In this document: positions 1 to 64,000 of the stretch, piece by piece
Layout: the number at the start of each line of letters is the position of its first letter
Numbering within the stretch: position 1 is the first letter of the stretch
NCBI GenBank assembly: GCA_963806265.1
Contig: CAWDXT010000030.1
Location: 21,407-85,406 of the forward strand
Reading direction: 5' to 3'
DNA: 64,000 bases
Origin: an uncultured Chloroflexia bacterium
Lineage (GTDB): Bacteria > Chloroflexota > Limnocylindria > Limnocylindrales > CSP1-4
Program-made: the position numbers and the translations under genes
Notes under the pieces: generated by a model
Seen by the model: the letters and a program-made list of their open reading frames with translations, nothing else
Database searches by the model: none
What the model was told of the DNA's origin: nothing

Positions 1-243
1 GGCGCCGTGGCTGTCGGGTACGACGCCGATCTCGTCGTCTACGACCCGAACCGCCGGCACATCCTGAGCGCGAAGACGCACCACATGGACGTCGACTACA
101 GCTGCTACGAGGGCCGCGAGGTCCAGGGCGGCTCCGACGTCGTGATGTCCCGCGGCAAGGTCGTCGTCGAGAACGGCGAATGGAAGGGCCACGCGGGCGA
201 CGGCAAGTTCGTCAAGCGCGAGCGGAGCGCGTTCCTGCGCTAG
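1..243 (+). CDS. hydA: Dihydropyrimidinase / D-hydantoinase, C-terminal fragment (runs off left edge)
   Basis: AVGYDADLVVYDP...HHMDVDYSCYEG...VMSRGKVVVENGEWKGHAGDGKFVKR is the typical dihydropyrimidinase C-terminus; preA is adjacent. Confidence 0.85.
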   Translation, partial: GAVAVGYDADLVVYDPNRRHILSAKTHHMDVDYSCYEGREVQGGSDVVMSRGKVVVENGEWKGHAGDGKFVKRERSAFLR

Positions 244-255
244 CAGGGCCGGCAA

Positions 256-291
256 CGGGCGACCCCGGAGCGATCGCTCCGGGGTCGCCCG
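256..291. terminator. Perfect 36-bp palindrome between convergent genes; probable bidirectional terminator
   Basis: cgggcgaccccggagcga|tcgctccggggtcgcccg is exactly self-complementary; it lies between the hydA and preA stops; no long U-tract. Confidence 0.65.
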
Positions 292-304
292 CGTTTCCGG
301 GGGC

Positions 305-1438
305 TCAGGCCTTGCTCAGGTCCCGGGCGTAGCCCTCGGACGTCCTCCTCCGCGTGCCCACCGTGGTAGTCGGCTGATTCGGGTCGACGGATCGCGGACT
401 GGGCAACCACCCGTCCGCGTCCGATGCCACGGAAATCCTCGAGGCGGGTCCATCCGCGCTCTGCGTTGTGGTCGAGGAACCGCGCCAGGCCGTCGGTCAG
501 GGCCGCGGATCACGTTGGGTCCGATCGCGTGATCGAGCATCGCCGCGGTGGCGACCTGGACCGTGCCGCAGCCGAGCATGAAGTAGCTCAGCGCGTGCTC
601 GAACGTGGAGATGCCGCCGATCCCGGAGAACTCGCGGTCCGGGAACGCCGCGGTCATCTCGGCCATCTTGGCCAGCGACAGGGGCAGGATCGCGGGTCCT
701 CCGAGGCCACCCGACGAGACGAGCCCGTCGACGTTGACCTCGGGCTCGAGGGTGTCGGGGTCGAACAGCGGCAGCGACGGGAACGTGTTGGACGAGGTGA
801 TCGCGTCGGCGCCGCCCCTGAACGTGGCCGCGGCCTCCTCGACGATGCTCGCCGTCGCCGGAGTCAGCTTGACCCAGACCGGCACCGTCGCCACGGCCTT
901 GACCGCCTGGGTCGAGACCGGAGCACAGCACGGGGTCCTTGCCGACGTTCGAGCCCATGTCGATGCGATCCATGTGCGGGCACGAGAAGTTGAGCTCGAT
1001 CGCGTCGGCCCCGGCATCCTGGACGCCCTCGACCAGCGTCTGCCAGTTGTCGAGCTCCTTGTCGTTTCCCGAGCCGGCCATGATCGAGGCGACCAGGACC
1101 CTGTCCGGCCAGGCCGCCTTGATCGTGCGGATCCGGGGCAGCCACCAGTCCATCGGCTTGTCGGAGATCAGCTCCCAGTTCCAGGACGCCATCAGCGTCG
1201 AGCCCGATCGCTTGTGCATCGAGAGGCGGGTGCCGCCGTCGTCGACGCGCAGGAACTTGGTCCGCGGTCCGGCGACGTTGGTGACCGGGTGGAGCCCGAT
1301 CGTCTTGGTCACGACCCCGCCCCAGCCGGCCTCGAACGCCCGCATGATGTTGGACTCGGATTCGGTCGGTGGCGCGGACGCGAGCAGGAACGGGTTCTCG
1401 AGATGAATGCCCGTGAACTCGGTGGACAGGTCGGCCAC
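305..1438 (-). CDS. preA: Dihydropyrimidine dehydrogenase PreA-like FMN subunit without the C-terminal ferredoxin domain; indels near 935, 500 and probably 340
   Basis: ENPFLLASAPPT, GWGGVVTKT, WNWELISD, catalytic ELNFSCPH, VWVKLTP, GLGGPAILP and SGIGGI...GCGTVQV are spread over ORFs 497..1567 and 316..1017; GTG start at 1438. Confidence 0.8.
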
Positions 1439-1695
1439 AGCGATCCTCCGTTGGGGCGGCGGTCGTCGACATGAGGCAGTGCGGACGCGACGGCGGCCAC
1501 GGCTGGGCCGGTATGAAGACCTCAGGGTCTCGTCGCCCGGACCGGGCGGTGTAGGGCCGGTGGTCACAGTCCCAACCGGGCCTTCCGGCGGGCAGCGGCG
1601 GCGAGTGAGGGCCCCGGCAGCTGGATCCGGCTCGCCTGTCCCCGGGCCGGCGAGCGATCGCCATCTGCCGCGTCGCGAACCGCTATCGTGAGGCC

Positions 1696-2925
1696 ATGAG
1701 CGTCACGTATCGCGTGCCCGGGGCGGTCCTGACCGAGCGCGAGCACCGGGTACCCCTCGACCATGCTCGATCCGACGGACCCTGGATCACCGTGTTCACC
1801 CGCGAGGTCGCCGATCCAGATGGTCTCGATCGGCCGTACCTGGTGTTCCTCCAGGGCGGCCCGGGCCATGAGGCCAGCCGCCCCACGAGCCCGCCCTCGG
1901 GATGGATGGCGCGCGCGCTCCGCGACTACCGCGTCCTGCTGCTCGACCAGCGGGGCACCGGCCGCTCGACCCCGATCGGACCGCTCATCCCCGGGGACAC
2001 GGCCGCGGCGCAGGCCGAGTACCTCACCCATTTCCGCGCCGATTCGATCGTGCGCGACGCAGAGGCGATCCGCCGCGAGCTGGACGTCGATCGCTGGAGC
2101 GTGCTCGGCCAGAGCTTCGGCGGCTTCACCTCGCTCACCTATCTGTCCTTCGCGCCCGAGGGTCTGCGCGAGGCGTTCATCACCGGCGGGCTGTCGCCCA
2201 TCGGTCGCTCGGCCGATGACGTCTATGGCGCGACCTACCGGCGTCTGATCGAGGCCAACCGCCGTTACTTCGACCGCTACCCGACCGATCGCGAGCGGGC
2301 GACGGAGATCTGCCGGCGACTCGACGACGAGGACGTGCGGCTGCCGTCGGGCGATCGCCTCACCGGCCGCCGGTTCCGCCAGCTGGGCATGTGGCTGGGC
2401 GCAAGCAACGGGTTCGAGCTGCTGCACCACGTGATCGAGCTGCCGTTCGGATCCAGCGCCTTTGTGCACGATGCCGAAGGCGGCCTGGGCTTTGCGCGCA
2501 ACCCGCTGTACGCGACGCTGCACGAGTCCTCGTATGCGGACGGTGTCGCGACCCGCTGGTCTGCCCAGCGCCTGCTGCCGGCCGAGGTGGCCGAGGACGG
2601 CCTGTTCACGGCCGAGCACGTGTTCCAGTGGATGTGGGAGGACTACGGGTTGCTGCGCCCGCATCGCGAGGCGGCCGACCTGATCGCCGACCACCAGTGG
2701 CCGCGGCTGTACGACGCGGATCAGCTGGCTCGCAACGAGGTTCCCGTCGCGGCCACGATCTACGTGGACGACCTGTACGTCGAGCGCACCTTTGCCGAGG
2801 AGACCGCGGCGGCCGTGCGCGGCCTCCGCCCGTGGATCACCAACGAGTACCAGCACAACGCGCTGCGTGCCGACGGCGAGCGGGTGCTGGGGCGGCTGAT
2901 CGACCTCGCTCGCGGACGCGCCTGA
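1696..2925 (+). CDS. Proline iminopeptidase-like alpha/beta hydrolase
   Basis: FLQGGPG, LLDQRGTGRS, nucleophile GQSFGG, DDLYV, NEYQHNAL; intact 409-aa ORF. Confidence 0.85.
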   Translation: MSVTYRVPGAVLTEREHRVPLDHARSDGPWITVFTREVADPDGLDRPYLVFLQGGPGHEASRPTSPPSGWMARALRDYRVLLLDQRGTGRSTPIGPLIPGDTAAAQAEYLTHFRADSIVRDAEAIRRELDVDRWSVLGQSFGGFTSLTYLSFAPEGLREAFITGGLSPIGRSADDVYGATYRRLIEANRRYFDRYPTDRERATEICRRLDDEDVRLPSGDRLTGRRFRQLGMWLGASNGFELLHHVIELPFGSSAFVHDAEGGLGFARNPLYATLHESSYADGVATRWSAQRLLPAEVAEDGLFTAEHVFQWMWEDYGLLRPHREAADLIADHQWPRLYDADQLARNEVPVAATIYVDDLYVERTFAEETAAAVRGLRPWITNEYQHNALRADGERVLGRLIDLARGRA

Positions 2926-2976
2926 TCGACCCCGTGGCCTCCGGAAGGCCCTGATCCGGCCCGGGCGTCCAGGGGC

Positions 2977-3411
2977 TCAGTCGTCGGACGAGTCGTTGCC
3001 CCGGGTCGCGAGCAGCCGCGACACCAGCCGGCCCGCGCCGTAGCCGATCGCGATCGGCGCGTAGAACCAGACGGTGGCGATCACGCCCGAGATCGGATCG
3101 ACGGGGACCGGATCGCCGATGCCGAACGAGAGCACCAGGATCGCCGACATCCCGATCAGGGCCCCCACGAAGGTGATCATCAGGCCCGTCCAACCGCGCG
3201 ACGCGATGCCCGCGATCACCCCCGCGGCGAGCAGCAGCACGGGCGAGATGACGATCGCGTTGAGGGCGCACGAGGGATCGAAGCCCTGGCCGACGCAGCC
3301 CAGCATCGAGCCGCCGAACAGCGCAAGCGGACAGGCGACCGCGGTCACAACCAGGGCGAGCGCGTCGCGAAGGAGGCTGAAGCGCGGCTCGGGGGAGGCG
3401 GTGTCAGTCAC
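2977..3411 (-). CDS. Hypothetical membrane protein (about 4 TM); last gene of the cytochrome operon
   Basis: 144-aa hydrophobic ORF; its GTG start overlaps a TGA at 3408-3411 (translational coupling). Confidence 0.6.
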   Translation of the reverse strand: MTDTASPEPRFSLLRDALALVVTAVACPLALFGGSMLGCVGQGFDPSCALNAIVISPVLLLAAGVIAGIASRGWTGLMITFVGALIGMSAILVLSFGIGDPVPVDPISGVIATVWFYAPIAIGYGAGRLVSRLLATRGNDSSDD

Positions 3412-4161
3412 GAGCCCATGATTCCCGGACCGTCGTCGGCCGTCGGTAGGGCCAAAGGTCCCGACGGGTCAGCCGGAGCCTGCCGAGGCGGACGTACCCT
3501 GGCTCGGCGACGGGATCGCGACCGCACCTGCCACCGGGCTCGCGACCGGGCTGGGATCGGCGCTCGGGCTCTCGAACAGGTACGTGAACTCGGGTCCGTT
3601 GTGGCAGATCCAGCAGTTGTCACCGCGGCCCTTCATCGAGTCGGGCAGCGGCGCGTGCTCGTCGACGCCGTGGCACGTCGTGCACGGCTGGGCGTTGCCC
3701 ATGTGCTCAGGTCGCAGGGGCGCGTGGGTGGTCGCCGAGTCGGCGGATGGCACCTTGTGACAGACGAGGCAGTCGTCCTTGTGCAGGCCCGAGTGACCGG
3801 GCGCCGTTGCCACCAGGCTGCCGGTCGAATGGCAGGCGGTGCAGTCGCGCCAGCCCCACAGCGGATGGGCCATCTCAGGGATGTCCTTGGTGCCCACCGT
3901 GCCGTTCGTGGTGACGTGACACGCTGCGCAATCGGCGTTGGCCGACATCTGGATCCCGATCGGGGAGTCTGCCATCGGCGACAGCGAGGTGGCAGACGGT
4001 TCGACCGACGGCGTCGGCGTCGGCGCCGACCGCACGCTGCTCGATCGGGAGACGTCCGGCAGCGCGACCGTCAGCAGGAACACGGCCAGCGCGACGATGG
4101 CGATCAGCATGGCGGCGATCGCAGCTCGATACCCGTAGCGCGAGACCCCGGTGCGGATCAT
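3408..4161 (-). CDS. Membrane-anchored pentaheme cytochrome c; probable C-terminal indel (ORF as given stops at 3469)
   Basis: N-terminal TM/signal, Pro/Ser/Thr linker, five CxxCH (CAACH, CTACH, CLVCH, CTTCH, CWICH); an alternate frame ends at the GTGA overlap at 3408. Confidence 0.85.
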
Positions 4162-5633
4162 GACCGCACCTCCGTCTCGCCGCTCGCCAGGGTCTCGGGC
4201 CCGGGTTCCGCTGTCGGCGACGCATCGGCGACGACCGGGTCAGGATCCACGTCCGGCGTCTCCACGGCGACCACCGGCCCGGCGACGGTGAGCTGCCCAG
4301 GCTCCATCGCCGGTGCGGCGACCTGGGCCATCGGCAGCGCAACGGCCACGAGCGCAGCCTCCGCGTGGGGCTCGGCGTGCTTGAGCCATGGCCAGGGCCA
4401 GTTGATGTGCTCGTCGTCCTCGCCCATGTCGAGGTACCGCTCGGCGAGCGTGTACACCAGGGCGAACAGCGCCACGGCACCCGCCATGATGGCGATCTCG
4501 ACGGGCGACGGGACATAGCTCACGAACGGGCTCGCGACCATGCCTGCGTGCGCCGTGATGGGGGCGATCTGGCCGGCCGTCACGAACAGGAAGCGGTCCA
4601 CGAACACGCCACCCAGGGCGAGCACGCCGGCAGCGAACAGGCCCGCCGGGGTCCGGGTCGTGGGCAGCAGCACGAGCACCAGCGGGATCGCCAGGCCGAC
4701 GATCACTCGCAGCACCCAGAACGGCACCGCCAGCGGCCCGGTGACCAGGGCGGCCGTGGCCTCGCGGAGACCGGCGGTGTCGTCGGTCAGGCCCACGAAC
4801 AGCTGCCGTGCCAGCAGCAGCGACACGATCATCAGCGCGATCGCGAGCAGCAGCCGGATCGACGGGATCGCCACCCCCAGCGCTCGCTCGTGGTCCTGGA
4901 GGCGGAACCGCGCCACGAGATAGAACACGATGCCCAGCAGCGCGGTGCCGGCCAGGTACGCGGCCGCGACCATCATCAGGACCGTGAACGGCCCGTTCCA
5001 GAAGGCCTTGGCCGCCAGCACCCCGAACACGGCTCCCAGCGTCGACGGCGCGAGAACCGCGGTGCAGGTCGCGGTCGTGCATGCGTACTGGTGGATCTTC
5101 GGGTGGTGGAAGAACATGCTCCAGACCTCGACCAGGAGCACGACCAGGTAGATCCCGTAGAACACGCCCATCCACCACATCGGCGAGCTGGGCGACGGCA
5201 CCAGCACGGCGCCGAACACCATCCGCACGGGGTAGTGGAGGTCGAGCGCGATGATCCCGAACGCGGTCGTGAGGCTGAGCACGGCCAGGATGGCGTGGCG
5301 CTTCTCGAGCGGGCGGAACCGCTCGATGCCGAACACCGTGCCCAGCGACGACGCGAGGCACAGGCCGCTCGTCATCACCGCGAAGAACACGTAGCCGACG
5401 ATCAGCAGGCCCCACTCGAAGCTGGGGCTGGTGCCGAGCACCTCCCAGCCGGGCGGGATGGCGATCAGCGCCGCCACCGCGCCGACGGCGATCACCGCGG
5501 ACAGGCCCGCCAGCCACAGCCGAAGGCCGAGCGACATCCCGCGCACCTCGCGCGCCAGCGCGCGGCTGGCGGCCCGGGGCCCGATGGGGACGACGCGTCC
5601 GTGGAGCGTGAGGGTGAGCTCGGTCGCCTGCAT
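4158..5633 (-). CDS. NrfD/PsrC/DsrP-family quinol-interacting membrane subunit
   Basis: WGLLIVGYVFFA...LDLHYPVRM...SPSSPMWW...GGVFVDRFLFVTAGQ and YVPSPVEIAI; about 10 TM; ATG at 5633 just after the Fe-S gene stop. Confidence 0.85.
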   Translation of the reverse strand: MQATELTLTLHGRVVPIGPRAASRALAREVRGMSLGLRLWLAGLSAVIAVGAVAALIAIPPGWEVLGTSPSFEWGLLIVGYVFFAVMTSGLCLASSLGTVFGIERFRPLEKRHAILAVLSLTTAFGIIALDLHYPVRMVFGAVLVPSPSSPMWWMGVFYGIYLVVLLVEVWSMFFHHPKIHQYACTTATCTAVLAPSTLGAVFGVLAAKAFWNGPFTVLMMVAAAYLAGTALLGIVFYLVARFRLQDHERALGVAIPSIRLLLAIALMIVSLLLARQLFVGLTDDTAGLREATAALVTGPLAVPFWVLRVIVGLAIPLVLVLLPTTRTPAGLFAAGVLALGGVFVDRFLFVTAGQIAPITAHAGMVASPFVSYVPSPVEIAIMAGAVALFALVYTLAERYLDMGEDDEHINWPWPWLKHAEPHAEAALVAVALPMAQVAAPAMEPGQLTVAGPVVAVETPDVDPDPVVADASPTAEPGPETLASGETEVRS

Positions 5634-5635
5634 CC

Positions 5636-6717
5636 TCAGGCCTCCTGGATCGCCGGACCGAGATACAGCACCCGTGGCCGGGTTCCGTACTCGGGGTGGA
5701 GCGGTTGCGGACCCTGCTGGGCGACGAGCGCCGCGATGTCCGCGTCGGTGTTCGCGTCCCCGAACTGCCGGGCGCCGACCGGGCAGACCTCGACGCAGGC
5801 CGGCTTCTGACCCTTGCTGATCCGGTGGTAGCACCACGTGCACTTGTCGGCGATGCCGGGCATGTCGTTCGGGTTGTCGCCTCCGGCCGGGGTCAGGTAG
5901 CGCGCGCCGTATGGGCAGGCGACGACGCAGTAGCCACAGCCGATGCAGCGGCGAGGATCGACCAGGATCACCCCGTCCTCGGACTTGTAGGTCGCACCGA
6001 CCGGGCACACCGCGGTGCACGGCGAGTCCTCGCACTGCATGCACAGGCGTGGGACGAAGAACGAGGCCTCGACGGCCTTGCCGGCCGCGCCCGGGGCGGT
6101 GGACTGGGCGGGGAAGCCGTTCATGCCCGCCTCGGGCGAGTCGACGTACAGCGCACCGTCCTCGGTCATCACGTGGCGCTCGACCCAGGTCCGCGTGTAC
6201 TCGGCCTCCTCGGCCACGTGGTTCTCCTCCTTGCACGCGACGACGCACAGCCCGCAGCCGATGCATGACGGCCGTGTCCACGACGAACGTCCAGGCCTTG
6301 CCGGCCGGGTCATAGGTCGGGACGATCGGGCTGGCCGCGTCGGACGAGTCATCGAACACGGGCACCAGGCGCGAGAGTCCGGCCGCGCCGACCATGCCCC
6401 CGGCCAGGACGAGCCCGAAGCCAAGGAACGCGCGCCGGCTCAGCGACGCTTCGGTGATGGCCGGTGCGATCTCCTCGAGCGGCACCAGGGCCGCCGGGTC
6501 TGGCGCGGTCTCGGGACGGGGCGGCGCTGCGCCGATCGAGCCGGTCGCGGGCAGGGCAGCAGGGCTGATCACGGACGCGGCTGCGGTCGTTGCCGGCCGG
6601 TGCCGTCTCCGCCGGTGCGGTGTCTGCCGGTGCCGTCGCCGGCGTCGGGGTCGGTTCGACGTCAGGCGTCGGGGTCGGTTCGACGTGAGGCGTCGGGGTC
6701 GGCGTCGCGTCGCTCAT
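5636..6717 (-). CDS. NrfC/DmsB/DsrO-like 4x[4Fe-4S] protein with Tat signal; indels near 6575 and 6268
   Basis: SRRAFLGFG twin-arginine motif; CIGCGLCVVAC, CMQCEDSPCTAVCP, CIGCGYCVVACP, KCTWC...PACVEVCP; ATG at 6717 overlaps the upstream TGA and is followed by a Pro/Thr-rich N-terminus. Confidence 0.85.
6641..6703. repeat. 24-bp tandem repeat (about 2.5 copies) encoding a PTPTP(H/D)VE low-complexity N-terminus
   Basis: ggcgtcggggtcggttcgacgt(c/g)a repeated. Confidence 0.7.
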
Positions 6718-7398
6718 CGCGTTCCCTCGTCGGTGGCGGGTCCGCGGCCGGCCGCGTGGCAGTCGAGGCAGGCCTCGTCGCTCTCGACGACCGGGTGGCG
6801 CTGGTTGCGCGCCTTGAAGCCGTCGGGGCCATGGCAGGTGAGACATGGCGGCAGGTCGTCGAGCGGGTGGAGGACGACCGGCGGCCGGTTTGCGACCGCC
6901 GTGTGCGGGTCATGGCACGCGAGGCACTCGGATACGTAGTGCTGGATCGAGACGATCTGGGCCTGGCTATCCGGTCGCCCCTCGGTGAACACATGGCACC
7001 GGACGCAGACCTCGTCGGTCGGCACCGCCACCGCCACCGTGCTCGTGTCGGCGCGCTCGCCGGCATCGACATGGGCCTGCAGCGGGCCGTGGCAGCTCTG
7101 GCAGCCGATGTCGGCATGACTGCCGGACGGCGAGCCTGGTCGACTCGGGCTCGTGGCATCGGGCACACGTGGACGAGCTGGCGAAGGTCACGTCGAGCGC
7201 GGCCCACGACCGGGCGTCGACGTCGCGATGCAGGCTGAAGTCGAGGTACGGGTTCCATGCCATGACCGCGCCGGCGAACAGAGCCACCGACAGCAGCAAC
7301 GACCCACCGACGAGCGCGGCGACCGCAAGCATCCGCTCTCGGCGCGTGCGCGGTCGAACGCTGGCCCACAGCGCGCGCAGGCGATCCGTCGCGCTCAC
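6714..7398 (-). CDS. Membrane-anchored hexaheme cytochrome c; indel near 7127
   Basis: N-terminal TM, then CARCH, CQSCH, CVRCH, CLACH, CLTCH, CLDCH; GTG start overlaps the regulator TGA at 7395-7398. Confidence 0.85.
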
Positions 7399-8120
7399 AG
7401 CGTGGACGGGTTGAGGATCCCGCGGCGAACGGAGTAGCGCAGCAGCTCCACGCGGTCGTGGAGCCCCAGCTTCTCCATCGCGCTCGCGCGATGGGAATGG
7501 ATGGTCTGCTCGGAGAGCTTGAGCGAGCGGGCGATGTCGCGATTGGTGTGACCCATCGCAGCAAGCAGCAGGACCTCGCGCTCGCGCGGGGTCAGCGTGT
7601 CGTACGGGTCCTCGAACGCGGCAGCCGGGTTCTGGCGCACGTAGGTGTCGATCATGCGGGTGACGATCCCGGGGCTGACATAGGTGTGGCCGGCGGCCAC
7701 GCCCCGGATCGCGGACAGCACGTCGGCCTCCGTCGCCTCGCGCGTCAGGTAGCCGTTCGCGCCCGCCTTGAGGGCGACCGAGAACTGCTCCGCGGCACAC
7801 CGGCAGTCGAGGGCGATGATCCGGGTCGCGGGACAGGTCTCCCGGAGCTGCTCGAGCATCTCGAAGCCCGGGCAGCTGCCGCCACCGAGCGGCTCGCATT
7901 CGGTGACGACGACGTCCGGCGCGATCGCGCGGATCTGCTCGATGAGCGGCTGCGCGGCGTCGATCTCACCGGCCAGGCTCAGGTCCGGCTCGCGGTCGAT
8001 CACGGCCCGAAACGCGCCCTGGAGCATGGGGAAGTCCACGAACGCCAGCAGGATCGAAAGCTGGTCGCTCGCCCCGGAGCCGTCGCCGTGGGCGCCGGTC
8101 GCGGGCGCTGTGGTGGTCAT
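7395..8120 (-). CDS. NarL/LuxR-family response regulator with atypical (pseudo-)receiver domain
   Basis: C-terminal LTPREREVL...GHTNRDIA...LSEQTIHSHR HTH; the receiver has VVVTE at the phospho-Asp site, LDCRC at the Thr site and YLTRE at the Lys site. Confidence 0.85.
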   Translation of the reverse strand: MTTTAPATGAHGDGSGASDQLSILLAFVDFPMLQGAFRAVIDREPDLSLAGEIDAAQPLIEQIRAIAPDVVVTECEPLGGGSCPGFEMLEQLRETCPATRIIALDCRCAAEQFSVALKAGANGYLTREATEADVLSAIRGVAAGHTYVSPGIVTRMIDTYVRQNPAAAFEDPYDTLTPREREVLLLAAMGHTNRDIARSLKLSEQTIHSHRASAMEKLGLHDRVELLRYSVRRGILNPSTL

Positions 8121-8464
8121 CTGGTGGTCAACGTGCCTGCGGGCCCGGTGTCGCCGGGTCCGTGGTGGCGGATGACCGCCGCCCAGCCGAACGGCATCAG
8201 GAGCATGAACGCGGTCACGCCCACGGCGCCCACGATCGTTGCCGCCGACCCGAACGTGAAGTAGAGAAGGTGGAGCAGCACGAAGGCTGCCGCCGAACCG
8301 ACCCACAGCGTGAGCGTGACGAGCAGCAGCCACGTGGCAACGCGCGCACCGCGCCCCCCCTTGGACCCATACCAGAACCATGCGACGATGCCGATCATTC
8401 CCTCGACGAGGATCACGATCGGCAGCAGCAGTGCCAGATCCTCGGTCAGCTGTGACAGCTGCAT
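8117..8464 (-). CDS. Small hypothetical membrane protein (about 3 TM); first gene of the cytochrome operon
   Basis: 115-aa hydrophobic ORF with GGAGG/GGGAG upstream of ATG 8464; stop overlaps the regulator ATG. Confidence 0.65.
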   Translation of the reverse strand: MQLSQLTEDLALLLPIVILVEGMIGIVAWFWYGSKGGRGARVATWLLLVTLTLWVGSAAAFVLLHLLYFTFGSAATIVGAVGVTAFMLLMPFGWAAVIRHHGPGDTGPAGTLTTR

Positions 8465-8609
8465 CTCCCAACCTCCCGGCGTTCGTCCCGCGTCGATTGA
8501 TCCCGCGTGGGAGGGGCGCTCGACTCGGTGTGGGGTGATCGTGGTCCTGATCGGGAGCTGCCGGCCAGACACGCTCGCCCCCAGGAGGTGACACCCGGGT
8601 CATGAACAC

Positions 8610-8627
8610 ATCCCACGCGCGTGGGAT
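8610..8627. promoter_or_regulatory. Perfect 18-bp palindrome, candidate operator upstream of the cytochrome operon
   Basis: atcccacgc|gcgtgggat; related shorter site atcccgcgtggga at 8500-8512. Confidence 0.45.
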
Positions 8628-8671
8628 CCGGGGGCAACGCGCGTTAGGTGGGACGGCGACGGCCGTCGGAT

Positions 8672-8743
8672 CGCGCGCCGCTGCACGCGGGTCTGACTGC
8701 CCGGTGACGCGCGCCGCTGTACGCGGGTCCGACTGCCCGGCAA
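8672..8743. repeat. 36-bp direct repeat x2 in the divergent intergenic region
   Basis: cgcgcgccgctgcacgcgggtctgactgcccggtga / cgcgcgccgctgtacgcgggtccgactgcccggcaa. Confidence 0.75.
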
Positions 8744-8826
8744 CGAGCTCCGCCGCGGGCGGCATCGTGGCGGCGGCTGCCGCCGACCACCTGGCGGGAC
8801 GCCCGCACGAGCGAAACTAGCCCCCT

Positions 8827-8849
8827 GGCAAGTTTCCGGTATATTTGCC
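8827..8849. promoter_or_regulatory. GGCAA-N13-TTGCC inverted repeat overlapping a -10 (TATATT) of marR; candidate autoregulatory operator
   Basis: ggcaagtttccggtatatttgcc; TATATT ends 6 nt before ATG 8852. Confidence 0.4.
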
Positions 8850-8851
8850 GC

Positions 8852-9532
8852 ATGAGCCCCGGAACCAGCTCCCCATCCCACGCTGCCCGCAAGCCCTCGA
8901 GCGCCGCTCGAGCCGGCACGGCGAGGGCGGATCGCGCGCCGCGTGGTGACGCGAGCGCAAGCCGTGGGACTGGCGGCGCGGTCGGGGCACCTGGGCCCGA
9001 GGCCGCCGATCCCGATGGCGACCCCGAGATCTCATCGTCGGCCCGCGACGCGGCGGGCGAGACCGGCGATGAGCCCGGTGATGGGACGTCCGAGGCGCTG
9101 AGGGCCTCGATCGGCGCGCTCGAGCGGATCGTGATCGGCTCCGTGGGCATCACGACCCAGGCGCTCGCACAGGCCGCGCCCGATGTCGAGCTCACGTTCT
9201 CGCAGTGGCGCGCGCTCCTGGTCCTGGCCGATCCGCCCAGCGGCTATCGGGTGGGAGAGGTGGCGGCCCGGGTCGGCGTCACGCTCCCGGCGACCAGCAG
9301 GTTGCTGCGGCGGCTCGAGCGTCGCGGGCTCGTCGCGCTGGCGCCTGACGAAGCGGACCGACGCGCGACGCGCGCCACCCTGACCGCGCATGGCGCCGAG
9401 GTCCGCGATGCGATCCTGGCCTTCCGCAGGGCCGCCCTCCGGGACATCGCGGTACAGGCTGGCACGGCTCGGCCCAGGCTCAGTGCCAGGGCGATCGACT
9501 CGTTGGCCGCGTCGTTCGAGCGGTACGGCTGA
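8852..9532 (+). CDS. MarR-family transcriptional regulator with low-complexity N-terminal extension
   Basis: LTFSQWRALLVL...VGEVAARVGVTLPATSRLLRRLERRGLV...DRRATRATLTAHG. Confidence 0.85.
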   Translation: MSPGTSSPSHAARKPSSAARAGTARADRAPRGDASASRGTGGAVGAPGPEAADPDGDPEISSSARDAAGETGDEPGDGTSEALRASIGALERIVIGSVGITTQALAQAAPDVELTFSQWRALLVLADPPSGYRVGEVAARVGVTLPATSRLLRRLERRGLVALAPDEADRRATRATLTAHGAEVRDAILAFRRAALRDIAVQAGTARPRLSARAIDSLAASFERYG

Positions 9533-11652
9533 TGGCTGTCGCGAACCCCGCCGTGGAGCACATGCTCCACGGCCTTCGTCGCCGGATCCGATCGGCCAGC
9601 TACCTGCGCAAGTGGGTCGTCCTTGGTGCGCTGATCGGGGTGATCGGCGGGCTCGGCGCGATCGCGTTCACCTGGGCGCTCAACCTGGCCACCCACCTGT
9701 TCCTGGGCGTGCTGGCGGGCTATACGCCACCGTCCCCCGCAGGCGAGGGCGGGGCCCCGATCACCGACGCCCTGTACCCCTGGCGACTCCCGTTCATCGT
9801 GGCCCTTGGCGGGCTGATCTCGGGAATCATCGTGTTTCGCTGGGCGCCCGAGGCCGAAGGCCACGGCACCGACGCCGCGATCGCCGCTTTCCACCACCAC
9901 CCGCGCGGCATCCGGGCGCGCGTGCCGTTGATCAAGCTCGTCGCGTCGGCGGTGACCATCGGCTCGGGCGGCTCGGCCGGCCGCGAGGGGCCGACCGCCC
10001 AGATCAGCGCCGGGTTCGGGTCGTTCCTCGGCCGGGTCCTGGACCTGGACTCCCGCGACGCACGGATCGCCGTGGCCGTGGGCATCGCGGCCGGCATCGG
10101 CGCGATCTTCCGGGCGCCGCTGGGTGGCGCCATCCTGGGCGCCGAGCTCCTGTACCGGGACGACGTCGAGTCGGACGCCCTCGTGCCGTCGTTCATCGGC
10201 ACGATCGTCGCGTACACGATCTTCGGCGCCGTCGACGGCTTCAACCCGATCTTCGGGACACAGGCGCGCTTTGGCTTCTCGAACCCCGCCGAGCTCGGCT
10301 GGTATGCGCTGATCGGCATCGTGTGCGGCCTCGTGGGGCTGCTGTACATCAACGGCTTCTATGGCCTCACCCACTGGTTCGGCCGGTGGCAGCAGGTCCG
10401 TGGCTGGCACGTGCCGCGCGCCGTCAAGCCGGCCATCGCCGGGTTCCTCGTCGGCTGCATCGGCCTCGTGATCCCGGGCGTGCTGGGGACCGGCTACGGG
10501 TTCGTCCAGGTCGGGCTGTCAAAGGACCTGCTCCTCGGCCTCCCGCTGTGGATGGTCCTCGCCCTGCCGTTTGCCAAGATCCTTGCCACCTCGCTCTCGA
10601 TCGGCTCCGGCGGCTCAGGCGGCATCTTCGGGCCGGGCATGGTCGTCGGCGGGCTGCTGGGCGCGGGCCTGTGGCGCCTGCTCGAGCCCGTTGCCCCGGC
10701 CGTCCCGACCGATCCCGCGCCGTTCGTGATCGTGGCCATGATGGCCCTGTTCGGCAGCGTCGCCCATGCGCCGCTGGCGGTGATGCTGATGGTGGCCGAG
10801 ATGACCGGCAACCTGTCGATGCTCGCGCCGGCCATGGTCGCCGTGGGCCTGGCCACGTTCGTCGTCGGCAACAAGTCGATCTACAGCAGCCAGCTGGCGA
10901 CCCGCGCCGACTCGCCCGCGCACCGGTTCCGATTCGCGCTGCCGCTCATGGCGGCGGTTCCGGTGGGCGACGCGGCCAGGTCGGCCCGCGTGGTCGTCCG
11001 TGCCGGCGAGCCGGTCGGCGTCGCTCGCGACCAGATGACGGGCGCGAACGTGCCCGGCGCGCCGGTCATCGCCAGGGACGGGACGGTGGCGGGCGTGATC
11101 GATCTCGATGCCCTTCGCGGCCTCGAGCCCGACGAGCCGATCCCGGGCAAGCTCGTGGTGCGGCAGCCGATCCTTGCGGCCGACGACGGTCTTGACGATG
11201 CGCTCGGCGCGCTGTCGGACCACCACCGGGACTGGGCACCCGTGACCTCCGGGGGCAGGCTGACCGGCGTGCTGTCGGTGCGCGATGCGATCACCGCCTA
11301 TCGGTCGGCCCTTCACGGCAACGTGCGCCAGGTCCGGGGGCTGCGTGCCGACGGCGTGATCGTCGAGACCGAGATCAGCACGGGCTCGCCGCTGGCCGGG
11401 CTGCGCGTGGCAGGCGTTCCCTGGCCGCGCGACGTCGTGCTGGTCGCGGTCGAGCGCAACGACAGCGTGCTCGTGCCGCGCGGCGACCTCGAGATCGAGG
11501 TCGGCGACCGGTTGTCGATCTTCGCCAACCCGAGCGCCCGACCCGCGCTGGCGACGCTCCTTCACGGGGACGTGGAGGACACCTCGCCCGGTTACGATGA
11601 CGAGAACGATGTCGTGGACGACCTCGGTGCGGCCCTGACCGAGGTCGACTGA
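9532..11652 (+). CDS. ClC-family chloride channel/transporter with CBS pair and C-terminal TrkA-C (RCK_C) domain
   Basis: GHGTD, GSAGREGP, FRAPLGGA, GGIFGP and SIY motifs; CBS-like repeats; VVLVAVERNDSVLVPRGDLEIEVGDRL RCK_C tail. Confidence 0.85.
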   Translation: MAVANPAVEHMLHGLRRRIRSASYLRKWVVLGALIGVIGGLGAIAFTWALNLATHLFLGVLAGYTPPSPAGEGGAPITDALYPWRLPFIVALGGLISGIIVFRWAPEAEGHGTDAAIAAFHHHPRGIRARVPLIKLVASAVTIGSGGSAGREGPTAQISAGFGSFLGRVLDLDSRDARIAVAVGIAAGIGAIFRAPLGGAILGAELLYRDDVESDALVPSFIGTIVAYTIFGAVDGFNPIFGTQARFGFSNPAELGWYALIGIVCGLVGLLYINGFYGLTHWFGRWQQVRGWHVPRAVKPAIAGFLVGCIGLVIPGVLGTGYGFVQVGLSKDLLLGLPLWMVLALPFAKILATSLSIGSGGSGGIFGPGMVVGGLLGAGLWRLLEPVAPAVPTDPAPFVIVAMMALFGSVAHAPLAVMLMVAEMTGNLSMLAPAMVAVGLATFVVGNKSIYSSQLATRADSPAHRFRFALPLMAAVPVGDAARSARVVVRAGEPVGVARDQMTGANVPGAPVIARDGTVAGVIDLDALRGLEPDEPIPGKLVVRQPILAADDGLDDALGALSDHHRDWAPVTSGGRLTGVLSVRDAITAYRSALHGNVRQVRGLRADGVIVETEISTGSPLAGLRVAGVPWPRDVVLVAVERNDSVLVPRGDLEIEVGDRLSIFANPSARPALATLLHGDVEDTSPGYDDENDVVDDLGAALTEVD

Positions 11653-11819
11653 GGCCGGTCCGGTGGATCGGCCCGTGGGCGCCCGGCGAACGACGGCGAA
11701 CGACCGACAGGTGGCGCGCGCGACGCTCGCTGCTGGGGTCGCGCTCGAGGAGCTGATGCAGGCGCCCGTGATGGCGCGAACGTGCTCACCCGGCGATCGG
11801 GCTCACCTGGCGATCGGGC

Positions 11820-12362
11820 TCAGCGAGCGGCCACGGGGCTGAGCGCGTCGGCGATCCGGCGTGCCCAGGCGTCGATCTCGGGCCAGTCCCGAAAGTCGCC
11901 CTCGGGCAACGTGTCGGACGAGGCCGGCAGCATCGTCATGACCCGCTCGGCGAGGCCGATCGGCTTGCGATCGTGCGTGTAGGCGCCAAAGAACACCCGG
12001 TACTCGCGGGCGTTGACCAGCTCGGCAAGCTCGGGCAGCTCGCGGGGGATGGCGGCCGTCTTCTGGTCCTGCCCCTTCTCGTTCGTGGGCTCCGTGCCCA
12101 ACGGGCCGCTGCTGAACAGCCACACGGGCATGGCCTCGAGCGCCGCCCGATGGTGACGCACGAAGGACGCCGCCTCCTTGAGCCAGTGGAACATGTAGGC
12201 GGCGGCGCCGATGACGCAGGCGTCGTAGCCGTCGAGGTCTCGCACGCTCTCGACCGATCGGGCGCGCGCGTCGACGCCCGCGTCGCGAAGCGTCTCGGCG
12301 ATCCGCTCCGCGATCCCCTGGGTGGCGCCGTGGCGGCTCGCGTAGGCGACCAGGACGTTCAT
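11820..12362 (-). CDS. Flavodoxin-domain protein, HemG-like (menaquinone-dependent protoporphyrinogen oxidase family)
   Basis: MNVLVAYASRHGATQGIAERIA, VIGAAAYMFHW, VWLFSSGP, GDFRDWPEIDAWA. Confidence 0.75.
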   Translation of the reverse strand: MNVLVAYASRHGATQGIAERIAETLRDAGVDARARSVESVRDLDGYDACVIGAAAYMFHWLKEAASFVRHHRAALEAMPVWLFSSGPLGTEPTNEKGQDQKTAAIPRELPELAELVNAREYRVFFGAYTHDRKPIGLAERVMTMLPASSDTLPEGDFRDWPEIDAWARRIADALSPVAAR

Positions 12363-12717
12363 GTCGATCCTCCCGTCGATGCCGGTCGTCGCTCGATCGC
12401 CCTGATCGGGCGGCGTCCCGGGAGAGCGCCCGGGTGGCATCCACGCGACATGGTCAACGGCACGAGGGGCGCCCGGAAGGGCCGCCGTGCCCGCAATCGA
12501 GGGGGCTCGCGGACCGATCGCGCAACAGGCGTCGCCGGCGTATGGCAGCCCATTCGCCGGCCCTTGGCAGCCCATTTCGCCGGCCATCGCAGCCGGTCGC
12601 CGAGGCACCCGTCGATGTCGTCATCCCATCGATCCCGGACCCACACTGTCATCAAGATTTCGGAATCGATCACCGAGCGATAACCCGGTCATAACCATCG
12701 CTTTTCATGATGGCCGC

Positions 12718-13158
12718 ATGGTGACGATGGTTGCTCCGCCCGCCGATTGGACAAACGGTCAGGGTGGCTCGAACCCGGGGGAGCCAACGGCCGCCCGCCT
12801 GGCGTCCGCCCTGCGTTCGCTCGTGGCGCGCGACGACGAGCTCCCGCCGGTCTGGAGGTCGGCGGCGTTCGCCGACGGGGTCGATGCGATCCGCACCTCG
12901 CTCTCCGAGGCGCACACGCGGTCGGCGATCGATCGAGCCGCGACCGTGCTGCTCGAGGCTGCGACACGATCCGGCTGGTCGTTTCCCATCGCTGCGCAGC
13001 GGCTGGCGCGTGACCCGGCCGCCGTCGCGATCGCGATCCGCTGGCTCGAGGTCGACGGCCGGCGGGCGCTTCCGGCGTGGCCGGACGTGGTTCGGCGCCA
13101 CGCGCTGGAGCCCGCAGGCAGTCTCGTCACGCCCGAAGCCGAGCTCTGGTTCGGCTGA
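12718..13158 (+). CDS. Hypothetical protein
   Basis: 3' part of ORF 12487..13158; plausible ATG 12718 after an AT-richer promoter-like stretch; no recognisable motif. Confidence 0.45.
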   Translation: MVTMVAPPADWTNGQGGSNPGEPTAARLASALRSLVARDDELPPVWRSAAFADGVDAIRTSLSEAHTRSAIDRAATVLLEAATRSGWSFPIAAQRLARDPAAVAIAIRWLEVDGRRALPAWPDVVRRHALEPAGSLVTPEAELWFG

Positions 13159-13345
13159 TCTCCCGGGCCGGCCCGCCCACCAGTCGGTCTCCCCGGGTGT
13201 GCCGCGCATCAGGTGATCTCGCGGGTGTCCGGCGCATCGGCTGATCTGCCGGGCACCCCCGAACCGGCCGACGACCCATCCCGAGCCTGCGTCCCCGCCG
13301 TTCGACGGCCGAACGCGTGCGTGGGCCGCCGGTAGCATGGCGGGC

Positions 13346-14455
13346 ATGGACGTGCTCACCGGGGTCCGCTTCGTCATCGGGCTGGTCCTCCTGGTCGTGG
13401 GAGCCGAGCTCCTCGTTCGCGGCGCCAGCCGGTTTGCGTCCGCCCTCGGGATCAGCCCGCTGGTGGTGGGTCTCACCGTCGTGGCGTTTGGGACCAGCGC
13501 GCCGGAGCTCGCGGTGGGCGTGTCGTCCGCGCTCGCCGGTGAGCCGGACATCGCGCTCGGCAACGTCGTCGGCAGCAACATCGCCAACGTCCTGCTGGTG
13601 CTCGGCCTCGCGTCGCTCGTCGCCCCCGTGGTTGCCGGGCTGCGTGTCGTCCGCCGCGAGGTGCCGCTGATGATCGTGGCCTCGGGCGCCCTGTGGCTGA
13701 TGGCGATCGGCGGTCAGATCGACCGCCTCGAGGGGGCCCTCCTGTTCGCGGGGATCCTCGCCTACACGGCGTTCCTGGTCCGCTCCACCCGTCGCGAATC
13801 CGCCCAGGTCCGCTCCGAGTTCGCGGCCGAGTACGAGGTGCCGCTGGGCGGCGCCCGCATCGTCGCCTGGAACCTGGTGCTCGCCGTGGCGGGTCTCGGG
13901 CTGCTGCTCCTGGGCGCCGACTGGATCGTGCGTGGCGCGGCCTCGATGGCGGCCGCCATGGGCATTCCCGAGGTCGTCGTGGGGCTGACGATCGTCGCGG
14001 TCGGGACCTCGCTCCCGGAGATCGCAACGTCCGTCCTGGCCGGGGTGCGTGGTCACCGCGACATCGCGGTCGGCAACGTCGTGGGCAGCTGCCTGTTCAA
14101 CATCCTGATGGTGCTCGGTGCGACGGCGCTGGTCGCCCCGCAGCCGCTCGTCGTGGCGCCCAGCCTGCTGGCGGTGGACGTGCCCCTGATGTTCGCGGCT
14201 GCCCTCGCCTGCCTGCCGATCCTGTACACGCGCCTGCGCGTTGACCGCTGGGAGGGTGTGCTGCTGCTCGGCTTCTACGTCGCGTACCTGGTGTACCTGG
14301 GGCTGGTGTCGTTCGACGAACCGGTCGCCAACACGTTCGGCCAGGTGCTCATCCTGGGTGCGGTGCCGGTGGCCGGCGTGGGGCTCGGCTGGGTGGCATA
14401 TCGCGAGTGGTCCCGAACGCGGGCCGATGGCGGATCGCTGCGGGCCGAGGGCTGA
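13346..14455 (+). CDS. Calcium/sodium antiporter (YrbG, CaCA family)
   Basis: Two alpha-repeats, GLTVVAFGTSAPELAV...GNVVGSNIAN and GLTIVAVGTSLPEIA...GNVVGSCLFN; ATG 13337 or 13346. Confidence 0.9.
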   Translation: MDVLTGVRFVIGLVLLVVGAELLVRGASRFASALGISPLVVGLTVVAFGTSAPELAVGVSSALAGEPDIALGNVVGSNIANVLLVLGLASLVAPVVAGLRVVRREVPLMIVASGALWLMAIGGQIDRLEGALLFAGILAYTAFLVRSTRRESAQVRSEFAAEYEVPLGGARIVAWNLVLAVAGLGLLLLGADWIVRGAASMAAAMGIPEVVVGLTIVAVGTSLPEIATSVLAGVRGHRDIAVGNVVGSCLFNILMVLGATALVAPQPLVVAPSLLAVDVPLMFAAALACLPILYTRLRVDRWEGVLLLGFYVAYLVYLGLVSFDEPVANTFGQVLILGAVPVAGVGLGWVAYREWSRTRADGGSLRAEG

Positions 14456-14468
14456 CGCCGTGCCGGGA

Positions 14469-15002
14469 TTGAGCACGTCGGCAGCGATCGCACCGGCCCC
14501 GCGGGTCATCCTGGTCATGGGCGTGTCCGCGTCGGGCAAGTCGACCGTGGGCAGGTTGCTCGCCACCGCGCTGGGGGGCTCGTTCATCGAGGGCGACGAC
14601 TATCACTCGGACGCGGAGATCGCCCGCATGCGGAGCGGCACGCCGCTCGACGACGCCGCACGATGGCCCTGGCTTCGGCGCCTCCGTGGCGCCATCGACG
14701 GCGCACTGTCGGTCGCTCCGGGCGAGGGCCCCGTCGTTGTCGCCTGCTCGGCGCTGAAGGCGTCCTATCGATCGGTGCTGCTCGACGGGCTCGAGCGCAG
14801 CGTGGTCGTCCTCCTCGACGTCGATCGAGCCACGCTCGACGCGCGGCTTCGTCACCGGCCGGAGCACTTCATGCCCCCCGAGCTGCTGGCCAGCCAGCTG
14901 GCCGACCTCGAGCCGCCGAGGGATGCGATCCGGGTGGATGGGACCAGCGGTCCGGCTGCCGCCGTGGCGGCCATCGTGCGGGCAATCGGCGACCGCTCGT
15001 GA
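14469..15002 (+). CDS. Gluconokinase (GntK/IdnK family)
   Basis: VMGVSASGKST P-loop, EGDDYH, PLDDAARWPW, VACSALKASYR, HFMPPELLASQL. Confidence 0.85.
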   Translation: MSTSAAIAPAPRVILVMGVSASGKSTVGRLLATALGGSFIEGDDYHSDAEIARMRSGTPLDDAARWPWLRRLRGAIDGALSVAPGEGPVVVACSALKASYRSVLLDGLERSVVVLLDVDRATLDARLRHRPEHFMPPELLASQLADLEPPRDAIRVDGTSGPAAAVAAIVRAIGDRS

Positions 15003-15772
15003 GCCCTCCCCCGGGGATCGACCCGGCGACGGTCCTCGTGCTCCTGGTTACGGGCTTCCTCGGCGGCGTGGTGAGCGTGCTCGTGAGCCTGGCCTCGCTG
15101 GTGACCTACCCGGTCCTGCTCGCCCTGGGGTTGCCGCCGGTGAGCGCCAACGTGACCAACACCGTCGCCCTGACGGCCAACAGCCTCGGAGCGATGGTGG
15201 GGGCGCGGCCGGAGCTGCACGGACAGCGGCCCACCCTCCTGCGGCTCGCCGTCGTCGCTGCGGCCGGCGGAGCGACCGGCGCCGTCCTGCTGCTGGTGCT
15301 GCCCGACCGCACGTTCGAGCTCGTGGCGCCGTTGCTGATCGGTGGCGCCTCGATGCTGATCCTCATCCAGCCCTGGCTGCAGGCACATGCTCGATTTCGG
15401 CCGCGGGGGATCACGCCCGCGACGGCCGCCGCCTACTTCGCCACCGCCATCTACATCGGGTACTTCGGGGCGGCAGGTGGCGTGCTGGCGCTCGTCTCGC
15501 TGGGGGCGATCATCGACCGGCCGCTGACCCATGTGAACGCGGCAAAGGCCGTGCTTGCCGGCGCCGCCAACGGCGCGGCCGCCATCGGGTTCACGCTCTT
15601 CGGCCCCGTCCGCTGGGTGATGGTCCTGCCGCTGGCGGCGGGACTGTTCGTCGGCGGGCTCGTGGGTCCGGCGATCGCCCGGCGGCTGCCCGCATCGGTG
15701 TTCCGGCTCCTGATCGCGGTCTGCGGCCTGGGCGTGGCGGTGCTGCTCGGGATCCGGACCTACGCCGGCTGA
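14999..15772 (+). CDS. Sulfite exporter TauE/SafE-family membrane protein
   Basis: LPPVSANVTNTVAL, YIGYFGAAGG; about 8 TM; GTG overlaps the gluconokinase TGA. Confidence 0.8.
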   Translation: MSPPPGIDPATVLVLLVTGFLGGVVSVLVSLASLVTYPVLLALGLPPVSANVTNTVALTANSLGAMVGARPELHGQRPTLLRLAVVAAAGGATGAVLLLVLPDRTFELVAPLLIGGASMLILIQPWLQAHARFRPRGITPATAAAYFATAIYIGYFGAAGGVLALVSLGAIIDRPLTHVNAAKAVLAGAANGAAAIGFTLFGPVRWVMVLPLAAGLFVGGLVGPAIARRLPASVFRLLIAVCGLGVAVLLGIRTYAG

Positions 15773-16206
15773 GACGGTGCCCGCTGAAACGGACCCAGGT
15801 GCTCGTCGCCCTCGCTGAAGGCACCGCCGATCACGGTTGCGCGGAGGCGGACCGGGTCCCCCGACCAGCATGCGAGGTCCGCGCGGGCCCCGGGCTCCAG
15901 CCATGCCGTCGGGGACAGCAGCCCGGCATCGCAGAGCGCCGCGACGAGCCGTCCCGGGTCGCCTGCCGGGATGCCACGTGCTTCCAGGGCGCGCAGCGCG
16001 CGTGCCGGGTCATCGGGGAGCGGCGTCACCGCGCAGCCGGCAAGGTCAAGGAAGATCGAGTCGCCGCGGGAGATCGCGCGCACGACGGCATCCCTGCCGA
16101 CCGCCAGGACGCGGTCTGCGGCCCACGCGATGGCCGTCGCCGGCTCGCCATCCGTCGCGTCCGTGGCGATGAGCCCGCCCAGGCCGATCACGTACTCGTG
16201 GGTCAT
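15760..16206 (-). CDS. Short protein made of amidohydrolase-3-like N- and C-terminal beta-sandwich strands without the catalytic barrel
   Basis: ATAIAWAADRVLAVG...LDLAGCAVTP joined after about 40 aa to LEPGARADLACWSGDP...ATVIGG. Confidence 0.55.
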   Translation of the reverse strand: MTHEYVIGLGGLIATDATDGEPATAIAWAADRVLAVGRDAVVRAISRGDSIFLDLAGCAVTPLPDDPARALRALEARGIPAGDPGRLVAALCDAGLLSPTAWLEPGARADLACWSGDPVRLRATVIGGAFSEGDEHLGPFQRAPSQPA

Positions 16207-16271
16207 GCGAACCATCGTAGGTCCACGGCGACGCCCCCCGCACGGGACGCCGATGACCTAGGATCGGGCGC

Positions 16272-16931
16272 ATGGTGGATCAGCCGCTGCGGGTCGTCAT
16301 CGCCGAGGACTCGGCTCTCATCCGCGAGGGTCTCGCGAGGTTGATCTCGGAGTCCGGAGGGGAGGTCGTCGCCAAGGTCGGCGACGGGCCGTCGCTGGTC
16401 GAGGCCGTGGTGGCGCATCGCCCGGACGTCTCGGTGGTCGACGTGCGGATGCCGCCCAGCCAACGAGACGAGGGGCTGCGGGCGGCGATCGAGGCCCGGC
16501 ATCGCGTTCCGGGCGCGCCGATGCTCGTGCTCAGCCAGTACGTGGAGCGCCAGTACGCCACCGAGCTCCTTGCCGATCGCGGGGGCGGGGTGGGCTACCT
16601 GCTCAAGGACCGGGTCGCCGACGTGCGCGAGTTCATGGATGCGCTCCGCCGGGTCGCGCGCGGCGGGACCGCGCTGGATCCCGAGGTGGTCGCGCAGCTC
16701 ATGGTGCCGCGCGATGCCGACGACCGGCTCCATTCGCTCACGCCACGTGAGCGCGAGGTCCTGGCAGCCATGGCAGAGGGGCGAACCAACATGGGGATCG
16801 CGACGTTGCTGGGCATCAGCGAGGGCGCGACCGAGAAGCACATCAGCAACATCTTCGGCAAGCTCGAGCTGCCCGACTCGCAGATCGATCACCGCCGCGT
16901 GCTGGCGGTCCTGACCTACCTCGGCTCCTGA
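16272..16931 (+). CDS. NarL-family response regulator (canonical receiver plus HTH)
   Basis: VVIAEDS, VVDVRMPP, VLSQY, YLLKDRV, LTPREREVL...TEKHISNIFGKL. Confidence 0.9.
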   Translation: MVDQPLRVVIAEDSALIREGLARLISESGGEVVAKVGDGPSLVEAVVAHRPDVSVVDVRMPPSQRDEGLRAAIEARHRVPGAPMLVLSQYVERQYATELLADRGGGVGYLLKDRVADVREFMDALRRVARGGTALDPEVVAQLMVPRDADDRLHSLTPREREVLAAMAEGRTNMGIATLLGISEGATEKHISNIFGKLELPDSQIDHRRVLAVLTYLGS

Positions 16932-18405
16932 CCCGGCGGGCGCCAGCCGCGGATCCCGTCGCCGGCTGCAGGGGCCTCCGGAGCCTGGGGCGCGTCGCCA
17001 GGGCCGGCCGCAGCGAAGGGCGTGGCGGTTGGCAGCGCCATGGCGTCGGGCACGGGGATCTCGGCGCGGATGATGGTCGGGCCGCCGTCCGGGCTGTCGA
17101 TCTCGAGCCGGCCATCGAGGGCCTCCACGCGCCCGGCCAGGCCGGCCAGGCCGCCGGTCGGCGACGGTCGCGCGCCACCGGCACCGTCGTCCCGGATCTC
17201 CACGACGAGCCGGCCCGGATCGCGACGGCAGCGGATCTCGCAGCGGGTCGCCCGCGCGTGCTTGGCGACGTTGGCGAGGGCCTCCGCGACGACGAAGTAC
17301 GCGGCGCGCTCGACCGCGTCCGGCAGTCGCTCGGCGCCGGACATCGAGCTCAGGACGATCGTCGAGACGGGACTCTGTGCCGCGAGCGAGCTCAGCGCCG
17401 GGACGAGCCCCCGGTCGAGCAGGATCGCGGGTGCGATCCCGCGGACGAGGTTGCGCAGGTCGGCCAGCGTCTGGCGCGCCTGGCCCTGGGCCTCGAGCAC
17501 GAGCGCGCGGGCCGCCGCCGGATCCGTCTCGATCCGTTCCGCAGCGAGGCCGAGGTCCATGGTCAGCACCACCAGCCGCTGCTGCGCGCCGTCGTGGAGG
17601 TCGCGCTCGATCCGTCGCAGCTCGCTCGCCTCGACGTCGAGAACGGCCCGACGGCTGCCCTCGAGCGTCTGGACACGCCGTTGGAGCCGGCTGGTCTCGT
17701 TCTCGCACAGCAGCCCGGCGACCACGGCCCGGTGGAGCGCGAGCAGACCACGCGAGGCGCGAGGCCGCGACCATCGCCAGGGCAATGCCGGCCAGGACGG
17801 CCCCGATGGCAAGCGCCGTGCCGGCCGTCACGGACAGGTCGCTGCCCGGCAGCGCGAGGGTGGAGCCGGGCAGACCGGTCACGACCCAGGCCAGGGGGAG
17901 CGCCGAGCAGCCCGATCGCCAGCGCCCACAGGAGCATGGACGCCATGAGCTCGAGGACCGTGAGCGGGAACGCGATGAACACGTAGATGACGTCCCGCCA
18001 GCGATTGACGTCGAGGAAGACGGCCATCAGCAGGTCGCGCAGGCCCGAGCCGTAGGGCCGGTAGGCGTGTGCCGCCAGCGGGCGCGGGTCGGCGAGCGAG
18101 ACCCGCCATCGCTCCGCCCGGGCGACCAGGCGGCTGGCCTCGATGCCGAGGCCCAGCAGCAGGAACCCGATCCCCACCACCAGCAGCGACCCGCCGGTGG
18201 AGAAGATCGTGACCACGGTCGTGAACCCGACCAGCTCCACGCCGAAGCCGAGGATGATCGAGCCCGTCGCCCGCCACGCGGCGGGCGTGAGCGGCGACAG
18301 CAGAAAGCCCGCGACCGCTCCCCATCGCCGTGCCTCGATCCGTCCGCCCAGGAGGGCAGTCAGGACCAGGAGCAGGCCGAGGATGAGGAGCGGTCCGCCG
18401 ATCAT
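16916..18405 (-). CDS. Membrane sensor histidine kinase (HisKA_3) with N-terminal 'sensor' TM domain; indels near 17880 and 17760
   Basis: ELRRIERDLHDGAQQRL H-box, EALANVAKHA, EIRDDGAGGA, GGLAGLAGRV; convergent with the response regulator. Confidence 0.85.
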
Positions 18406-18418
18406 CGCTGCTTCGCCG

Positions 18419-19001
18419 TCAGGACTCGCCGACCGGCCGGCGCATGGCCGCGACGATCAGGGCGACACCGAGGCGCGAGGACGAACGCGGGGCCCAGCCC
18501 GATCGTCGTCCAGGCCGGGATCAGCGTGCCGAGGAGCGCGATCGACCCGAACACCACCAGGAGCACGCCAAGGGCGAACCCCGTCCGGCCATTGCCACGG
18601 CCCGGCGTCGAGTCGTGCCGGTGCGCGGTCCACGCGCTCGCCTGCCAGGCCGCGTTGGCGTCCCAGCCCGTCGGCGGCGTCCAGCCCGGGATGCCGCCGG
18701 CCGGGCCCTGCGCCGCGCCGGCATCCGCGGTCGCGCCAGCCTCGCCGGTCGCAGCGGCCCCTCCGGCCGTGCCCGCGGGCATCCCTGCGTACCCCGGCAT
18801 GCCGGGCATCGGCAGGGGCTCGGGCGGCATCACGAACGCGAGCAGGATGTAGAGCAGGATCGTGAGACCGCCCAGGAAGGCGGACAGGATCCACAGCACC
18901 CGGACGACCGTCGGGTCGATCTCGAAGTACTCGGCCATGCCACCCGCGACACCGGCAAGCCAGCGGTCGTGGCGACATCGATACAGACGACGGGTGTTCA
19001 C
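18419..19001 (-). CDS. pspC: PspC-domain membrane protein; indel near 18475
   Basis: RRLYRCRHDRWLAGVAGGMAEYFEIDPTVVRVLW...YILLAFVMP; C-terminal TM pair. Confidence 0.85.
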
Positions 19002-19954
19002 TTGCAGCCTCCCTCGGGCTTGAGCTCCACGCTACCAACGTTGGCCGCAAGGGTCACGTTCGCGTGGTGGGTTGGTGAGGAGATGGTCGGGACATGCCAG
19101 ATGTCGCCGGTCTGGACCAGGTCAGGGGTTGTGGTCGAGCCGAGGACGGTCCTGCTGTGCACGAGCTGCACGCCAAGGTCGTCGGGCACGCACACCGAGA
19201 TCTTGCCGGCGTTGGCGCGGACCTCCACGTTGAGACCATCGGCATCGGGCAGGACCACGGTCGCCGCACCGGCGTTGACCGTGACGTCGACGTGATCAGC
19301 GGTCGCCCCGGTGAGGTCCATCCGGGCGTCGCCCGCATTGACCGTGATGTCGACGCTGCCGAGCCGCGCCCCGGCGAGCACGTACCGGCCCCTGCCCGCG
19401 TTCACGATGGCTTCGAGATCGAGCGGCCGGGCATCGGGCAGCGACACGCGCCAGACATCGGCGTTCGCGAACCCGAACGGGCCGCGCCGATGTGCCGAGC
19501 GCAGTGACAGCCGGTCCCCTGCGGCATCGATCGTGGGCGCCGGGGCACCGGTCGCCCCGATCCGCGCCTGCCAGGTGCTGCCGGGCGCGACGGTCACCTC
19601 GAGGTCACCACAGCTCAGGTTGACCGAGACTCGTGCCGGGGCGGAGAGGGTGCCCGTCTGCGTCGTGTAGCTCGACGGCTCGCCGTATCGACAGTCAAGA
19701 CCCACCGTGGGTGCCGCAACCACGGCACCACCCAGCAGCAGCCCCGGCAGGGCGGCCGCGATCACGCCACCTGCGAGCCCCAGTCGAGTTCGACGGAGCA
19801 GCAGAGCGACGCCGACCGCGATCAGCGCCACGGGCCACAGCCACAGGGTGCGAGCGAACGCATCGCTCGTGACCACGCCCGCCTGCGCGACGAGCACGAC
19901 CGCGCCCATCGCGGCCAGGAACACCCCCAGGTACAGGAACCTTCGATTGATCAT
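18998..19954 (-). CDS. LiaF/LiaI-like TM domain plus extracellular DUF4097-like beta domain (envelope-stress protein)
   Basis: LWLWPVALIAVGVALLL TM region, then repeated VxVNAG/LxxG beta motifs; overlaps the pspC start. Confidence 0.6.
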   Translation of the reverse strand: MINRRFLYLGVFLAAMGAVVLVAQAGVVTSDAFARTLWLWPVALIAVGVALLLRRTRLGLAGGVIAAALPGLLLGGAVVAAPTVGLDCRYGEPSSYTTQTGTLSAPARVSVNLSCGDLEVTVAPGSTWQARIGATGAPAPTIDAAGDRLSLRSAHRRGPFGFANADVWRVSLPDARPLDLEAIVNAGRGRYVLAGARLGSVDITVNAGDARMDLTGATADHVDVTVNAGAATVVLPDADGLNVEVRANAGKISVCVPDDLGVQLVHSRTVLGSTTTPDLVQTGDIWHVPTISSPTHHANVTLAANVGSVELKPEGGCK

Positions 19955-20132
19955 GCGGATCACGCCCTCCCGGTCGGCGGCCGGCGGCTGTCGGCGGCGC
20001 GCTCCCGGCGGTCTGCCGGCCTGCCGCGCCGCGTCGCCTGGTCCCGCCACGGGGCCCGGCGCCGGTCGCGATCGATGTGCCAACCGTAGGTCGACGGTCA
20101 GCCGCCAGCCAGCCGGCCACCCGGCGAACTCA

Positions 20133-20152
20133 GGGTGGGGTTATCCCCACCC
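20133..20152. promoter_or_regulatory. Inverted repeat GGGTGGGG-TTAT-CCCCACCC upstream of the liaF-like/pspC/kinase operon
   Basis: Perfect 8-4-8 inverted repeat about 180 bp upstream of ATG 19954; could instead be the AKR terminator. Confidence 0.45.
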
Positions 20153-20234
20153 CCGCGGTCCGGACCCGTGGTCGCGTCCGAAGGCGCCGGTACCGCTCAG
20201 GGTCGAGCCGGCCCAGCAGAGGGTGGCGAAGTCG

Positions 20235-21239
20235 CTAGGGACGAGCCGGTCCCGAACCGGCGCCGGTCGCGTCGACCGCGCGCTCGATCGCCACCAGCTC
20301 CTTGGGCTGCAGCTCGATGCGGCCGGCATCGATCCAGCCGTCGACCTGCTCCGGGCTGCGCGCGCCGACGATCGCGGCGGTCACGCCCGTCCACGCGAGC
20401 ACCCAGCCCAGGGCGATCGCCGAGACGGTCGTGCCGCGCTCCTCGGCCAGCGGCCGTAGCGCATCGCGCAGGGCGATGTTCCGCGCCAGGGCGGGCTCCC
20501 GGAACTCCGGGTCCCGGCGCCGCCAGTCGTGCTCGGCGAAGGCAGCGACCCTGGCTGTCGAAAACGAGTCGGTCAGGATCCCGGCCTGCATCGGGCTGTA
20601 GACGATCACGCCCGTGCCGTGCTCCGCTGCCCAGGGAATCACGTCCGCGCCGGACCCGCGGCGGATCAGCGAGAACGGCGGCTGGAGCGACTCCACGTGG
20701 CGCACCGCCTCCGCGCGCTCCAGCAGCTCCACGCCGTAGTTGCATACACCGGCGTGCGCGATCTTGCCCTCGTCGACGAGGCGCCCGAGCTCACCCCATG
20801 AGTCCTCGACCGGCGTCCCGGAGTCGTCGGGCCAGTGGAACTGGTACAGGTCGATGCGCTCGACGCCGAGGCGAGCCAGGGATGCCTCGACCTCGCGCCG
20901 CACCGACGCCGGCTGGCAGTTGCGCGCGGGCTCCTCGAACGGGTGGTCGCGATCCGGGATCAAGCCGCCCTTGGTGAACACGTACGGCCGATCCGCGGCC
21001 GGCAGCGAGCGCAGGGCCTCTCCGACCACCTCCTCGGAGTGACCGAGCCCGTAGATCGCGGCCGTGTCGATCCAGTTGATCCCGGAGCGGACCGCGTGAT
21101 GGATCGCGGCGATCGACGCGGCGTCGTCCTGCGGCCCCCAGCCGTACGCCCAGTCGCCGCCGCCCACAGCCCAGGCACCGAAGCCCACGGTCGTGATCTC
21201 CATCCCGGTGGTGCCCAGCGCTCGCGTCATCAATGCCAT
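20235..21239 (-). CDS. Aldo/keto reductase
   Basis: GFGAWAVGG, WIDTAAIYGLGHSE, VFTKGG, IDLYQFHWPD, GVCNY, YSPMQAG, VGARSPEQ. Confidence 0.9.
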   Translation of the reverse strand: MALMTRALGTTGMEITTVGFGAWAVGGGDWAYGWGPQDDAASIAAIHHAVRSGINWIDTAAIYGLGHSEEVVGEALRSLPAADRPYVFTKGGLIPDRDHPFEEPARNCQPASVRREVEASLARLGVERIDLYQFHWPDDSGTPVEDSWGELGRLVDEGKIAHAGVCNYGVELLERAEAVRHVESLQPPFSLIRRGSGADVIPWAAEHGTGVIVYSPMQAGILTDSFSTARVAAFAEHDWRRRDPEFREPALARNIALRDALRPLAEERGTTVSAIALGWVLAWTGVTAAIVGARSPEQVDGWIDAGRIELQPKELVAIERAVDATGAGSGPARP

Positions 21240-21443
21240 GCCCGGTGTCCTTTCGCTCGAGATCCGCGGTCCGGGGGTGTGCGCCCACGTCGCGCGCGCG
21301 CCCGGGCATCGCCCGGGGCGCCGGACCGCACGCCGATCGTTCCATGGGCGACGGCCAGGCGACGAGGGCCGAAGGGCCCGGCGCCCTATCATCGGTGGCT
21401 GCCGCGGCAGGGCCGCTGCGTCATCGCTGACAGGAGGTTTGCC

Positions 21444-21776
21444 ATGGTGGTCTGCATCCCGATCTCGACCGGTGGCGTGGTGGGGCACAGCTGGGGGCGC
21501 GCCGCACGGGTTGCCGTGGTTCGGGTCGAGGGCGGGCAGGTCGCCTCGATGACCGAGCACGACGTGGCGTGGGACACGCTCCACGACGCCGGCCCGGAGG
21601 GCAGCCACCACGCCCGGGTTGCGAAGTTCCTCAGGGACGAGGGCGTCCAGGTGGTGGTCGCCGGTCACATGGGCGGCCCGATGGCTCACATGCTTCAGCA
21701 GATGGGGATCACCGTGCAGCTCGGCGCCGCGGGCAGCGCCCGGGCAGCAGCGCTCAATGCGGTCACGACCGCCTGA
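21444..21776 (+). CDS. NifB/NifX-family (Fe-Mo cofactor-binding-like) small protein
   Basis: VGHSWGRA...VVVAGHMGGPMAHMLQQMGI; AGGAGG RBS. Confidence 0.7.
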   Translation: MVVCIPISTGGVVGHSWGRAARVAVVRVEGGQVASMTEHDVAWDTLHDAGPEGSHHARVAKFLRDEGVQVVVAGHMGGPMAHMLQQMGITVQLGAAGSARAAALNAVTTA

Positions 21777-23039
21777 TCACGTCGCCTGCCGGGCGAACCG
21801 GAGCTGGCCGTCGAGATAGCGGACGGCGACGGGCCCGCCGCCCTCGAGATAGACGCGGGACAGGCGCGGTGACAGGTCGTCGAGCACCTCCCATGAGATC
21901 GATCCGCGCAGGCGCGCCAGGTCGTGGACGGTCATCGCCGGTGCGTTCGGCGCCAGCAGCTCGATCTCGTCCTCGACGTCGTACCCCGTGACGTCCGTCA
22001 CGTCCAGCGCCAGCGAGTCGCTGCTCACGCGGCCGACGACGGGGACCGGCCGGCCCCGGACAAGGCCCCAGCTGCCAGGGGCATAGGCACGGACCCAGCC
22101 GTCCGCGTACCCGACCGCAACGGTGGCGATCGCCGACCGTCGGGCCGCGGTCCAGGTGCCGGCGTACCCGACCCGCGCTCCGGCCTCGACCTCGGTCAGC
22201 AGCGTGGCTCGCGCCCGCAGGCTCAGGGCGGGCCGCAGCGCTCCCAGCACGGGCGACGCGTCGTCAGGCACCGCCAGCTCGGGTGGCAGCACGCCGTAGA
22301 AGGCCAGCCCGACCCGGACCAGGTCGAACGCGGGCGCGAGGCCGCCGACGGTGCCGCCCGTCGCGTTGAGGTGGCGCAGGCCGGGATCGATCCCGGTTGC
22401 CGTGAGGGCGACCAGGGCGGACTCGAAGCGGTCCACCTGGGCGGCGACCGACGCGGGGTCCTCGGGCGTGGCCAGGTGAGACCAGGTGCCCGCCAGCGCA
22501 CCGAGCCCGGCATCCAGGAGCCGCCGAGCTGCGCCGGGAGCCTGCTCCGGCGTCAGGCCACCGCGGCCCATGCCGGAGTCGATGCCCAGGTGCAGTCGGG
22601 GCGTTGCACCGGCCCGCAACGCCTCGATCGCCGCGTCCAGGGAGGGTTGGTCCGCGACCACCAGGTCGAGCTCGGCGTCGGCGGCGGCAGGCAGCATGCC
22701 GGGCGGGACTGGGTAGAGCACGAGGATTGGCGCCTCGACGCCGGCCGCACGCAGCACGAACGCCTCGTCCAGCGTCGCGACCGCAAGCAGGTGCGCGCCC
22801 CCGGCGAGCGCCGCGCGCGCCACCGCGACCATGCCGTGACCGTAGCCGTCGGCCTTGACCACGACGCCCAGCCGGCCACCATCGGGCAGCAGCCGGCGCA
22901 GCGAGCGGGCGTTCCCGGCCAGGGCGTCGAGGTCGATCTCGAGCCATGACCGGCGGGGGAGCGGCGGCAGGCCCGCCCTGGCGAGACGGACCTCGATCGG
23001 CGTGACCGGCGCGCCCCTCGAGCCCTCGTGCGATGTCAT
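21777..23039 (-). CDS. alr: Alanine racemase
   Basis: WLEIDLDAL, VVKADGYGHG (PLP Lys), HLGIDSGMGRGG, VRVGLAFYG, VGYAGTW, GYADG, VGRVSSD. Confidence 0.9.
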   Translation of the reverse strand: MTSHEGSRGAPVTPIEVRLARAGLPPLPRRSWLEIDLDALAGNARSLRRLLPDGGRLGVVVKADGYGHGMVAVARAALAGGAHLLAVATLDEAFVLRAAGVEAPILVLYPVPPGMLPAAADAELDLVVADQPSLDAAIEALRAGATPRLHLGIDSGMGRGGLTPEQAPGAARRLLDAGLGALAGTWSHLATPEDPASVAAQVDRFESALVALTATGIDPGLRHLNATGGTVGGLAPAFDLVRVGLAFYGVLPPELAVPDDASPVLGALRPALSLRARATLLTEVEAGARVGYAGTWTAARRSAIATVAVGYADGWVRAYAPGSWGLVRGRPVPVVGRVSSDSLALDVTDVTGYDVEDEIELLAPNAPAMTVHDLARLRGSISWEVLDDLSPRLSRVYLEGGGPVAVRYLDGQLRFARQAT

Positions 23040-23106
23040 GGGCGTGCTGCCTCCGTGCGTGTTCGACCGCCCGCGATCGGGCTGCGAGGCGCCCCAGACC
23101 CCGCGT

Positions 23107-23148
23107 GACAGACAAGGTTTACTATGCGACAGAGAAGGTTTACTATGC
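23107..23148. promoter_or_regulatory. 21-bp direct repeat x2 in the alr/GMC divergent promoter region
   Basis: gacagacaaggtttactatgc / gacagagaaggtttactatgc; each contains TACTAT (-10-like) and a GGTTTAC LacI-like half-site. Confidence 0.55.
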
Positions 23149-23250
23149 CGGCCATCCCGGCAAGCCCCGTCGGGGCCGGACGGCCATCCGTCCCGACGAT
23201 CGGCGGCACGTGGAAGCCGTCCCGCTCCTGCGCCCGGAAAGGAGGCACCC

Positions 23251-24864
23251 TTGGCCACCGAGCCCGCAGATGTTCTCATCATCGGCGCTGGCGCGACAGG
23301 GGGCGTGGTCGCCCTGCGCCTTGCCGAGGCCGGGTTCAGGGTCGTCTGCCTCGAGCAGGGCGACTGGCATGATCGCTCCGAGTATCGCGGTGCAGAGCTC
23401 GACTGGGAGCTCACGATGCGCAAGCAGTGGGCGACCAGCCCCAACGTGCGCGGCCAGCCCCAGGACTACCCGATCGACGAGACCGATGCCGAGATCTCGC
23501 CCCTCATGTACTCGGCCGTCGGCGGCTCGATGCTCATCTTCGCCGGTGCCTGGCCACGGATGCTGCCCTCGGACTTCCGGGTCCGCTCCCTCGATGGCAT
23601 CGCCGACGACTGGCCCCTCGGCTACGAGGAGCTTCGTCCCTACTACGAGCGCACCGACCGCCAGTTCGGGGTGTCCGGCATGGGCGGGGATCCGGCATAC
23701 CCGGGCGGGGGCGAGGACCCGCCCCTGCCTCCGCTGCCGCTCGGACCCGGTGGCATCCGGGTTGCCCGGGCGCACGCGAAGCTGGGCTGGCACTGGTGGC
23801 CGGAGCCGAACTCGATCCTCTCGGTCGACTACGACGGCCGGCACCCGTGCGTCCAGCGGGGCACCTGCCAGCAGGGCTGTGGCGAGGGGGCCAAGGCATC
23901 CACCGATCTCACCCACTGGCCCAAGGCGATCGGGCTCGGCGCACGGCTGGTGACCGGCGCGCGCGTCCAGCGGCTGGAGACCAATGCGAAGGGCCTGGTG
24001 ACCGGCGCCACCTGGCGCGACCGCGAGGGCGTAGAGCATTTCGAGCCGGCGAAGGTCGTCGTCATGGCGGCGAACGCGATCGGCACCGCGCGCCTGCTGC
24101 TGCTGTCCGCCTCGTCGGCGCATCCCGACGGCCTGGCCAACAGCTCCGGGCTGGTAGGCAGGCGGCTGATGATGCATCCCTTCGCCAACGTGGGCGGGCT
24201 GTTCGACGAGGACCTCGAAAGCTGGCAGGGCCAGTTCGGCTGCTCGATCGAGTCGTTCGAGTTCTACGAGACCGACGAGCGGCGCGGGTTCGTGCGCGGT
24301 GCCAAGTGGGGTCTCGCGCCGACCTTCGGCCCGATCAACGCCGCGCTTCCCAGCCGCGCCGGGTCGCTGGTCTGGGGCCCGGAGCACCACCTCCACGTCC
24401 GGTCGCACCTCGGCAGGGGTGCCAACTGGGGGCTGTTCGGCGAGGACCTGCCCGACGAGGCGAACCAGGTGACCCTGTCGGCAACGCTCAAGGACTCGTC
24501 GGGCATCCCGGCCCCCGAGCTCCACTACAAGGTGTCCGAGAACTCGCGCCGGCTGCTCGACTTCCACATCCAGAAGGCGTCGGAGTCGCTGATGGCGGCG
24601 GGCGCCTACAAGGTCGAGGTCGACCAGCTGATGCGCTACTCGGGCTGGCACCTGCTGGGCACGGCGCGCATGGGCGACGACCCCCGGACGTCCGTGGTCG
24701 ATCGCTGGAACCGGGCGCACGACGTGCCCAACCTGTACATCGCCGACGGCAGCTGCTTCGTCACCTCGGGCGGCGTCAACCCGACGTCCACCATCTCCGC
24801 CCTCGCCCTCCGGGCCGCCGATCACATGGTGGAGACGCGGTTCAACCAGCAGGTGCCGGCGTGA
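23251..24864 (+). CDS. GMC-family flavin oxidoreductase (large subunit)
   Basis: IIGAGATGG, VGGSMLIFAG, CVQRGTCQQGC, ANAIGTARLL, WHLLGTARMG, NLYIADGS, NPTSTISALALR; AGGAGG RBS, TTG start. Confidence 0.9.
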   Translation: MATEPADVLIIGAGATGGVVALRLAEAGFRVVCLEQGDWHDRSEYRGAELDWELTMRKQWATSPNVRGQPQDYPIDETDAEISPLMYSAVGGSMLIFAGAWPRMLPSDFRVRSLDGIADDWPLGYEELRPYYERTDRQFGVSGMGGDPAYPGGGEDPPLPPLPLGPGGIRVARAHAKLGWHWWPEPNSILSVDYDGRHPCVQRGTCQQGCGEGAKASTDLTHWPKAIGLGARLVTGARVQRLETNAKGLVTGATWRDREGVEHFEPAKVVVMAANAIGTARLLLLSASSAHPDGLANSSGLVGRRLMMHPFANVGGLFDEDLESWQGQFGCSIESFEFYETDERRGFVRGAKWGLAPTFGPINAALPSRAGSLVWGPEHHLHVRSHLGRGANWGLFGEDLPDEANQVTLSATLKDSSGIPAPELHYKVSENSRRLLDFHIQKASESLMAAGAYKVEVDQLMRYSGWHLLGTARMGDDPRTSVVDRWNRAHDVPNLYIADGSCFVTSGGVNPTSTISALALRAADHMVETRFNQQVPA

Positions 24865-25331
24865 GCGAGGACCACGGCCAGGCAGCCGACCCGCTCGACA
24901 CGCTCGATGCCGGCCGACGGGTCGTCTTCACACGGGTCGCCGACCATCTCATCCCCGAGGCACACGGGATGCCCTCGGCGGGCGACGTGGTGGGCGACGT
25001 CCGGCTCCGGTTCGTGCTTCGGGCGCGCCCCGATCTCGTGGAGCCGCTGCGGGCGGCGCTGCGTGCGGACCTGGGCGACGATCCCGCGACCCGGCTAGCG
25101 ACGCTCGAGCGCGACGAGCCCGACCACCATGCCGCCCTGCTGCTCACCGTGGTCGGCGGCTACTACACCGACGCCGATGTCCGCGACCGCCTCGGGTACC
25201 CCGGGCAGGTCGCGAAGCAGCTCTACTCGTGGAAGGTGCCGGACTTCATCGAGGAGGGCCTCAGCGACCAGGTCCTGGCCCGCGGCCCGATCTGGCGAGA
25301 TCCCGTGACCGGCCGCCGAGCCGAGCGCTGA
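24861..25331 (+). CDS. Gluconate-2-dehydrogenase subunit 3-like partner of the GMC enzyme
   Basis: VADHLIP...VVGGYYTDADVRDRLGYPG; GTGA-coupled to the GMC gene. Confidence 0.6.
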   Translation: MSEDHGQAADPLDTLDAGRRVVFTRVADHLIPEAHGMPSAGDVVGDVRLRFVLRARPDLVEPLRAALRADLGDDPATRLATLERDEPDHHAALLLTVVGGYYTDADVRDRLGYPGQVAKQLYSWKVPDFIEEGLSDQVLARGPIWRDPVTGRRAER

Positions 25332-25411
25332 GCCGCGGCCCACGACCCCACAACCGCACCCACGACCTGGCCGGCCGACCCGACCGCGCGCACAGCAACA
25401 GGGAGCTCACC

Positions 25412-26890
25412 ATGACCGCACCTGCCAAGACCACCAGCACCGGTTGGCTCGATCCGCTCCTCGCCCAGTGGCAGCCGGGCAGCGGCGAGCCGGTCGATGT
25501 CTGCGAACCGGCGACGGGCCGTCACCTCCTGACCCTGAGGCGCTCCACGCCCGACGACGTGGCGCGCGCGGCGGCCACTGCCGCCGAGGCGCAGGCGGCC
25601 TGGGCCGAGGTGAGCTACGCGGAGCGGGCCGCGATCCTGCGGCGGGCGGCGGAGATCTACGAGGCGCACCGCGACGAGCTCGGCTCCTGGACACAGCGCG
25701 AGACCGGCGCCGTGCTACAACAAGATGCACCACGAGCAGAACTTCACGATCGCCGAGCTGCTCAACGCCTCGACCATGCCGTCACAGCCGTACGGCAAGC
25801 TCGTGCCCGTCGGTGTCGCCCGGGGCGGCTCTCCATGGTCCGCCGCGTGCCCGCCGGCGTGATCGGCGCGATCACGCCCTGGAACTCCCCGAGCGTGCTG
25901 GGCATGCGCGTGGTCGCCCCGGCGCTGGCGCTGGGCAACGCCGTGGTCCTCAAGCCCGATCCCCAGACGCCGGTGTGCGGCGGCGCGATGTTCCTCGCCG
26001 TGTTCCGCGAGGCCGGACTGCCCGAGGGCCTGCTCCAGGTCGTGGTCGGCGGCGCCGAGACGGGCGAGGCGATCGTGACCGACCCCAACGTGACGCGCGT
26101 CTCGTTCACCGGGCTCGACCGCGGCAGGCCGCCGCGTCGGCGCGCTCGCCGGCGAGCTGCTCAAGAAGGTCTCGCTCGAGCTCGGCGGCAACAATGCGCT
26201 GGTCGTGCTCGACGACGCGGACCTCGACGCGGCCGCGTCCGCCGGAGCCTATGCCTCGTTCCAGTTCCAGGGACAGGTGTGCTTCGCGACCGGGCGCCAC
26301 ATCGTCCATCGGAGCGTGGCGGCCGCGTACACCGACGCGCTGGTCGAGAAGGCCGGCGCGGCTCCGGCTGGGCGACCCGTTCCGCGAGGAGGTCGATCTC
26401 GGCCCGATCGTCAACGAGAAGCAGCTCGCCCGCGTGGACGGGATCGTCCAGCGCTCGGTCGAGGGCGGGGCGCGGCTGGCTGTCGGCGGCACGCACGAGG
26501 GCCTGTTCTACCGGCCCACGGTGCTCGCTGACGTGACCACCGATCTCCCCGTCTGGACCGACGAGACGTTCGGACCCGTCGCGCCGGTCGTCACCTTCGA
26601 CACCGACGAGGAGGCGCTGGCGCTCGCCAACGACAGCGACTACGGGCTGGCCGGTGCCGTCTACTCGCGCTCGATCTCGCGCGGCCTCGCGCTCGCGCAG
26701 CGCATGCGGTCGGGGATGGTCCACGTCAACGACCAGACCGTCAACGACGAGGCGGTGATCCCGTTCGGCGGGATGGGCCTGTCCGGGAACGGCGGCCGGT
26801 TCGGCGGCGAGGCCAACTGGGACGAGTTCACCGAGTGGCAGTGGGTGACCGTCCGCGACGAGCCCAAGTCGTTCGACGTTCCCGTACTGA
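25412..26890 (+). CDS. Aldehyde dehydrogenase (benzaldehyde-DH-like); several indels
   Basis: GAITPWN, LKPDPQTP, SFTG, SLELGGNN, FQFQGQVCFA, DETFGP, YGLAGAV, PFGGMGLSGNGGRFGG. Confidence 0.85.
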
Positions 26891-26900
26891 GCCGACCGAC

Positions 26901-27949
26901 GTGGCATCGATCACCGAGGTCGCGCGGCTCGCCGGCGTGTCGGTCGCAACTGCGTCGCGCGTCATGTCGGACGCGGACTACCCGGTCAGCGCGGCGGCTC
27001 GCGAGCGCGTGCTCGACGCGGCCCGGACGCTCGACTACGTGCCCAACGCGCTTGCCCGCGGGCTGCTCAAGAGCCAGGTCCCGGTGGTGGGCGTGATCGT
27101 CCACGACATCACCGACCCGTACTTCGCCGAGGTCGTGCGCGGCGTCGAGGACGCGGCGTCGCCGGCCGGCTTCCTGGTCATCACCTGCAGCTCGGAGCGC
27201 GATCCCGAGCGCGAGAGCTCCTACGTCCGGCTGCTGCGCTCGATGCGCGCCGCCGCGATCATCTTCGCGGGCAGCGGCCTCGACGACCCGGCGCTCAACG
27301 AGGAGCTGCCCAAGCACCTGGCGGCGATGCGCGAGCAGGGCGCGGCGGTCGTCCACCTCTCGCCCCACGCGCTGGGTGAGCCCGAGATCGGCGTCGACAA
27401 CGCCGGCGGGCGTGGCGGCGATGGTCGCGGCCCTGGTGGAGCTCGGTCATCGCCGGATCGCGTTCCTGGCCGGGCCGGCATCGCTGTACGTGGCGCGCGA
27501 GCGGCTGGCCGGCTACCGGGCGCGGTCTCGAGGCGGCGGGCATCGAGGTCGACGAGCGCCTGGTCGTGCAGACCTGGCTTCGACCGGGAGGGTGGCGCCG
27601 CTGGGCGTGGACACGCTGCTCGCCGGCGATGGCGCCGTTCACCGCGGTGTGTGCCGCCAACGACCTGCTTGCGCTGGGCGCGCTGGAGCGCCTCGCGCGA
27701 GCTCGGGCATCGACGTGCCCGCGCGAGGTCTCGGTCGCCGGCTTCGACGACATCTCGATGGCGTCGATGACCGCGCCCGGCCCTGTCCACCGTCCGGCTG
27801 CCGCTGCGCGAGCTTGGCCGTCTCGGGTTCGCCTACGCGGACGTGATGCTGGCCGGCGAGGACGGCCGCCCGAGCTGATGCCGACCGAGGTCGTGCTTCG
27901 CGGTCACCGCGGCTCCGCGGCCGGTGGTCCCGCTCCCGGTCGCCGCTGA
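26901..27949 (+). CDS. LacI-family transcriptional regulator; several indels, end approximate
   Basis: SITEVARLAGVSVATASRV HTH, YVPNALARGL, CAANDLLALG, SVAGFDDI. Confidence 0.85.
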
Positions 27950-28016
27950 GCGCCCCTGCTCCGGCGCCGGACCTCGCCCGGAGCAGGCTGCCGACCCTCG
28001 AGGAGACTGCGACGCC

Positions 28017-28839
28017 ATGACGGTCCCGACGGCCGCTCGCGATCCCCGCGCGGCGCACTCGGAGCGTCCAGATCGCGTGCGATCGCGTGGCCAAGTCCTA
28101 TCGAACGGCGAAGGGTGGCCGCCAGCAGGCGCTTGCCCTCGTGGACCTCGAGATCCCGCGCGGCCAGTTCATCTCGCTGCTCGGATCCCTCGGGATGCGG
28201 CAAGACGACGCTGCTCAAGATGATCGGTGGCCTGATCGAGCCGAGCGGCGGCGACCTGTGGATCGATGGTCAGCCGGTCGCGGCGGCGGTGCGGCAGCGG
28301 AAGTTCGGCTTCGTGTTCCAGGATGCGACGCTGCTGCCGTGGCGCACCGTGCTCGGACAACGCGACGCTGCTGCTCGACGTCACCGGCCAGGGCGGAGCG
28401 GCGCGAGCGCGTCAGGGCGCTCCTGGACATGGTCGGCCTCGCCGGCTTCGAGCGCTACTACCCCGCGCAGCTGTCGGGCGGCATGAAGCAGCGGGTGGCG
28501 CTGGCACGCGCCCTCGCGCTCGAGCCGGAGATCCTGCTCATGGACGAGCCGTTCGCGGCGCTCGACGCGATCACCCGCGACCGGATGGGCGAGGAGCTGC
28601 TCAAGATCCTCGACGGGAGCCGAACGGTCGTGTTCGTCACCCACTCGATCGGCGAGGCGATCCTGCTGTCCGACCGCGTGGTGGTGATGTCCGCCCGGCC
28701 CGGCCGGGTGGTGGCCGACGTGACGATCGACCTGCCGCGGCCGCGCGATCCCGGCGTGCGCGACAGCGCGGCGTTCGGAGCGTACGAGCAGCAGCTTCGG
28801 AGCCACATCGAGGTCGACGGGGAGGGCGCCCATGGCTGA
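28017..28839 (+). CDS. ABC transporter ATP-binding protein (TauB/SsuB type); indels
   Basis: [57 protein letters not shown]. Confidence 0.85.
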
Positions 28840-29681
28840 GCGCGTCGAGCTCCGGGACTCGGTCGTGACCCCGACCGTCGCCGCGAGCCGGGCGGTGCCG
28901 CTCCGCTCGCGCCGCAGCGTGCAGCGGGCCCTGCCGGCCGCGTTCCTGCTGCTCGTGCTGCTGGTCGTGGGAGATCGTCGCCCACCTGGGCAGCGTCCCC
29001 ACCTACATCCTGCCTGCGCCCACGGCGATCGCCGCAGCGGGTCGTCGACTCATGGGCCACCCTCTGGGACGCGACGATCGTGACCACGTCCGAGGTGCTG
29101 ATCGGGTTCGTCGTCGGGGTCGCGCTGGGGATCGGGCTCGCCATCCCGATCGCCTACTCGCGTTGATCGTCCGCAGCACCCTGTACCCGCTGATCGTGGC
29201 GTCGCAGGCCGTGCCCAAGATCGCGATCGCGCCGCTGCTCGTGCTGTGGCTCGGCTTCGGCATCTGGCCCAAGATCGCCGTCACGGCCCTGATGGTGTTC
29301 TTCCCGGTGACGGTCACCGCGGCCGAGGGGTTCTCGTCCGTGGATCGCAACCTGCTCGACCTGCTCCGATCCGTCAATGCGTCACCAGCCCAGATCTTCC
29401 TGCGCGTCCGGTTCCCGCATGCCCTGCCCCATATCTTCAGCGGGCTCAAGGTGGGCATCACGCTCGCGGTCGTGGGCGCCGTCGTGGGCGAATGGGTCGG
29501 CGCCGACAGCGGTCTCGGATACCTGCTGACGTACGCGAACACCCTGCTCGATTCGACGTTGCTGTTCGCCGCCTTGTTCATGCTCATCGTCCTGGGGGTG
29601 ATCCTGTTCGTGGCTGGTGGATCTCGCGGAGCGGTTGCTGCTTCCGTGGCACAGCGGCATGAGGTCGCCGTTGGCAGCTAG
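28832..29681 (+). CDS. ABC transporter permease (TauC/SsuC type); indels
   Basis: [48 protein letters not shown]. Confidence 0.85.
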
Positions 29682-29742
29682 CAGGGGCGGAAGGAGCCGC
29701 CCGAGCCATCAAGCAGAGGCCCGAGTCACGAAGGAGAGCAAG

Positions 29743-30797
29743 ATGCACCAGCGTTCACGCCACCTCCACCTCGTCGCCACGCTCGCGGCAGCACTCGCGC
29801 TGGCCGCCTGCAGCGGCAGCGCTGCGACCACGGCGCCAACCGAGGCCCCGGCCACGACGGCACCGACCGAAGCGGCCTCGATGGCACCCGAGTCGGCGAC
29901 GCCCATGGCCATGACCGATGTCACGTTCCGGCTCAACTGGGTGATCGCCGGCAACCACGCTCCGTTCTTCCTCGCCAAGCAGAAGGGCTTCTGGGAGTCC
30001 TGCGGGCTCAACGTGACGATGGCCGCCGGCAAGGGCTCGGGTGACACCGCCCAGCTGGTCGCCAACGGCTCGCAGGACTTCGGCCTGACCGACGCGGTAT
30101 CCATCTCGGCGTCACGGACCAAGGGCCTGCCGGTGAAGTCGCTGGGCGTCCTGTACCAGACCAACCCTGCCTCGATCGTGTCCTACAAGGACAAGGGGAT
30201 CACGACCCTCCAGGACGTCAAGGGCAAGACCTTCGGGGCCGTTCCCGGCGGATCGCCATACCTGCTGCTCAAGGCGCTGTTCAAGGAGCAGGGCATCGCG
30301 GACAGCGACTACCACGAGGTCACCGTCCCCGCGCCCGGCATCGCCCAGCTCAAGGCCGGGCAGGTGGACTTCATCACGTTCTTCGGCAACGAGGCCGCGA
30401 ACATCGACCCCAACGCTCCGAGAACCTCAACGTGCTGCCGTTCAAGGACTACGGCCAGGACATCTATGGCCTCGCGATCGCGTCCAACGACAGCTTCATC
30501 TCCGAGCATCCGGACGAGGTGCGCTGCTTCGTGTCCGGTGTGAAGCAGGGCCTCGAAGCGGCGCAGGCTGATCCGCAGGCCGCGCTCGACGCGTTGTATG
30601 CGGCGGCGCCCGAGACGAAAGACAAGGCCGACGGCATGGCCCAGCTGCTGGCCGGTGTCTGGGACTACACCGGAACGACCTTCCTGGAGCAGACCGCGGC
30701 CAAGTGGGATGCGACCCAGAAGGTGCTCGCGGACGCCGGGATCATCACAAACACGATCGAGCCCGATCAGTTCTTCACCAACGACTACCAGCAGTGA
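29743..30797 (+). CDS. ABC substrate-binding lipoprotein, NMT1/THI5-like; indel near 30420
   Basis: Lipobox ALAAC, Thr/Ala/Pro linker, FRLNWVIAGNHAPFFLAKQKG, GKGSGDTAQLVANG. Confidence 0.8.
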
Positions 30798-30805
30798 GGC
30801 ACGGC

Positions 30806-31736
30806 ATGTCCATCAACCTGCGCGGGATCGTTCCCGCGTGCGTCGTCACCTTCGACGAGGACGGCCGCTTCGATGAGGCCGCCTACCGTCGCTATCTTCA
30901 GTGGTTGCTGCCGCAGGGCCCGGTCGCGCTGGCGATCAACGCCGACACCGGCGAGGGTCCCCACCTGTGGCCCGACGAGCGCGATCGCGTCCTCCGGGTC
31001 GCGGTCGAGGAGGCCGGGGACGTGCCGGTGGTGGCCGGGCTGTCCGCCCAGTTCACGGCCCAGGCGGTGGACGAGGCGAACCGGGCGAAGGATGCCGGTG
31101 CGTCCGCGCTGCCTGGTGTTCCCGATCCCGGCCTACCAGGGCACACCGCTCGATCCCGCGATCCCGGTCGCGTACCACGAGGCGATCGCCCGTGGCTGCG
31201 GCCTGCCGATGATCGCGTTCCAGCTCCAGCCGGCGCTGGGCGGCGTCATCTTCTCCGAGGAGACGCTCGCTCGCATCGCCGCCATCGACAGCGTGGTGGC
31301 GCTCAAGGAGGCGTCGTTCGACGCTCGTCTGTACCTCCAGACGCGACGCATGATCGAGCGCCTCGAGCGCCCGATCGACCTGCTGACGGGCGACGACAAC
31401 TTCGTGTTCGAGTCCTTCGTGATGGGCGCCGAGGGAGCGCTGATCGGGTTCGGGACGCTGGCCACCGACCTCCAGGTCGAGATGGTCCGCCTCGCCCGGG
31501 AGGAGCGGTGGGCGGAGGCACGCGCGATCTGGGAGCGGATCCTCCCGCTTGAGGAGGTCGTGTACGGGCCGCCGGTCCGTGACTACCGGGCGCGCACCAA
31601 GATCGCGCTGCGCGAGCTTGGCGTGATCTCGTCCACCGTCATGCGACCGCCGCTGCAACCGGTGGCCGATGACGTCCGGGGCGCCGTGCGTGAGGCCCTC
31701 GCTGCGGCGGGGCTGCTGCCCGTGGGGGTCGCTTGA
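30806..31736 (+). CDS. DapA/NanA-family class I aldolase-like protein; indel near 31110
   Basis: GIVPACVVTFDEDG, NADTGEG, Schiff-base VVALKEAS, LLTGDD, GAEGALIG. Confidence 0.75.
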
Positions 31737-32492
31737 TGGGCGACCCGCTCGCGGGCCGCGTCGTGCTGATCACCGGCAGCAGCCGTGGGATCGGCGCAGA
31801 GATCGCCGTCCGGGCCGCCCGCGAGGGCGCCCGGGTGGCGATCCACTACCGTCGCGCCGCGGACGGAGCGGCCAGGACGCTGGAACGCGTGCGAGATGCC
31901 GGTTCGGACGGCGCGACGTTTGCGGCCGATGTCGTCCGACGGATCGGCCGCCGAGGGTCTTGTCATCGAGGTGCTCGACGCGTTCGGGCGCCTGGACGGC
32001 CTCGTGAACAATGCCGGACTGACCCAGGTCGGCCCGTTCCTCGAGATCGCGCCCGAGACCTGGGACGCGGTTCTCGCCACCGACCTGTCGGCCGCGTTCC
32101 ACACCTGCCGTGCCGCGCTGCCCTCGATGCTCGCTCGCGGCTCGGGGTCGATCGTCAACGTCGCGTCGCGGCTGGGTCAGATGGGGATCGCGGAGACCGC
32201 CGCGTACAGCGCAGCGAAGGCGGGCCTCATCGGCCTGACCCGATCGCTGGCACGAGAGGTCGGTCCGCGCGGCGTCCGGGTCAACGCGGTCGCCCCGGGC
32301 ATGATCGAGACCGAGATGACCACCGACCTCGCGGCGAGCGACGAGGGTCGCCGGCGGCTGCGCGACATGCCGATCGGTCGGTTCGGCCGACCCGAGGAGG
32401 TCGCCGACGCGGTCGTGTTCCTGCTGTCGGACGCGTCGTCGCTGTTCCTGGGCCAGACCCTCAACCCCAACGGCGGGGGGTACATGCCATGA
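31736..32492 (+). CDS. Short-chain dehydrogenase/reductase (FabG-like); indel near 31935
   Basis: ITGSSRGIG, LVNNAG, YSAAK, VNAVAPGMIET, GQTLNPNGG. Confidence 0.85.
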
Positions 32493-34096
32493 GCGGCCGA
32501 ATGGTGAGCGGCAACGAAGGCGCGACCAGCAAGGTCATCCCCGTCCGCGAAGCGGTCGCGCTCGTGCGCGACGGCGCGACGGTCGTCGTCGGCGGCTCCG
32601 GCGCCGGCCATGCGCTGCCGCAGCGCTTCATCGACGAGCTGGCCGCAGTCTTCGCGGAGACGGGCCACCCGCGCGACCTGACCACGGTTCGCGTGGTGGG
32701 CATCGGCGACTTCGCCGATCGCGGCTTCAGCCAGCTCGGGCTGCCGGGCCTTCAGCGCCGGACCATCGGCAGCAACATCGGCAACGAGCCGCGCCTGGGC
32801 GCGCTGGTCGAGGCCAACGAGATCGAGGCCTACTCGTTCCCGCAGGGCGTGCTATCGGAGCTGATGCGCGAGATCGCCGCCGGGCGCCCGGGCCTCGTGA
32901 CCCACGTCGGCCTGGGCACGTACGTCGACCCACGCCAGACCGGTGGCCGGCAGAACGCGCGCACGACCGAGGACCTGGTCGAGGTCGTCACGCTGCGCGG
33001 ATCGCGAATGGCTGCTGTTCCACGCGTTTCCCATCGACGTCGCCGTCATCCGTGGCACGACGGCCGACGAGGACGGCAACCTCACGATGGAGGGCGAGGC
33101 CGTCCAGGGCGAGATGCTGGCGATGGCCATGGCGGCCCGCAACAGCGGCGGGATCGTCATCGCGCAGGTCCGCCAGCTGGCCCGCCGTGGCAGCCTGCCG
33201 CCAGCGCGACGTCAAGGTGCCGGCGGCGCTCGTGGACCATGTCTACGTCGATCCGGACCAGTGGCAGACCTACATCACCCGCGACTCGCCGTACTACGCC
33301 GGCGCGCTGCGTCGGCCGGTCACCGACGAGCCGCCGCTGCCGCTCGACGTGCGCAAGCTCATCGCCCGTCGGTCGCTGCTCGAGTTCCCGCCCGGGCGCG
33401 ATCTGCAACCTCGGGCTTCGGCATCAGCCAGCTGATCGGCCGGGTCGCCTGGGAGGAGGGGATCACCGACCAGCTGGTGCTGACGGTGGAGCAGGGGATC
33501 TTCGGCGGCGTCCCGGTGGCCGGCAACGAGGGCGGCGCCGGGTTCAACTACCAGGCGATGATCGACCAGCCCTACATGTTCGACTTCTACGACGGCGGCG
33601 GGCTCGACATCGCGAGCCTCTCGTTCGCCGAGGTCGATGCCGAGGGCAACGTCAACGTCCACGCCTTCGAGGGCCGGGTGCGGGGGCCCGGCGGCTTCCC
33701 CAACATCAGCGCCCGCACGCCGCGGATCAACTTCGTGGGCACGCTCACCGCGCAGGGCCTGGAGCTGGAGATCGACGGCGGCGTCCGCGTCATCCGCGAG
33801 GGCAGCCTGCGCAAGTTCGTGCCCCGCGTGCGCGAGATCTCGTTCAACGGCCCGCTGGCCCGCGAGCGTGGCCAGCAGGTGCGGTTCATCACCGATCGCG
33901 CGGTGTTCGAGCTGGGCGATGACGGCCTGGTGCTGATCGAGGTCGCACCCGGGATCGACGTGGAGCGCGACGTGCTTGGCCAGATGGGCTTCCGCCCACG
34001 TGTCGCGGAGGCGCTGCGGACGATGGATCCCCGCCTGTACGCGACCGGTCCGATGGGCCTGGCCGCCGACTTCGCCGCCCACGCGGGGACGGGCCG

Positions 34097-34100
<4 letters not shown>
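32489..34100 (+). CDS. Family I acyl-CoA:acetate CoA-transferase (YdiF/Pct-like, single chain); indels
   Basis: YSFPQGV, THVGLGTYVDPR, ADEDGNL, NLG.GIS, LTVEQG (catalytic Glu), YDGGGLD, GGFPNIS, ITDRAVFEL. Confidence 0.85.
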
Positions 34101-34881
<781 letters not shown>

Positions 34882-34909
34882 GGCCGCCGCACACAAAGGA
34901 GCCTGCCCG

Positions 34910-35962
34910 ATGAGCAACGTCGGCCGATTCGGCGTCTTCCTGCCGTCCTACATCTGGGAGGGCGACGGCGCCGAACGCGCCCGGGGAATCAAGTCCTTCG
35001 CGCGCGAGGTCGAGGAGCTGGGCTTCGACTCCCTGTTCATCACGGACCACCTGCTCGCGGCCCGTCGCTTCTACTCCGTGAACTGGCTGGAGCCGCTGAC
35101 GAGCCTGGCCGTGGCGGCGGGCGTCACCGAGCGGGTCCGGCTCGGGACGTCGATCCTGATCATGCCGCTGCGCAACCCGGTGATCCTGGCCAAGGAGCTG
35201 GCGACGCTCCAGTTCCTGTCCGACAACCGGGTCATCCTCGGCGCGGGCGTGGGCTGGAACGAGGCCGAGTACGAGGCGGTCGGCGTGCACAAGTCGGAGC
35301 GCGGCCGCCGCACCGACGAGATGCTCGACATCATGATGCCGCTGCTCGAGGGCGAGACCGTCACCTACCACGGCCGCTACTACTCGGTGGACGACGTGTT
35401 CATCGAGCCGCGGACGGCACAGCGGCCCGAGCTCTGGATCGGCGGCGGATCCCAGCTGGCCGATCCCAAGTCGCCGGACCTGCCCCGGTTCGTCGAGTCG
35501 GTCAAGGCGCGCACCGTCCGCATCGGACGGCTGGATCCCGCGGCCGACCTGCCCGCCCGACGACATCGCCCGCGACTGGACGGAGCTCCAGGCCTACTAT
35601 CGCGAGCACGGCCGCGACCCCGCGACGAGCGCGTGGTCGCGCACGAGAACTTCCTCCACCTGGTGCTGACCAACGACCCGGCCAAGGCCCGCGAGGAGCA
35701 GCACCGCGCGTTCCTCAAGGTCATGAGCACCGAGCGCGGGCCGAGCAGTACCTCGAGTCCGTCTACCTGTTCGGCACGCCGGACGAGATCGTCGCCTCGC
35801 TCCAGGCGCGGGTCGACGCCGGGCGTCGAGTACTTCATCCTCCACACCATGACGCCCGACCCGGCGCAGCTCCGGCACTGGGTGGACGAGATCATCCCCA
35901 ACGTCACCTTCCCGCCCACCGCCGGGCCGGTCCGGCCGCGGTCGGCCCCGGTCGTCGCGTGA
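34910..35962 (+). CDS. Luciferase-like (LLM) flavin/F420-dependent oxidoreductase; indels
   Basis: GFDSLFITDH, EPLTSLAVAAGVTERVRLGTSIL...RNPVILAK, GAGVGWNEAEY, LWIGG. Confidence 0.85.
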   Translation: MSNVGRFGVFLPSYIWEGDGAERARGIKSFAREVEELGFDSLFITDHLLAARRFYSVNWLEPLTSLAVAAGVTERVRLGTSILIMPLRNPVILAKELATLQFLSDNRVILGAGVGWNEAEYEAVGVHKSERGRRTDEMLDIMMPLLEGETVTYHGRYYSVDDVFIEPRTAQRPELWIGGGSQLADPKSPDLPRFVESVKARTVRIGRLDPAADLPARRHRPRLDGAPGLLSRARPRPRDERVVAHENFLHLVLTNDPAKAREEQHRAFLKVMSTERGPSSTSSPSTCSARRTRSSPRSRRGSTPGVEYFILHTMTPDPAQLRHWVDEIIPNVTFPPTAGPVRPRSAPVVA

Positions 35963-35968
35963 CCGCCG

Positions 35969-36833
35969 ATGACCCGGCGCGTCGCGCCTGCTCGGCAAGC
36001 CGCTCCAGCGGCGCCATTCGCAGGTGATGCACGACGCCGCGTTCGACGCGGCCGGGATCGACGCCCGCTACGTCCTGCTCGAGCTCGAGCCGGGCGAGGT
36101 CGAGGCCGCCGTGGCCGAGGCGCGTGGCCCGGGCTGGCTGGGCCTCGGGCGTGACCGCGCCCTACAAGCGCGTCGTCGCCGGCCTGTGCGACGAGGTCGA
36201 GGACGGACGCCGGGCGATCGGCGCGGTCAACAACGTCGTGCGCACCGACGACGGTCGGCTGGTCGGGATCAACTCCGACGCGCCCGGGGTTCCGCGCCGG
36301 CGTCGAGCTCGCGATGGGCTTCCGATCCGGGGCGGCAACGTCGTCGTCGCCGGGGCCGGTGGTGCGGCCGACGCGGTCGTGTTCGCGTGCCTGCCGCGCG
36401 GGTGCGCGCCGGGTGACCGTCGGCAACCGGACGACCCGGCGCGGCCGAGGCGCTCGTGGCCCAGCTGCGACGGGCATCGGGCACACGTCGCTGCACGCCA
36501 CGGCGCTCGACGACGCCGCCTTCGACGAGGCGCTGGGGTCGGCGGACCTCGCCGTCAACGCCACCACCGTGGGCATGGTCGACCCGGGCATGACGATCGC
36601 GTGGACGCGCTGCCCGATTGGGCGACCGTGTTCGATCTCGTCTACGTCCCGCCCGAGACGCCGCTGCTCCGGGCGGCCCGGGCGCGAGGGCTGCGCGGCG
36701 GCAACGGATCGGAGATGCTCATCGCCCAGGCCGCGATCGCGTTCGAGCGCTGGACCGGCGTCGGGCGGCATGGCCGACGTCATGCGCGCGGCCGTCGCGC
36801 CGCTGCTCGCCGATCCGGCGCGCGGAGGCCTGA
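35969..36833 (+). CDS. Shikimate/quinate 5-dehydrogenase-family protein; several indels
   Basis: HSQVMHDAAF, VTAPYK, IGAVNN, INSDAPG, NATTVGM, FDLVYVP, MLIAQAAIAFERWTG. Confidence 0.8.
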
Positions 36834-36836
36834 CCG

Positions 36837-37711
36837 ATGCGTCTCGCGACGATCGTCGCCGATGGCGGCTGCCGTTCGCGCGGTCGTCGATGACGAGCGC
36901 GTGCTGCCACTGGTCGCGGTCGCCGGTGACGATGCCCCGCCCGACCGGCAGCGGCATCCGCGATCGCTGGCCGCCGGCGGGCACGCGGCCATCGGTCGCG
37001 TCCGGAGCTGGGCGGAGCGGCAGCCGGCGACGGCGTGGCAGCCGCTCGCCGACGCCCGACTCGGGCCGCCGTCCCGGACCCGGGCGCGATCTACACGGTC
37101 GGGCTGAACTACCGCGATCCCCGGCGCGCGCCGAGGCAGGCGCCGGACCGGCCGCTCGTCTACGGCAAGGCCGCCACATCGGTCGTCCGCCACGGCGCGG
37201 TCCTGACGTGGGACCGGGCGCTGACCGCCAACGTCGATGCCGAGGTCGAGCTGGGCGTCGTGATCGGCGAGCCGGCGTGGCGGGTGGCGCCCGCGTGACG
37301 CGATGCGCCATGTCTTCGGCTACACGTGCGTCAACGACGTCTCGTCGCGCGATCCGTGGCTCGACGGCGACCAGTGGCTGCTGGGCAAGTCGATGCCCGG
37401 GCTTCTGCCCGGTCGGCCCGTGGATCGTCACCGCCGACGAGCATCGACCCGGCCGAGCCTGCGCCTTGGCTGCACCATCAACGGCGAGCCGATCCAGGAC
37501 GGCACGCACCGCCGACATGCGGTTCTCCGTCGCCGAGGATCATCTCGTACCTCAGCCGGCACCTGGTGCTCCGGCCGGGCGACCTCATCGCGACCGGCAC
37601 CCCGGCCGGCTCGCAGGCGCCGCCCGGGACCGGACCGGCATCTCGAGACCGGCGACGAGGTCGTCGTGCTGGATCGAGGGCATCGGCGAGCTCACCACCA
37701 CCATCGCCTGA
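36837..37711 (+). CDS. Fumarylacetoacetate-hydrolase-family protein; several indels
   Basis: IYTVGLNY, LVYGK, DAEVELGVVIG, GYTCVNDVSSRD, WLLGKS, LRPGDLIATGTP. Confidence 0.8.
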
Positions 37712-37732
37712 CGACGAGCAAGGAGGCCGGCC

Positions 37733-38526
37733 GTGAAGCCCGCGACCGTGTTCCTGGGCGAGATGACGACGCTCGAGGTCGAGGCGTTCCTGCGAGAGCA
37801 CCAGACCGTGATCGTGCCGATCGGCTCGACCGAGCAGCACGGCCCGCACGGCGCCGCTGGCGACGGACGTCCTCGTCCCGACCGAGGTCGCCCGCCGGGT
37901 CGCGCCGCGGGTCGGGGCGCTCGTGGCGCCGGCCGGTCAACTACGGGCTGTCGTACCCGCATACCGGGTTCACGGGCGTCGTCCAGCTCCGGATCCCGAC
38001 GTTCATGGCCGTCATCGAGGACCTGTGCGCGTCGCTCGCGACCGTCGGGTTCACCCGGATCGTGTTCCTCAACGGCCACTACGACAACACGTATGCCATC
38101 GCCTACGCCTGCGCCAACGCCGCCGACCGGCCTGCCGGCGGGCGTGCGCGCCTTCCCGGTCAACTACTGGGACGGGATGACGCCCGACGAGGCGGCGGAG
38201 TACTTCGACCCGTCCAACGGGCTGCACGCCAACAAGGGCGAGACGGCGGCGGTGCTGGCGATCAACCCGGACCTCGTGGACATGGAGCGGGCGAACGTCG
38301 AGTTCCCGCCCTTCCCCGAGGTCACGAACGCGGCCGCCGTGCACACCGCGTTCTTCTTCTCGGCCCCGGGCTCGGTCTACCGCGCGACCCATTCGGGCAC
38401 CTGGGGCGACGCCCGCGAGGCCACGCCCGAGTTCGGCGAGCGCTACCTCGACGGTCGTCGACCGAGGCGACGATCCGGCTGCTCGACGACGTCGAGCGGA
38501 CGTTCGCCGCGATGCCGCCGCGCTGA
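37733..38526 (+). CDS. Creatininase-family cyclic amidohydrolase; indels
   Basis: VPIGSTEQHGPH, TDVL, FLNGHYDN, HANKGETA, GTWGDA. Confidence 0.8.
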
Positions 38527-38667
38527 GCTCGAGAGCCGCACGAGCCGCCCGGCGGACAGGTTGCCGCGGGGCTGGCAACGTCGGGACAGGGACTGACCCC
38601 GGCCGGACCCCGGCCGCCGGCAATCCCTTCCGGCGGTAGGCTGAGGCGATGATCAGGCATCGCACCC

Positions 38668-39591
38668 ATGAGCACCGTTGTCGTCGCCCTTCCCGATCTC
38701 CCGGAGCTGCGGCACCTCGGTGAGCTGCCCGACAGACGTCGAGGTCGTCCTTGCCCCGGAGGGCGGCCCACGCCCGACCTGTCGCGCGTCGATCTCGCCG
38801 TCCCCACCCGCTGGCTGCGGCGACCGCTGCTCGATGCGATCGGATCGCTGGGCCACCTGCGGGTGATCCAGACGCTGAGCGCGGGGTCGACTGGCTCGTC
38901 GGCCGGGTGCCGGAGCGGATCAGGTGTGCAATGCGCGCGGCGTGTACGACGTGCCGCTGGCGGAATGGGTTGTGGGCTCGATCCTTGCGATGCAGCCGCG
39001 GTCTCGTGGACGCGCGTGACGCGCAGGCGAGCGGCGAGTGGGTCGATCTCGTGCCGGGTGAGCTCGCCGGCCGGCGGGTCGTGATCCTGGGCTTCGGCTC
39101 GATCGGCGCGACCGTCGCTGATCGGCTGGCGCCGCTCGAGGTGGAGATCGTGGGCGTGGCGCGCTCGCCTCGGGACGGTGTTGCCGGCATGGACGAGCTC
39201 GACGGTCTTCTGCCCGACGGCCGAGATCCTGGTCGACCTGCTGCCGCTCACGAGCGAGACGGCGGGCTTCCTCGACGGGCGCCGGCTCGGGTTGCTGCCG
39301 GACGGCGCGCTCGTCGTCAACGCGGGCCGCGGCCGCACCGTGGATACCGAGGCGCTGGTGACGGAGCTGCGGTCGGGCCGGCTCCGGGCCGCGCTTGATG
39401 TCACCGACCCCGAACCGCTGCCCGCGGGCCACCCCCTGTGGGCGCTGCCCAACGCGCTGATCACGCCGCACATCGCCGGCGACTCGCCCGAGGCGGAGGT
39501 GCGGGCATTCCGGCTGGCCGGCGACCAGATCCGGCGGTTCGCGGCCGGCGAGCCCCTGATCAACCAGGTACCCCGCTACCTGCTGCGCTGA
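38668..39591 (+). CDS. D-isomer-specific 2-hydroxyacid dehydrogenase; indels
   Basis: [46 protein letters not shown]. Confidence 0.85.
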
Positions 39592-39638
39592 GCCGGAACG
39601 CTCCGGACGTCTGCGGCAAAGCCGACTATCGTCAACGC

Positions 39639-42600
39639 GTGCACAGCACCGCGTCCCTGGAGGCCAACGGCCCGCTCGCGTTCCTGTTCACTGACATCGC
39701 GGGCAGCACCCGGCTCTGGGAGCAGATGCCCGAGGCGATGGGCAGGGCGCTTGCCCGGCATGACGCCATCCTGCAGTCGGCGATCACCGCCGCCGGCGGA
39801 CAGGTGGTCAAGACCACCGGCGATGGGCTCATGGCGGTCTTCCCGGACGCCGCCAGGGGGGTGACGGCCTGTCTCGCCGCCCAGCGCGGCCTCGCCGCCG
39901 AGCCGTGGGGCGAGACCGGTCCGCTCCGTGTCCGGATGGGGCTGCACGTGGGCCGGGCGGAGCGCCGCGGCGACGACTACTTCGGCCCTTCGGTCAACCG
40001 CACCGCACGGCTCATGGCCGCCGGGCACGGCGGCCAGGTCCTGCTCTCGGCCGCGGCCGTCGCGCTCGTGGGTGAGCACCCGGCCGACGACGCCACGCTG
40101 CGGGATCTCGGGGAGTACCGGCTCAAGGATCTCGGCCGCCCGGAGCGGGTGTTCCAGCTGGTCCACCCGGCGCTGGACGACGCGTTCCCGCCTCTCGCGA
40201 CCCTCGACCACCTTGCCGGCGGCCTGCCGACCCAGGTTGGAACGTTCGTCGGCCGGCGCGCCGAGCTGACCGCGATCGAGCAGCGACTCGCCGACCGGGA
40301 CGTGCGCCTGGTGACGCTGACCGGCCCCGGCGGGACCGGCAAGACCAGCCTGGCCATCCGGGCTGCCGGCGAGGTCGCCGACCGGTTCCGCGACGGGGTG
40401 TCGTTCGTGGACCTCTCGGCCGCGGCCGACACCGAGGCTGTGCTGGTCGCGCTGGGCCGGGTGATCGGGGTTCGCGAGACGCCGGATCGGTCGCTCATCG
40501 ACGATGTCACGGACCGCCTGCGCGAGCGCCAGGTGCTGCTCGTGCTCGACAACTTCGAGCAGGTCACCGCTGCGGCGGCCGTGGCGACCGAGCTCCTCGC
40601 GCGCTGCCCGGGGCTGCAGCCTCCTGGTCACCAGCCGCGAGCCGCTGCATGTTCGGCCCGAGCAGGTGATCCCGCTGTCGCCCCTCGAGGTGCCGCCCGC
40701 GGGGCGGCGGACTCCCTCCGTGGACGAGCTGCGCCGCTTCGAGGCCGTCGAGCTGTTCCTGGACCGGGCGCGGGCCGTTCGTCCCGAGTTCGAGCTGACC
40801 GGGGACAACGCGGATGCCGTGGCGGACATCTGCCGCCGGCTGGACGGGTTGCCGCTCGCGATCGAGCTCGCGGCCGCACGCCTGCGGCTGTTCTCACCCG
40901 AGGCGCTTCGCGACCGCCTGGGCCGTCGCCTCGACCTGCTGCGGAGCTCCGCTCGCGACCTGCCCGAGCGGCAGCAGACGCTGCGCGCCACGATCGACTG
41001 GAGCTTCCGCCTGCTGGAACCGGGGGAGCAGCGTCTGCTCCAGGCGCTGTCGGTGTTCGATGGCGCAGAGCTGGTGGCGGTCGAGTCCGTGGTGGAACCG
41101 GTGGTCGATGGTTCGGGCGATCCCGTGGACATCATCGAGGCGCTCGGCGCGCTGCTCGAGCAGGGTCTCGTCCGCCAGGTGGAGATCCCGGACGGTGAGC
41201 CCCGGTTCGTGATGCTCGAGACCATCCGCGAGTACGCCGCCGAGCAGCTCGACGCCCAAGCCGATGCCGCGGCGGTCCGGCGGGCACATGCCGCGTACTA
41301 CGCGGCGCTGGCCGAGCGCCTCCGGCGCGACCTCGGGGGACCTGGCCGCGACCGCGTGGTCGACGCCCTGGCGCACGACGCCGGCAATCTGCGGATCGCC
41401 TGGCGATGCTGGATCGACGACCGGAATCTCGACCAGCTGACCCGGCTGGCGGACAGCCTGCTGATCCTCAACGAGGCCCGCGGCTGGTATCGGGACACCG
41501 TCGAGCTCACCACCGACCTGCTCGCCGTGCTCGAGGAGCGCGACGCCACGCCCGAGATCGCCACCCAGGAGTTCTCGCTGCGGATGAGCCTGGCCCGTGC
41601 CCTGATGGCGACCCGCGGCTTCACGCCCGAGGTCGAGCAGGCGTACTCCAGGGCGCTTGAGCGTGCCGGGCCCGGTCGAGGGTTGCGCGAGGAGTTCACC
41701 GTCCTGCGCAGCATGGCCAACCTCCACGTCCTGCGCGCCGAGTTCGGGCAGGGCATCGAGCTCGGCAATCGGCTGCTCGCGATCGCAGACGCCGAAGGCA
41801 ACGTGAACATGCGCATCGACGGCATGCTCGTGGTCGCCACCGCGCTCGTGTTCACGGGCCGGCTGCGCGAGGGACTGGCGACCCTGGACGAGGCGATCGG
41901 GCTGTTCGCTGCTGGCCCGCCGCGGGCGGTCGGCGTGCGACAGGGAAACGAGCCGCGCGTCGCCTGCCTCACGACGTCGGCCTTCTGCCTGTGGCTGTCG
42001 GGTGAGCCGGATCGCGCGGTTGCGCGCGCCGACCAGGGGATCGACCTCGCGAGCCAGCTCCATCACCCGTGGACCTCGGCGTTCGCGACGTTCCATTCAG
42101 GGTTGCTGCACCTGTGGCGACGCGAGGAGCACGTGGTGCTGGATCGCGCCACGCGCCTGCTCGAGATCGCCGACGAGTACGACTTCCGGATCTGGTCGGC
42201 GATCGGGTCGGTGCTGCTGGGCGCGGCCGAGACCAGCGTCGGTGATCGCACGGCGGGCCTCGCGCACGTGGCGGACGGCATGGCTGCCTACCAGGGGATC
42301 GTCTCGCCGCCGGTGTTCCTGCCGATGCTGCTCTACGTCAGCGCCCGATCGTTCGGGCGCGCGGATCGACCGGCAGACGGGCTCGAGACCATCCGCACCG
42401 CGATGGACATGATGGGCGGACCCGTGTCGCCCGGCGTGCTGTTCCCGGAGCTGGCGCTGGTCCAGGGCGATCTGCTCGAGGCGATCGACGGACCGGGATC
42501 GCGCGACTCGCGCGAGGCGCACGAGCTGGCGCTGAGGACGGCCCGGCTGCTTGAGACGAGGATGTCGGAGCTGCGGGCGCTGACCCGCCTGTGCCGGTCG

Positions 42601-42720
42601 GCGTCGGCTGCAGCGCGTCCTGAGCGAGCCGCGGAGCTGGCATCCGTTGTCGCGACGTTCACCGAGGGCGACGCGACGCAGGACCTGATCGAGGCGCGCG
42701 AGGTGCTCGCGACGCGCTGA
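39639..42720 (+). CDS. Class III adenylate cyclase + NB-ARC-like STAND ATPase + TPR protein; indel near 40620
   Basis: FTDIAGST, KTTGDG, DYFGPSVNRTAR; GPGGTGKT Walker A, LVLDNFE Walker B, LDGLPLAIELAA. Confidence 0.85.
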
Positions 42721-42746
42721 AGGCGGCCGGCCGCGACTCCCGCCGC

Positions 42747-45700
42747 TCAGGCAGGCGCGCTCCGATCCAGCCCGAGCCTGACCGCGACGGTCGCAGCCTC
42801 CGTCCGTGTCGCGACGCCCAGCTTGCCCAGGATGTTCGAGACGTGCACCCCGGCCGTGCTCTCGGTGATGAACAGGGTCTCGGCGATTCGCCGGTTGGTG
42901 TAGCCGAGGGTGACGAGCTCCAGGACCTCGCGCTCACGGCGGGTCAGCCCGAACGGGTCGGGCGTCAGGGCGGGGGATGCGCGCCCCTGCCCCGGCTCGT
43001 CGATCCCGGCAAGAGGCACCGTGGGCGCCTCGGCGGGCGCGAGGTCGATCCGCAGCTGCCGGCCGAGGCGCTCGATCCTCATCTGCAGCGGCCGCGCGCC
43101 GATCCTCGCGGCGATCTCGTGCGCCTCGCGCAGGTGACCGGCGGCCGCGGCCGCCGCCCGTGTCCCGGTTGCGCCCGACGCCGCGGCCTCCGCCGCCCGC
43201 CACAGGACGTAGGCCTCCCGGAAGGGCGCCGGCCGGGCGGCCACGGCGTCACGGATCGCCATCCATCGGGATGGGTCGTCGTCCCCGGCCGCCCGCGCGA
43301 GCTCCGCCTCGCAGATCGCCATCCGCCACCCGATCTCGCGCTCGGCGAGGGTGTCGCGCTCGACCAGCCGGGCGATCGACGCCGCGTAGCGGCCGATGAC
43401 GTCGCGGGCGCCCTCGACGGCCCGTTCGGCGCCTTCGGGATCGCGCGCGCCCGGGCTCGCGCGGCGAGATCCGCCGCGGCCTGGGTGGCGGGGAGGGCCA
43501 GCTGCCCGAGCACGATCGCGTTGTCCATGCCCACGAGCCTGGCGAAGCCCTCGCAGGGCGATCTTCAGCGCGACGTCCGGCTCGTCGGCCCACAGCGCCA
43601 CCTCGGTGCGGAACGTGTACAGGTCGGTCACGTACTGCGAGTCGTCGACGTGGCTTGCCTCGGACCGCGGCGATCTCGAGGTGGTGCCGGGCGGCTTCAA
43701 GGTCGCCCATTCGGATCGCCGCGTGGGCGAGCGCCGCCCGAAGGTGATACGTGCCGACGCCGGGCAGCACGTCGGTGACGTGCGGTTCCAGCAGCTCCGA
43801 CGCCTCCCGGTAGCGCCCGAGCTCGATCAGATACGCGGCCGCGTTGGTCGCCAGGTAGATCTCGAACCCGACCCGGTCGTAGCGACGGACCGCCTCGAGG
43901 CCCGCGAGCGATGCCTCCAGCGCCGCCTCGCCGAAGCCACCCATCTCGAGCACAGCGCTCAGGTTGATGTAGCTTCGCGGGATCTCGGTCGGGTCGCCGA
44001 TCTCGGATGCGAGCTCGAGCGACCGCCGCAGCAGCTCGATACCGGCCCGATGTTGCCGAGATCTGCTCGATCCACACCCAGCGTGTCGAGCGCTCGCGCC
44101 TCGATGTCAGGTGCGCCGACCTGCCGGGCGAGCTCGATGGCGCGCTCCGCCAGCGGTACCGACTCCGCTGACCGGCCGGCCAGCATCAGGTTGGCGGCGA
44201 GACTGCCGACCACCCGTGCCTGGCTGGCCGAGGGCGGCGCGCCTTCGAACAGCGTTACCGCATCCTCGAGCATTCGGATCGACAGGGCCGTGTCACCGGC
44301 CACCGTGGCCGCGATCCCCAGCCGTTCACGAACCCGGGCCTGCCGCTCCGGGCCTTCGACGGCGCCGGACGCGCCGTCGACCAGCTCGATGGCGCGGCGG
44401 GCAAGCGCGACCGCCCTGGCGCCGTCCCCCACAGTCGTCGCACATTCGCTCGCCGCGTCGTACAGGTCTGCGAGATCCCGGTCGGTCGGTCGATCGGTCA
44501 CCGGTGCGGCGTCCCACATCTCGATCGCGTGCTCGTACTGGCGGCCGGCCTCCGCGAACGCGTAGACCGCCAGGGACGCGTCACCCGCAGCGATCGCTGC
44601 TCGAAGCGCGCGGCCGGGATCGTCGGCGGCGCGCCAGTGATGGGCCAGCTCGGCGAGCCGGCTCGCCGCGGCGCCGCCGGCTCCCGTGGGTCGCGCCTCG
44701 AGGGCCCGGGCACATGCGGCGTGGATGGAGCGCCGCTCCGCGGAGAGCAGCTGCCCGTAGGCGGCCTCCTGGACCAGCGCGTGCCGGAATCGGTACCGGT
44801 CGGGTGCGTCCTGGTCGCTCGTCAGGAGCTGCGCGTCGACGGTCTCGCGCAGGGCGCTCGCGAGGTCCGACGCTGTCAGCCCACAGACCTCGCTCAGGAG
44901 GTCGTGATGCACCTCTCGTCCGATCACGGATGCGGTCTCGATCACCCGGGTGCACGCCGCCGAGCGCCCGGACAGCCGGACGATCAGGACGTCGCGCAGG
45001 GTCCGGGGCAGGCCCCCATGGCGCGGTCGGGTTTCGGCCGCCGCGGCAAGCTCCTCCGCGAAGAAGGCGTTGCCGTCGGAGCGCCGTACGATCGAGTCCA
45101 CCAGGTCCGGAGCCGGTGGCGGTCCGCCGATCGCCGTCAACAGCTCGATCAGCTCGGCTCGCCCGAACCGGGTCAGCTCCAGTCGCTCCACGCTCGCCTG
45201 GCGCTCCATCTCGGCCAGCCACGGCGTGAGGGGATGACGCGAGTTCAGATCGTCGATCCGGAACGTCCCCACGACGAGCAACCGCTCGTCGCGCACGTTG
45301 CGGGCCAGGAAGGCGAGCAGGTCGCGCGTGGAGCGGTCCGCCCAGTTGAGGTCCTCGATGACCACCAGCACCGGCGTGTCCTCGCCCAGGCTGCGGAGCA
45401 GGTGGAGGATGCCCTCGAAGATCCGGACCCTGAGCCACTCGGCCGGCCCGGACGGCGGCGGCGTGTCGCGTGCGACACCAGCGAGCTCGGGGACCAGGAC
45501 CGACAGGTCGGCCAGGCTCGCGCCGGCCGCCGACACGATGCGCTCGGGATCCACCTTGCGGACCAGGCTGCGCATCGCCTCGACGAGGGGTCCGAACGGC
45601 AGCCCATCGTCACCCATCGCGACGGCGCCGCCCTCCAGGAGCAGCCAGCCGTCTTCGCCCAGGCGCTCGGCAACCTCGGTGACGAGCCGGCTCTTGCCGA

Positions 45701-45827
45701 TGCCGGCCTCACCTGAGATGAGCAGGAGCGATGGATGTCCGCGCGCGGCGGCATTGGCCACCGCCAGGACCGAGCTGAGCTCCTTCGAGCGACCGATGAA
45801 GTGTGGGCTGGACAGGCGCCGCGCCAT
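42747..45827 (-). CDS. AAA_16/MalT-like STAND ATPase with C-terminal LuxR HTH; indels near 44040 and 43510
   Basis: FIGRSKEL, GEAGIGKS, VIEDLNWAD, SDGNAFF, FRHAL; LTRREREVL...TAGVHVSNILGKL. Confidence 0.85.
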
Positions 45828-45902
45828 CACGCGGATGATAGGCCCTGCTCGCGTTCCCCCCTGTGCGAGCAGGGCCTATGTGGTGAGCGACACCGGCCCG
45901 TG

Positions 45903-46142
45903 TCAGCTGCCCGCTGCCCCGTGCGGGCGTGACACGCTGGCGGAGCCACCCAGGTGCAGGTGCGAGATCGTGGCGCCGGCCCGCCGGAACACCCCGGCGA
46001 CCAGGCTGATGCCGCCCCGGGCGGCGCCCGGTGCTGCGGCCTGGCCATCGCGCGCGGCGCGCTCGAGCGCCCGCTGGGCCATCGCGCGCTCGCGATCCTG
46101 CTCGATCATTCTCAGGTACTGGTTCGGGTTGACGTTCAGCAT
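45903..46142 (-). CDS. Small hypothetical protein upstream of the LuxR-STAND gene
   Basis: 79-aa ORF MLNVNPNQYLRMIEQDRERAMAQR... with GGGAG RBS. Confidence 0.5.
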   Translation of the reverse strand: MLNVNPNQYLRMIEQDRERAMAQRALERAARDGQAAAPGAARGGISLVAGVFRRAGATISHLHLGGSASVSRPHGAAGS

Positions 46143-46484
46143 GGCGATCTCCCGTGTGGGTCGCCCTCCTGCGGTGGGGCGCATTCGGAACGCTATGGGA
46201 GCAGCGTGTCGGGCCGCATCTGGTGATCACTGGATTTCGGACCGCCGCGACCCTTTATTTCAGCCGCCGAAGGCGCCCGGGATGCGCCCGGGATGCGCCC
46301 GGAATCCGCCGACCCTTTAGGCGAACCTCGCTCCGGGCCGGACGGCCGGACCGCGCCCGGGCCCGAGCACGGACGCGCCGACGGTGCGATGCTCTGGGGG
46401 ACGCCCTGGTGGCGGCCGCTCAAGCGTCCGCGACCCGCGTACCCGGTGGCGTCGCCGGTCTGTCCGAGGACGCAAGGGACGCGC

Positions 46485-47654
46485 ATGATCACCGAGCAAC
46501 ACCTCACCTTCGGCTTCCCCCGCATGTACAACGAGCCCGGCGAGCGCCGCGCATTCCTGCCCGGCCTGATCGGGCTGATCGCGGACATGGGTGTGGACGT
46601 GTACATCGAGGCGGGCTACGGCTCTGCCATGGGCATCGACGACGAGCACTACCTCGAAGCATCGCCCAACGTGCATGTCGTCGACGAGGCGACGGCCTAC
46701 CAGCAGGAGGCGGTGGTCATCCTGCGCGCTCCCGAGGGTCGCTACGAGCTGCTCCGCCCGGGCGCGATCCTGCTCTCGATGCTGCACTTCACGACCCGGC
46801 CCGAACGGGTCGAGCTTCTTCACCAGCTGCGCATCGAAGCCGTGGCGCTCGACATGGTCACCGGCGATGACGGCCGGCGTCTGGTGCAGAACCTGCGCGA
46901 TGTGGCCCGCAACGGCCTGGCCACCGCGTTCGACGCGCTGGAGGAGCGGTGGCCGCCGCTCATGTCCGGGGATCGCGACCCTGTCTCGGTCACCATCCTC
47001 GGGGCCGGTGGTGTCGGCAAGCACGCCATCGAATGGGCCGCAAGGGCCGGCGACGAGGAGCGCAACCAGCAGCTGATGCGCGACGGGCTGCCCGGGGTCG
47101 AGGTCGTGGTCGCCGAGCAGAACCTCGCCGGCAACGAGGCGTACTTCCGCCGCCGATTCGAGCGAACCGACATCCTCGTCGATGCCACGGCGCGGCCGGA
47201 CACCTCGAAGCCGCTGTTTCCGAACAGCTGGCTGCGCTGGCTGCCCGAGCATGCCGTGATCTGCGATCTGTCCGTGGACCCGTACCTCCCCAACGATGAC
47301 CCGCCGGTCGTCAAGGGCATCGAGGGCATCCCCCAGGGCAACCTCGATCAGTGGGTGTTCGATCCCGACGACCCCGCGTGGGATCGCCTTCCCCCCGGTG
47401 TGCCAACGACCAACCGGCGAACCGTTGTCTCCTGCTACTCATGGCCCGGCGTGCGCCCGAAGGAGTGCATGGAGGAATATGGGTCACAGGTGACCCCGCT
47501 GCTCAAGACGCTCGTCTGGTACGGCGGGTTGGCGGCGATCAGGCCCGACGTCTCGTTCCACGGTCGTGCGCTGTGGCGCGGCAGCCTCCGCAGGTTCCTC
47601 GGGGAGCCGCCCGTTCCGCGTCTCGCCGCCGCCTCGAGCCTGCTGCCCGGCTGA
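46485..47654 (+). CDS. AlaDH/PNT-superfamily dehydrogenase (N5-carboxyethylornithine synthase / saccharopine-DH-like)
   Basis: FPRMYNEPGERRAFLP, IEAGYG, LLSMLH, ILGAGGVG, CDLSVDP, SWPGVRP. Confidence 0.7.
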   Translation: MITEQHLTFGFPRMYNEPGERRAFLPGLIGLIADMGVDVYIEAGYGSAMGIDDEHYLEASPNVHVVDEATAYQQEAVVILRAPEGRYELLRPGAILLSMLHFTTRPERVELLHQLRIEAVALDMVTGDDGRRLVQNLRDVARNGLATAFDALEERWPPLMSGDRDPVSVTILGAGGVGKHAIEWAARAGDEERNQQLMRDGLPGVEVVVAEQNLAGNEAYFRRRFERTDILVDATARPDTSKPLFPNSWLRWLPEHAVICDLSVDPYLPNDDPPVVKGIEGIPQGNLDQWVFDPDDPAWDRLPPGVPTTNRRTVVSCYSWPGVRPKECMEEYGSQVTPLLKTLVWYGGLAAIRPDVSFHGRALWRGSLRRFLGEPPVPRLAAASSLLPG

Positions 47655-47780
47655 TCCCCGGCCGGCGTCCCGACCCGGGCTGCGCCGCGGTCTGAGCCCC
47701 CGACCCGCATTCCAGCACGCGGTGCTCCGGCAGGCGTCCCGCACCGGCACGCGGTACCGCTCCTCAGCCCTTGGAGCCTT

Positions 47781-47971
47781 CGATCTATTGGTGACACGAT
47801 TAGAAAGGCACCAGTCCGATGCCCTGTCGACGCCGGTGTCCGCGCATGTCCCTGCCCAGGCCGCTTTGATACCTGCCGAGCATGCATAACCCGCTGCGTC
47901 AGGCGCACCAGCGAAGATCGGGCGCCGAACGAAGCGTTTGGCACCTGGCTAAGGGTGTCACCCATATCTCG
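47781..47971. repeat. 191-bp intergenic element bounded by 33-bp imperfect inverted repeats
   Basis: 47781-47813 matches the reverse complement of 47939-47971 at 24/33 positions; core TATtGGTGACACgaTTAG vs TATgGGTGACACccTTAG. Confidence 0.55.
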
Positions 47972-48287
47972 TCCGCCACGGGCCGCCCGCCTCGCCATGG
48001 ATCGCCACGGATCGCGTTGCCGGCCCGCCCCACCTATCGGCGCCGCCGACTTGCGCTCCGGCACACCGATCGCCAGCCAGCGGCCATCCCCGGAACGCCC
48101 GCCAGGCAGCGCTGCTCGTGTCGGGGCGACCTCGAGGATGACGAGCTGCTGGGACGACGGGGCGACGGGCTGCCGGGACGAAGGAGCGACGGGACGACGC
48201 GGGTGGTCGTCTGATTGGCAGGCGGCTTCCGGCGGCGTGCTGTCGATCAAACCGCGCTCGATACCGTGGGGTAATCTGCGGGGCACC

Positions 48288-51200
48288 GTGACCTGTCCCA
48301 GCTGCGGAACCTCCAATCCGGCCGAGAGTCGTTTCTGCCTCGAATGCGGCACGCCTCTTGGCGGCTGCCCGTCGTGTGGCACGGTCAATCCACCGACGGC
48401 CAAGTTCTGCGGCAACTGTGGAACGCGGCTGTCACCGACGGCCGTTGCCGGCCTGGGCGGCCCACTGGCGACCGTGCCGCTTGGTGCCGTCCCAGGCGGA
48501 GCCACCCCAGGCGCAGCCACCGCCAGCAGCGCTGTCCCCAGCGGCGCCACCCCCGAAGCTTCCGTCCCCGGCGTGACCGCGCACCACGCGACGGCAGCCA
48601 GCCCGACAGCCCTCACCTCGCCCTGGGACCCCACCACCACGACCGAGCGCCGGATGGTCAGCGTGCTGTTCGCGGACCTCGTCGGCTTCACGGCGCTGTC
48701 CGCGTCCCGCGATCCCGAGGCCATCCGTGACATCCAGGACCGCTACTTCGAGCACACGAGCGAGATCATCAGCCGCTACGGCGGCACCGTGGAGAAGTTC
48801 ATCGGCGACGCGGTGATGGCGATGTGGGGCGCCCCGGTCGCGCACGAGGACGATGCCGAGCGCGCGGTCCGGGCGGCGCTCGACCTCGTGGACATGATCC
48901 CTGCGCTCGGGCGCGAGGCCGGCGTCGACCTCCAGCTCCGTGCAGGTGTGCTGACCGGCGAGGCGGCGGTCGGCCTCGGTGGCGAGGGCCAGGGGATGGT
49001 CACCGGAGACATGGTCAACACGGCATCCCGTCTTCAGTCGGTGGCGGCCCCCGGCACCGTGCTCGTCGGCGCTGACACGCGCCTCGCCGCCGAGTCCGCG
49101 ATCGCGTTCGAGCCGGCTGGAGACCAGGAGCTGAAGGGCAAGCCGGCCCCAGTGCCGTCCTGGCGCGCGGTTCGAGTCCTCGCAGAGCGCGGCGGCGCCC
49201 GTCGGTCGGATGCGCTCGAGCCGCCGTTCGTGGGCCGGGCGGAGGAGCTCCAATTCCTCAAGGAGCAGTTTCACGCGACTGGCCGCGAGCAGCGGGCTCG
49301 GCTGATCTCGCTGGTCGGCCAGGCCGGGATCGGCAAGACGCGACTCGCCTGGGAGCTCGAGAAGTACCTCGACGGCGTGGTCGAGAACGTCTATTGGCAC
49401 CGGGGCCGAGCGCCCTCGTACGGCGAAGGGGTCACATTCTGGGCGCTGAGCGAGATGATCCGCCGGCGGGCGGGCCTGGCTGAGGGGGACGACCCGGAGA
49501 CGACCCGCAGCGCGGTCGCGGCCATGGTCGCGGAGCACGTCCCGGATCCGGCCGAACGCGCCTGGATCGAACCTCGTCTGAACACCCTGCTGGGAGTGGC
49601 CGATTCCGTCTCCGGCGGGCACGAGGAGCTGTTTGCCGCCTGGCGCACGTTCTTCGAGCGGCTGGCGAAGGGCGGTACGGTGGCGCTCGTGATCGAGGAC
49701 CTGCAGTGGTCCGACGATGGCCTGCTCGACTTCCTCGAGCACCTGCTCGACTGGGCGCGCACCAGCCCCATCTTCGTGCTCACCCTCGGGCGTCCCGAGC
49801 TGCTCGAACGACGTCCTGGCTGGGGCTCCAACCGCCGCGGCGCGGTCTCGATGCGCCTCGAGCCACTCACCGACGAGGCCATTCGCGAGCTGCTCAAGGG
49901 CCTGGTCCCCGGTTTGCCCGAGTCGATCGTTCGGCGCGTCGTCGAGCGGGCGGACGGCATCCCGCTGTATGCGGTTGAAACCGTCAGGATGCTGCAGGCA
50001 TCGGGCCGGCTGGTCGAGCGGGACGGTCGCCTGACGGCGGCAGCCTCCATCGCCGAGCTCGAGGTCCCGCCCACGCTCCACGCGCTCGTTGCGGCGCGAC
50101 TCGACGGACTACCTCCGGGCGATCGGTCACTGCTCCAGGCCGCAGCGGTGCTGGGCCAGTCATTCACCGCGGAGGCACTGTCGGCGATGACCGGCGACCC
50201 GGTGGATGAGCTCGCGCAACGCCTCACATCGCTGGTCCGCCGCGAGGTGCTGACGATCGAGACCGATCCACGCGCACCGACCCGCGGACAGTACGCGTTT
50301 GTCCAGGGCCTCGTCCGCGAGGTTGCGTACTCAACGCTCTCCCGGCGGGATCGTCGAGCGCGCCATCTGACGGCCGCCCGCTACTTCGAGACCCTGGTTG
50401 ACGAGGAGCTCGCGGGGGCGGTCGCAACGCACTTCGTGGCCGCCTATCGTGCGGCCCCGGACGGGCCCGAGGGCGAGGCCGTCGGCAACCAGGCGCGGAT
50501 CGCGCTGCTCGCCACGGCGGATCGTGCCGAGCGGCTGGGTGCCCTGACGCAGGCGATCGAGGCGCTGCGCCAGGCGGCGGAGGTCAGTCGTGAGCCAACG
50601 GCGCGTGCCCTGATCCTCGAGCGGCTGGGCGGGATCTCCACCGAAGCGTCACGCGTCGACGATAGCGCTGCCGCGCTCAATGAGGCCATCGGCCTGTTCG
50701 AGCAGGCCGGCGACCGGGTGGGCGTCATCCGGGCGACGGCCTGGCTCGTGCTGGCCTACCAGGCGGCTGGACGGATCGCGGAGGCGGAGGACCAGGCCGC
50801 TGCGATCGAAGGCGAGGGCGAGGCGCTCGTCGACGCGGTCATCGAGACCGGCGCACTGGCCGATCGGACACGAGGAGAGGCGGCTGCCATCTTCGCCGAG
50901 TCTGTCGGCCGGCTGCGGTTCCGTCAGCAGGCATTCGACGACTCGATCGCGTGGTGTGACCGGGCGCTCCGCCTGGCGGGCCCGCTACGGTTGGACGCGG
51001 TGATCGCGCAGGCGCTGACGACCAAGGGCACCGCGCTCGGCGTGGGCGGCCGTCATCGCGAGGGTGCCGCCCTGCTGCAGGGCGCCCTGCTCGATTCGCG
51101 GGCACACGGCGTCCATGATGCGGCCCTGCGCGCGACGAACAACCTCGCATCCTTCCTGACCAGGACCGATCCGCGTGCAGCGCTGGAACGGGTGCGCGAG

Positions 51201-52022
51201 GGCCTGGAGCTTGCGCACCGCCTGGGGCATCGGGCGTTCGACGGCTACCTCGCCGGCAACGCGGTCGGTGCGGCCCTCCAGACGGGCGACTTCGACCTGG
51301 TCGTCGGGTGGACGTCGGACATGCTCGAGGACGATCCCGATCGCGACGACCGGGCGTGGATCCACTTCTGCCAGGGCCTCGCGGATCCGTGGCGGGGGAC
51401 GGCTGACATCGAGCGGGCCCAGGGGTTCCTGGACGCGGCGCGGCGAGAGCACGACGCACAGTCGGAGGCCAACACGCTCAGCTATCTCGCCGAGATTGCG
51501 TGGTCGGCCGGTCGGATCGAGGAGGCGGCTGATCTGTCAGAGGCTCGGCTGGCCGTGGACCTTCCGGCCTTCGCCTCTGATCGCTCCGGCGCCTCACTTC
51601 TGGCGGCAGGACGCCTCGATGCCGTGCGACGGTTGCTGCTGCAGCTCGCCGATGGTGCTGACGGGTCGTCCGACTTCCAACGAGCCGCGCTGGAAGCCAG
51701 CCTGCTGGCGGTGGAAGACCGTCCCCAGGAGGCCGCTTCCCTGTACCGATCCGCGGTGTCCGGGCTGCGTGAGCTGGGCTGCCGGTTCAGCGTTGCGCTC
51801 ACCATCTTCGACATGCTGACGTTCCTCGGGTCCGACGAGCCGTCGGTTCGATCGCTGCTGCCGGAGGGACGCGAGATCCTCGTCGACCTGAAGGCGACGG
51901 TGCTGCTGGACCGATTGGATCGGCTTGCCGTGGCCGGTAGCTCGAGCGAGCGCCCGTCGGCCGAACGCTCCTCGGCCGAGGAGGACGCCCTCGAACCCGA
52001 GGCCGGTGCCCGTCCGTCCTGA
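48288..52022 (+). CDS. Double zinc ribbon + class III adenylate/guanylate cyclase + AAA ATPase + TPR protein
   Basis: CPSCG..N...FCLECG and CPSCG..N...FCGNCG; [23 protein letters not shown]; [14 protein letters not shown]; intact ORF. Confidence 0.9.
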
Positions 52023-52178
52023 GCGACCCGAGTCGGCTGGTCATTGCCATCGTCGCCCGCCGCCGGGCCCAACGGCACTGTCCATGACCCGGGTGGTCGC
52101 CCGTACCCTCGGACCCGCGCGATCACCGAACCGCCCGAACCCGCGGGTCGGACGCGCTGCACCAAGGAGTGCTCAACG

Positions 52179-52658
52179 ATGCCCACGGTCGATGCGGCCA
52201 TCAACGACTTCCTGGACCACAGGCGCATCGCCGTCGCCGGCGTCTCGCGCGATCCGAAGGGCCCCCACGGCGGCAACGTCGTCTATCGTCGGTTGAAGGA
52301 GCGAGGCTACGAGGTGTTCGCGGTCAACCCGAACGCGGACATGGTCGAAGGCGACCGGTGCTACCGGAACCTGGCCGCGATCCCGGGTGGCGTCGATGGC
52401 GTCGTGATCGCAACGACGCCCGCGGTCGCACCCTCGGTCGTGGCCGAGTGCAAGGAGCTGGGGATCAGCCGAGTGTGGATGCACCGCTCGTTCGGCGGCG
52501 GCAGCGTCTCGAAGGAGGCGCACGAGGATTGTCGGGCGAACGGCATCACGTGCATCGCCGGCGGCTGCCCGCTGATGTACGGGCCAACGTCGGACGGCGG
52601 CCACCGCTTCATGCGCCGTATCGCCGGCCTGATCGGCGCGCTGCCCCGGCAGGTCTGA
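52179..52658 (+). CDS. CoA-binding protein (YccU-like)
   Basis: IAVAGVSRDP, YEVFAVNP, VWMHRSFGGGS, GGCPLMY; AAGGAG RBS. Confidence 0.85.
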   Translation: MPTVDAAINDFLDHRRIAVAGVSRDPKGPHGGNVVYRRLKERGYEVFAVNPNADMVEGDRCYRNLAAIPGGVDGVVIATTPAVAPSVVAECKELGISRVWMHRSFGGGSVSKEAHEDCRANGITCIAGGCPLMYGPTSDGGHRFMRRIAGLIGALPRQV

Positions 52659-52807
52659 CGGGCGCCGAACCCAAACCAGTGGGCGGTCGCGCCAGGGCGG
52701 CACAGGGCGAGCCGACCCAATCGGAGGTCCTTCGCGAGCGCTTCTCGCGGGTTCCCTGGCGCCGGGCCCTTGGCGACGCGATCCGCGGCATGGCCGGTCG
52801 CGGGCCG

Positions 52808-54109
52808 ATGGCGCTTCCGAACCGGCTCGAGGGCGCCGTGCTCGGCCAGCTGGTCGCGGCGGTCGGTGGTGACGATGAGAGCGGTGGCACCCTGCTCGAC
52901 GAGCTCGAGATGCTGCTGGACCGTTTCGGGTCGCCTGGGCAGCGGACGGCCGCCACCTCGCCCTCGCGGCGCATCGCCCCCTCGCCCGACCTCGCTCTCG
53001 CCGCAGCCCTTGTCCTGCGCGATTCGCCGGTCGCCGAGATGGCCGCGTCGGCGGTGTCCGCGGCGAGCGGTCCGTCCGCGGATCCATCCGCCGCCGAGAG
53101 CGCCCTGCTGTATGCGCTGGTCGTTCGGCGCATCGTCCGGGGCGAACGCAACCGGCGTTCGGCACTGGCTCACGCCCGCCGGGATGCGACTCGGCAGGAC
53201 GTCGGTCCCGTCCGAGGCGTGACGGGGGCGGGCACGGCCACGATCTTCGAGACGGCATGGCGCCCGTTCGAGCGTGCGAGCGATGCGCTCGACGCCCTGG
53301 GGGGAGCCGCTGCCATAGGCACGTCCGGCTCTGCCCCCGGCACCTCCGGCACTGCGCCCGGCGCTTCAGGCAACGCCCTCGGCGCTTCCCGCGCCGCCGC
53401 GGTGGCGATGGTCGGCGGGCTCGCGGGCGGCCTGTGGGGAAGCTCCGGTCTTCCGGTCGCGGCACGCGGGTGCGTCGCAGCATCCGCGCGGGCGCGGCAG
53501 CTCGTCGATCGGCTCATCGAGACCGATGACCCGGCGCGGGATGGACGCGCGTGGCAGACCTCGACCTCGGCCCCGCTTGAGGTGTGTCGTGTCGATGTGT
53601 CGGGCGCCGAGCCTGCGGTTGGCGGTTGGATCGGGATCACGCCGCTGCCCGGCCGGCGGTACGTCGCGTACCACACCGGTGCGCATTGGCGCGACCTCGA
53701 CACCGACGTCCGGCGGCTTCGCGCGCTGGGCACCGATCTCGTGTTCCTGCTCGTCGAGGACCGGGAGCTCGTCCGGTGCCGCGTCACCGGGATCGCGAAC
53801 GTGCTGGGCGATCACGGCATCGCCGTCGTGTGGCACCCGATCCGCGACCCGCTGGTGCCACGCGATCTGCCCGGCTTCCGAGCGGCCGTCAGCGCGGTGC
53901 TCGGGGAGGTTCGCCGTGGCCGGCACGTCGCCGTCGTCTGCCGCGGGGGTCTCGATCGATCCGGCATGGCCGCCGCGTGCCTGCTTCGGGAGGCGGGTCT
54001 CGATGGCCCCACGTCGATCGAGCGCGTCCAGGTGGCCCGGCCCGGCGCGCTCGCTCTGCCCGATCAGCAGGCGTTCGTCCGAGCCTGGCCGGTCTCCGCG
54101 AGCAGCTGA
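52808..54109 (+). CDS. Degenerate ADP-ribosylglycohydrolase-like domain fused to a CDKN3/dual-specificity Cys phosphatase
   Basis: RLEGAVLG and VGGLAGGLWG...LP frame the ARH-like part; WQTSTSAPLEV, RDLDTDVRRL, HPIRD and the CX5R loop VCRGGLDRSG. Confidence 0.7.
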   Translation: MALPNRLEGAVLGQLVAAVGGDDESGGTLLDELEMLLDRFGSPGQRTAATSPSRRIAPSPDLALAAALVLRDSPVAEMAASAVSAASGPSADPSAAESALLYALVVRRIVRGERNRRSALAHARRDATRQDVGPVRGVTGAGTATIFETAWRPFERASDALDALGGAAAIGTSGSAPGTSGTAPGASGNALGASRAAAVAMVGGLAGGLWGSSGLPVAARGCVAASARARQLVDRLIETDDPARDGRAWQTSTSAPLEVCRVDVSGAEPAVGGWIGITPLPGRRYVAYHTGAHWRDLDTDVRRLRALGTDLVFLLVEDRELVRCRVTGIANVLGDHGIAVVWHPIRDPLVPRDLPGFRAAVSAVLGEVRRGRHVAVVCRGGLDRSGMAAACLLREAGLDGPTSIERVQVARPGALALPDQQAFVRAWPVSASS

Positions 54110-54329
54110 GGCGGCCCGGCGCGCGGGAGCCGATCCGTCGTCCCCGGTTCGGCGGACAAGACCCAGGCTCGACCAGCAGAGGCCGCTCAAATGCTGCGAA
54201 GCAGGGCGAGGCGCATACTCCGCGTGCCGGACGGCGGAGGGGTCGAGGCCGAGGCCCGGGGAGCCCGTGGGGCGAGATGGGCCCGTGGGACGAGAGGAGC
54301 CTGTGGAGCAAGCACATACACCCGGGTTG

Positions 54330-54956
54330 GTGACATCAGGAGAGCCACGTGCCGCCGAGCGGTACCTCCTGCTGGCGGACATCTCCGGGTACACGGGCTT
54401 CATGGCCGGTGTCGAGCAGGATCATGGCGTGGACTTCAGCGCGGGGATACCCGCCGCCTATGCGGTCCTCGGCGATCTCCTCGGGGCCGTGAGCGAGGGC
54501 CTCCAGCCTGACTTCGAGATCGTCAAGCTCGAGGGCGACGCCGTGTTTGGCGCGGCGCCGGCAACCGCGCTCGACGGGCAGGGAGACCGGGTGCTGGAGG
54601 GCCTTGGCACGATGTACCGGGCGTTCATCGAGAGCCGGACTCGAGCGATCCCGTCAGCCGACCATGTCTGCACGGCATGCCCCGCAGTCGCGCATCTGGA
54701 TCTCAAGATCGTGCTCCATCGCGGTCACGTGGTGCGCCAGGCGGTCGGTACCGGCAGCGATCTCCTGGGCCCGGCCGTGACCGTCGCGCACCTGCTGCTG
54801 AAGAATGGCGTCCACGGCCGGATCGGAGTCCGACCCTACCTGCTCCTGACCGACGCTGCCGCGACCGGACTCAGACTGCCCGGGATCGGCGTGGCGCATG
54901 ACGAAACGTATCCGACGGTTGGTCGGATCGACGGCCGGATCGTCGAGCTCACCTAG
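54330..54956 (+). CDS. DUF2652-family (cyclase-like fold) protein
   Basis: LLADISGYTGF, KLEGDAVF, CTACPAVAHLDLKIVLHRG, VAHLLLKN. Confidence 0.75.
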   Translation: MTSGEPRAAERYLLLADISGYTGFMAGVEQDHGVDFSAGIPAAYAVLGDLLGAVSEGLQPDFEIVKLEGDAVFGAAPATALDGQGDRVLEGLGTMYRAFIESRTRAIPSADHVCTACPAVAHLDLKIVLHRGHVVRQAVGTGSDLLGPAVTVAHLLLKNGVHGRIGVRPYLLLTDAAATGLRLPGIGVAHDETYPTVGRIDGRIVELT

Positions 54957-55035
54957 CTGACCCGGCGGACCGCCCCCGGACGGTGGCGCACGAGGTTCGC
55001 GAGCCGGGATGGGTCGCGCCGGGCCCGGAGCCCCG

Positions 55036-56625
55036 CTAGGACGTCCTTCGTCGAGGGCGCTGCCGCTTGCGTCCACCCGTCGACGCGTTGGGCCACGGCT
55101 GCTGCCCGTGGTGGGTCCGCTGGGCTGCCTGGGTCATCGGCTGATCCGGTCCCCGTGCACCGTCCAGGCGTGCCAGCCGCTCCCCGGGAAGCGCCACGGG
55201 TGGTCGCCGAGCGATCGACCCGCCGCGACCCGTCGCGTCGTGACGGATGGGCTCGGGCCAGTGCCCGCCGCCCGACGCGTTGCCCGGGCGTCGGGATCGC
55301 CCCGACCTCGTGCGATCGCGAGCGGCGACCGAACGGTGTGCCGGCCTGCTCTCGTGGTGGGGGCCGGGCCGGCCATCACCACTGCGGCCCTGTCGGCCGG
55401 GGCCACCGCGGCTCCCTCGCTGCGAGCCCCGCGACGAGGTGCCAGCCAATTCGGCCGGCATGTCGTGCGCTGGCTCGAACCCCGGCACGATCTCGGTATC
55501 GATCGACCGGTTGAGGTGGCGCTCGACGCCGCGGAGCAGCTGCGCCTCCTCGACACAGACGAGGGACACTGACTGACCGCCGACGCCCGCCCGTCCGGTT
55601 CGGCCGATCCGATGGACGTAGTCCTCGGCAACCTGGGGCATCTCGTAGTTGACGACGTGCGGCAAGGCGTCGATGTCGATGCCGCGGGCAGCGATGTCCG
55701 TCGCCACCAGGATCGCCGTCTGCCCGCGCTTGAAATCGGACAGCGCCCGGATGCGCTGGGCCTGGCTCTTGTTGCCATGGATGGCGGCCGCGCTGATCCC
55801 GTCGCGCGCCAGGAGGTCGGCGAGCCTGCTGGCGCCATGCTTGGTCCGGGTGAACACCAGCGCCTGCTCGATCCGTCCGGATTGGACCAGGTGCGCGAGC
55901 AGAGCCCGCTTCCGCGCCCGGTCGACGTGAATCGCCACCTGCTCGACGAGCTCGGCGGCCGTGCCCCTTGGGGCCACGTCCACGAACGCGGGCTGGTCTA
56001 GGAAGTCCCCTGCGAGCGCCCGGATCTCATCCGAGAACGTGGCCGAGAACATGAGGTTCTGGCGGCGCGACGGCAGCAGGTCGATGATCCGCCGGATGTC
56101 GCGGACGAAACCCATGTCGAGCATCCGGTCGGCCTCGTCGAGCACGAGGATCTCAACCTTCGACAGGTCGATCGTGTGCTGCGACGCGTGATCCAGCAGC
56201 CGTCCGGGTGTCGCGACCACGATCTCCGCCCCGTTCCGGAGCGCGCGCGCCTGCGGCCCGAAGCCGACGCCGCCGTAGATGGCCACCGAGCGGATCGGGC
56301 GCCGGGCTCCGTAGGTCCGAACGCTGGCCTCGACCTGGAGCGCGAGCTCGCGGGTCGGGGCGAGCACCAGCGCACGCACCGGACGCCGCTGACGTTGTCC
56401 GCGCTCATCGCGTTGCGCGCCCTGGGTCGTGGCGTGCAGCTGCTGCAGCAGGGGGAGCACGAAGGCGGCGGTCTTGCCGGTGCCCGTCTGGGCGGTGGCA
56501 AGGAGGTCGCGGCCGGTGAGCACGATCGGGATCGCCTCACGCTGGATGGGAGTGGGCTGCGTGTAGCCCTCGTCCGCGACAGCGCGGACCAGCTCGGGCG
56601 TGAGCCCGAGAACATCAAATGACAC
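55036..56625 (-). CDS. rhlE: DEAD-box RNA helicase (RhlE-like)
   Basis: Q-motif PTPIQ, AQTGTGKT, PTRELA, TPGRLLD, DEAD, SAT, HGNKSQ, ARGIDI, HRIGRTGR; basic C-terminal tail. Confidence 0.9.
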   Translation of the reverse strand: MSFDVLGLTPELVRAVADEGYTQPTPIQREAIPIVLTGRDLLATAQTGTGKTAAFVLPLLQQLHATTQGAQRDERGQRQRRPVRALVLAPTRELALQVEASVRTYGARRPIRSVAIYGGVGFGPQARALRNGAEIVVATPGRLLDHASQHTIDLSKVEILVLDEADRMLDMGFVRDIRRIIDLLPSRRQNLMFSATFSDEIRALAGDFLDQPAFVDVAPRGTAAELVEQVAIHVDRARKRALLAHLVQSGRIEQALVFTRTKHGASRLADLLARDGISAAAIHGNKSQAQRIRALSDFKRGQTAILVATDIAARGIDIDALPHVVNYEMPQVAEDYVHRIGRTGRAGVGGQSVSLVCVEEAQLLRGVERHLNRSIDTEIVPGFEPAHDMPAELAGTSSRGSQRGSRGGPGRQGRSGDGRPGPHHESRPAHRSVAARDRTRSGRSRRPGNASGGGHWPEPIRHDATGRGGSIARRPPVALPGERLARLDGARGPDQPMTQAAQRTHHGQQPWPNASTGGRKRQRPRRRTS

Positions 56626-56791
56626 GGAGGATGGCTCCTGAGGGCCCTCCCGCCTCCAGGCGGGGCCCGGTCAGGGCGCTGGGTTGTTCGAGGTCGGACG
56701 GCGAGAGCCGTGGGCGTGGACCGGAACACCCATCGAGCACGAAGGCCGGGAGTATACCGGTCCGGAGCGTTCGATGCGCAGATGGCCGGTT

Positions 56792-56854
56792 GGCCCGGCA
56801 CGGACGCCGTCCGGCCCGGCACGGACGCCGTCCGGCCCGGCACGGACGCCGTCC
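56792..56854. repeat. Perfect 21-bp tandem repeat x3 (VNTR-like)
   Basis: ggcccggcacggacgccgtcc x3, just downstream of the ferritin-like gene stop. Confidence 0.85.
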
Positions 56855-56856
56855 GG

Positions 56857-58199
56857 CTACCTCGCGTCCCGGAGCTGGTCCGCGTAGCGCTCGAGCGCCC
56901 TGGCCACCTTCGCCAGCGGCTCCATCAGCGCCGGGGTGCAGAGCTGGCCGCAGCGGCTGGGCGAAGGCCGCCGCATCCCGCAGCCGCTCCTCCATCAGGA
57001 CCCAGGCGGCCTCGCGGTGAGGCAGGAGGTAGTCCACCGCGTAGAACAGCTCGAACCCGGGACCTGCGCTGACTCCCGGCAGCTCCGACCCGACCGGCAG
57101 CGTGGTGACGACGTTGCCCAGCGGCCTGATCGCCGAGTACATGAGCCCCACCGACACGTTGGCCAGCACCTCGAGCTGCTCCGGGCGTCTCGTCCGTGGG
57201 GGCGAAGTAGCGCGACAGCAGCTGGAGCAGGACCTCGTAGCTCACGTTGAGCAGGTCCATGGCGCGGGTCGTTCCCGGATCCGTGATCAGGGGCACCAGG
57301 ACGCCCGTGGACTGCGGCCGGACGTTGGCCATGACCACCGGTCGCGCCGGCTCGAACGACGGATCGGCCTGCTTGAGCGCGAGGTATTCGTCCAGGATGC
57401 CCAGCAGGCGGCCGAAGTGCGCATCGCGCCAATCCCCGCGGGCGCCCTCGCCCTGCTCGACGATGGTGTCGATGGCCTGCTCGCGCCGACGCGAGGTCGG
57501 TGACCGCGACGAGCTCGGCCATCGGAAGTGCTCCTCGGTCGCCTGGGCGCTCGGCGGGCCGACGAACAGCCGCTCCGTGCCCGAGCCGCTCGTGGAGGTG
57601 CTCGAGGCCGGCGGCGATCGAGCGGTAGAGCTGGCCGATCGTGTCGAACTCCTGGAGCTGGGGCACGATCTCGTCGCCGTCGTCATGGGGCAGGGCGCAC
57701 GGCCTGCTCGATCGCCTCGAACCCCTCGCGCATCGTCGACGGCCATCCCGTCCGGCCGCTCGAGGAACGCGAAATGGCGCAATGCCGCCTCGCCGAACGG
57801 GACGAGCTCGATCCGGACGCCGGCCGGATACGCGTATGCGGGCATCGGGAAGTTGGGTCGGGCGAGCCGGGGAGCGGCGCCCACCGCCGTGAGCAGGTTC
57901 TGGACCAGCGCCAGGTGGAGCATCTCCTGCGCGCCGATCTCGAGCAGCGTCTTGCGCCAGCGCTGACCGCCGCCAGCGTCTCGGGCGTCAGCCCCTCCTC
58001 GACCTTCTGCTTGAGCGAGAACGCCGCGAACAGGTACTGGAGCATGACGAGGTGCTCGAGCTCGGCCGCCTTGCCCGAGCGTGTAGATCAGCGCCTCGCG
58101 GTGCTCGAGCCCGCCGGTGTGGGCGTCATCGGGGCCGCGACGGATCTCGAGCACGGTGGCCAACGGGCCGTGCGGGCCGGGGGTGATGGTTTCGGTCAT
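56857..58199 (-). CDS. Ferritin-like-domain protein (standalone VioB/RebD-type 'Ferritin-like' family); several indels
   Basis: AAELEHLVMLQYLFAAFSLK, QEMLHLALVQNLLTAVG, TIGQLYRSI, IDTIVEQGEG, AHFGRL, AGPGFEL. Confidence 0.7.
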
Positions 58200-58257
58200 C
58201 GGGACGCCTCTCTGGGTCGAAATGGAGCGTTGGCGGGGATTGCCCGGTCGGTGATGC

Positions 58258-58555
58258 TCAGCCCGCGGGACCGGCGTCCGGGACGGCGCCCATCGGGTGC
58301 TCATAGAGCTGGAGGTCCGCGTAGCACCACCACCAGTCCTCGCCGGCCTCGACCGACCGGATCATCGGGTGCCCCGTCTCGCGAAAGTGGGTCGTCGCGT
58401 GACGGTTGGGGCTCAGGTCGCAGCAGCCGACCTCGCCGCAGTGTCAGGCATTGACGGAGATGCACCCAGGTCCCGCCGATCTCGTTGCACTCCGCACACA
58501 CGGGGGTCGCGGGGCCAACCGGCAGCTGCGGTTGGTAGTGCTCACAGAACGTCAT
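58258..58555 (-). CDS. Small UBP-type zinc-finger protein; indel near 58445
   Basis: CEH...CAEC...WVHLRQCLT(C)GEVGCCDLSPNRHATTHF...HPMIRS...EDWWWCY. Confidence 0.8.
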
Positions 58556-58745
58556 GAGGCCGTGCCTCTCCGTGTGCCCGGGCAACGGGCGGAACTCCCC
58601 GGTCGCCGCTCCCCGGCAGGCGGACACTAGCACCGAACCTCGGCGCGCGGGTGCCGTCTCGGCCGGACGCGCCGATGTCAGTCGTCACGTTTCACACTGC
58701 GGGTCGTGCAGGGCACGAGGTCACAGATCAACCACGGAGGCCGAC

Positions 58746-59196
58746 ATGGATCCCCAGCACATGCGACCGATCTTCGTGCCCGCGGGTACCGGCATCGTTC
58801 TGTCCGACCTCGCGGTGACACACCGATTGACGGGCGACCAGACCGGCGGGTCGTGCTACCTGTTCGAAATCGACCTTTGAGCCAGGTGATGGCAACCGCC
58901 TGCACGTCCATCGCGACGAGGACGAGATCGGGTACGTGCTCGAGGGCGCCCTCGAGATCCAGGTCGAGGGTACGGCGCGGGTGCTGGAGACGGGTGGCCT
59001 GGCCCGGCTGCCGAAGCGCATTCCCCACCGGATCCGGAACCCGTCGAGCCAGCCGTCGCGGTACCTGTTCATCGCGGTGCCGGCTGGGCTCGATCGCTGG
59101 TTCGACGCGGTCGCGCAGGCGACGCGGGACGGCACGCTGGACGATGCGCGGTCCCGGGAGCTCGCGCAGGAGTTCGGCGTGGAGTGGCTCGAATAG
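58746..59196 (+). CDS. Cupin-domain protein; indel near 58880
   Basis: LTGDQTGG, LHVHRDEDEIGYVLEGALEI, PKRIPHRIRN. Confidence 0.8.
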
Positions 59197-59314
59197 CCGT
59201 CGCGAGATCGGGGGTTGGGTCCGGGTCGCCTCGTTGCTACGCTGCGCTGGCGCGACAGGCGTCGACGTACGCCGCCGCGCTCGAGCGCGGCGGCCGAGCG
59301 ATGAAGGAGGCGAG

Positions 59315-59719
59315 ATGAGTGGCATGGGCACCAGGGATGACCCCTGGCGGCTGACGACACCGCCCGGCAGCTCGAGCTACGAGATGTGGCGTGACGAGGC
59401 GGCGGACCCGCCGGCGCTCGTGTGCCAGGTTGGCTCGACGCAGCTCCGGTACCAGCTCCGGATCATCGACGATCTTGCCGCCTGGCTCCGCGAGCAGGGC
59501 GACTGGGTCCCGCTCGGCGGCGCCGATGAGCAGAAGGAGGCGGCGTCGGGCACCGTCGAGGCGTGGGGCCGCGCCGCCGACAACCCGGTCGGCGGCTGGT
59601 ATGGCCTGCGGAAGGGGTATCGCGGCCGCGTAGGGGTCTACCTGCCGCCCCTGCTGGAGGCGCTGGGGCTCGCAGAGCTCACGCACGAGGCGCGGAACAA
59701 CCGCATGCGGGCGCTCTGA
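59315..59719 (+). CDS. Conserved hypothetical protein (resembles DUF6855)
   Basis: DDPWRLTTPPG...CQVGSTQLRY...WVPLGGADEQK...NPVGGWYGLRKGYRGR...NNRMRA; family name from recall, not verified. Confidence 0.6.
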   Translation: MSGMGTRDDPWRLTTPPGSSSYEMWRDEAADPPALVCQVGSTQLRYQLRIIDDLAAWLREQGDWVPLGGADEQKEAASGTVEAWGRAADNPVGGWYGLRKGYRGRVGVYLPPLLEALGLAELTHEARNNRMRAL

Positions 59720-59918
59720 GGCGGCATTCGGGGACGATGGAGGTCGTCGCGGCGAGCGGCTTCTCGCCACCCGGCGACCCCGGTGACATGGTGTCCTCGA
59801 GCGCGTTGCCGGGTGCGAACAGGGCTCGAGATCCGCGCGTGCCCGGCTACACTCACGCCGTTGACCCGCCCGACGGTCGTCGCGGCGACCAGTCACGCCA
59901 CCTGGGAGGACCGAGAGC

Positions 59919-60162
59919 ATCGATTCGCTCACTGATGGCCGCCATCATCGGAGGCGTGGCCACCTTTGTCTTTTTGCTGATCTGGGACGTGACCGACTTC
60001 ACCTCCCCGATGACGGCCTACGTCCTGGCGGGGGTCGTCAGCGCGGTGGGCACGTTGCTGTGGCCGGCCGTCCTTGGTGTTTGGGCGTGGAACCGCGCCA
60101 AGAGCCGTCGCGACGATCGGATCCAGGAGGAGGTCAACCGGCAGCTCTCGCAGAAGGGTTGA
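59919..60162 (+). CDS. Small 2-TM hypothetical membrane protein (start codon probably damaged by an inserted base)
   Basis: GGAGG at about 59905, then agcATcG-ATT-CGC-TCA-CTG-ATG; two hydrophobic segments and a charged tail. Confidence 0.5.
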
Positions 60163-60172
60163 CGGCAGCGCG

Positions 60173-60683
60173 TCAGCCTGACCGGGGGAACGACATCCGG
60201 TCCAGCTCGCGGCCGATCCGGTAGCCATAGTCGACGATCTTCTGCCAGTCGCGGAAGTCGCCGAACCGGTGGGTCTGCCAGCACCTGCGGCGCGACGTCT
60301 GCGTCCGGCAGGAGGCGGCCGCCAAAGGTTCGATGGGATCTTGCGCCGAGGCCGGCGGTCAGCTGCGCACCGTCGGGCGTGATCGGCTGATCCTCGCCTG
60401 CGAGGCGGCGGTCGAGCGGCCCGCCGCTGAACAGCCACAGGGGGCGAGCCTTGAGCTGGTCGCGGAAACGTTCGACGAACCGGCGGGCATCCCGTTGCCA
60501 GTACGCGGAGTACAGCGCGCTGCCCAGCACGACCGCGTCCCAGCCCTCGAGGCTCATGACATCCCTGGCGGGCTTCGCGGCCGCGTCGTAGCCACTGTCG
60601 CGCAGCGTCTGGGCGATCGCCTCCGCGATCTCGGCGGTCGAGCCCAGCTTGCTTGCGTAGGCGACCAGGACACGAGCAGGCAC
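60173..60683 (-). CDS. Second HemG-like flavodoxin-domain protein; indel near 60280
   Basis: VLVAYASKLGSTAEIAEAIA, VVLGSALY, LWLFSGGPL, FGDFRDWQKI in the shifted frame. Confidence 0.75.
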
Positions 60684-60757
60684 GGGTCCCTCGTCTGCTG
60701 TGCAGCGCCGATCGCGACGTTGCGGTCAGCACATCTTGCGACGTCTTGCTGATGGGC

Positions 60758-61885
60758 TCAAGCACGACCCGCGCGAGCGGGCGGGTCGGATGGCCGCCCC
60801 ATCGCGGCCGGTTCGCTGCCATGGAGCCGCTCGGCGAGCGTTTCCGGCGTCTGTCCTGCCGCCGGTTCCACGACCCCGAGCTCCGTGACGATGGCGCTGA
60901 TCAGCCGCGCCGGCGTGACGTCGAATGCAGGGTTGCGCGCCCGGACCCCGGCCGGCGCGACCCGGACGCCGCCCCATGCCAGGACCTCCTCGTCATCGCG
61001 CATCTCGACCTCGATGGCGTCCCCGTTGGCCGTCTCGAGGTCGACCGTGGACCAGGGCGCGACGACCAGGAACGGGATGCCGGCCTCGCGGCAGGCAAGC
61101 GCGACGCCGACGCTGCCGACCTTGTTGGCGGTGTCGCCATTGGCGGCAACCCGGTCCGCGCCGATCAAGGCCACGTCCACCTCGCCGCCCAGGATCGCTG
61201 AGGCGGCGGCGCCGTCCGCCTGGACGACGTGGGGGATGCCATCGTGGGCCAGCTCCATGAGGTCAGTCGCGCACCCTGCAGGAGCGGTCGGGTCTCGTCC
61301 ACGTAGACGAGCGCGATGCGGGCCCGACGGTGGAGCTCGCGGATCACGCCGCAGGCGCGTGCCCCACTCGGTCGTGGCGAGCGCGCCCGTGTTGCAGTGG
61401 TGACTTGGCGCGGACGCCACCATCGCTCGCCGCCGGGAAATGCGCCAGGATCCAGTCGGCTCCCAGCCCGGCCATCGCGTGGTTCGCCGCCGCGTCCTCC
61501 GCGCACACGGCGAGGGCCTCGGCCAGGACCGCGGCACGCCCGTCCGGGATCGCGCGGCTGCGCCCGGTCCACGCCCCAGCCGAGGTTGACGGCGGCGGGG
61601 CGGGCACCGCGGATGCGCCCGATCTGCGGTCCGCAGCTCGGCGTCGCTCCAGCCGCGTCTGGCCCCTTCGTCCATCGCGACGACGACACCCAGCGCCCCG
61701 ACGGCGCCGAGCTGGGGCGCGCCGCGAACCATGAGGCGGCCGATGGCGTCCACCACGCCGTCGACGTCCCCGAGCGTGCGGTACACCAGCTCGCCCGGCA
61801 GGCACGTCTGATCGATGACGCGGATCGCATCGCCGGTCCACTCGATGGGGCGGAGCTCCGGCGAGCCCGTCCGGTCAGCCGCCAT
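60758..61885 (-). CDS. mtnA: Methylthioribose-1-phosphate isomerase; several indels
   Basis: IDQTCLP, VRGAPQLG, HCNTGALAT, DETRPLLQGARLT, GADRVAANGDTANKVG, RNPAFDVTP. Confidence 0.9.
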   Translation of the reverse strand: MAADRTGSPELRPIEWTGDAIRVIDQTCLPGELVYRTLGDVDGVVDAIGRLMVRGAPQLGAVGALGVVVAMDEGARRGWSDAELRTADRAHPRCPPRRRQPRLGRGPGAAARSRTGVPRSWPRPSPCARRTRRRTTRWPGWEPTGSWRISRRRAMVASAPSHHCNTGALATTEWGTRLRRDPRAPPSGPHRARLRGRDPTAPAGCATDLMELAHDGIPHVVQADGAAASAILGGEVDVALIGADRVAANGDTANKVGSVGVALACREAGIPFLVVAPWSTVDLETANGDAIEVEMRDDEEVLAWGGVRVAPAGVRARNPAFDVTPARLISAIVTELGVVEPAAGQTPETLAERLHGSEPAAMGRPSDPPARAGRA

Positions 61886-62574
61886 GGGTCGGGCCGCCCT
61901 CGTCGGTCGTCCACGCCGGAGCCCACTGCTCGCGCCGGATCCGCCGGACGTCATCGGCGGGGATCTCCGGCACCGGTCCGAACGCGCGGGCGCGCAGGTA
62001 CGCGTCGGCCACGCCCTCGACCGTGCTGGCCGCGTTATAGGCGTGCTCCACGGACGGCCCGATTGCGAGGACGCCGTGGTTGCGCAGCAGGCATGCGCTC
62101 CGATCCCGCAGGGCCGGTGCCGTGAGGGTGGCGACCTCCGGCCGTGCCGCCTCGCGCGTATGGCGCGGTCTCGATCCCGCCACCACACGCCGCGACGAGC
62201 CCATGGAGGATCGGGGGCAGGTCCCAGCCCATCGCCGCGACGGCCATCGCGGCACGGCTGTGGGTATGGACGATCCCCCACACGTCGGGGCGGGCCGCAT
62301 ACGCGAGCGTGTGGAGCGGAAGCTCGGACGTCGGTCGCCTGTCGCCCGCCACGACGGATCCATCCAGCCCGACGAGAACGATGTCCTCGGTGCGCATCGT
62401 GTCGTACGCGAGGCTGGCCGGGGTCACGGCCACGAGGTCAGGCTCGGACCTGATGCGGGCGCTGATGTTGCCGGCGGTGTAGCTCACGAGGTGCTCGGCC
62501 ACCAGCCGGCGCGCGAACAGGAGCACGAGCTCCCGCGCCTCGTCGCGCGTTGCGGCTCCCGCGGATCTGGACAC
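61875..62574 (-). CDS. Class II aldolase/adducin family (FucA/Ald2-like); indel near 62140
   Basis: TAGNISAR, PTSELPLH, HTHS, LLRNHG; overlaps the mtnA start. Confidence 0.85.
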
Positions 62575-62759
62575 ACGCACCCCGCTCCATGCCGGCCGCT
62601 GTCGTGGGCCGATGCAGGGGGCGATTTTGCCATCACCGAGCCGCGGCGGGCATCTCCGGGCCCGAGCACCGAGCAGGCAGTGGCCCGCGCGCCCCGGTCG
62701 GGACGAGCGGGCCAGGACCGTCGGCCGTGCGCTCCTGGGCGCACCGCCAGGTGTGAACC

Positions 62760-63248
62760 TCAGGGGAGGTCGATGCTGCCGTGCAGGACGGAGACCTGCT
62801 CGTTTCCGGCCGAGCGGTTGACGTCGCTGCCCGCGCCGGTCGCACCGGCGAAGACGCCGGTCGCACCCGCGATCGTGTAGGTCTTTGCCACCGTGTACGG
62901 ACTGCCCCTGTCGCTGGCCGCACTGCTGCGCGGGCACAGCGTGCCATTCTCGGCGAGGGTCAGCGAGCCTGAGCCATTGGCGAGGGTGATCTGGCGTACG
63001 GCGTGGATCTCCAGGCAGTCGCTGTCGGGGATCGGGGCGGGCGGGGCGGTCAGCCAGGCGATGGAGCTGGCGCGACCGAAGCCGGCAACCGTGCCGTTGC
63101 CGCAGAAGACGAGCGTCGGCGGGCTCGTCGGACATTGGCTGTAGATGTTCACGAAGCTGGCCGTGAAGGTTGGCGTGGCGGCGGCCACGTTGGCGGCAGA
63201 GAACCCTGCCAACAGCATCACCGCGAGCGGGAGCGCGAACCTGCGCAT
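62760..63248 (-). CDS. Secreted hypothetical beta-protein, dirigent/AOC-like motif
   Basis: Signal peptide MRRFALPLAVMLLAGFSAANVAA; four Cys; YTIAGATGVFAGATG; AAGGAG RBS. Confidence 0.6.
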   Translation of the reverse strand: MRRFALPLAVMLLAGFSAANVAAATPTFTASFVNIYSQCPTSPPTLVFCGNGTVAGFGRASSIAWLTAPPAPIPDSDCLEIHAVRQITLANGSGSLTLAENGTLCPRSSAASDRGSPYTVAKTYTIAGATGVFAGATGAGSDVNRSAGNEQVSVLHGSIDLP

Positions 63249-63528
63249 GAAGGCGATCTCCTTTCGGACGTTGAGACGGTCGTCCGCTGGGCGTTGTCCG
63301 GGTCGGCTCAGGTCAGTTGATGCGGGTCGCGCTTGGCGCGCGTTGCCGCCGACTGCCATCACCGTCTGGTGCTCGTCCAGCTCGACGCCACTGTCGACGC
63401 TGGGGCTTGGACGGCGCGTCGAGGAAACCCCTACAACTCGAGCCCAGCCGGGCGTGTGGACGCCTCGGACGAGCGGGAGCGATCCGCGCGTGTGGGACCG
63501 CGTCGGGCGTCTGGGATATCGTCCGCGC

Positions 63529-64000
63529 GTGGGCCGCTCGTCCTTCATGGAGCTCGTTGGCCGGGATGCCGAGGTCGCGTCGGTCGCGGCCTGGGCCGAT
63601 CAGCTCGTCGACGGTCCGTCGGGACTGGTGCTCGAGGGTGAGGCGGGGATCGGAAAGACAAGCCTGCTGCGCCTCGCCATGGACGTCGCCGCCGAGCGTG
63701 GCGCGACGGTCCTCGTGGCCAGGCCCGTGGAGGCGGAGCTGGCGCTCGGCTATTCGGGTCTGGGCGATCTGCTGCAGGGGGTTGCCGAGCAACGGATCCA
63801 TGACCTCCCCGGGCCCCAGGAAGGCGCCCTGCTGGCGGCCCTCTCGCTGGCCTCTGCCTCCGGCTCCGGCGATCCGCTCCTGGTCGCCCGCGCGACGCTC
63901 TCGCTCCTTCGTCTCCTTGCCGCCGAGACCGCCGTGGCCGTGGTCGTGGACGACGCCCAATGGCTGGACGCGCCAACCACGCGGGCGCTCAGCTTCGTTG
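63529..64000 (+). CDS. N-terminal part of an AAA_16 STAND ATPase (probably LuxR-type); runs off right edge, absent from the ORF track
   Basis: ELVGRDAEV, LEGEAGIGKTSLL, RPVEAE, VVVDDAQWLDAPT; GTG 63529 in frame with ATG 63547. Confidence 0.8.
   Translation, partial: MGRSSFMELVGRDAEVASVAAWADQLVDGPSGLVLEGEAGIGKTSLLRLAMDVAAERGATVLVARPVEAELALGYSGLGDLLQGVAEQRIHDLPGPQEGALLAALSLASASGSGDPLLVARATLSLLRLLAAETAVAVVVDDAQWLDAPTTRALSFV

Follow-up and report, generated by a model that had tools for sequence, protein, structure and literature searches.

Described modules with an NrfD-type subunit

Alternative complex III (ActABCDEF, core ActA-ActB2-ActC) shares with the operon described here a transmembrane (TM)-anchored multihaem cytochrome and a Tat-exported poly-[4Fe-4S] subunit, and its ActC, like the membrane subunit g5 of the operon, is a 10-TM NrfD-family quinol subunit without cofactors. 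The molybdopterin-like ActB1 domain, ActD, ActE and ActF have no counterpart in the operon, and the module was not taken for the complex III of its host because the genus also possesses cytochrome b complexes and haem-copper oxidases. In sulfate reducers, DsrJOP (of DsrMKJOP) and QrcACD (of QrcABCD) are trios of a cytochrome c, an NrfC-like iron-sulfur protein and an NrfD-like protein at the outer face of the membrane, and Qrc passes the electrons of a cytochrome on to menaquinone. Among curated HMMs, the best matches came from these two systems, namely DsrO (162 bits, for the iron-sulfur subunit g4), QrcC (101 bits), DsrP and QrcD (37 bits each, for g5), all below the equivalog cut-offs of 200, 400, 350 and 570 bits, respectively. 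DsrJ is a trihaem cytochrome and QrcA a hexahaem one (PMC13059093, PMC6303296); the operon has neither DsrMK nor QrcB, and its host is an aerobe-capable member of the Chloroflexota.

In the E. coli-type NrfABCD system, NrfC and NrfD likewise come after an NrfB-like multihaem cytochrome, and they form the quinol dehydrogenase for a periplasmic partner. The operon scored 21 bits with the NrfB equivalog (cut-off 167) and 119 bits with that of NrfC (cut-off 378), matched no NrfD equivalog, and differs by its 10-TM NrfD and by an additional membrane-anchored cytochrome; no NrfA was seen in the assembly. The same NrfD, FeS and multihaem gene logic is found in Cbc4 (CbcSTU) of Geobacter. Methanoperedenaceae (groups 4/5), MBNT15 and Melioribacter have predicted menaquinol:cytochrome c oxidoreductases that also follow it, with multihaem cytochromes taking the place of a catalytic subunit; the likeness to the operon is one of gene content. 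Such units have been proposed to act as quinol:cytochrome oxidoreductases that move electrons out of the membrane (PMC7327174, PMC9386147). The Limnocylindria version sets itself apart by two TM-anchored cytochromes and a pseudo-receiver regulator and, unlike these units and Cbc4, is linked to a hydrogenase and to a cluster with NHL and TPR proteins, a System II and a decahaem cytochrome. The gene recipe of this partner locus (multihaem cytochromes, NHL propeller(s), a TPR protein, dedicated CcsA/CcsB) resembles that of the Uet (undecahaem electron transfer) system of Tenderiales. In Tenderiales, an NrfD-type complex (alternative complex III) has been proposed as the quinone entry point (10.1101/2022.05.06.490989), whereas in Limnocylindria the NrfCD module belongs to the partner cluster or is inherited together with it. 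Uet, which is proposed for electron uptake, comes from diderms and includes an outer-membrane beta-barrel; the present host has no outer membrane.

Gene content and conservation of the operon

The operon was located at positions 2977-8464 of the window, the 64,000-nt stretch of DNA analysed, from an uncultured soil Chloroflexota of the class Limnocylindria. ORF calling gave seven genes, all on the minus strand, and at four of their six junctions neighbouring genes share an (A/G)TGA overlap (g1/g2 ATGA, g2/g3 GTGA, g3/g4 ATGA and g5/g6 ATGA), with spacings of 2 nt between g4 and g5 and 57 nt between g6 and g7. Since only seven ORFs with at least two CxxCH motifs occur in the whole 3.1 Mb assembly, the grouping of the operon's cytochrome genes exceeds chance. 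The first gene, g1 (8117..8464), lies behind a GGGAGG-type ribosome-binding site and encodes 115 aa with three TM segments, as judged from its ORF, start codon and hydrophobic stretches; it matched no Pfam or NCBIfam family, and at least 41 related loci also carry it upstream of g2. The product of g2 (7395..8120) is a NarL/LuxR-type regulator (Pfam GerE 68 bits, Response_reg 31 bits) with a pseudo-receiver domain, in which the phospho-Asp is replaced by Glu, T87 by Asp and K109 by Arg. These substitutions and four Cys are conserved among 61 orthologues, and every NCBIfam response-regulator equivalog scored far under its cut-off; the regulator probably controls the operon without phosphorylation.

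The gene g3 (6714..7398) was assigned from its CxxCH motifs and an alignment to the intact gene of relative G010 as a TM-anchored hexahaem c-type cytochrome of the NrfB/MtrA type, with six CxxCH behind one TM segment, a number kept in 65 of 66 orthologues. Its best NCBIfam match was the DmsE-family decahaem (48 bits, under the cut-off) and its profile retrieved 6r2q_A as the best PDB sequence (E = 6.9e-7), which is taken here to be MtrA of the MtrCAB conduit; the structure model (pLDDT 57) was too poor to use. In one related locus the hexahaem is fused to 18 further haem motifs, which suggests that it may serve as a haem wire. The NrfC-type product of g4 (5636..6716; Pfam Fer4_11 79.5 bits) holds 16 Cys in four [4Fe-4S]-binding motifs, and a variable, tandem-repeat, low-complexity extension precedes its twin-arginine motif; its start ATG, which overlaps the g3 stop, is conserved in relatives. 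Besides DsrO, NCBIfam gave TtrB (152 bits), the PDB gave PsrB (2vpw_B, 1.6e-41), and its kinship was found to be nearest to PsrB, DsrO and TtrB and farther from ActB.

The membrane subunit g5 (4158..5633; Pfam NrfD 93.7 bits) has 491 aa, 10 TM segments and an acidic C-terminal tail of low complexity; it is intact, is the sole NrfD in the assembly and is presumed to provide a putative quinone/quinol site. It fits no curated NrfD family of NCBIfam, all scores lying under the cut-offs, and had no sequence-level match in the PDB. The best fold matches of its AF2 model (pLDDT 78) were ActC subunits of alternative complex III (6btm_C, 8k9e_C, 6lod_C and 6f0k_C, with TM scores of 0.64-0.71), to which its sequence identity is 14-15%. 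NrfDs linked to molybdoenzymes branch far from g5. The following gene, g6 (3469..4161; Pfam Cytochrome_C7 32.6 bits), encodes a pentahaem c-type cytochrome with five CxxCH behind one TM segment and a Pro/Ser/Thr linker of about 35 aa, and has a P/S/A-rich C-terminal tail; its orthologues carry five haems in 58 loci, seven in eight and eight in five. The last ORF, g7 (2977..3411), with 3-4 TM segments and no Pfam or NCBIfam family match, adjoins the operon in the closest relatives only (L024-L026, L090, L133/L134), and the others either lack it or have it several kb away or ahead of g2; it is loosely associated and lies outside the conserved core.

The preliminary description, drawn from the sequence of the window, had listed the seven co-oriented, mostly overlapping genes and their products correctly, from the TM counts and the atypical regulator to the six and five CxxCH motifs, the 4x[4Fe-4S] protein and the NrfD, while counting g7 with the others and missing the frame breaks in g3 and g4 that are treated below. 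Its statement that no molybdopterin, hydrogenase or NrfA gene accompanies the operon held within and beside the operon in the window. The order hexahaem-NrfC-NrfD-second cytochrome was kept wherever the contig reaches in 80 loci of relatives, whose flanks hold housekeeping genes only and no catalytic subunit nearby. The nearest NrfD outside the class was again part of a hexahaem-NrfC-NrfD set without a catalytic subunit. The idea of a cytochrome, FeS and NrfD unit that lacks a catalytic subunit, which a co-located enzyme in relatives would have contradicted, is thus borne out. The monoderm envelope assumed for the host is likewise supported, because Omp85/BamA was absent in 25 of 26 congeners, and a preprint on the Chloroflexi supergroup points the same way (10.1101/2021.08.23.457424).

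Frame breaks in this copy

In the present assembly the hexahaem and NrfC products exist only when read through frame breaks. Relative to the intact gene of G010, g3 has a 1-nt insertion near 7127, which puts one CxxCH and the other five into different frames; g4, intact in the closest relative (326-332 aa), has a 1-nt insertion near 6266 and is broken once more at about 6530-6600, within the repeats of its N-terminal part. If all three breaks were real, this particular copy would be non-functional, and the operon would be a decaying pseudogene cluster in this genome. That three breaks fall into some 1.9 kb spanning two neighbouring genes agrees with such decay, as does the position of the two located insertions (7127 and 6266) outside homopolymers. 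Decay is nevertheless improbable, as no in-frame stops, deletions or lost motifs were seen in the operon and the remaining cytochrome loci of the genome are retained. The assembly (38 contigs, 3.1 Mb) reaches a CheckM completeness of only 62.7%, and its candidate frame breaks number at least 361 (1.16 per 10 kb). They also hit housekeeping genes such as PreA and a DapA-like gene, of which relatives have intact copies. The same four genes were broken, at differing positions, in 8 of 43 long-read MAG loci vs. 0 of 37 loci from other assemblies (p = 0.006). Given the genome-wide number, the intact closest relatives and the bias towards long-read loci, the three breaks are most likely long-read indel or assembly errors.

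Partner cytochrome cluster, hydrogenase and proposed role

The operon, traced by its NrfD orthologue, was present in 13 of 151 genomes of the class, and a decahaem NapC-type cytochrome occurred in the identical 13 (13/13 vs. 0/138; Fisher p = 5e-19, uncorrected for phylogeny and calculated on MAGs). The 13 genomes belong to seven genera in two families, with presence/absence polymorphism inside at least four genera. The decahaem belongs to a cluster with an NHL propeller, TPR proteins, a PT-rich cytochrome, a Rieske protein and ResB/CcsA/ResA. Both loci were joined in three genomes, adjacent in G384 and G427 and fused in G332, where one co-oriented cluster reads HK-RR-pseudoREC-TPR-NHL-hexahaem-PTcyt, then [hexahaem-NrfC-NrfD-heptahaem]-TPR-ResB-CcsA-ResA-decahaem. 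ResB was found in 73 of the 151 genomes, and the genome studied here has a second ResB, so the link is not merely one of maturation dependence. The Tat [NiFe] hydrogenase subunit HupL was found in 12 of the 13 operon-positive genomes vs. 3 of the 138 others (p = 3e-14, uncorrected for phylogeny). The module had been described earlier as stand-alone, and this part of the interpretation fails: every genome with the operon also has another multihaem-cytochrome cluster, and nearly every one has a hydrogen-oxidising enzyme. Because the partner cluster includes a candidate quinol dehydrogenase of its own, the NapC-type decahaem, and a Rieske protein, the reading proposed below does not account for the need for a second quinone module.

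With a probability of about 0.6, the operon is the quinone-coupling membrane module of a multi-locus extracytoplasmic multihaem network in a subset of Limnocylindria. This assignment draws on the gene content and its conservation, on relations of family and fold, and on the co-occurrence and physical fusion of loci; cofactor loading, complex formation, the end acceptor and the direction in which electrons flow are extrapolated from them. The 10-TM, ActC/DsrP-like NrfD would bind menaquinol near the outer membrane face and pass electrons to the Tat-exported NrfC-type subunit, whose four [4Fe-4S] clusters would hand them on the outer face to the TM-anchored NrfB/MtrA-like hexahaem and the stalked pentahaem. 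From there, they could reach the decahaem NapC-type cytochrome, the PT-rich cytochrome, the second hexahaem and a heptahaem, which may be organised with the NHL and TPR proteins and matured by the dedicated System II. One source of the menaquinol might be HupSL-HupC, the Tat [NiFe] uptake hydrogenase that accompanies the operon, giving a redox loop. The net direction is most likely outward, from menaquinol through surface cytochromes to an extracellular or wall-side acceptor, and is a deduction, as direction cannot be read from sequence; extracellular electron transfer by the module, raised earlier, is plausible and now better motivated.

The opposite direction, with NrfC/NrfD feeding the menaquinone pool as a Qrc-like cytochrome:menaquinone oxidoreductase, is possible but rather unlikely. 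Its donors would be an extracytoplasmic hydrogenase via the heptahaem, or Fe(II) or reduced humics via surface cytochromes, and it would possibly be driven by or coupled to proton movement in NrfD. A heptahaem paralogue of g6 (C32:35276-36085 in this genome) directly follows hupC-hyaD as the last hup gene in 20 of 20 congeners, an arrangement suggesting that c-type cytochromes are partners of the hydrogenase. This finding favours uptake, as do the hexahaem nature shared with QrcA, the weak QrcC and QrcD matches, and the resemblance of the Rieske-containing partner cluster to Uet. However, the hydrogenase can do without a Qrc-like bypass, since a cytochrome b of its own (HupC, Pfam 104.8 bits) serves quinone reduction; there is no QrcB-like subunit, QrcC and QrcD score far under their cut-offs, and the fold is nearest to ActC, a quinol oxidiser.

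A network that ends in surface cytochromes also differs from an NrfBCD-like donor for a soluble or lipoprotein terminal enzyme elsewhere (NirK, dihaem peroxidase or multicopper oxidase), which would involve no extracellular electron transfer and is distinctly improbable. The gene set mirrors the E. coli NrfBCD that feeds NrfA, no monohaem class I cytochrome c was seen in the genome, and candidate acceptors exist: a Tat-lipoprotein NirK-like protein (C4:11651-13018), a Tat multicopper oxidase (contig C15) and a dihaem CCP/MauG-like protein (contig C22). Nevertheless, the assembly contains no NrfA-like ORF with at least four CxxCH. NirK, the one candidate whose co-occurrence was checked, did not track the operon: 6 of the 13 operon-positive genomes had no NirK match at E <= 1e-40, and close orthologues of this NirK (at least 67% identity) were limited to one genus. 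The perfect link of the operon goes to the cytochrome/NHL/TPR cluster and not to an enzyme.

Architecture and family placement of the operon

The seven genes g1-g7 are co-oriented on the minus strand (2977-8464), with a divergent MarR gene and a ClC channel upstream and an alpha/beta hydrolase and a PreA-like dehydrogenase downstream, and no molybdopterin, hydrogenase or NrfA gene adjoins them. Neighbouring genes overlap by ATGA or GTGA at four of the six junctions, that between g3 and g4 being counted with the conserved g4 start. The first gene, g1 (8464-8117), encodes 115 aa with three hydrophobic segments and matched no family; it is followed by g2 (8120-7395), a GerE/LuxR-type regulator with a weak receiver domain, and g3 (7398-6714), a cytochrome with a single N-terminal TM helix and six CxxCH motifs. 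The product of g4 (6716-5636) is of the NrfC type; it bears a twin-arginine motif, and its 16 Cys fall into four groups of ferredoxin type. The product of g5 (5633-4158) belongs to the NrfD family. A second cytochrome is encoded by g6 (4161-3469), in which five CxxCH motifs follow one TM helix and a Pro/Ser/Thr linker some 35 residues long, and g7 (3411-2977) encodes 3-4 TM segments. The topology signals point outward, namely the Tat motif of NrfC and the single N-terminal anchors of both cytochromes. The promoter and terminator scan of the operon gave no signal beyond that of shuffles, the TGTATCG palindrome was not found near the operon, and Rfam and tRNA scans of the whole window returned no match.

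Membership of g5 in the NrfD superfamily was established with Pfam PF03916 (93.7 bits, cut-off 25.8; profile positions 2-310 of 313) and by its polytopic character, with ten hydrophobic segments and no CxxCH. No curated equivalog was reached (DsrP 37.4 vs 350, QrcD 37.2 vs 570), and neither single-sequence nor profile searches matched PDB sequences. When the AlphaFold model (pLDDT 78) was compared with the PDB by Foldseek, the four best matches were ActC chains of ACIII (E values of 1e-9 to 3e-8, TM scores of 0.64-0.71), ahead of ActF and the 8-TM PsrC. The modelled g5 thus appears similar to the ActC-like 10-TM quinol subunit, as a fold resemblance only, at 14-15% identity. ACIII differs in that its ActB carries a molybdopterin-like B1 domain fused to an FeS domain, whereas g4 (about 330 aa) has Fer4 domains only, and in that ActF is a second NrfD-type subunit accompanied by ActD and ActE, whereas the own genome has a single NrfD. 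The g4 product was closest to PsrB (1.6e-41), DsrO (162.4 bits, cut-off 200) and TtrB, and matched ActB chains at only about 1e-18. The best PDB match of the g3 profile was 6r2q_A (E value of 6.9e-7), which we take to be MtrA of the MtrCAB complex, the chain being labelled otherwise in the database copy; g3 also matched a DmsE-family decahaem model with a score under its cut-off. The AlphaFold model of g3 (pLDDT 57) was excluded from the fold search, and g6 gave insignificant PDB matches only.

Several known systems were considered and rejected. For NrfABCD, NrfB (TIGR03146) scored 21.4 vs 166.6 and NrfC (TIGR03149) 118.9 vs 377.6, with no NrfD equivalog; a search for NrfA found no further ORF with at least four CxxCH besides the cytochromes described here, a weak negative in an incomplete assembly. 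DsrMKJOP was discarded on the DsrO and DsrP scores and on the lack of a DsrM- or DsrK-like gene in or beside the operon, and it differs further in that DsrJ is a trihaem, whereas the operon cytochrome has six haems. For QrcABCD, QrcC scored 101.3 vs 400, QrcD was similarly far below its cut-off, and the molybdopterin-like QrcB was missing, also from the flanks of 80 relatives' loci. A CISM molybdoenzyme of the Psr, Ttr, Dms or Fqo type was rejected on the lack of a catalytic molybdopterin subunit in 80/80 loci.

Placement of the NrfD relied on HMM cut-offs, the fold search and a small context-labelled tree, which held no DsrP, ActC, QrcD, CbcU, PsrC or HybB references; in this tree the Limnocylindria clade grouped with the hexahaem-linked NrfD of genome G323 (support 99/96), apart from molybdoenzyme-linked sequences. 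The molybdopterin-linked NrfDs of Chloroflexota, including those of the own genus, branched far from the operon's clade, and those of G194 and G239, together with an in-genus paralogue, belong to ordinary molybdopterin-NrfC-NrfD enzymes. The possibility raised in the preliminary description, that the NrfD lies inside a characterised complex with a co-located catalytic subunit, was not borne out, because no equivalog was reached, the sister is hexahaem-linked and the molybdoenzyme-linked NrfDs fall elsewhere in the tree. In G323, the nearest relative outside the class, the gene order is HK-RR-small receiver-hexahaem-NrfC-NrfD (L124, G323:C27 3320-8815), and in G206 it is HK-RR-octahaem-NrfC-NrfD (L127, G206:C5). 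These operons of distant Chloroflexota suggest that the two-component genes now found in a separate partner cluster originally adjoined the NrfCD trio.

The adjacency of NrfD, NrfC and multihaem genes with no catalytic subunit places the operon in the genomic class of MHC-FeS-NrfD quinol:cytochrome oxidoreductase modules, the activity being predicted, and a role as a quinone module is considered likely. A review of NrfD systems covers ACIII, Psr, Nrf, Dsr, Qrc, Nhc, Hyb and others, and a menaquinol:cytochrome c oxidoreductase function has been proposed for units of NrfD, FeS and multihaem proteins that lack a catalytic subunit, in Methanoperedenaceae (PMC7327174) and in MBNT15 and Melioribacter (PMC9386147). 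This kind of module is already known; the novelty lies in its lineage, in the presence of two anchored cytochromes and a pseudo-receiver regulator, and in the tight package of three loci.

Frame breaks in g3 and g4

The motifs of the hexahaem and NrfC products listed in the preliminary description are present, but no single ORF encodes either product, and the frame breaks had gone unreported. Relative to the intact genes of G010, a related genome, one extra base was located in g3 near 7127 and another in g4 near 6266. The conserved g4 start is an ATG overlapping the g3 stop, where 'GGAACGCGATGAGCGAC' is identical in the closest relatives, and a third break is placed in the repeat-rich N-terminal extension of g4 (about 6530-6600), because this start opens a frame other than the twin-arginine one. 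This extension, which precedes the twin-arginine motif on the cytoplasmic side (5' part of g4, 6600-6716), consists of tandem repeats, with 24-nt units encoding TP(H/D)VEPTP here, 18-nt units in the closest relatives and an (EA)n run in G010. Across loci, among them L014 (5631-7091), the NrfC extension varies from 19 to about 190 aa, and the near-identical assemblies at L133 and L134 are one repeat unit apart.

The breaks in g3 and g4 are very probably assembly errors, since frame switches occur genome-wide, completeness is low, the closest relative is intact and, among the related loci, breaks are confined to one MAG series. A GC3-phase Viterbi segmentation flagged 11 candidate frame switches within the window and at least 361 across the 3.1 Mb assembly; those inspected interrupt ordinary genes, namely PreA, a DapA-like gene and two large AAA/LuxR-type regulators. 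Apparent frameshifts in ordinary genes lie at about 919, 26889, 31092, 40619 and 43653, and indel-type breaks seem to number at least 1.2 per 10 kb. The own genome scores 62.7% completeness despite 3.1 Mb in 38 contigs, a score for which such breaks probably account. The closest relative (NrfD identity 86%) has the same neighbouring genes, and neither PreA nor any of the seven genes is broken in it; over 80 related loci, core-gene frame changes were found in 8/43 of the 'MFD' MAG series vs 0/37 of other assemblies (p = 0.006); from record and contig names, the 'MFD' series is presumably a long-read set. Programmed frameshifting was rejected, as the closest relatives lack the break and the breaks of other MAGs lie at differing positions. 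With the closest relative intact and breaks so widespread in this assembly, a true pseudogenisation of this copy, which would be independent of function in relatives, is judged improbable. This assembly and similar long-read MAGs hold many frame errors that are able to mimic pseudogenes. Three long stretches of the window (35960-39167, 47615-48610 and 52656-55450) have 72-75% G+C, yet are non-coding by the GC3-phase model.

Conservation, partner cluster and hydrogenase

All genomes compared were MAGs, and the named homologues and related contigs came from 'Candidatus Limnocylindrales/Limnocylindria' or generic Chloroflexota MAGs of soils, sediments and lakes. Of the 24 congeners in the first sample, 20 carry the NrfD orthologue; 16 streamlined genomes from the sister family all lack it, and no orthologue (E < 1e-160) was found beyond the class. 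Across 80 loci of species-representative genomes, the order hexahaem-NrfC-NrfD-second cytochrome holds as far as each contig extends, with g1-g2 upstream of the core in most of the loci and g7 adjacent to the core in the nearest relatives only. The flanking-ORF clusters of these loci comprised only aldo/keto reductase, PreA, NCS1 permease, MtnA and transporters, and no molybdopterin-family or other catalytic subunit was found in operon or flanks; the absence of a catalytic subunit noted in the preliminary description thus extends over the 80 loci. Six CxxCH motifs were counted in 65/66 g3 orthologues, and the g6 orthologues carry 5, 7 or 8 haems. At L075 (474 to about 2370), from a short-read Chloroflexota MAG, the hexahaem is fused to 18 more CxxCH (24 in total, 632 aa), and by its motifs this fusion looks like a haem wire joined to the NrfCD module.

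The partner cluster lies elsewhere in the own genome (C27:141-158 kb). Its regulatory proteins are a GAF histidine kinase, a NarL regulator of canonical type and a small pseudo-receiver. It also encodes a Tat Rieske protein, an NHL propeller, two TPR proteins, ResB, CcsA and ResA, together with three cytochromes, namely a frame-broken hexahaem, one whose Pro/Ser/Thr linker is very long, and a decahaem whose N-terminal region is of the NapC/NirT type. In a fixed set of 151 class genomes at least 80% complete, the NrfD orthologue was found in 13 and the decahaem in the identical 13 (Fisher p of 5e-19, uncorrected for phylogeny). These carriers span seven genera in two families, and at least four genera mix carriers and non-carriers. 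A trivial need for cytochrome maturation was rejected as the cause of this match, because ResB is far wider (73/151) and has a second own-genome copy on C20. In G384 and G427 the operon and the partner cluster are adjacent, and in G332 they form a single array in one orientation, HK-RR-pseudoREC-TPR-NHL-hexahaem-PTcyt-[hexahaem-NrfC-NrfD-heptahaem]-TPR-ResB-CcsA-ResA-decahaem. With exact co-occurrence and, in G332, the core inside the cluster, the module cannot be called "stand-alone", as had been proposed. The partner cluster is built to the same recipe of cytochromes, NHL, TPR and CcsAB as the Uet cluster of Tenderiales (10.1101/2022.05.06.490989).

A third locus, the hup operon (own genome, C32:35276-40757), encodes a Tat [NiFe] small subunit, a large subunit, a cytochrome b, a maturation protease and a TM-anchored heptahaem. 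This heptahaem (C32:35276-36085) is a g6 paralogue and the only other multihaem ORF in the assembly. The order hupC-hyaD-heptahaem was kept in all 20 congeners examined, and the heptahaem was missing from the four congeners without NrfD. The hydrogenase large subunit occurred in 15/151 genomes, comprising 12 of the 13 package carriers and three others (p = 3e-14, uncorrected for phylogeny). Dependence of the hydrogenase on the operon NrfD, as in Hyd-2 HybAB, was rejected on the grounds that the hup operon encodes its own cytochrome b. A hydrogenase with both b-type and c-type cytochromes is unusual.

Putative electron route and regulation

Soils, sediments and lakes harbour abundant Limnocylindria (Ellin6529/CSP1-4), and to our knowledge the class has no cultured member. 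Omp85/BamA was not found in 25 of 26 genomes of the genus, with 7/7 diderm controls detected, which upholds the earlier reading of the host as a monoderm; a preprint on the Chloroflexi supergroup likewise describes the lineage as monoderm (10.1101/2021.08.23.457424). The explanation preferred, to which a probability of roughly 0.6 is given as a whole, is that the operon is the quinone-coupling module of a multi-locus haem network with outward flow. At the outer face, menaquinone and the NrfD would exchange both electrons and protons, NrfC would wire electrons from NrfD to the hexahaem, and the hexahaem and the stalked second cytochrome would relay them to the other cytochromes located at the wall. 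Net flow would be mainly outward, and H2 oxidation via HupSL-HupC would refill the menaquinol pool, completing a redox loop. Given the module role, the outward direction is slightly favoured; the main rival, in which flow would take the reverse, Qrc-like direction, is unlikely. The quinone-coupling module would not be the only quinol oxidase of the genus, because cytochrome b complexes and haem-copper oxidases are present; cytochrome b was found in 24/26 and COX1 in 23/26 congeners, and a role of the operon as sole replacement of complex III was rejected accordingly.

That the operon is instead a donor module for an unlinked enzyme is very improbable. A Tat-lipoprotein NirK-like copper nitrite reductase is encoded in the own genome (C4:11651-13018), and NirK was rejected as a fixed partner on its distribution, which is unrelated to that of the operon. 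Close NirK orthologues (at least 67% identity) occur in only one other genus of the class. A Tat-signal lipoprotein multicopper oxidase is also encoded (C15:150321-151733).

It is proposed, tentatively, that the operon, the partner cluster and the [NiFe] hydrogenase-heptahaem locus constitute a co-inherited package for an undescribed monoderm route of hydrogen-linked extracellular electron transfer or uptake, in which membrane-anchored cytochromes on Pro/Ser/Thr stalks would replace a porin-cytochrome conduit. The literature found treats Limnocylindria as aerobic or gas-oxidising heterotrophs without mention of these cytochrome loci, and a search for Limnocylindria or Ellin6529 with multihaem, hydrogenase or extracellular electron transfer returned no description of these loci. 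If the proposal is correct, the package would allow part of the class to respire anaerobically, possibly with a link to minerals or humics, with a bearing on soil iron, manganese and hydrogen cycling. For bioenergetics it would represent a minimal ActC-like NrfD complex that dispenses with a molybdopterin-like subunit, and a monoderm design for moving electrons across the cell wall. The 13/13 co-occurrence and the G332 fusion supply concrete gene sets, testable by metatranscriptomics, enrichment and heterologous expression.

The g2 regulator barely reached the Response_reg cut-off (31.1 vs 30.2), and in its receiver none of the three phosphorylation-site residues is retained (Glu stands for Asp, Asp for Thr and Arg for Lys), on which ground a canonical NarL-type response regulator was rejected. 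The replacements recur in the orthologues, with Glu for Asp in 56/61, Asp or Glu for Thr in 61/61 and Arg for Lys in 61/61, and four Cys are conserved in at least 54/61. This conservation pattern suggests a sensor that works without phosphorylation, perhaps through thiols or a metal. In a divergent subgroup (L081, L087, L093 and L100, about 4800-5140), a g7-like gene lies upstream of g2, in the place of g1, and a second g2-like regulator follows the second cytochrome.

Follow-up and report, generated by a model that had tools for sequence, protein, structure and literature searches.

Background

MpdB, its small subunit and MpdC convert 2-methylpropane-1,2-diol into 2-hydroxyisobutyrate, before CoA activation (PMC7176365, PMC13188929). 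In the anaerobic phloroglucinol pathway of Clostridium scatologenes (enzymes PGR, DPGC, TfD, TAL and a CoA-transferase), the ring is converted to a 1,3-dione and opened by a metal-dependent retro-Claisen hydrolase, all without an oxygenase; the hydroxy-oxo acid is then the substrate of an SDR, C-C cleavage occurs a second time and the CoA-transferase takes the 3-oxoacid (PMC10470551). The cluster examined here, part of a 64-kb stretch of Limnocylindrales DNA (the window), recalls elements of both systems. No described pathway matching its gene set was found in the literature, in agreement with the initial annotation of this DNA.

Results

Gene content and conservation

Families were assigned by scanning the intact orthologous cluster of G010, a genome of the same genus (L013/L021 = L023), against Pfam and NCBIfam. 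The features of the window are as follows.

23110..23146, + strand: candidate LacI operator/promoter, two tandem 16-nt operator-like sites, AGACAAGGTTTACTAT and AGAGAAGGTTTACTAT (motif match)
23251..24864, + strand: GMC-family flavoprotein dehydrogenase large subunit, 537 aa, intact, predicted FAD + 3Fe-4S class (Pfam GMC_oxred_N/C)
24861..25331, + strand: GMC dehydrogenase small subunit, 156 aa, intact (ORF; IbcI similarity)
25412..26890, + strand: NAD(P)-dependent aldehyde dehydrogenase (ALDH), 6 private +1 insertions (Aldedh 515 bits, orthologue)
26901..28020, + strand: LacI-family regulator, 12 non-3n indels (LacI HTH + Peripla_BP_1/3, orthologue)
28017..28839, + strand: ABC importer ATPase, NitT/TauT type, 4 frameshifts, optional (ABC_tran)
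28832..29681, + strand: ABC importer permease, 5 frameshifts, optional (BPD_transp_1; SsuC/TauC-like)
29764..30797, + strand: NMT1/THI5-like lipoprotein substrate-binding protein, about 2 frameshifts, optional (NMT1 176 bits)
30806..31736, + strand: DHDPS/NAL-family class I lyase (not DapA), 1 frameshift (DHDPS Pfam 128 bits)
31736..32492, + strand: short-chain dehydrogenase/reductase (SDR), FabG-like, 1 frameshift (adh_short)
32489..34100, + strand: fused family I CoA-transferase, YdiF/FadX type, 4 frameshifts (CoA_trans)
34097..34881, + strand: crotonase/enoyl-CoA hydratase, 2 frameshifts (ECH_1 180 bits)
34910..35962, + strand: F420-dependent luciferase-like (LLM) oxidoreductase, 4 frameshifts (Bac_luciferase; TIGR03619)
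35969..36833, + strand: shikimate/quinate-dehydrogenase-like AroE paralogue, 13 non-3n indels (Shikimate_dh_N, Shikimate_DH, SDH_C)
36837..37711, + strand: FAH-fold enzyme, HpaG/HpcE- or diketo-acid-hydrolase-like, 15 non-3n indels (FAA_hydrolase 198 bits)
37733..38526, + strand: creatininase-fold binuclear metallohydrolase, 5 frameshifts (Creatininase Pfam 214 bits)
38668..39591, + strand: D-isomer-specific 2-hydroxyacid dehydrogenase, at least 3 frames, variable add-on (2-Hacid_dh_C in two window fragments)

In G010 the domains run GMC_oxred_N/C, small subunit (no Pfam), Aldedh, LacI + Peripla_BP, ABC_tran, BPD_transp_1 and NMT1 in the 5' part and DHDPS, adh_short, CoA_trans, ECH_1, Bac_luciferase, Shikimate_dh_N, FAA_hydrolase and Creatininase in the 3' part, with a cyclase regulator directly 3' of the creatininase gene. 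The fragments matching 2-Hacid_dh_C lie at 38751-39591 of the window. Sixteen co-oriented genes, many of them translationally coupled, had been described initially. Their family content, order and common orientation (all on the + strand) hold, and overlapping junctions are retained at 24861-24864 (4 nt shared by the two GMC subunit genes), 28017-28020, 28832-28839, 31736, 32489-32492 and 34097-34100. Sixteen open frames do not hold: only the GMC (23251-24864) and small-subunit (24861-25331) genes are uninterrupted, and the other 14 of the 16 are broken. The initial annotation evidently read across the frame breaks.

Twelve genes (GMC, small subunit, ALDH, LacI, DHDPS-like, SDR, YdiF-type CoA-transferase, crotonase, F420-LLM, AroE-like, FAH and creatininase-like) form a core kept by about 49 of the 50 full-length loci of Limnocylindrales. 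The initial annotation had made its reading depend on co-occurrence in other genomes, and this recurrence of the gene string in other species is far beyond chance. Presence per locus is 49/50 for the small subunit, 46/50 for LacI and 50/50 for both SDR and crotonase, and the CoA-transferase is 85-93% identical across 80 loci. The NMT1-type ABC importer (ATPase, permease and binding protein) occurs in 4/50 loci and intact 2-hydroxyacid dehydrogenase orthologues in 3/50; both are optional strain-level add-ons outside the core, and the dehydrogenase, part of the cluster as first drawn, is thus not among its conserved genes. A pair of MBL hydrolase and SDR genes adjoins the cluster in 31/50 loci. 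Within the genus the cluster is accessory: G005 and G023 lack it and have the housekeeping aroE only.

The two operator-like sites have a 21-nt period and precede the GMC gene by about 105-140 nt. In 36/48 loci their motif, AGnnAAnnTTTRCTRT, occurs 40-180 nt ahead of the gene that opens the operon; all matches in the 48 loci fall within that zone, none precedes the SDR gene and there is none elsewhere in the window. It is missing from all 4 loci without LacI, which strengthens the original description of the cluster as LacI-associated. The cluster is a real LacI-controlled catabolic operon for a hydroxylated compound, conserved across soil Limnocylindrales (Chloroflexota). Its reality as an operon is supported by the conserved core, the overlapping junctions, the accessory status of the cluster in the genus and a motif that is found only ahead of the first gene and follows LacI in its presence or absence.

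Properties of the encoded enzymes

The GMC protein is 51% identical to IbcH of pELW1-1 and aligns with the Burkholderia cepacia FAD-glucose dehydrogenase 6A2U at 252 bits, including the three 3Fe-4S cluster cysteines, which places it by sequence in the predicted FAD + 3Fe-4S sugar/polyol dehydrogenase class. The small subunit has no Pfam or NCBIfam match and is 33% identical to IbcI, the small protein after IbcH (E = 2.5e-12); no twin-arginine signal was evident when the sequences were inspected by eye. For the ALDH, family-level matches are to alpha-ketoglutarate semialdehyde, glyceraldehyde and lactaldehyde dehydrogenases. The likeness to IbcH, which belongs to a diol-to-2-hydroxyacid module of the MpdB/MpdC type, lends weight to the initial proposal that GMC and ALDH oxidize alcohol to acid.

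The CoA-transferase matches E. coli YdiF (2AHU) end-to-end at 452 bits as a fused alpha/beta family I enzyme, and together with the crotonase it makes the CoA-dependent part of the initial scheme plausible. The LLM protein scores 198 bits on TIGR03619 (F420-dependent; cut-off 166.9) but no more than 47 bits for the NtaA/DmoA family of FMN monooxygenases, and there is no RutA model among its 22 listed matches; the RutA-like FMN ring-opener first suggested was rejected on these grounds. CofD is present in the genus. The AroE-like protein keeps the catalytic Lys and Asp motifs, and a better-scoring housekeeping AroE copy is found elsewhere in each genome. Among the importer proteins, the ATPase has SaoA, taurine and nitrate types as its top NCBIfam matches.

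The PDB neighbours of the FAH enzyme (HpaG, L-2,4-diketo-3-deoxyrhamnonate hydrolase and FAHD1) are diketo-acid hydrolases and decarboxylases. The creatininase-like protein falls under the cut-offs for creatininase, MftE and IolN (90 bits on the IolN model against a cut-off of 245), and its nearest solved structures are cyclic-amide hydrolases; its metal ligands and catalytic His are aligned, and the active site is intact. The DHDPS-like lyase keeps the Schiff-base Lys161, and its gene occupies two different positions among loci. A DapA identity was discarded for this lyase, as DapA-specific residues are missing (Phe at the Tyr133 position, Leu at the Arg138 position) and its TIGR00674 score of 120.8 is under the cut-off of 206.

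Proposed pathway and alternative substrates

We propose that the GMC/small-subunit pair (MpdB/IbcH type) and the ALDH would oxidize a polyhydroxylated substrate at a primary alcohol, giving a carboxylate, and that the AroE-like enzyme and SDR would generate ketones from secondary hydroxyls, which probably lie on a ring. The creatininase-fold and FAH-fold enzymes might then hydrolyse the 1,3-dicarbonyl or lactone so formed, with no need for an oxygenase. Acid products would be processed as CoA thioesters by the YdiF-type CoA-transferase, crotonase and F420-dependent LLM, and the DHDPS-like lyase may release pyruvate and an aldehyde that the ALDH could also use. These steps are assigned by family only, because no enzyme reaches an equivalog cut-off. 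The classical sugar-acid and beta-oxidation routes are both incomplete, since the cluster has no sugar-acid dehydratase, thiolase or acyl-CoA dehydrogenase. The substrate is most likely a hydroxylated alicyclic acid, cyclitol or branched polyol. Taken jointly, a genuine LacI-repressed operon, disrupted in the window by long-read artefacts and acting on a polyol, cyclitol or alicyclic acid by this mechanism, is the reading that we consider reasonably probable.

A non-phosphorylative sugar-acid or cyclitol route is a doubtful but serious possibility. Dehydrogenases would produce a diketo-cyclitol or lactone opened by the creatininase-fold enzyme as by IolN; the FAH enzyme would dehydrate or hydrolyse a keto-deoxy-acid, pyruvate and an aldehyde would come from the DHDPS-like aldolase, and the ALDH (with the 2-hydroxyacid dehydrogenase where present) would finish. 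The weak IolN match, the closeness of FAH to the L-2,4-diketo-3-deoxyrhamnonate hydrolase/HpaG type, the family-level ALDH matches, regulation by LacI and the placing of the GMC with glucose and fructose dehydrogenases all fit such a route. However, it leaves the invariant, highly conserved trio of CoA-transferase, crotonase and F420-LLM without a role, a sugar-acid dehydratase of the usual families is absent from the cluster and every score is under the equivalog cut-offs.

It is unlikely, though conceivable, that two independent modules with different substrates merely travel together: a LacI-controlled diol/polyol-to-hydroxyacid unit (DHDPS-like, GMC, small subunit and ALDH) and a unit of SDR, CoA-transferase, crotonase, LLM, AroE-like, FAH and creatininase-like enzymes that might process another compound, such as an alicyclic acid resembling quinate or shikimate, as its CoA thioester. 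The operon may be so divided because one locus, L102, carries only the seven-gene back end without the GMC module and the DHDPS-like gene switches position between the units; LacI and the optional importer also lie exactly at the junction, and in E. coli an AroE paralogue, ydiB, likewise lies near ydiF. Against this, both units are adjacent and co-oriented with short gaps in 49/50 loci, and matches to the operator motif were found only ahead of the first gene.

The initial annotation favoured a hydroxymethyl N-heterocycle (HMP-, pyridoxine- or nucleobase-like), to be imported, oxidized at its side chain by GMC and ALDH, ring-opened by the LLM enzyme, hydrolysed at an amide by the creatininase-family enzyme and passed to a CoA-dependent lower pathway. 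The NMT1/THI5-type binding protein, the capacity of GMC and ALDH to turn a hydroxymethyl into an acid, the cyclic-amide hydrolases nearest to the creatininase-fold enzyme and the adjoining MBL hydrolase-SDR pair, which recalls the lactonase and dehydrogenase steps of pyridoxine degradation, are consistent with it. Nevertheless, we consider it quite improbable. The importer, its main prop, is missing from 46/50 related loci that keep the whole enzyme set, the LLM is of the F420 type, and the core has no amidase, deaminase, aminotransferase or other nitrogen-handling enzyme. The creatininase-like protein is under the creatininase cut-off and belongs to a family that also holds the carbocycle C-C hydrolase IolN. 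Regulation by LacI, the sugar/polyol-class GMC and the presence of AroE-like, FAH and DHDPS-like enzymes all speak for a substrate with an oxygenated carbon skeleton. The more likely substrate is therefore a polyol, cyclitol or alicyclic acid, and the modified sugar or cyclitol that the same annotation gave as its alternative fits better.

Origin of the frame breaks

From the ALDH through the 2-hydroxyacid dehydrogenase, each gene has 1-15 frameshifts, almost all +1 insertions private to the source genome. Relative to G010, non-3n indels number 6 in ALDH (where the insertions are visible in a five-genome DNA alignment), 12 in LacI, 4 in the ATPase, 5 in the permease, 2 in the substrate-binding protein (including a 1-nt deletion near 30422), 1 each in the DHDPS-like and SDR genes, 4 in the CoA-transferase, 2 in the crotonase, 4 in LLM, 13 in AroE-like, 15 in FAH and 5 in creatininase-like, against zero in the GMC large-subunit gene; the 2-hydroxyacid dehydrogenase is split across at least 3 frames. 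The window totals 56 private 1-2-nt insertions versus about 16 deletions, and its closest relatives have 4-6 insertions. With indels dropped, the broken genes have dN/dS values of 0.08-0.34, equal to those seen when intact relatives are compared. Frame breaks affect 56/508 genes in 43 long-read MFD MAG loci versus 0/348 in 37 short-read MAG loci (p = 6e-14). Surplus frame switching is patchy over the whole source genome, which is 62.7% complete despite only 38 contigs and in which cofD is likewise split; rpoB and rpoC are intact, and the errors are therefore local.

The approximately 70 one-base indels are almost certainly long-read assembly errors rather than gene decay, since dN/dS without indels equals that of intact orthologues and breaks are confined to long-read MAG loci. 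That the cluster is truly decaying, a pseudogene string left once selection was lost, is very improbable indeed: 14 adjacent genes are broken while the flanking GMC gene and the distant rpoB and rpoC are not, and loss would be tolerable because the cluster is accessory in the genus, but +1 insertions run contrary to the deletion bias of bacterial pseudogenes, large deletions are absent from the broken cluster, neither dN/dS nor the window's own branch is elevated and none of the 37 short-read loci shows such breakage. The errors resemble the residual indels of Nanopore MAGs in being one-base, locally clustered, assembly-private, without effect on dN/dS and limited to the long-read series, although those in the window are strongly insertion-biased and patchy; low depth, strain mixture or base modification may be the cause.

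Comparison with known systems

E. coli YdiF is an acyl-CoA:acetate/short-chain-acid CoA-transferase whose own physiological substrate is poorly defined, and the ydiF gene context is otherwise unrelated to the window operon. The flavoprotein/3Fe-4S complexes of B. cepacia (6A2U) and Gluconobacter (fructose dehydrogenase, 7W2J) match the GMC protein over its full length at ~250 bits and also have a small partner subunit; unlike them, the cluster has no cytochrome c subunit, and MpdB/IbcH-type enzymes are much closer relatives.

MpdB/MpdC of Mycolicibacterium austroafricanum and Actinomycetospora and IbcH-IbcI-IbcJ of Mycolicibacterium sp. ELW1 show the same trio of large flavoprotein alcohol dehydrogenase, small subunit and ALDH as the window operon. 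The ALDH is only 32% identical, however, CoA activation would use a YdiF-type transferase rather than the HCL ligase, a mutase and a TPP lyase are lacking and regulation is by LacI; the substrate here need not be a tert-butyl-type diol. In the known systems the acid is next handled as a CoA ester (PMC7176365, PMC13188929), as it would be here.

IolN, the 3-dehydro-scyllo-inosose hydrolase of the Thermotoga inositol pathway, belongs to the same creatininase fold family as the window enzyme and sets the precedent of a metallohydrolase that opens a carbocyclic diketone after a pair of dehydrogenases has formed it. In the window, the AroE-like, SDR and creatininase-like enzymes would parallel this logic, as a working analogy and not as membership, the IolN partners Gfo/Idh/MocA, IolM and IolO being absent from the window operon. 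Although the ring hydrolase of C. scatologenes belongs to the 'cyclase' family, its second cleavage enzyme is a BKACE and no enzyme of that pathway has an orthologue in the cluster, the phloroglucinol pathway follows the same oxygenase-free logic that we propose for this operon.

Gene content of the operon

The operon is conserved, LacI-linked and accessory, and it combines a set of oxidoreductases with a lyase, a CoA module and enzymes of two hydrolase folds. The initial annotation described 16 co-oriented genes, from a GMC oxidoreductase gene to a 2-hydroxyacid dehydrogenase gene; they lie on the plus strand. The content, order, strand and coupling of these genes are borne out by domain scans of G010, a same-genus genome, and by mapped junction overlaps, but they are not 16 open genes in the window itself.

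Because the window has a G+C content of 72%, its ORF lists were noisy. Simple gene calling from GC3 and ORFs broke down in the cluster and so exposed the frameshifts; genes were found there by a frame-tracking Viterbi pass with a self-trained codon table. Most of the window consists of long single-frame genes in this pass, and from about 25.3 to 39.2 kb the plus-strand frame switches every 100-600 nt, in agreement with the translations. The N-terminus, middle and C-terminus of the aldehyde dehydrogenase (ALDH) are encoded in three different frames, and the LacI regulator and the ABC ATPase slip in and out of frame. Only two cluster genes are uninterrupted in the window:

23251-24864, plus strand, GMC oxidoreductase gene, intact
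24861-25331, plus strand, GMC small subunit gene, intact

Among 40 relatives searched with the GMC protein, 13 genomes of the same genus carry an orthologue (77-92% identity). The entire cluster is intact and closely packed in G010, where Pfam and NCBIfam scans identified, in the first half, GMC, its small subunit, ALDH, LacI and a NitT/TauT-type ABC ATPase, permease and NMT1 binding protein, and in the second half a DHDPS-like protein, a short-chain dehydrogenase (SDR), a fused family I CoA-transferase, a crotonase, an LLM oxidoreductase and AroE-like, FAH and creatininase-family proteins. G010 lacks the 2-hydroxyacid dehydrogenase and has a cyclase/AAA regulator directly after the creatininase gene. 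Neither an oxygenase nor a nitrogen-handling enzyme is present in the operon by Pfam and NCBIfam content.

Frameshifts probably reflect assembly errors rather than decay

Aligning the ALDH genes of five genomes at the DNA level revealed six single-base insertions private to the window. Across the whole cluster (nine-sequence alignment), the window carries 56 private 1-2-nt insertions and about 16 deletions, while its two closest relatives carry 4-6 insertions in the same alignment.

Indels of length other than a multiple of three in the window's cluster genes, in gene order
ALDH 6; LacI 12; ATPase 4; permease 5; substrate-binding protein 2; DHDPS-like 1; SDR 1
CoA-transferase 4; crotonase 2; LLM 4; AroE-like 13; FAH 15; creatininase-like 5

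With indel columns dropped, comparisons of the window with its relatives give dN/dS values of 0.08-0.34, the same as between two intact relatives, and amino-acid changes are not in excess on the window's own branch. Excess frame switching occurs in a quarter of the 10-kb bins of the window's genome, the completeness of which is only 62.7% despite an assembly of 38 contigs. Its cofD gene (C6:102043-102793), intact in three relatives, is split across two frames and contains an in-frame TGA. When rpoB and rpoC were checked for genome-wide errors, both were intact; the errors are therefore patchy, and this check did not discriminate.

We also scored the 12 core genes (GMC, small subunit, ALDH, LacI, DHDPS-like, SDR, CoA-transferase, crotonase, LLM, AroE-like, FAH and creatininase-like) in related loci, of which record titles place 43 in the long-read MFD series of metagenome-assembled genomes (MAGs) and 37 in other, short-read MAGs. 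Frames were broken in 56 of 508 core genes in the MFD loci versus 0 of 348 in the others (Fisher p = 6e-14). Taken together, the insertion bias, the unaltered selective constraint and the link to sequencing technology argue for local consensus errors and against decay, and the window's copy of the cluster should be treated as mis-assembled, not as a set of pseudogenes. The window illustrates that patches of indel errors in long-read MAGs can disguise a healthy operon as a field of pseudogenes, or can pass unnoticed when the genes are read through.

The cluster is a mosaic in its synonymous divergence from G010. In window 28017-29681 and 32489-35962, dS is 0.05-0.23 for the ATPase, permease, CoA-transferase, crotonase and LLM genes, and it is 0.4-0.7 in the remaining cluster genes, which sit nearer another related locus, L024. 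Either co-occurring species have recombined or the consensus is chimeric, and a chimeric consensus might also be the source of the local indel errors.

Outside the cluster, the adenylate/guanylate cyclase-AAA-TPR regulator at window 39438-42720 is split between two ORFs that overlap and differ in frame (39438..41198 and 40504..42720). The N-terminal 700 residues of its G010 counterpart lie in a single frame, and a further assembly frameshift is probable near 40.5 kb. The Viterbi pass also detected three stretches, 6262-7396, 56861-58206 and 60186-62548, in which the frame on one strand switches every 100-400 nt. These are likely further indel-error patches; odd domain losses or truncated genes there need checking against relatives.

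Conservation and neighbourhood in Limnocylindrales

In the species-level genome collection, at least 372 candidate stretches contain relatives of the CoA-transferase, and the best 80 of these all come from Limnocylindrales/Chloroflexota MAGs, at 85-93% identity. Gene presence was counted in 50 loci with full flanks. The SDR, CoA-transferase, crotonase, LLM, AroE-like, FAH and creatininase-like genes are present in all 50, the GMC, small subunit, ALDH and DHDPS-like genes in 49 and lacI in 46, so that the co-occurrence of these genes extends well beyond the window. The DHDPS-like gene lies either after lacI, as in the window, or upstream of the GMC gene, where the version present is 52-56% identical. 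One locus has the seven-gene back end alone. The 2-hydroxyacid dehydrogenase gene was found in 3 of the 50 loci. In 60 loci, no conserved co-oriented gene lies 3' of the creatininase-like gene. The cluster is an accessory feature of the genus, and genomes without it carry the housekeeping aroE only.

The NitT/TauT (NMT1/THI5-type) importer is present in the window and in just 4 of the 50 full loci; not being co-conserved with the enzyme genes, it was rejected as a member of the pathway. In G010, the binding-protein ORF begins (L013 12031-12130) with MPQESPMPQESPMHQRPHPMHQRPHPMHQRPHPMH, a series of short tandem repeats, all in frame, that precede the lipoprotein signal; translation probably starts at the last Met.

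Two neighbouring gene sets recur. A divergent pair encoding a metallo-beta-lactamase-fold hydrolase and an SDR lies upstream of the operon in 31 of 50 loci (e.g. L097 2877-4594) and at a separate locus in the window's genome (C27:183313-185066); it may be a lactonase/dehydrogenase pair accessory to the pathway. Downstream is a convergent block of genes for a NagA-like amidohydrolase, a GntR/UTRA regulator, a ROK kinase and a CUT2 sugar ABC transporter, the genes of which are present in 14-36 of 50 loci (e.g. L097 15961-21548, L090 16619-21184).

A candidate LacI operator

The LacI protein has an N-terminal LacI HTH and a periplasmic-binding-protein-like effector domain (Pfam). A generic inverted-repeat scan of promoter regions yielded nothing consistent, and the candidate operator was derived from an AT-rich direct repeat spotted by eye:

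23110-23125 and 23131-23146, upstream of the GMC gene, two AT-rich 16-nt candidate LacI operators, 21 nt apart

In its most symmetric versions, the degenerate motif AGnnAAnnTTTRCTRT becomes AGCAAACGTTTGCT, which is fully palindromic in some loci and is a palindrome of the usual LacI-family kind, centred on CG. Of 48 loci, 36 carry the motif 40-180 nt ahead of the first operon gene, and no hit in the 48 falls outside that zone; the 1.42 Mb of all 80 loci contain 51 hits in total. Depending on the locus (L023-L101), it precedes the GMC gene or the upstream DHDPS-like gene; tandem copies 21 nt apart characterize the window's subgroup. All four loci lacking lacI also lack the motif. Because the motif is confined to the 5' region of the operon and absent without lacI, its distribution supports a single, putatively LacI-controlled unit that begins at the GMC or the upstream DHDPS-like gene.

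Predicted functions of individual enzymes

The CoA-transferase is a homologue of YdiF (2AHU; 452 bits over residues 16-530) and may belong to the YdiF/FadX subgroup of family I; its score against the FadX equivalog is 369 (cut-off 750). The LLM protein exceeds the cut-off of TIGR03619 (Rv2161c type, F420-dependent; 198.2 versus 166.9 bits) and on this score is classed as an F420-dependent oxidoreductase of that family. CofD is encoded in the genus: the proteins of three related genomes, G006, G010 and G014, exceed its cut-off. An FMN-type, ring-opening monooxygenase like RutA was rejected for the LLM protein, the NtaA/DmoA score being 47 bits against 279.7 and no RutA model appearing among the 22 matches listed.

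The AroE-like protein retains the catalytic Lys (APYK) and Asp (NSD) motifs. It is not the housekeeping AroE, for its best equivalog score is 202 versus 252 and each genome has a better-scoring copy elsewhere; sequence comparison places it as a paralogue in the shikimate dehydrogenase (SDH) superfamily. A third Shikimate_dh_N paralogue is found 14-17 kb upstream of the cluster in G006 (C1:2043210) and G014 (C17:183247), and at C8:122812 in G010. The FAH protein is nearest to HpaG/HpcE and L-2,4-diketo-3-deoxyrhamnonate hydrolase.

The DHDPS-like protein retains the Schiff-base Lys161 (ALKEAS), but Tyr133 is replaced by Phe and Arg138 by Leu, so that it is not DapA; its TIGR00674 score of 120.8 bits is also below the cut-off of 206. 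The best PDB match is 1S5W, the Y133F mutant, which likewise has Phe at this position.

In the creatininase-like protein, the metal ligands Glu34, His36, Asp45 and His120 align, as does the catalytic His178, and Glu122 is replaced by Asp (numbering of the P. putida enzyme). The fold and active site are present in this putative creatininase-family hydrolase, which scores 138.9 bits against TIGR04448 (cut-off 235) and is about 30% identical to solved creatininases. Close orthologues from Limnocylindrales, more than 3,400 in number, saturated a homologue search, and the matches listed included no distant named relatives. The nearest cultured homologues of the family are haloarchaeal (38-42% identity), in plasmid neighbourhoods unrelated to the cluster.

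Possible pathway and substrate

The GMC protein with its small subunit and ALDH would convert a primary alcohol into a carboxylate, and the AroE-like protein and SDR would oxidize secondary hydroxyls. By analogy with the 3-dehydro-scyllo-inosose hydrolase IolN and the phloroglucinol pathway, the creatininase-fold and FAH-fold enzymes might cleave a dicarbonyl or lactone hydrolytically. The YdiF-type transferase, crotonase and F420-LLM would then handle acids as CoA thioesters, and the DHDPS-like lyase would release pyruvate.

The substrates that fit best are hydroxylated alicyclic acids, cyclitols and branched polyols. With an optional NMT1 importer and an LLM protein that is not of the RutA type, the hydroxymethyl N-heterocycle favoured by the initial annotation loses its main prop. 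That a sugar-acid or cyclitol route accounts for the operon, giving the CoA enzymes no role, is conceivable but doubtful. Tentatively, and while considering it rather unlikely, we propose an undescribed, oxygenase-free route, widespread in Limnocylindrales, in which a hydroxylated carbocycle (quinate-, shikimate- or cyclitol-like) would be opened by two successive hydrolytic retro-Claisen cleavages by the creatininase- and FAH-fold enzymes; the resulting fragments would be handled as CoA thioesters with the help of an F420-dependent LLM reductase. Two modules with separate substrates are likewise improbable.

Limnocylindrales are abundant uncultured bacteria of soil and freshwater whose carbon sources are mostly guessed. 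The 12-gene operon, with its own repressor and candidate operator, is kept in hundreds of their genomes at 70-90% protein identity and marks a substrate important to the order, one for which we found no described pathway. Its identification would add a route of soil carbon turnover and could assign functions to the TIGR03619 F420-LLM family, the AroE paralogue and the creatininase-fold enzyme. If the carbocycle-opening reading is true, this route would be widespread in one of the most abundant uncultured orders of soil Chloroflexota.

Comparison with known systems

We found no paper on this gene combination in the literature, and the main Limnocylindria genomics paper does not mention it. In agreement with the initial annotation, we found no described pathway that has these enzymes together; the operon is a new combination of known enzyme kinds kept in an abundant uncultured order. 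Two systems were rejected. The creatininase-like protein is not IolN (NF041098, 90.3 versus 245 bits), and the cluster lacks Gfo/Idh/MocA and IolM/IolO genes. A mycofactocin system is contradicted by the scores for MftE (104.5, cut-off 172) and MftG (68.7 versus 387) and by the lack of a radical-SAM gene in the cluster. The anaerobic phloroglucinol pathway (PMC10470551) is analogous only in logic, because dihydrophloroglucinol cyclohydrolase belongs to the 'cyclase' family and is not a creatininase-family enzyme.

The GMC large subunit matches the FAD-glucose dehydrogenase of B. cepacia and the fructose dehydrogenase of Gluconobacter end to end. Its fold and three 3Fe-4S cysteines align with these complexes, and a small subunit is present; the complexes have a membrane cytochrome c subunit, for which the cluster contains no gene, and no TAT motif is visible by eye in the small subunit. 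The context of rhizobial GMC genes was uninformative. A nearer relative of the GMC protein is IbcH (51% identity) from plasmid pELW1-1 of Mycolicibacterium sp. ELW1, the gene for which is followed by those for a small protein, IbcI (33% identical to the window's small subunit), and an ALDH. The IbcH-IbcI-ALDH trio and its counterpart in other actinobacteria, MpdB/small subunit/MpdC, convert 2-methylpropane-1,2-diol into 2-hydroxyisobutyrate, which is then CoA-activated (PMC7176365, PMC13188929). The GMC protein, small subunit and neighbouring ALDH of the cluster may form a diol dehydrogenase module of the MpdB/IbcH type, and their likeness to these trios lends support to the suggestion in the initial annotation that GMC and ALDH oxidize an alcohol to an acid with a CoA-linked continuation.
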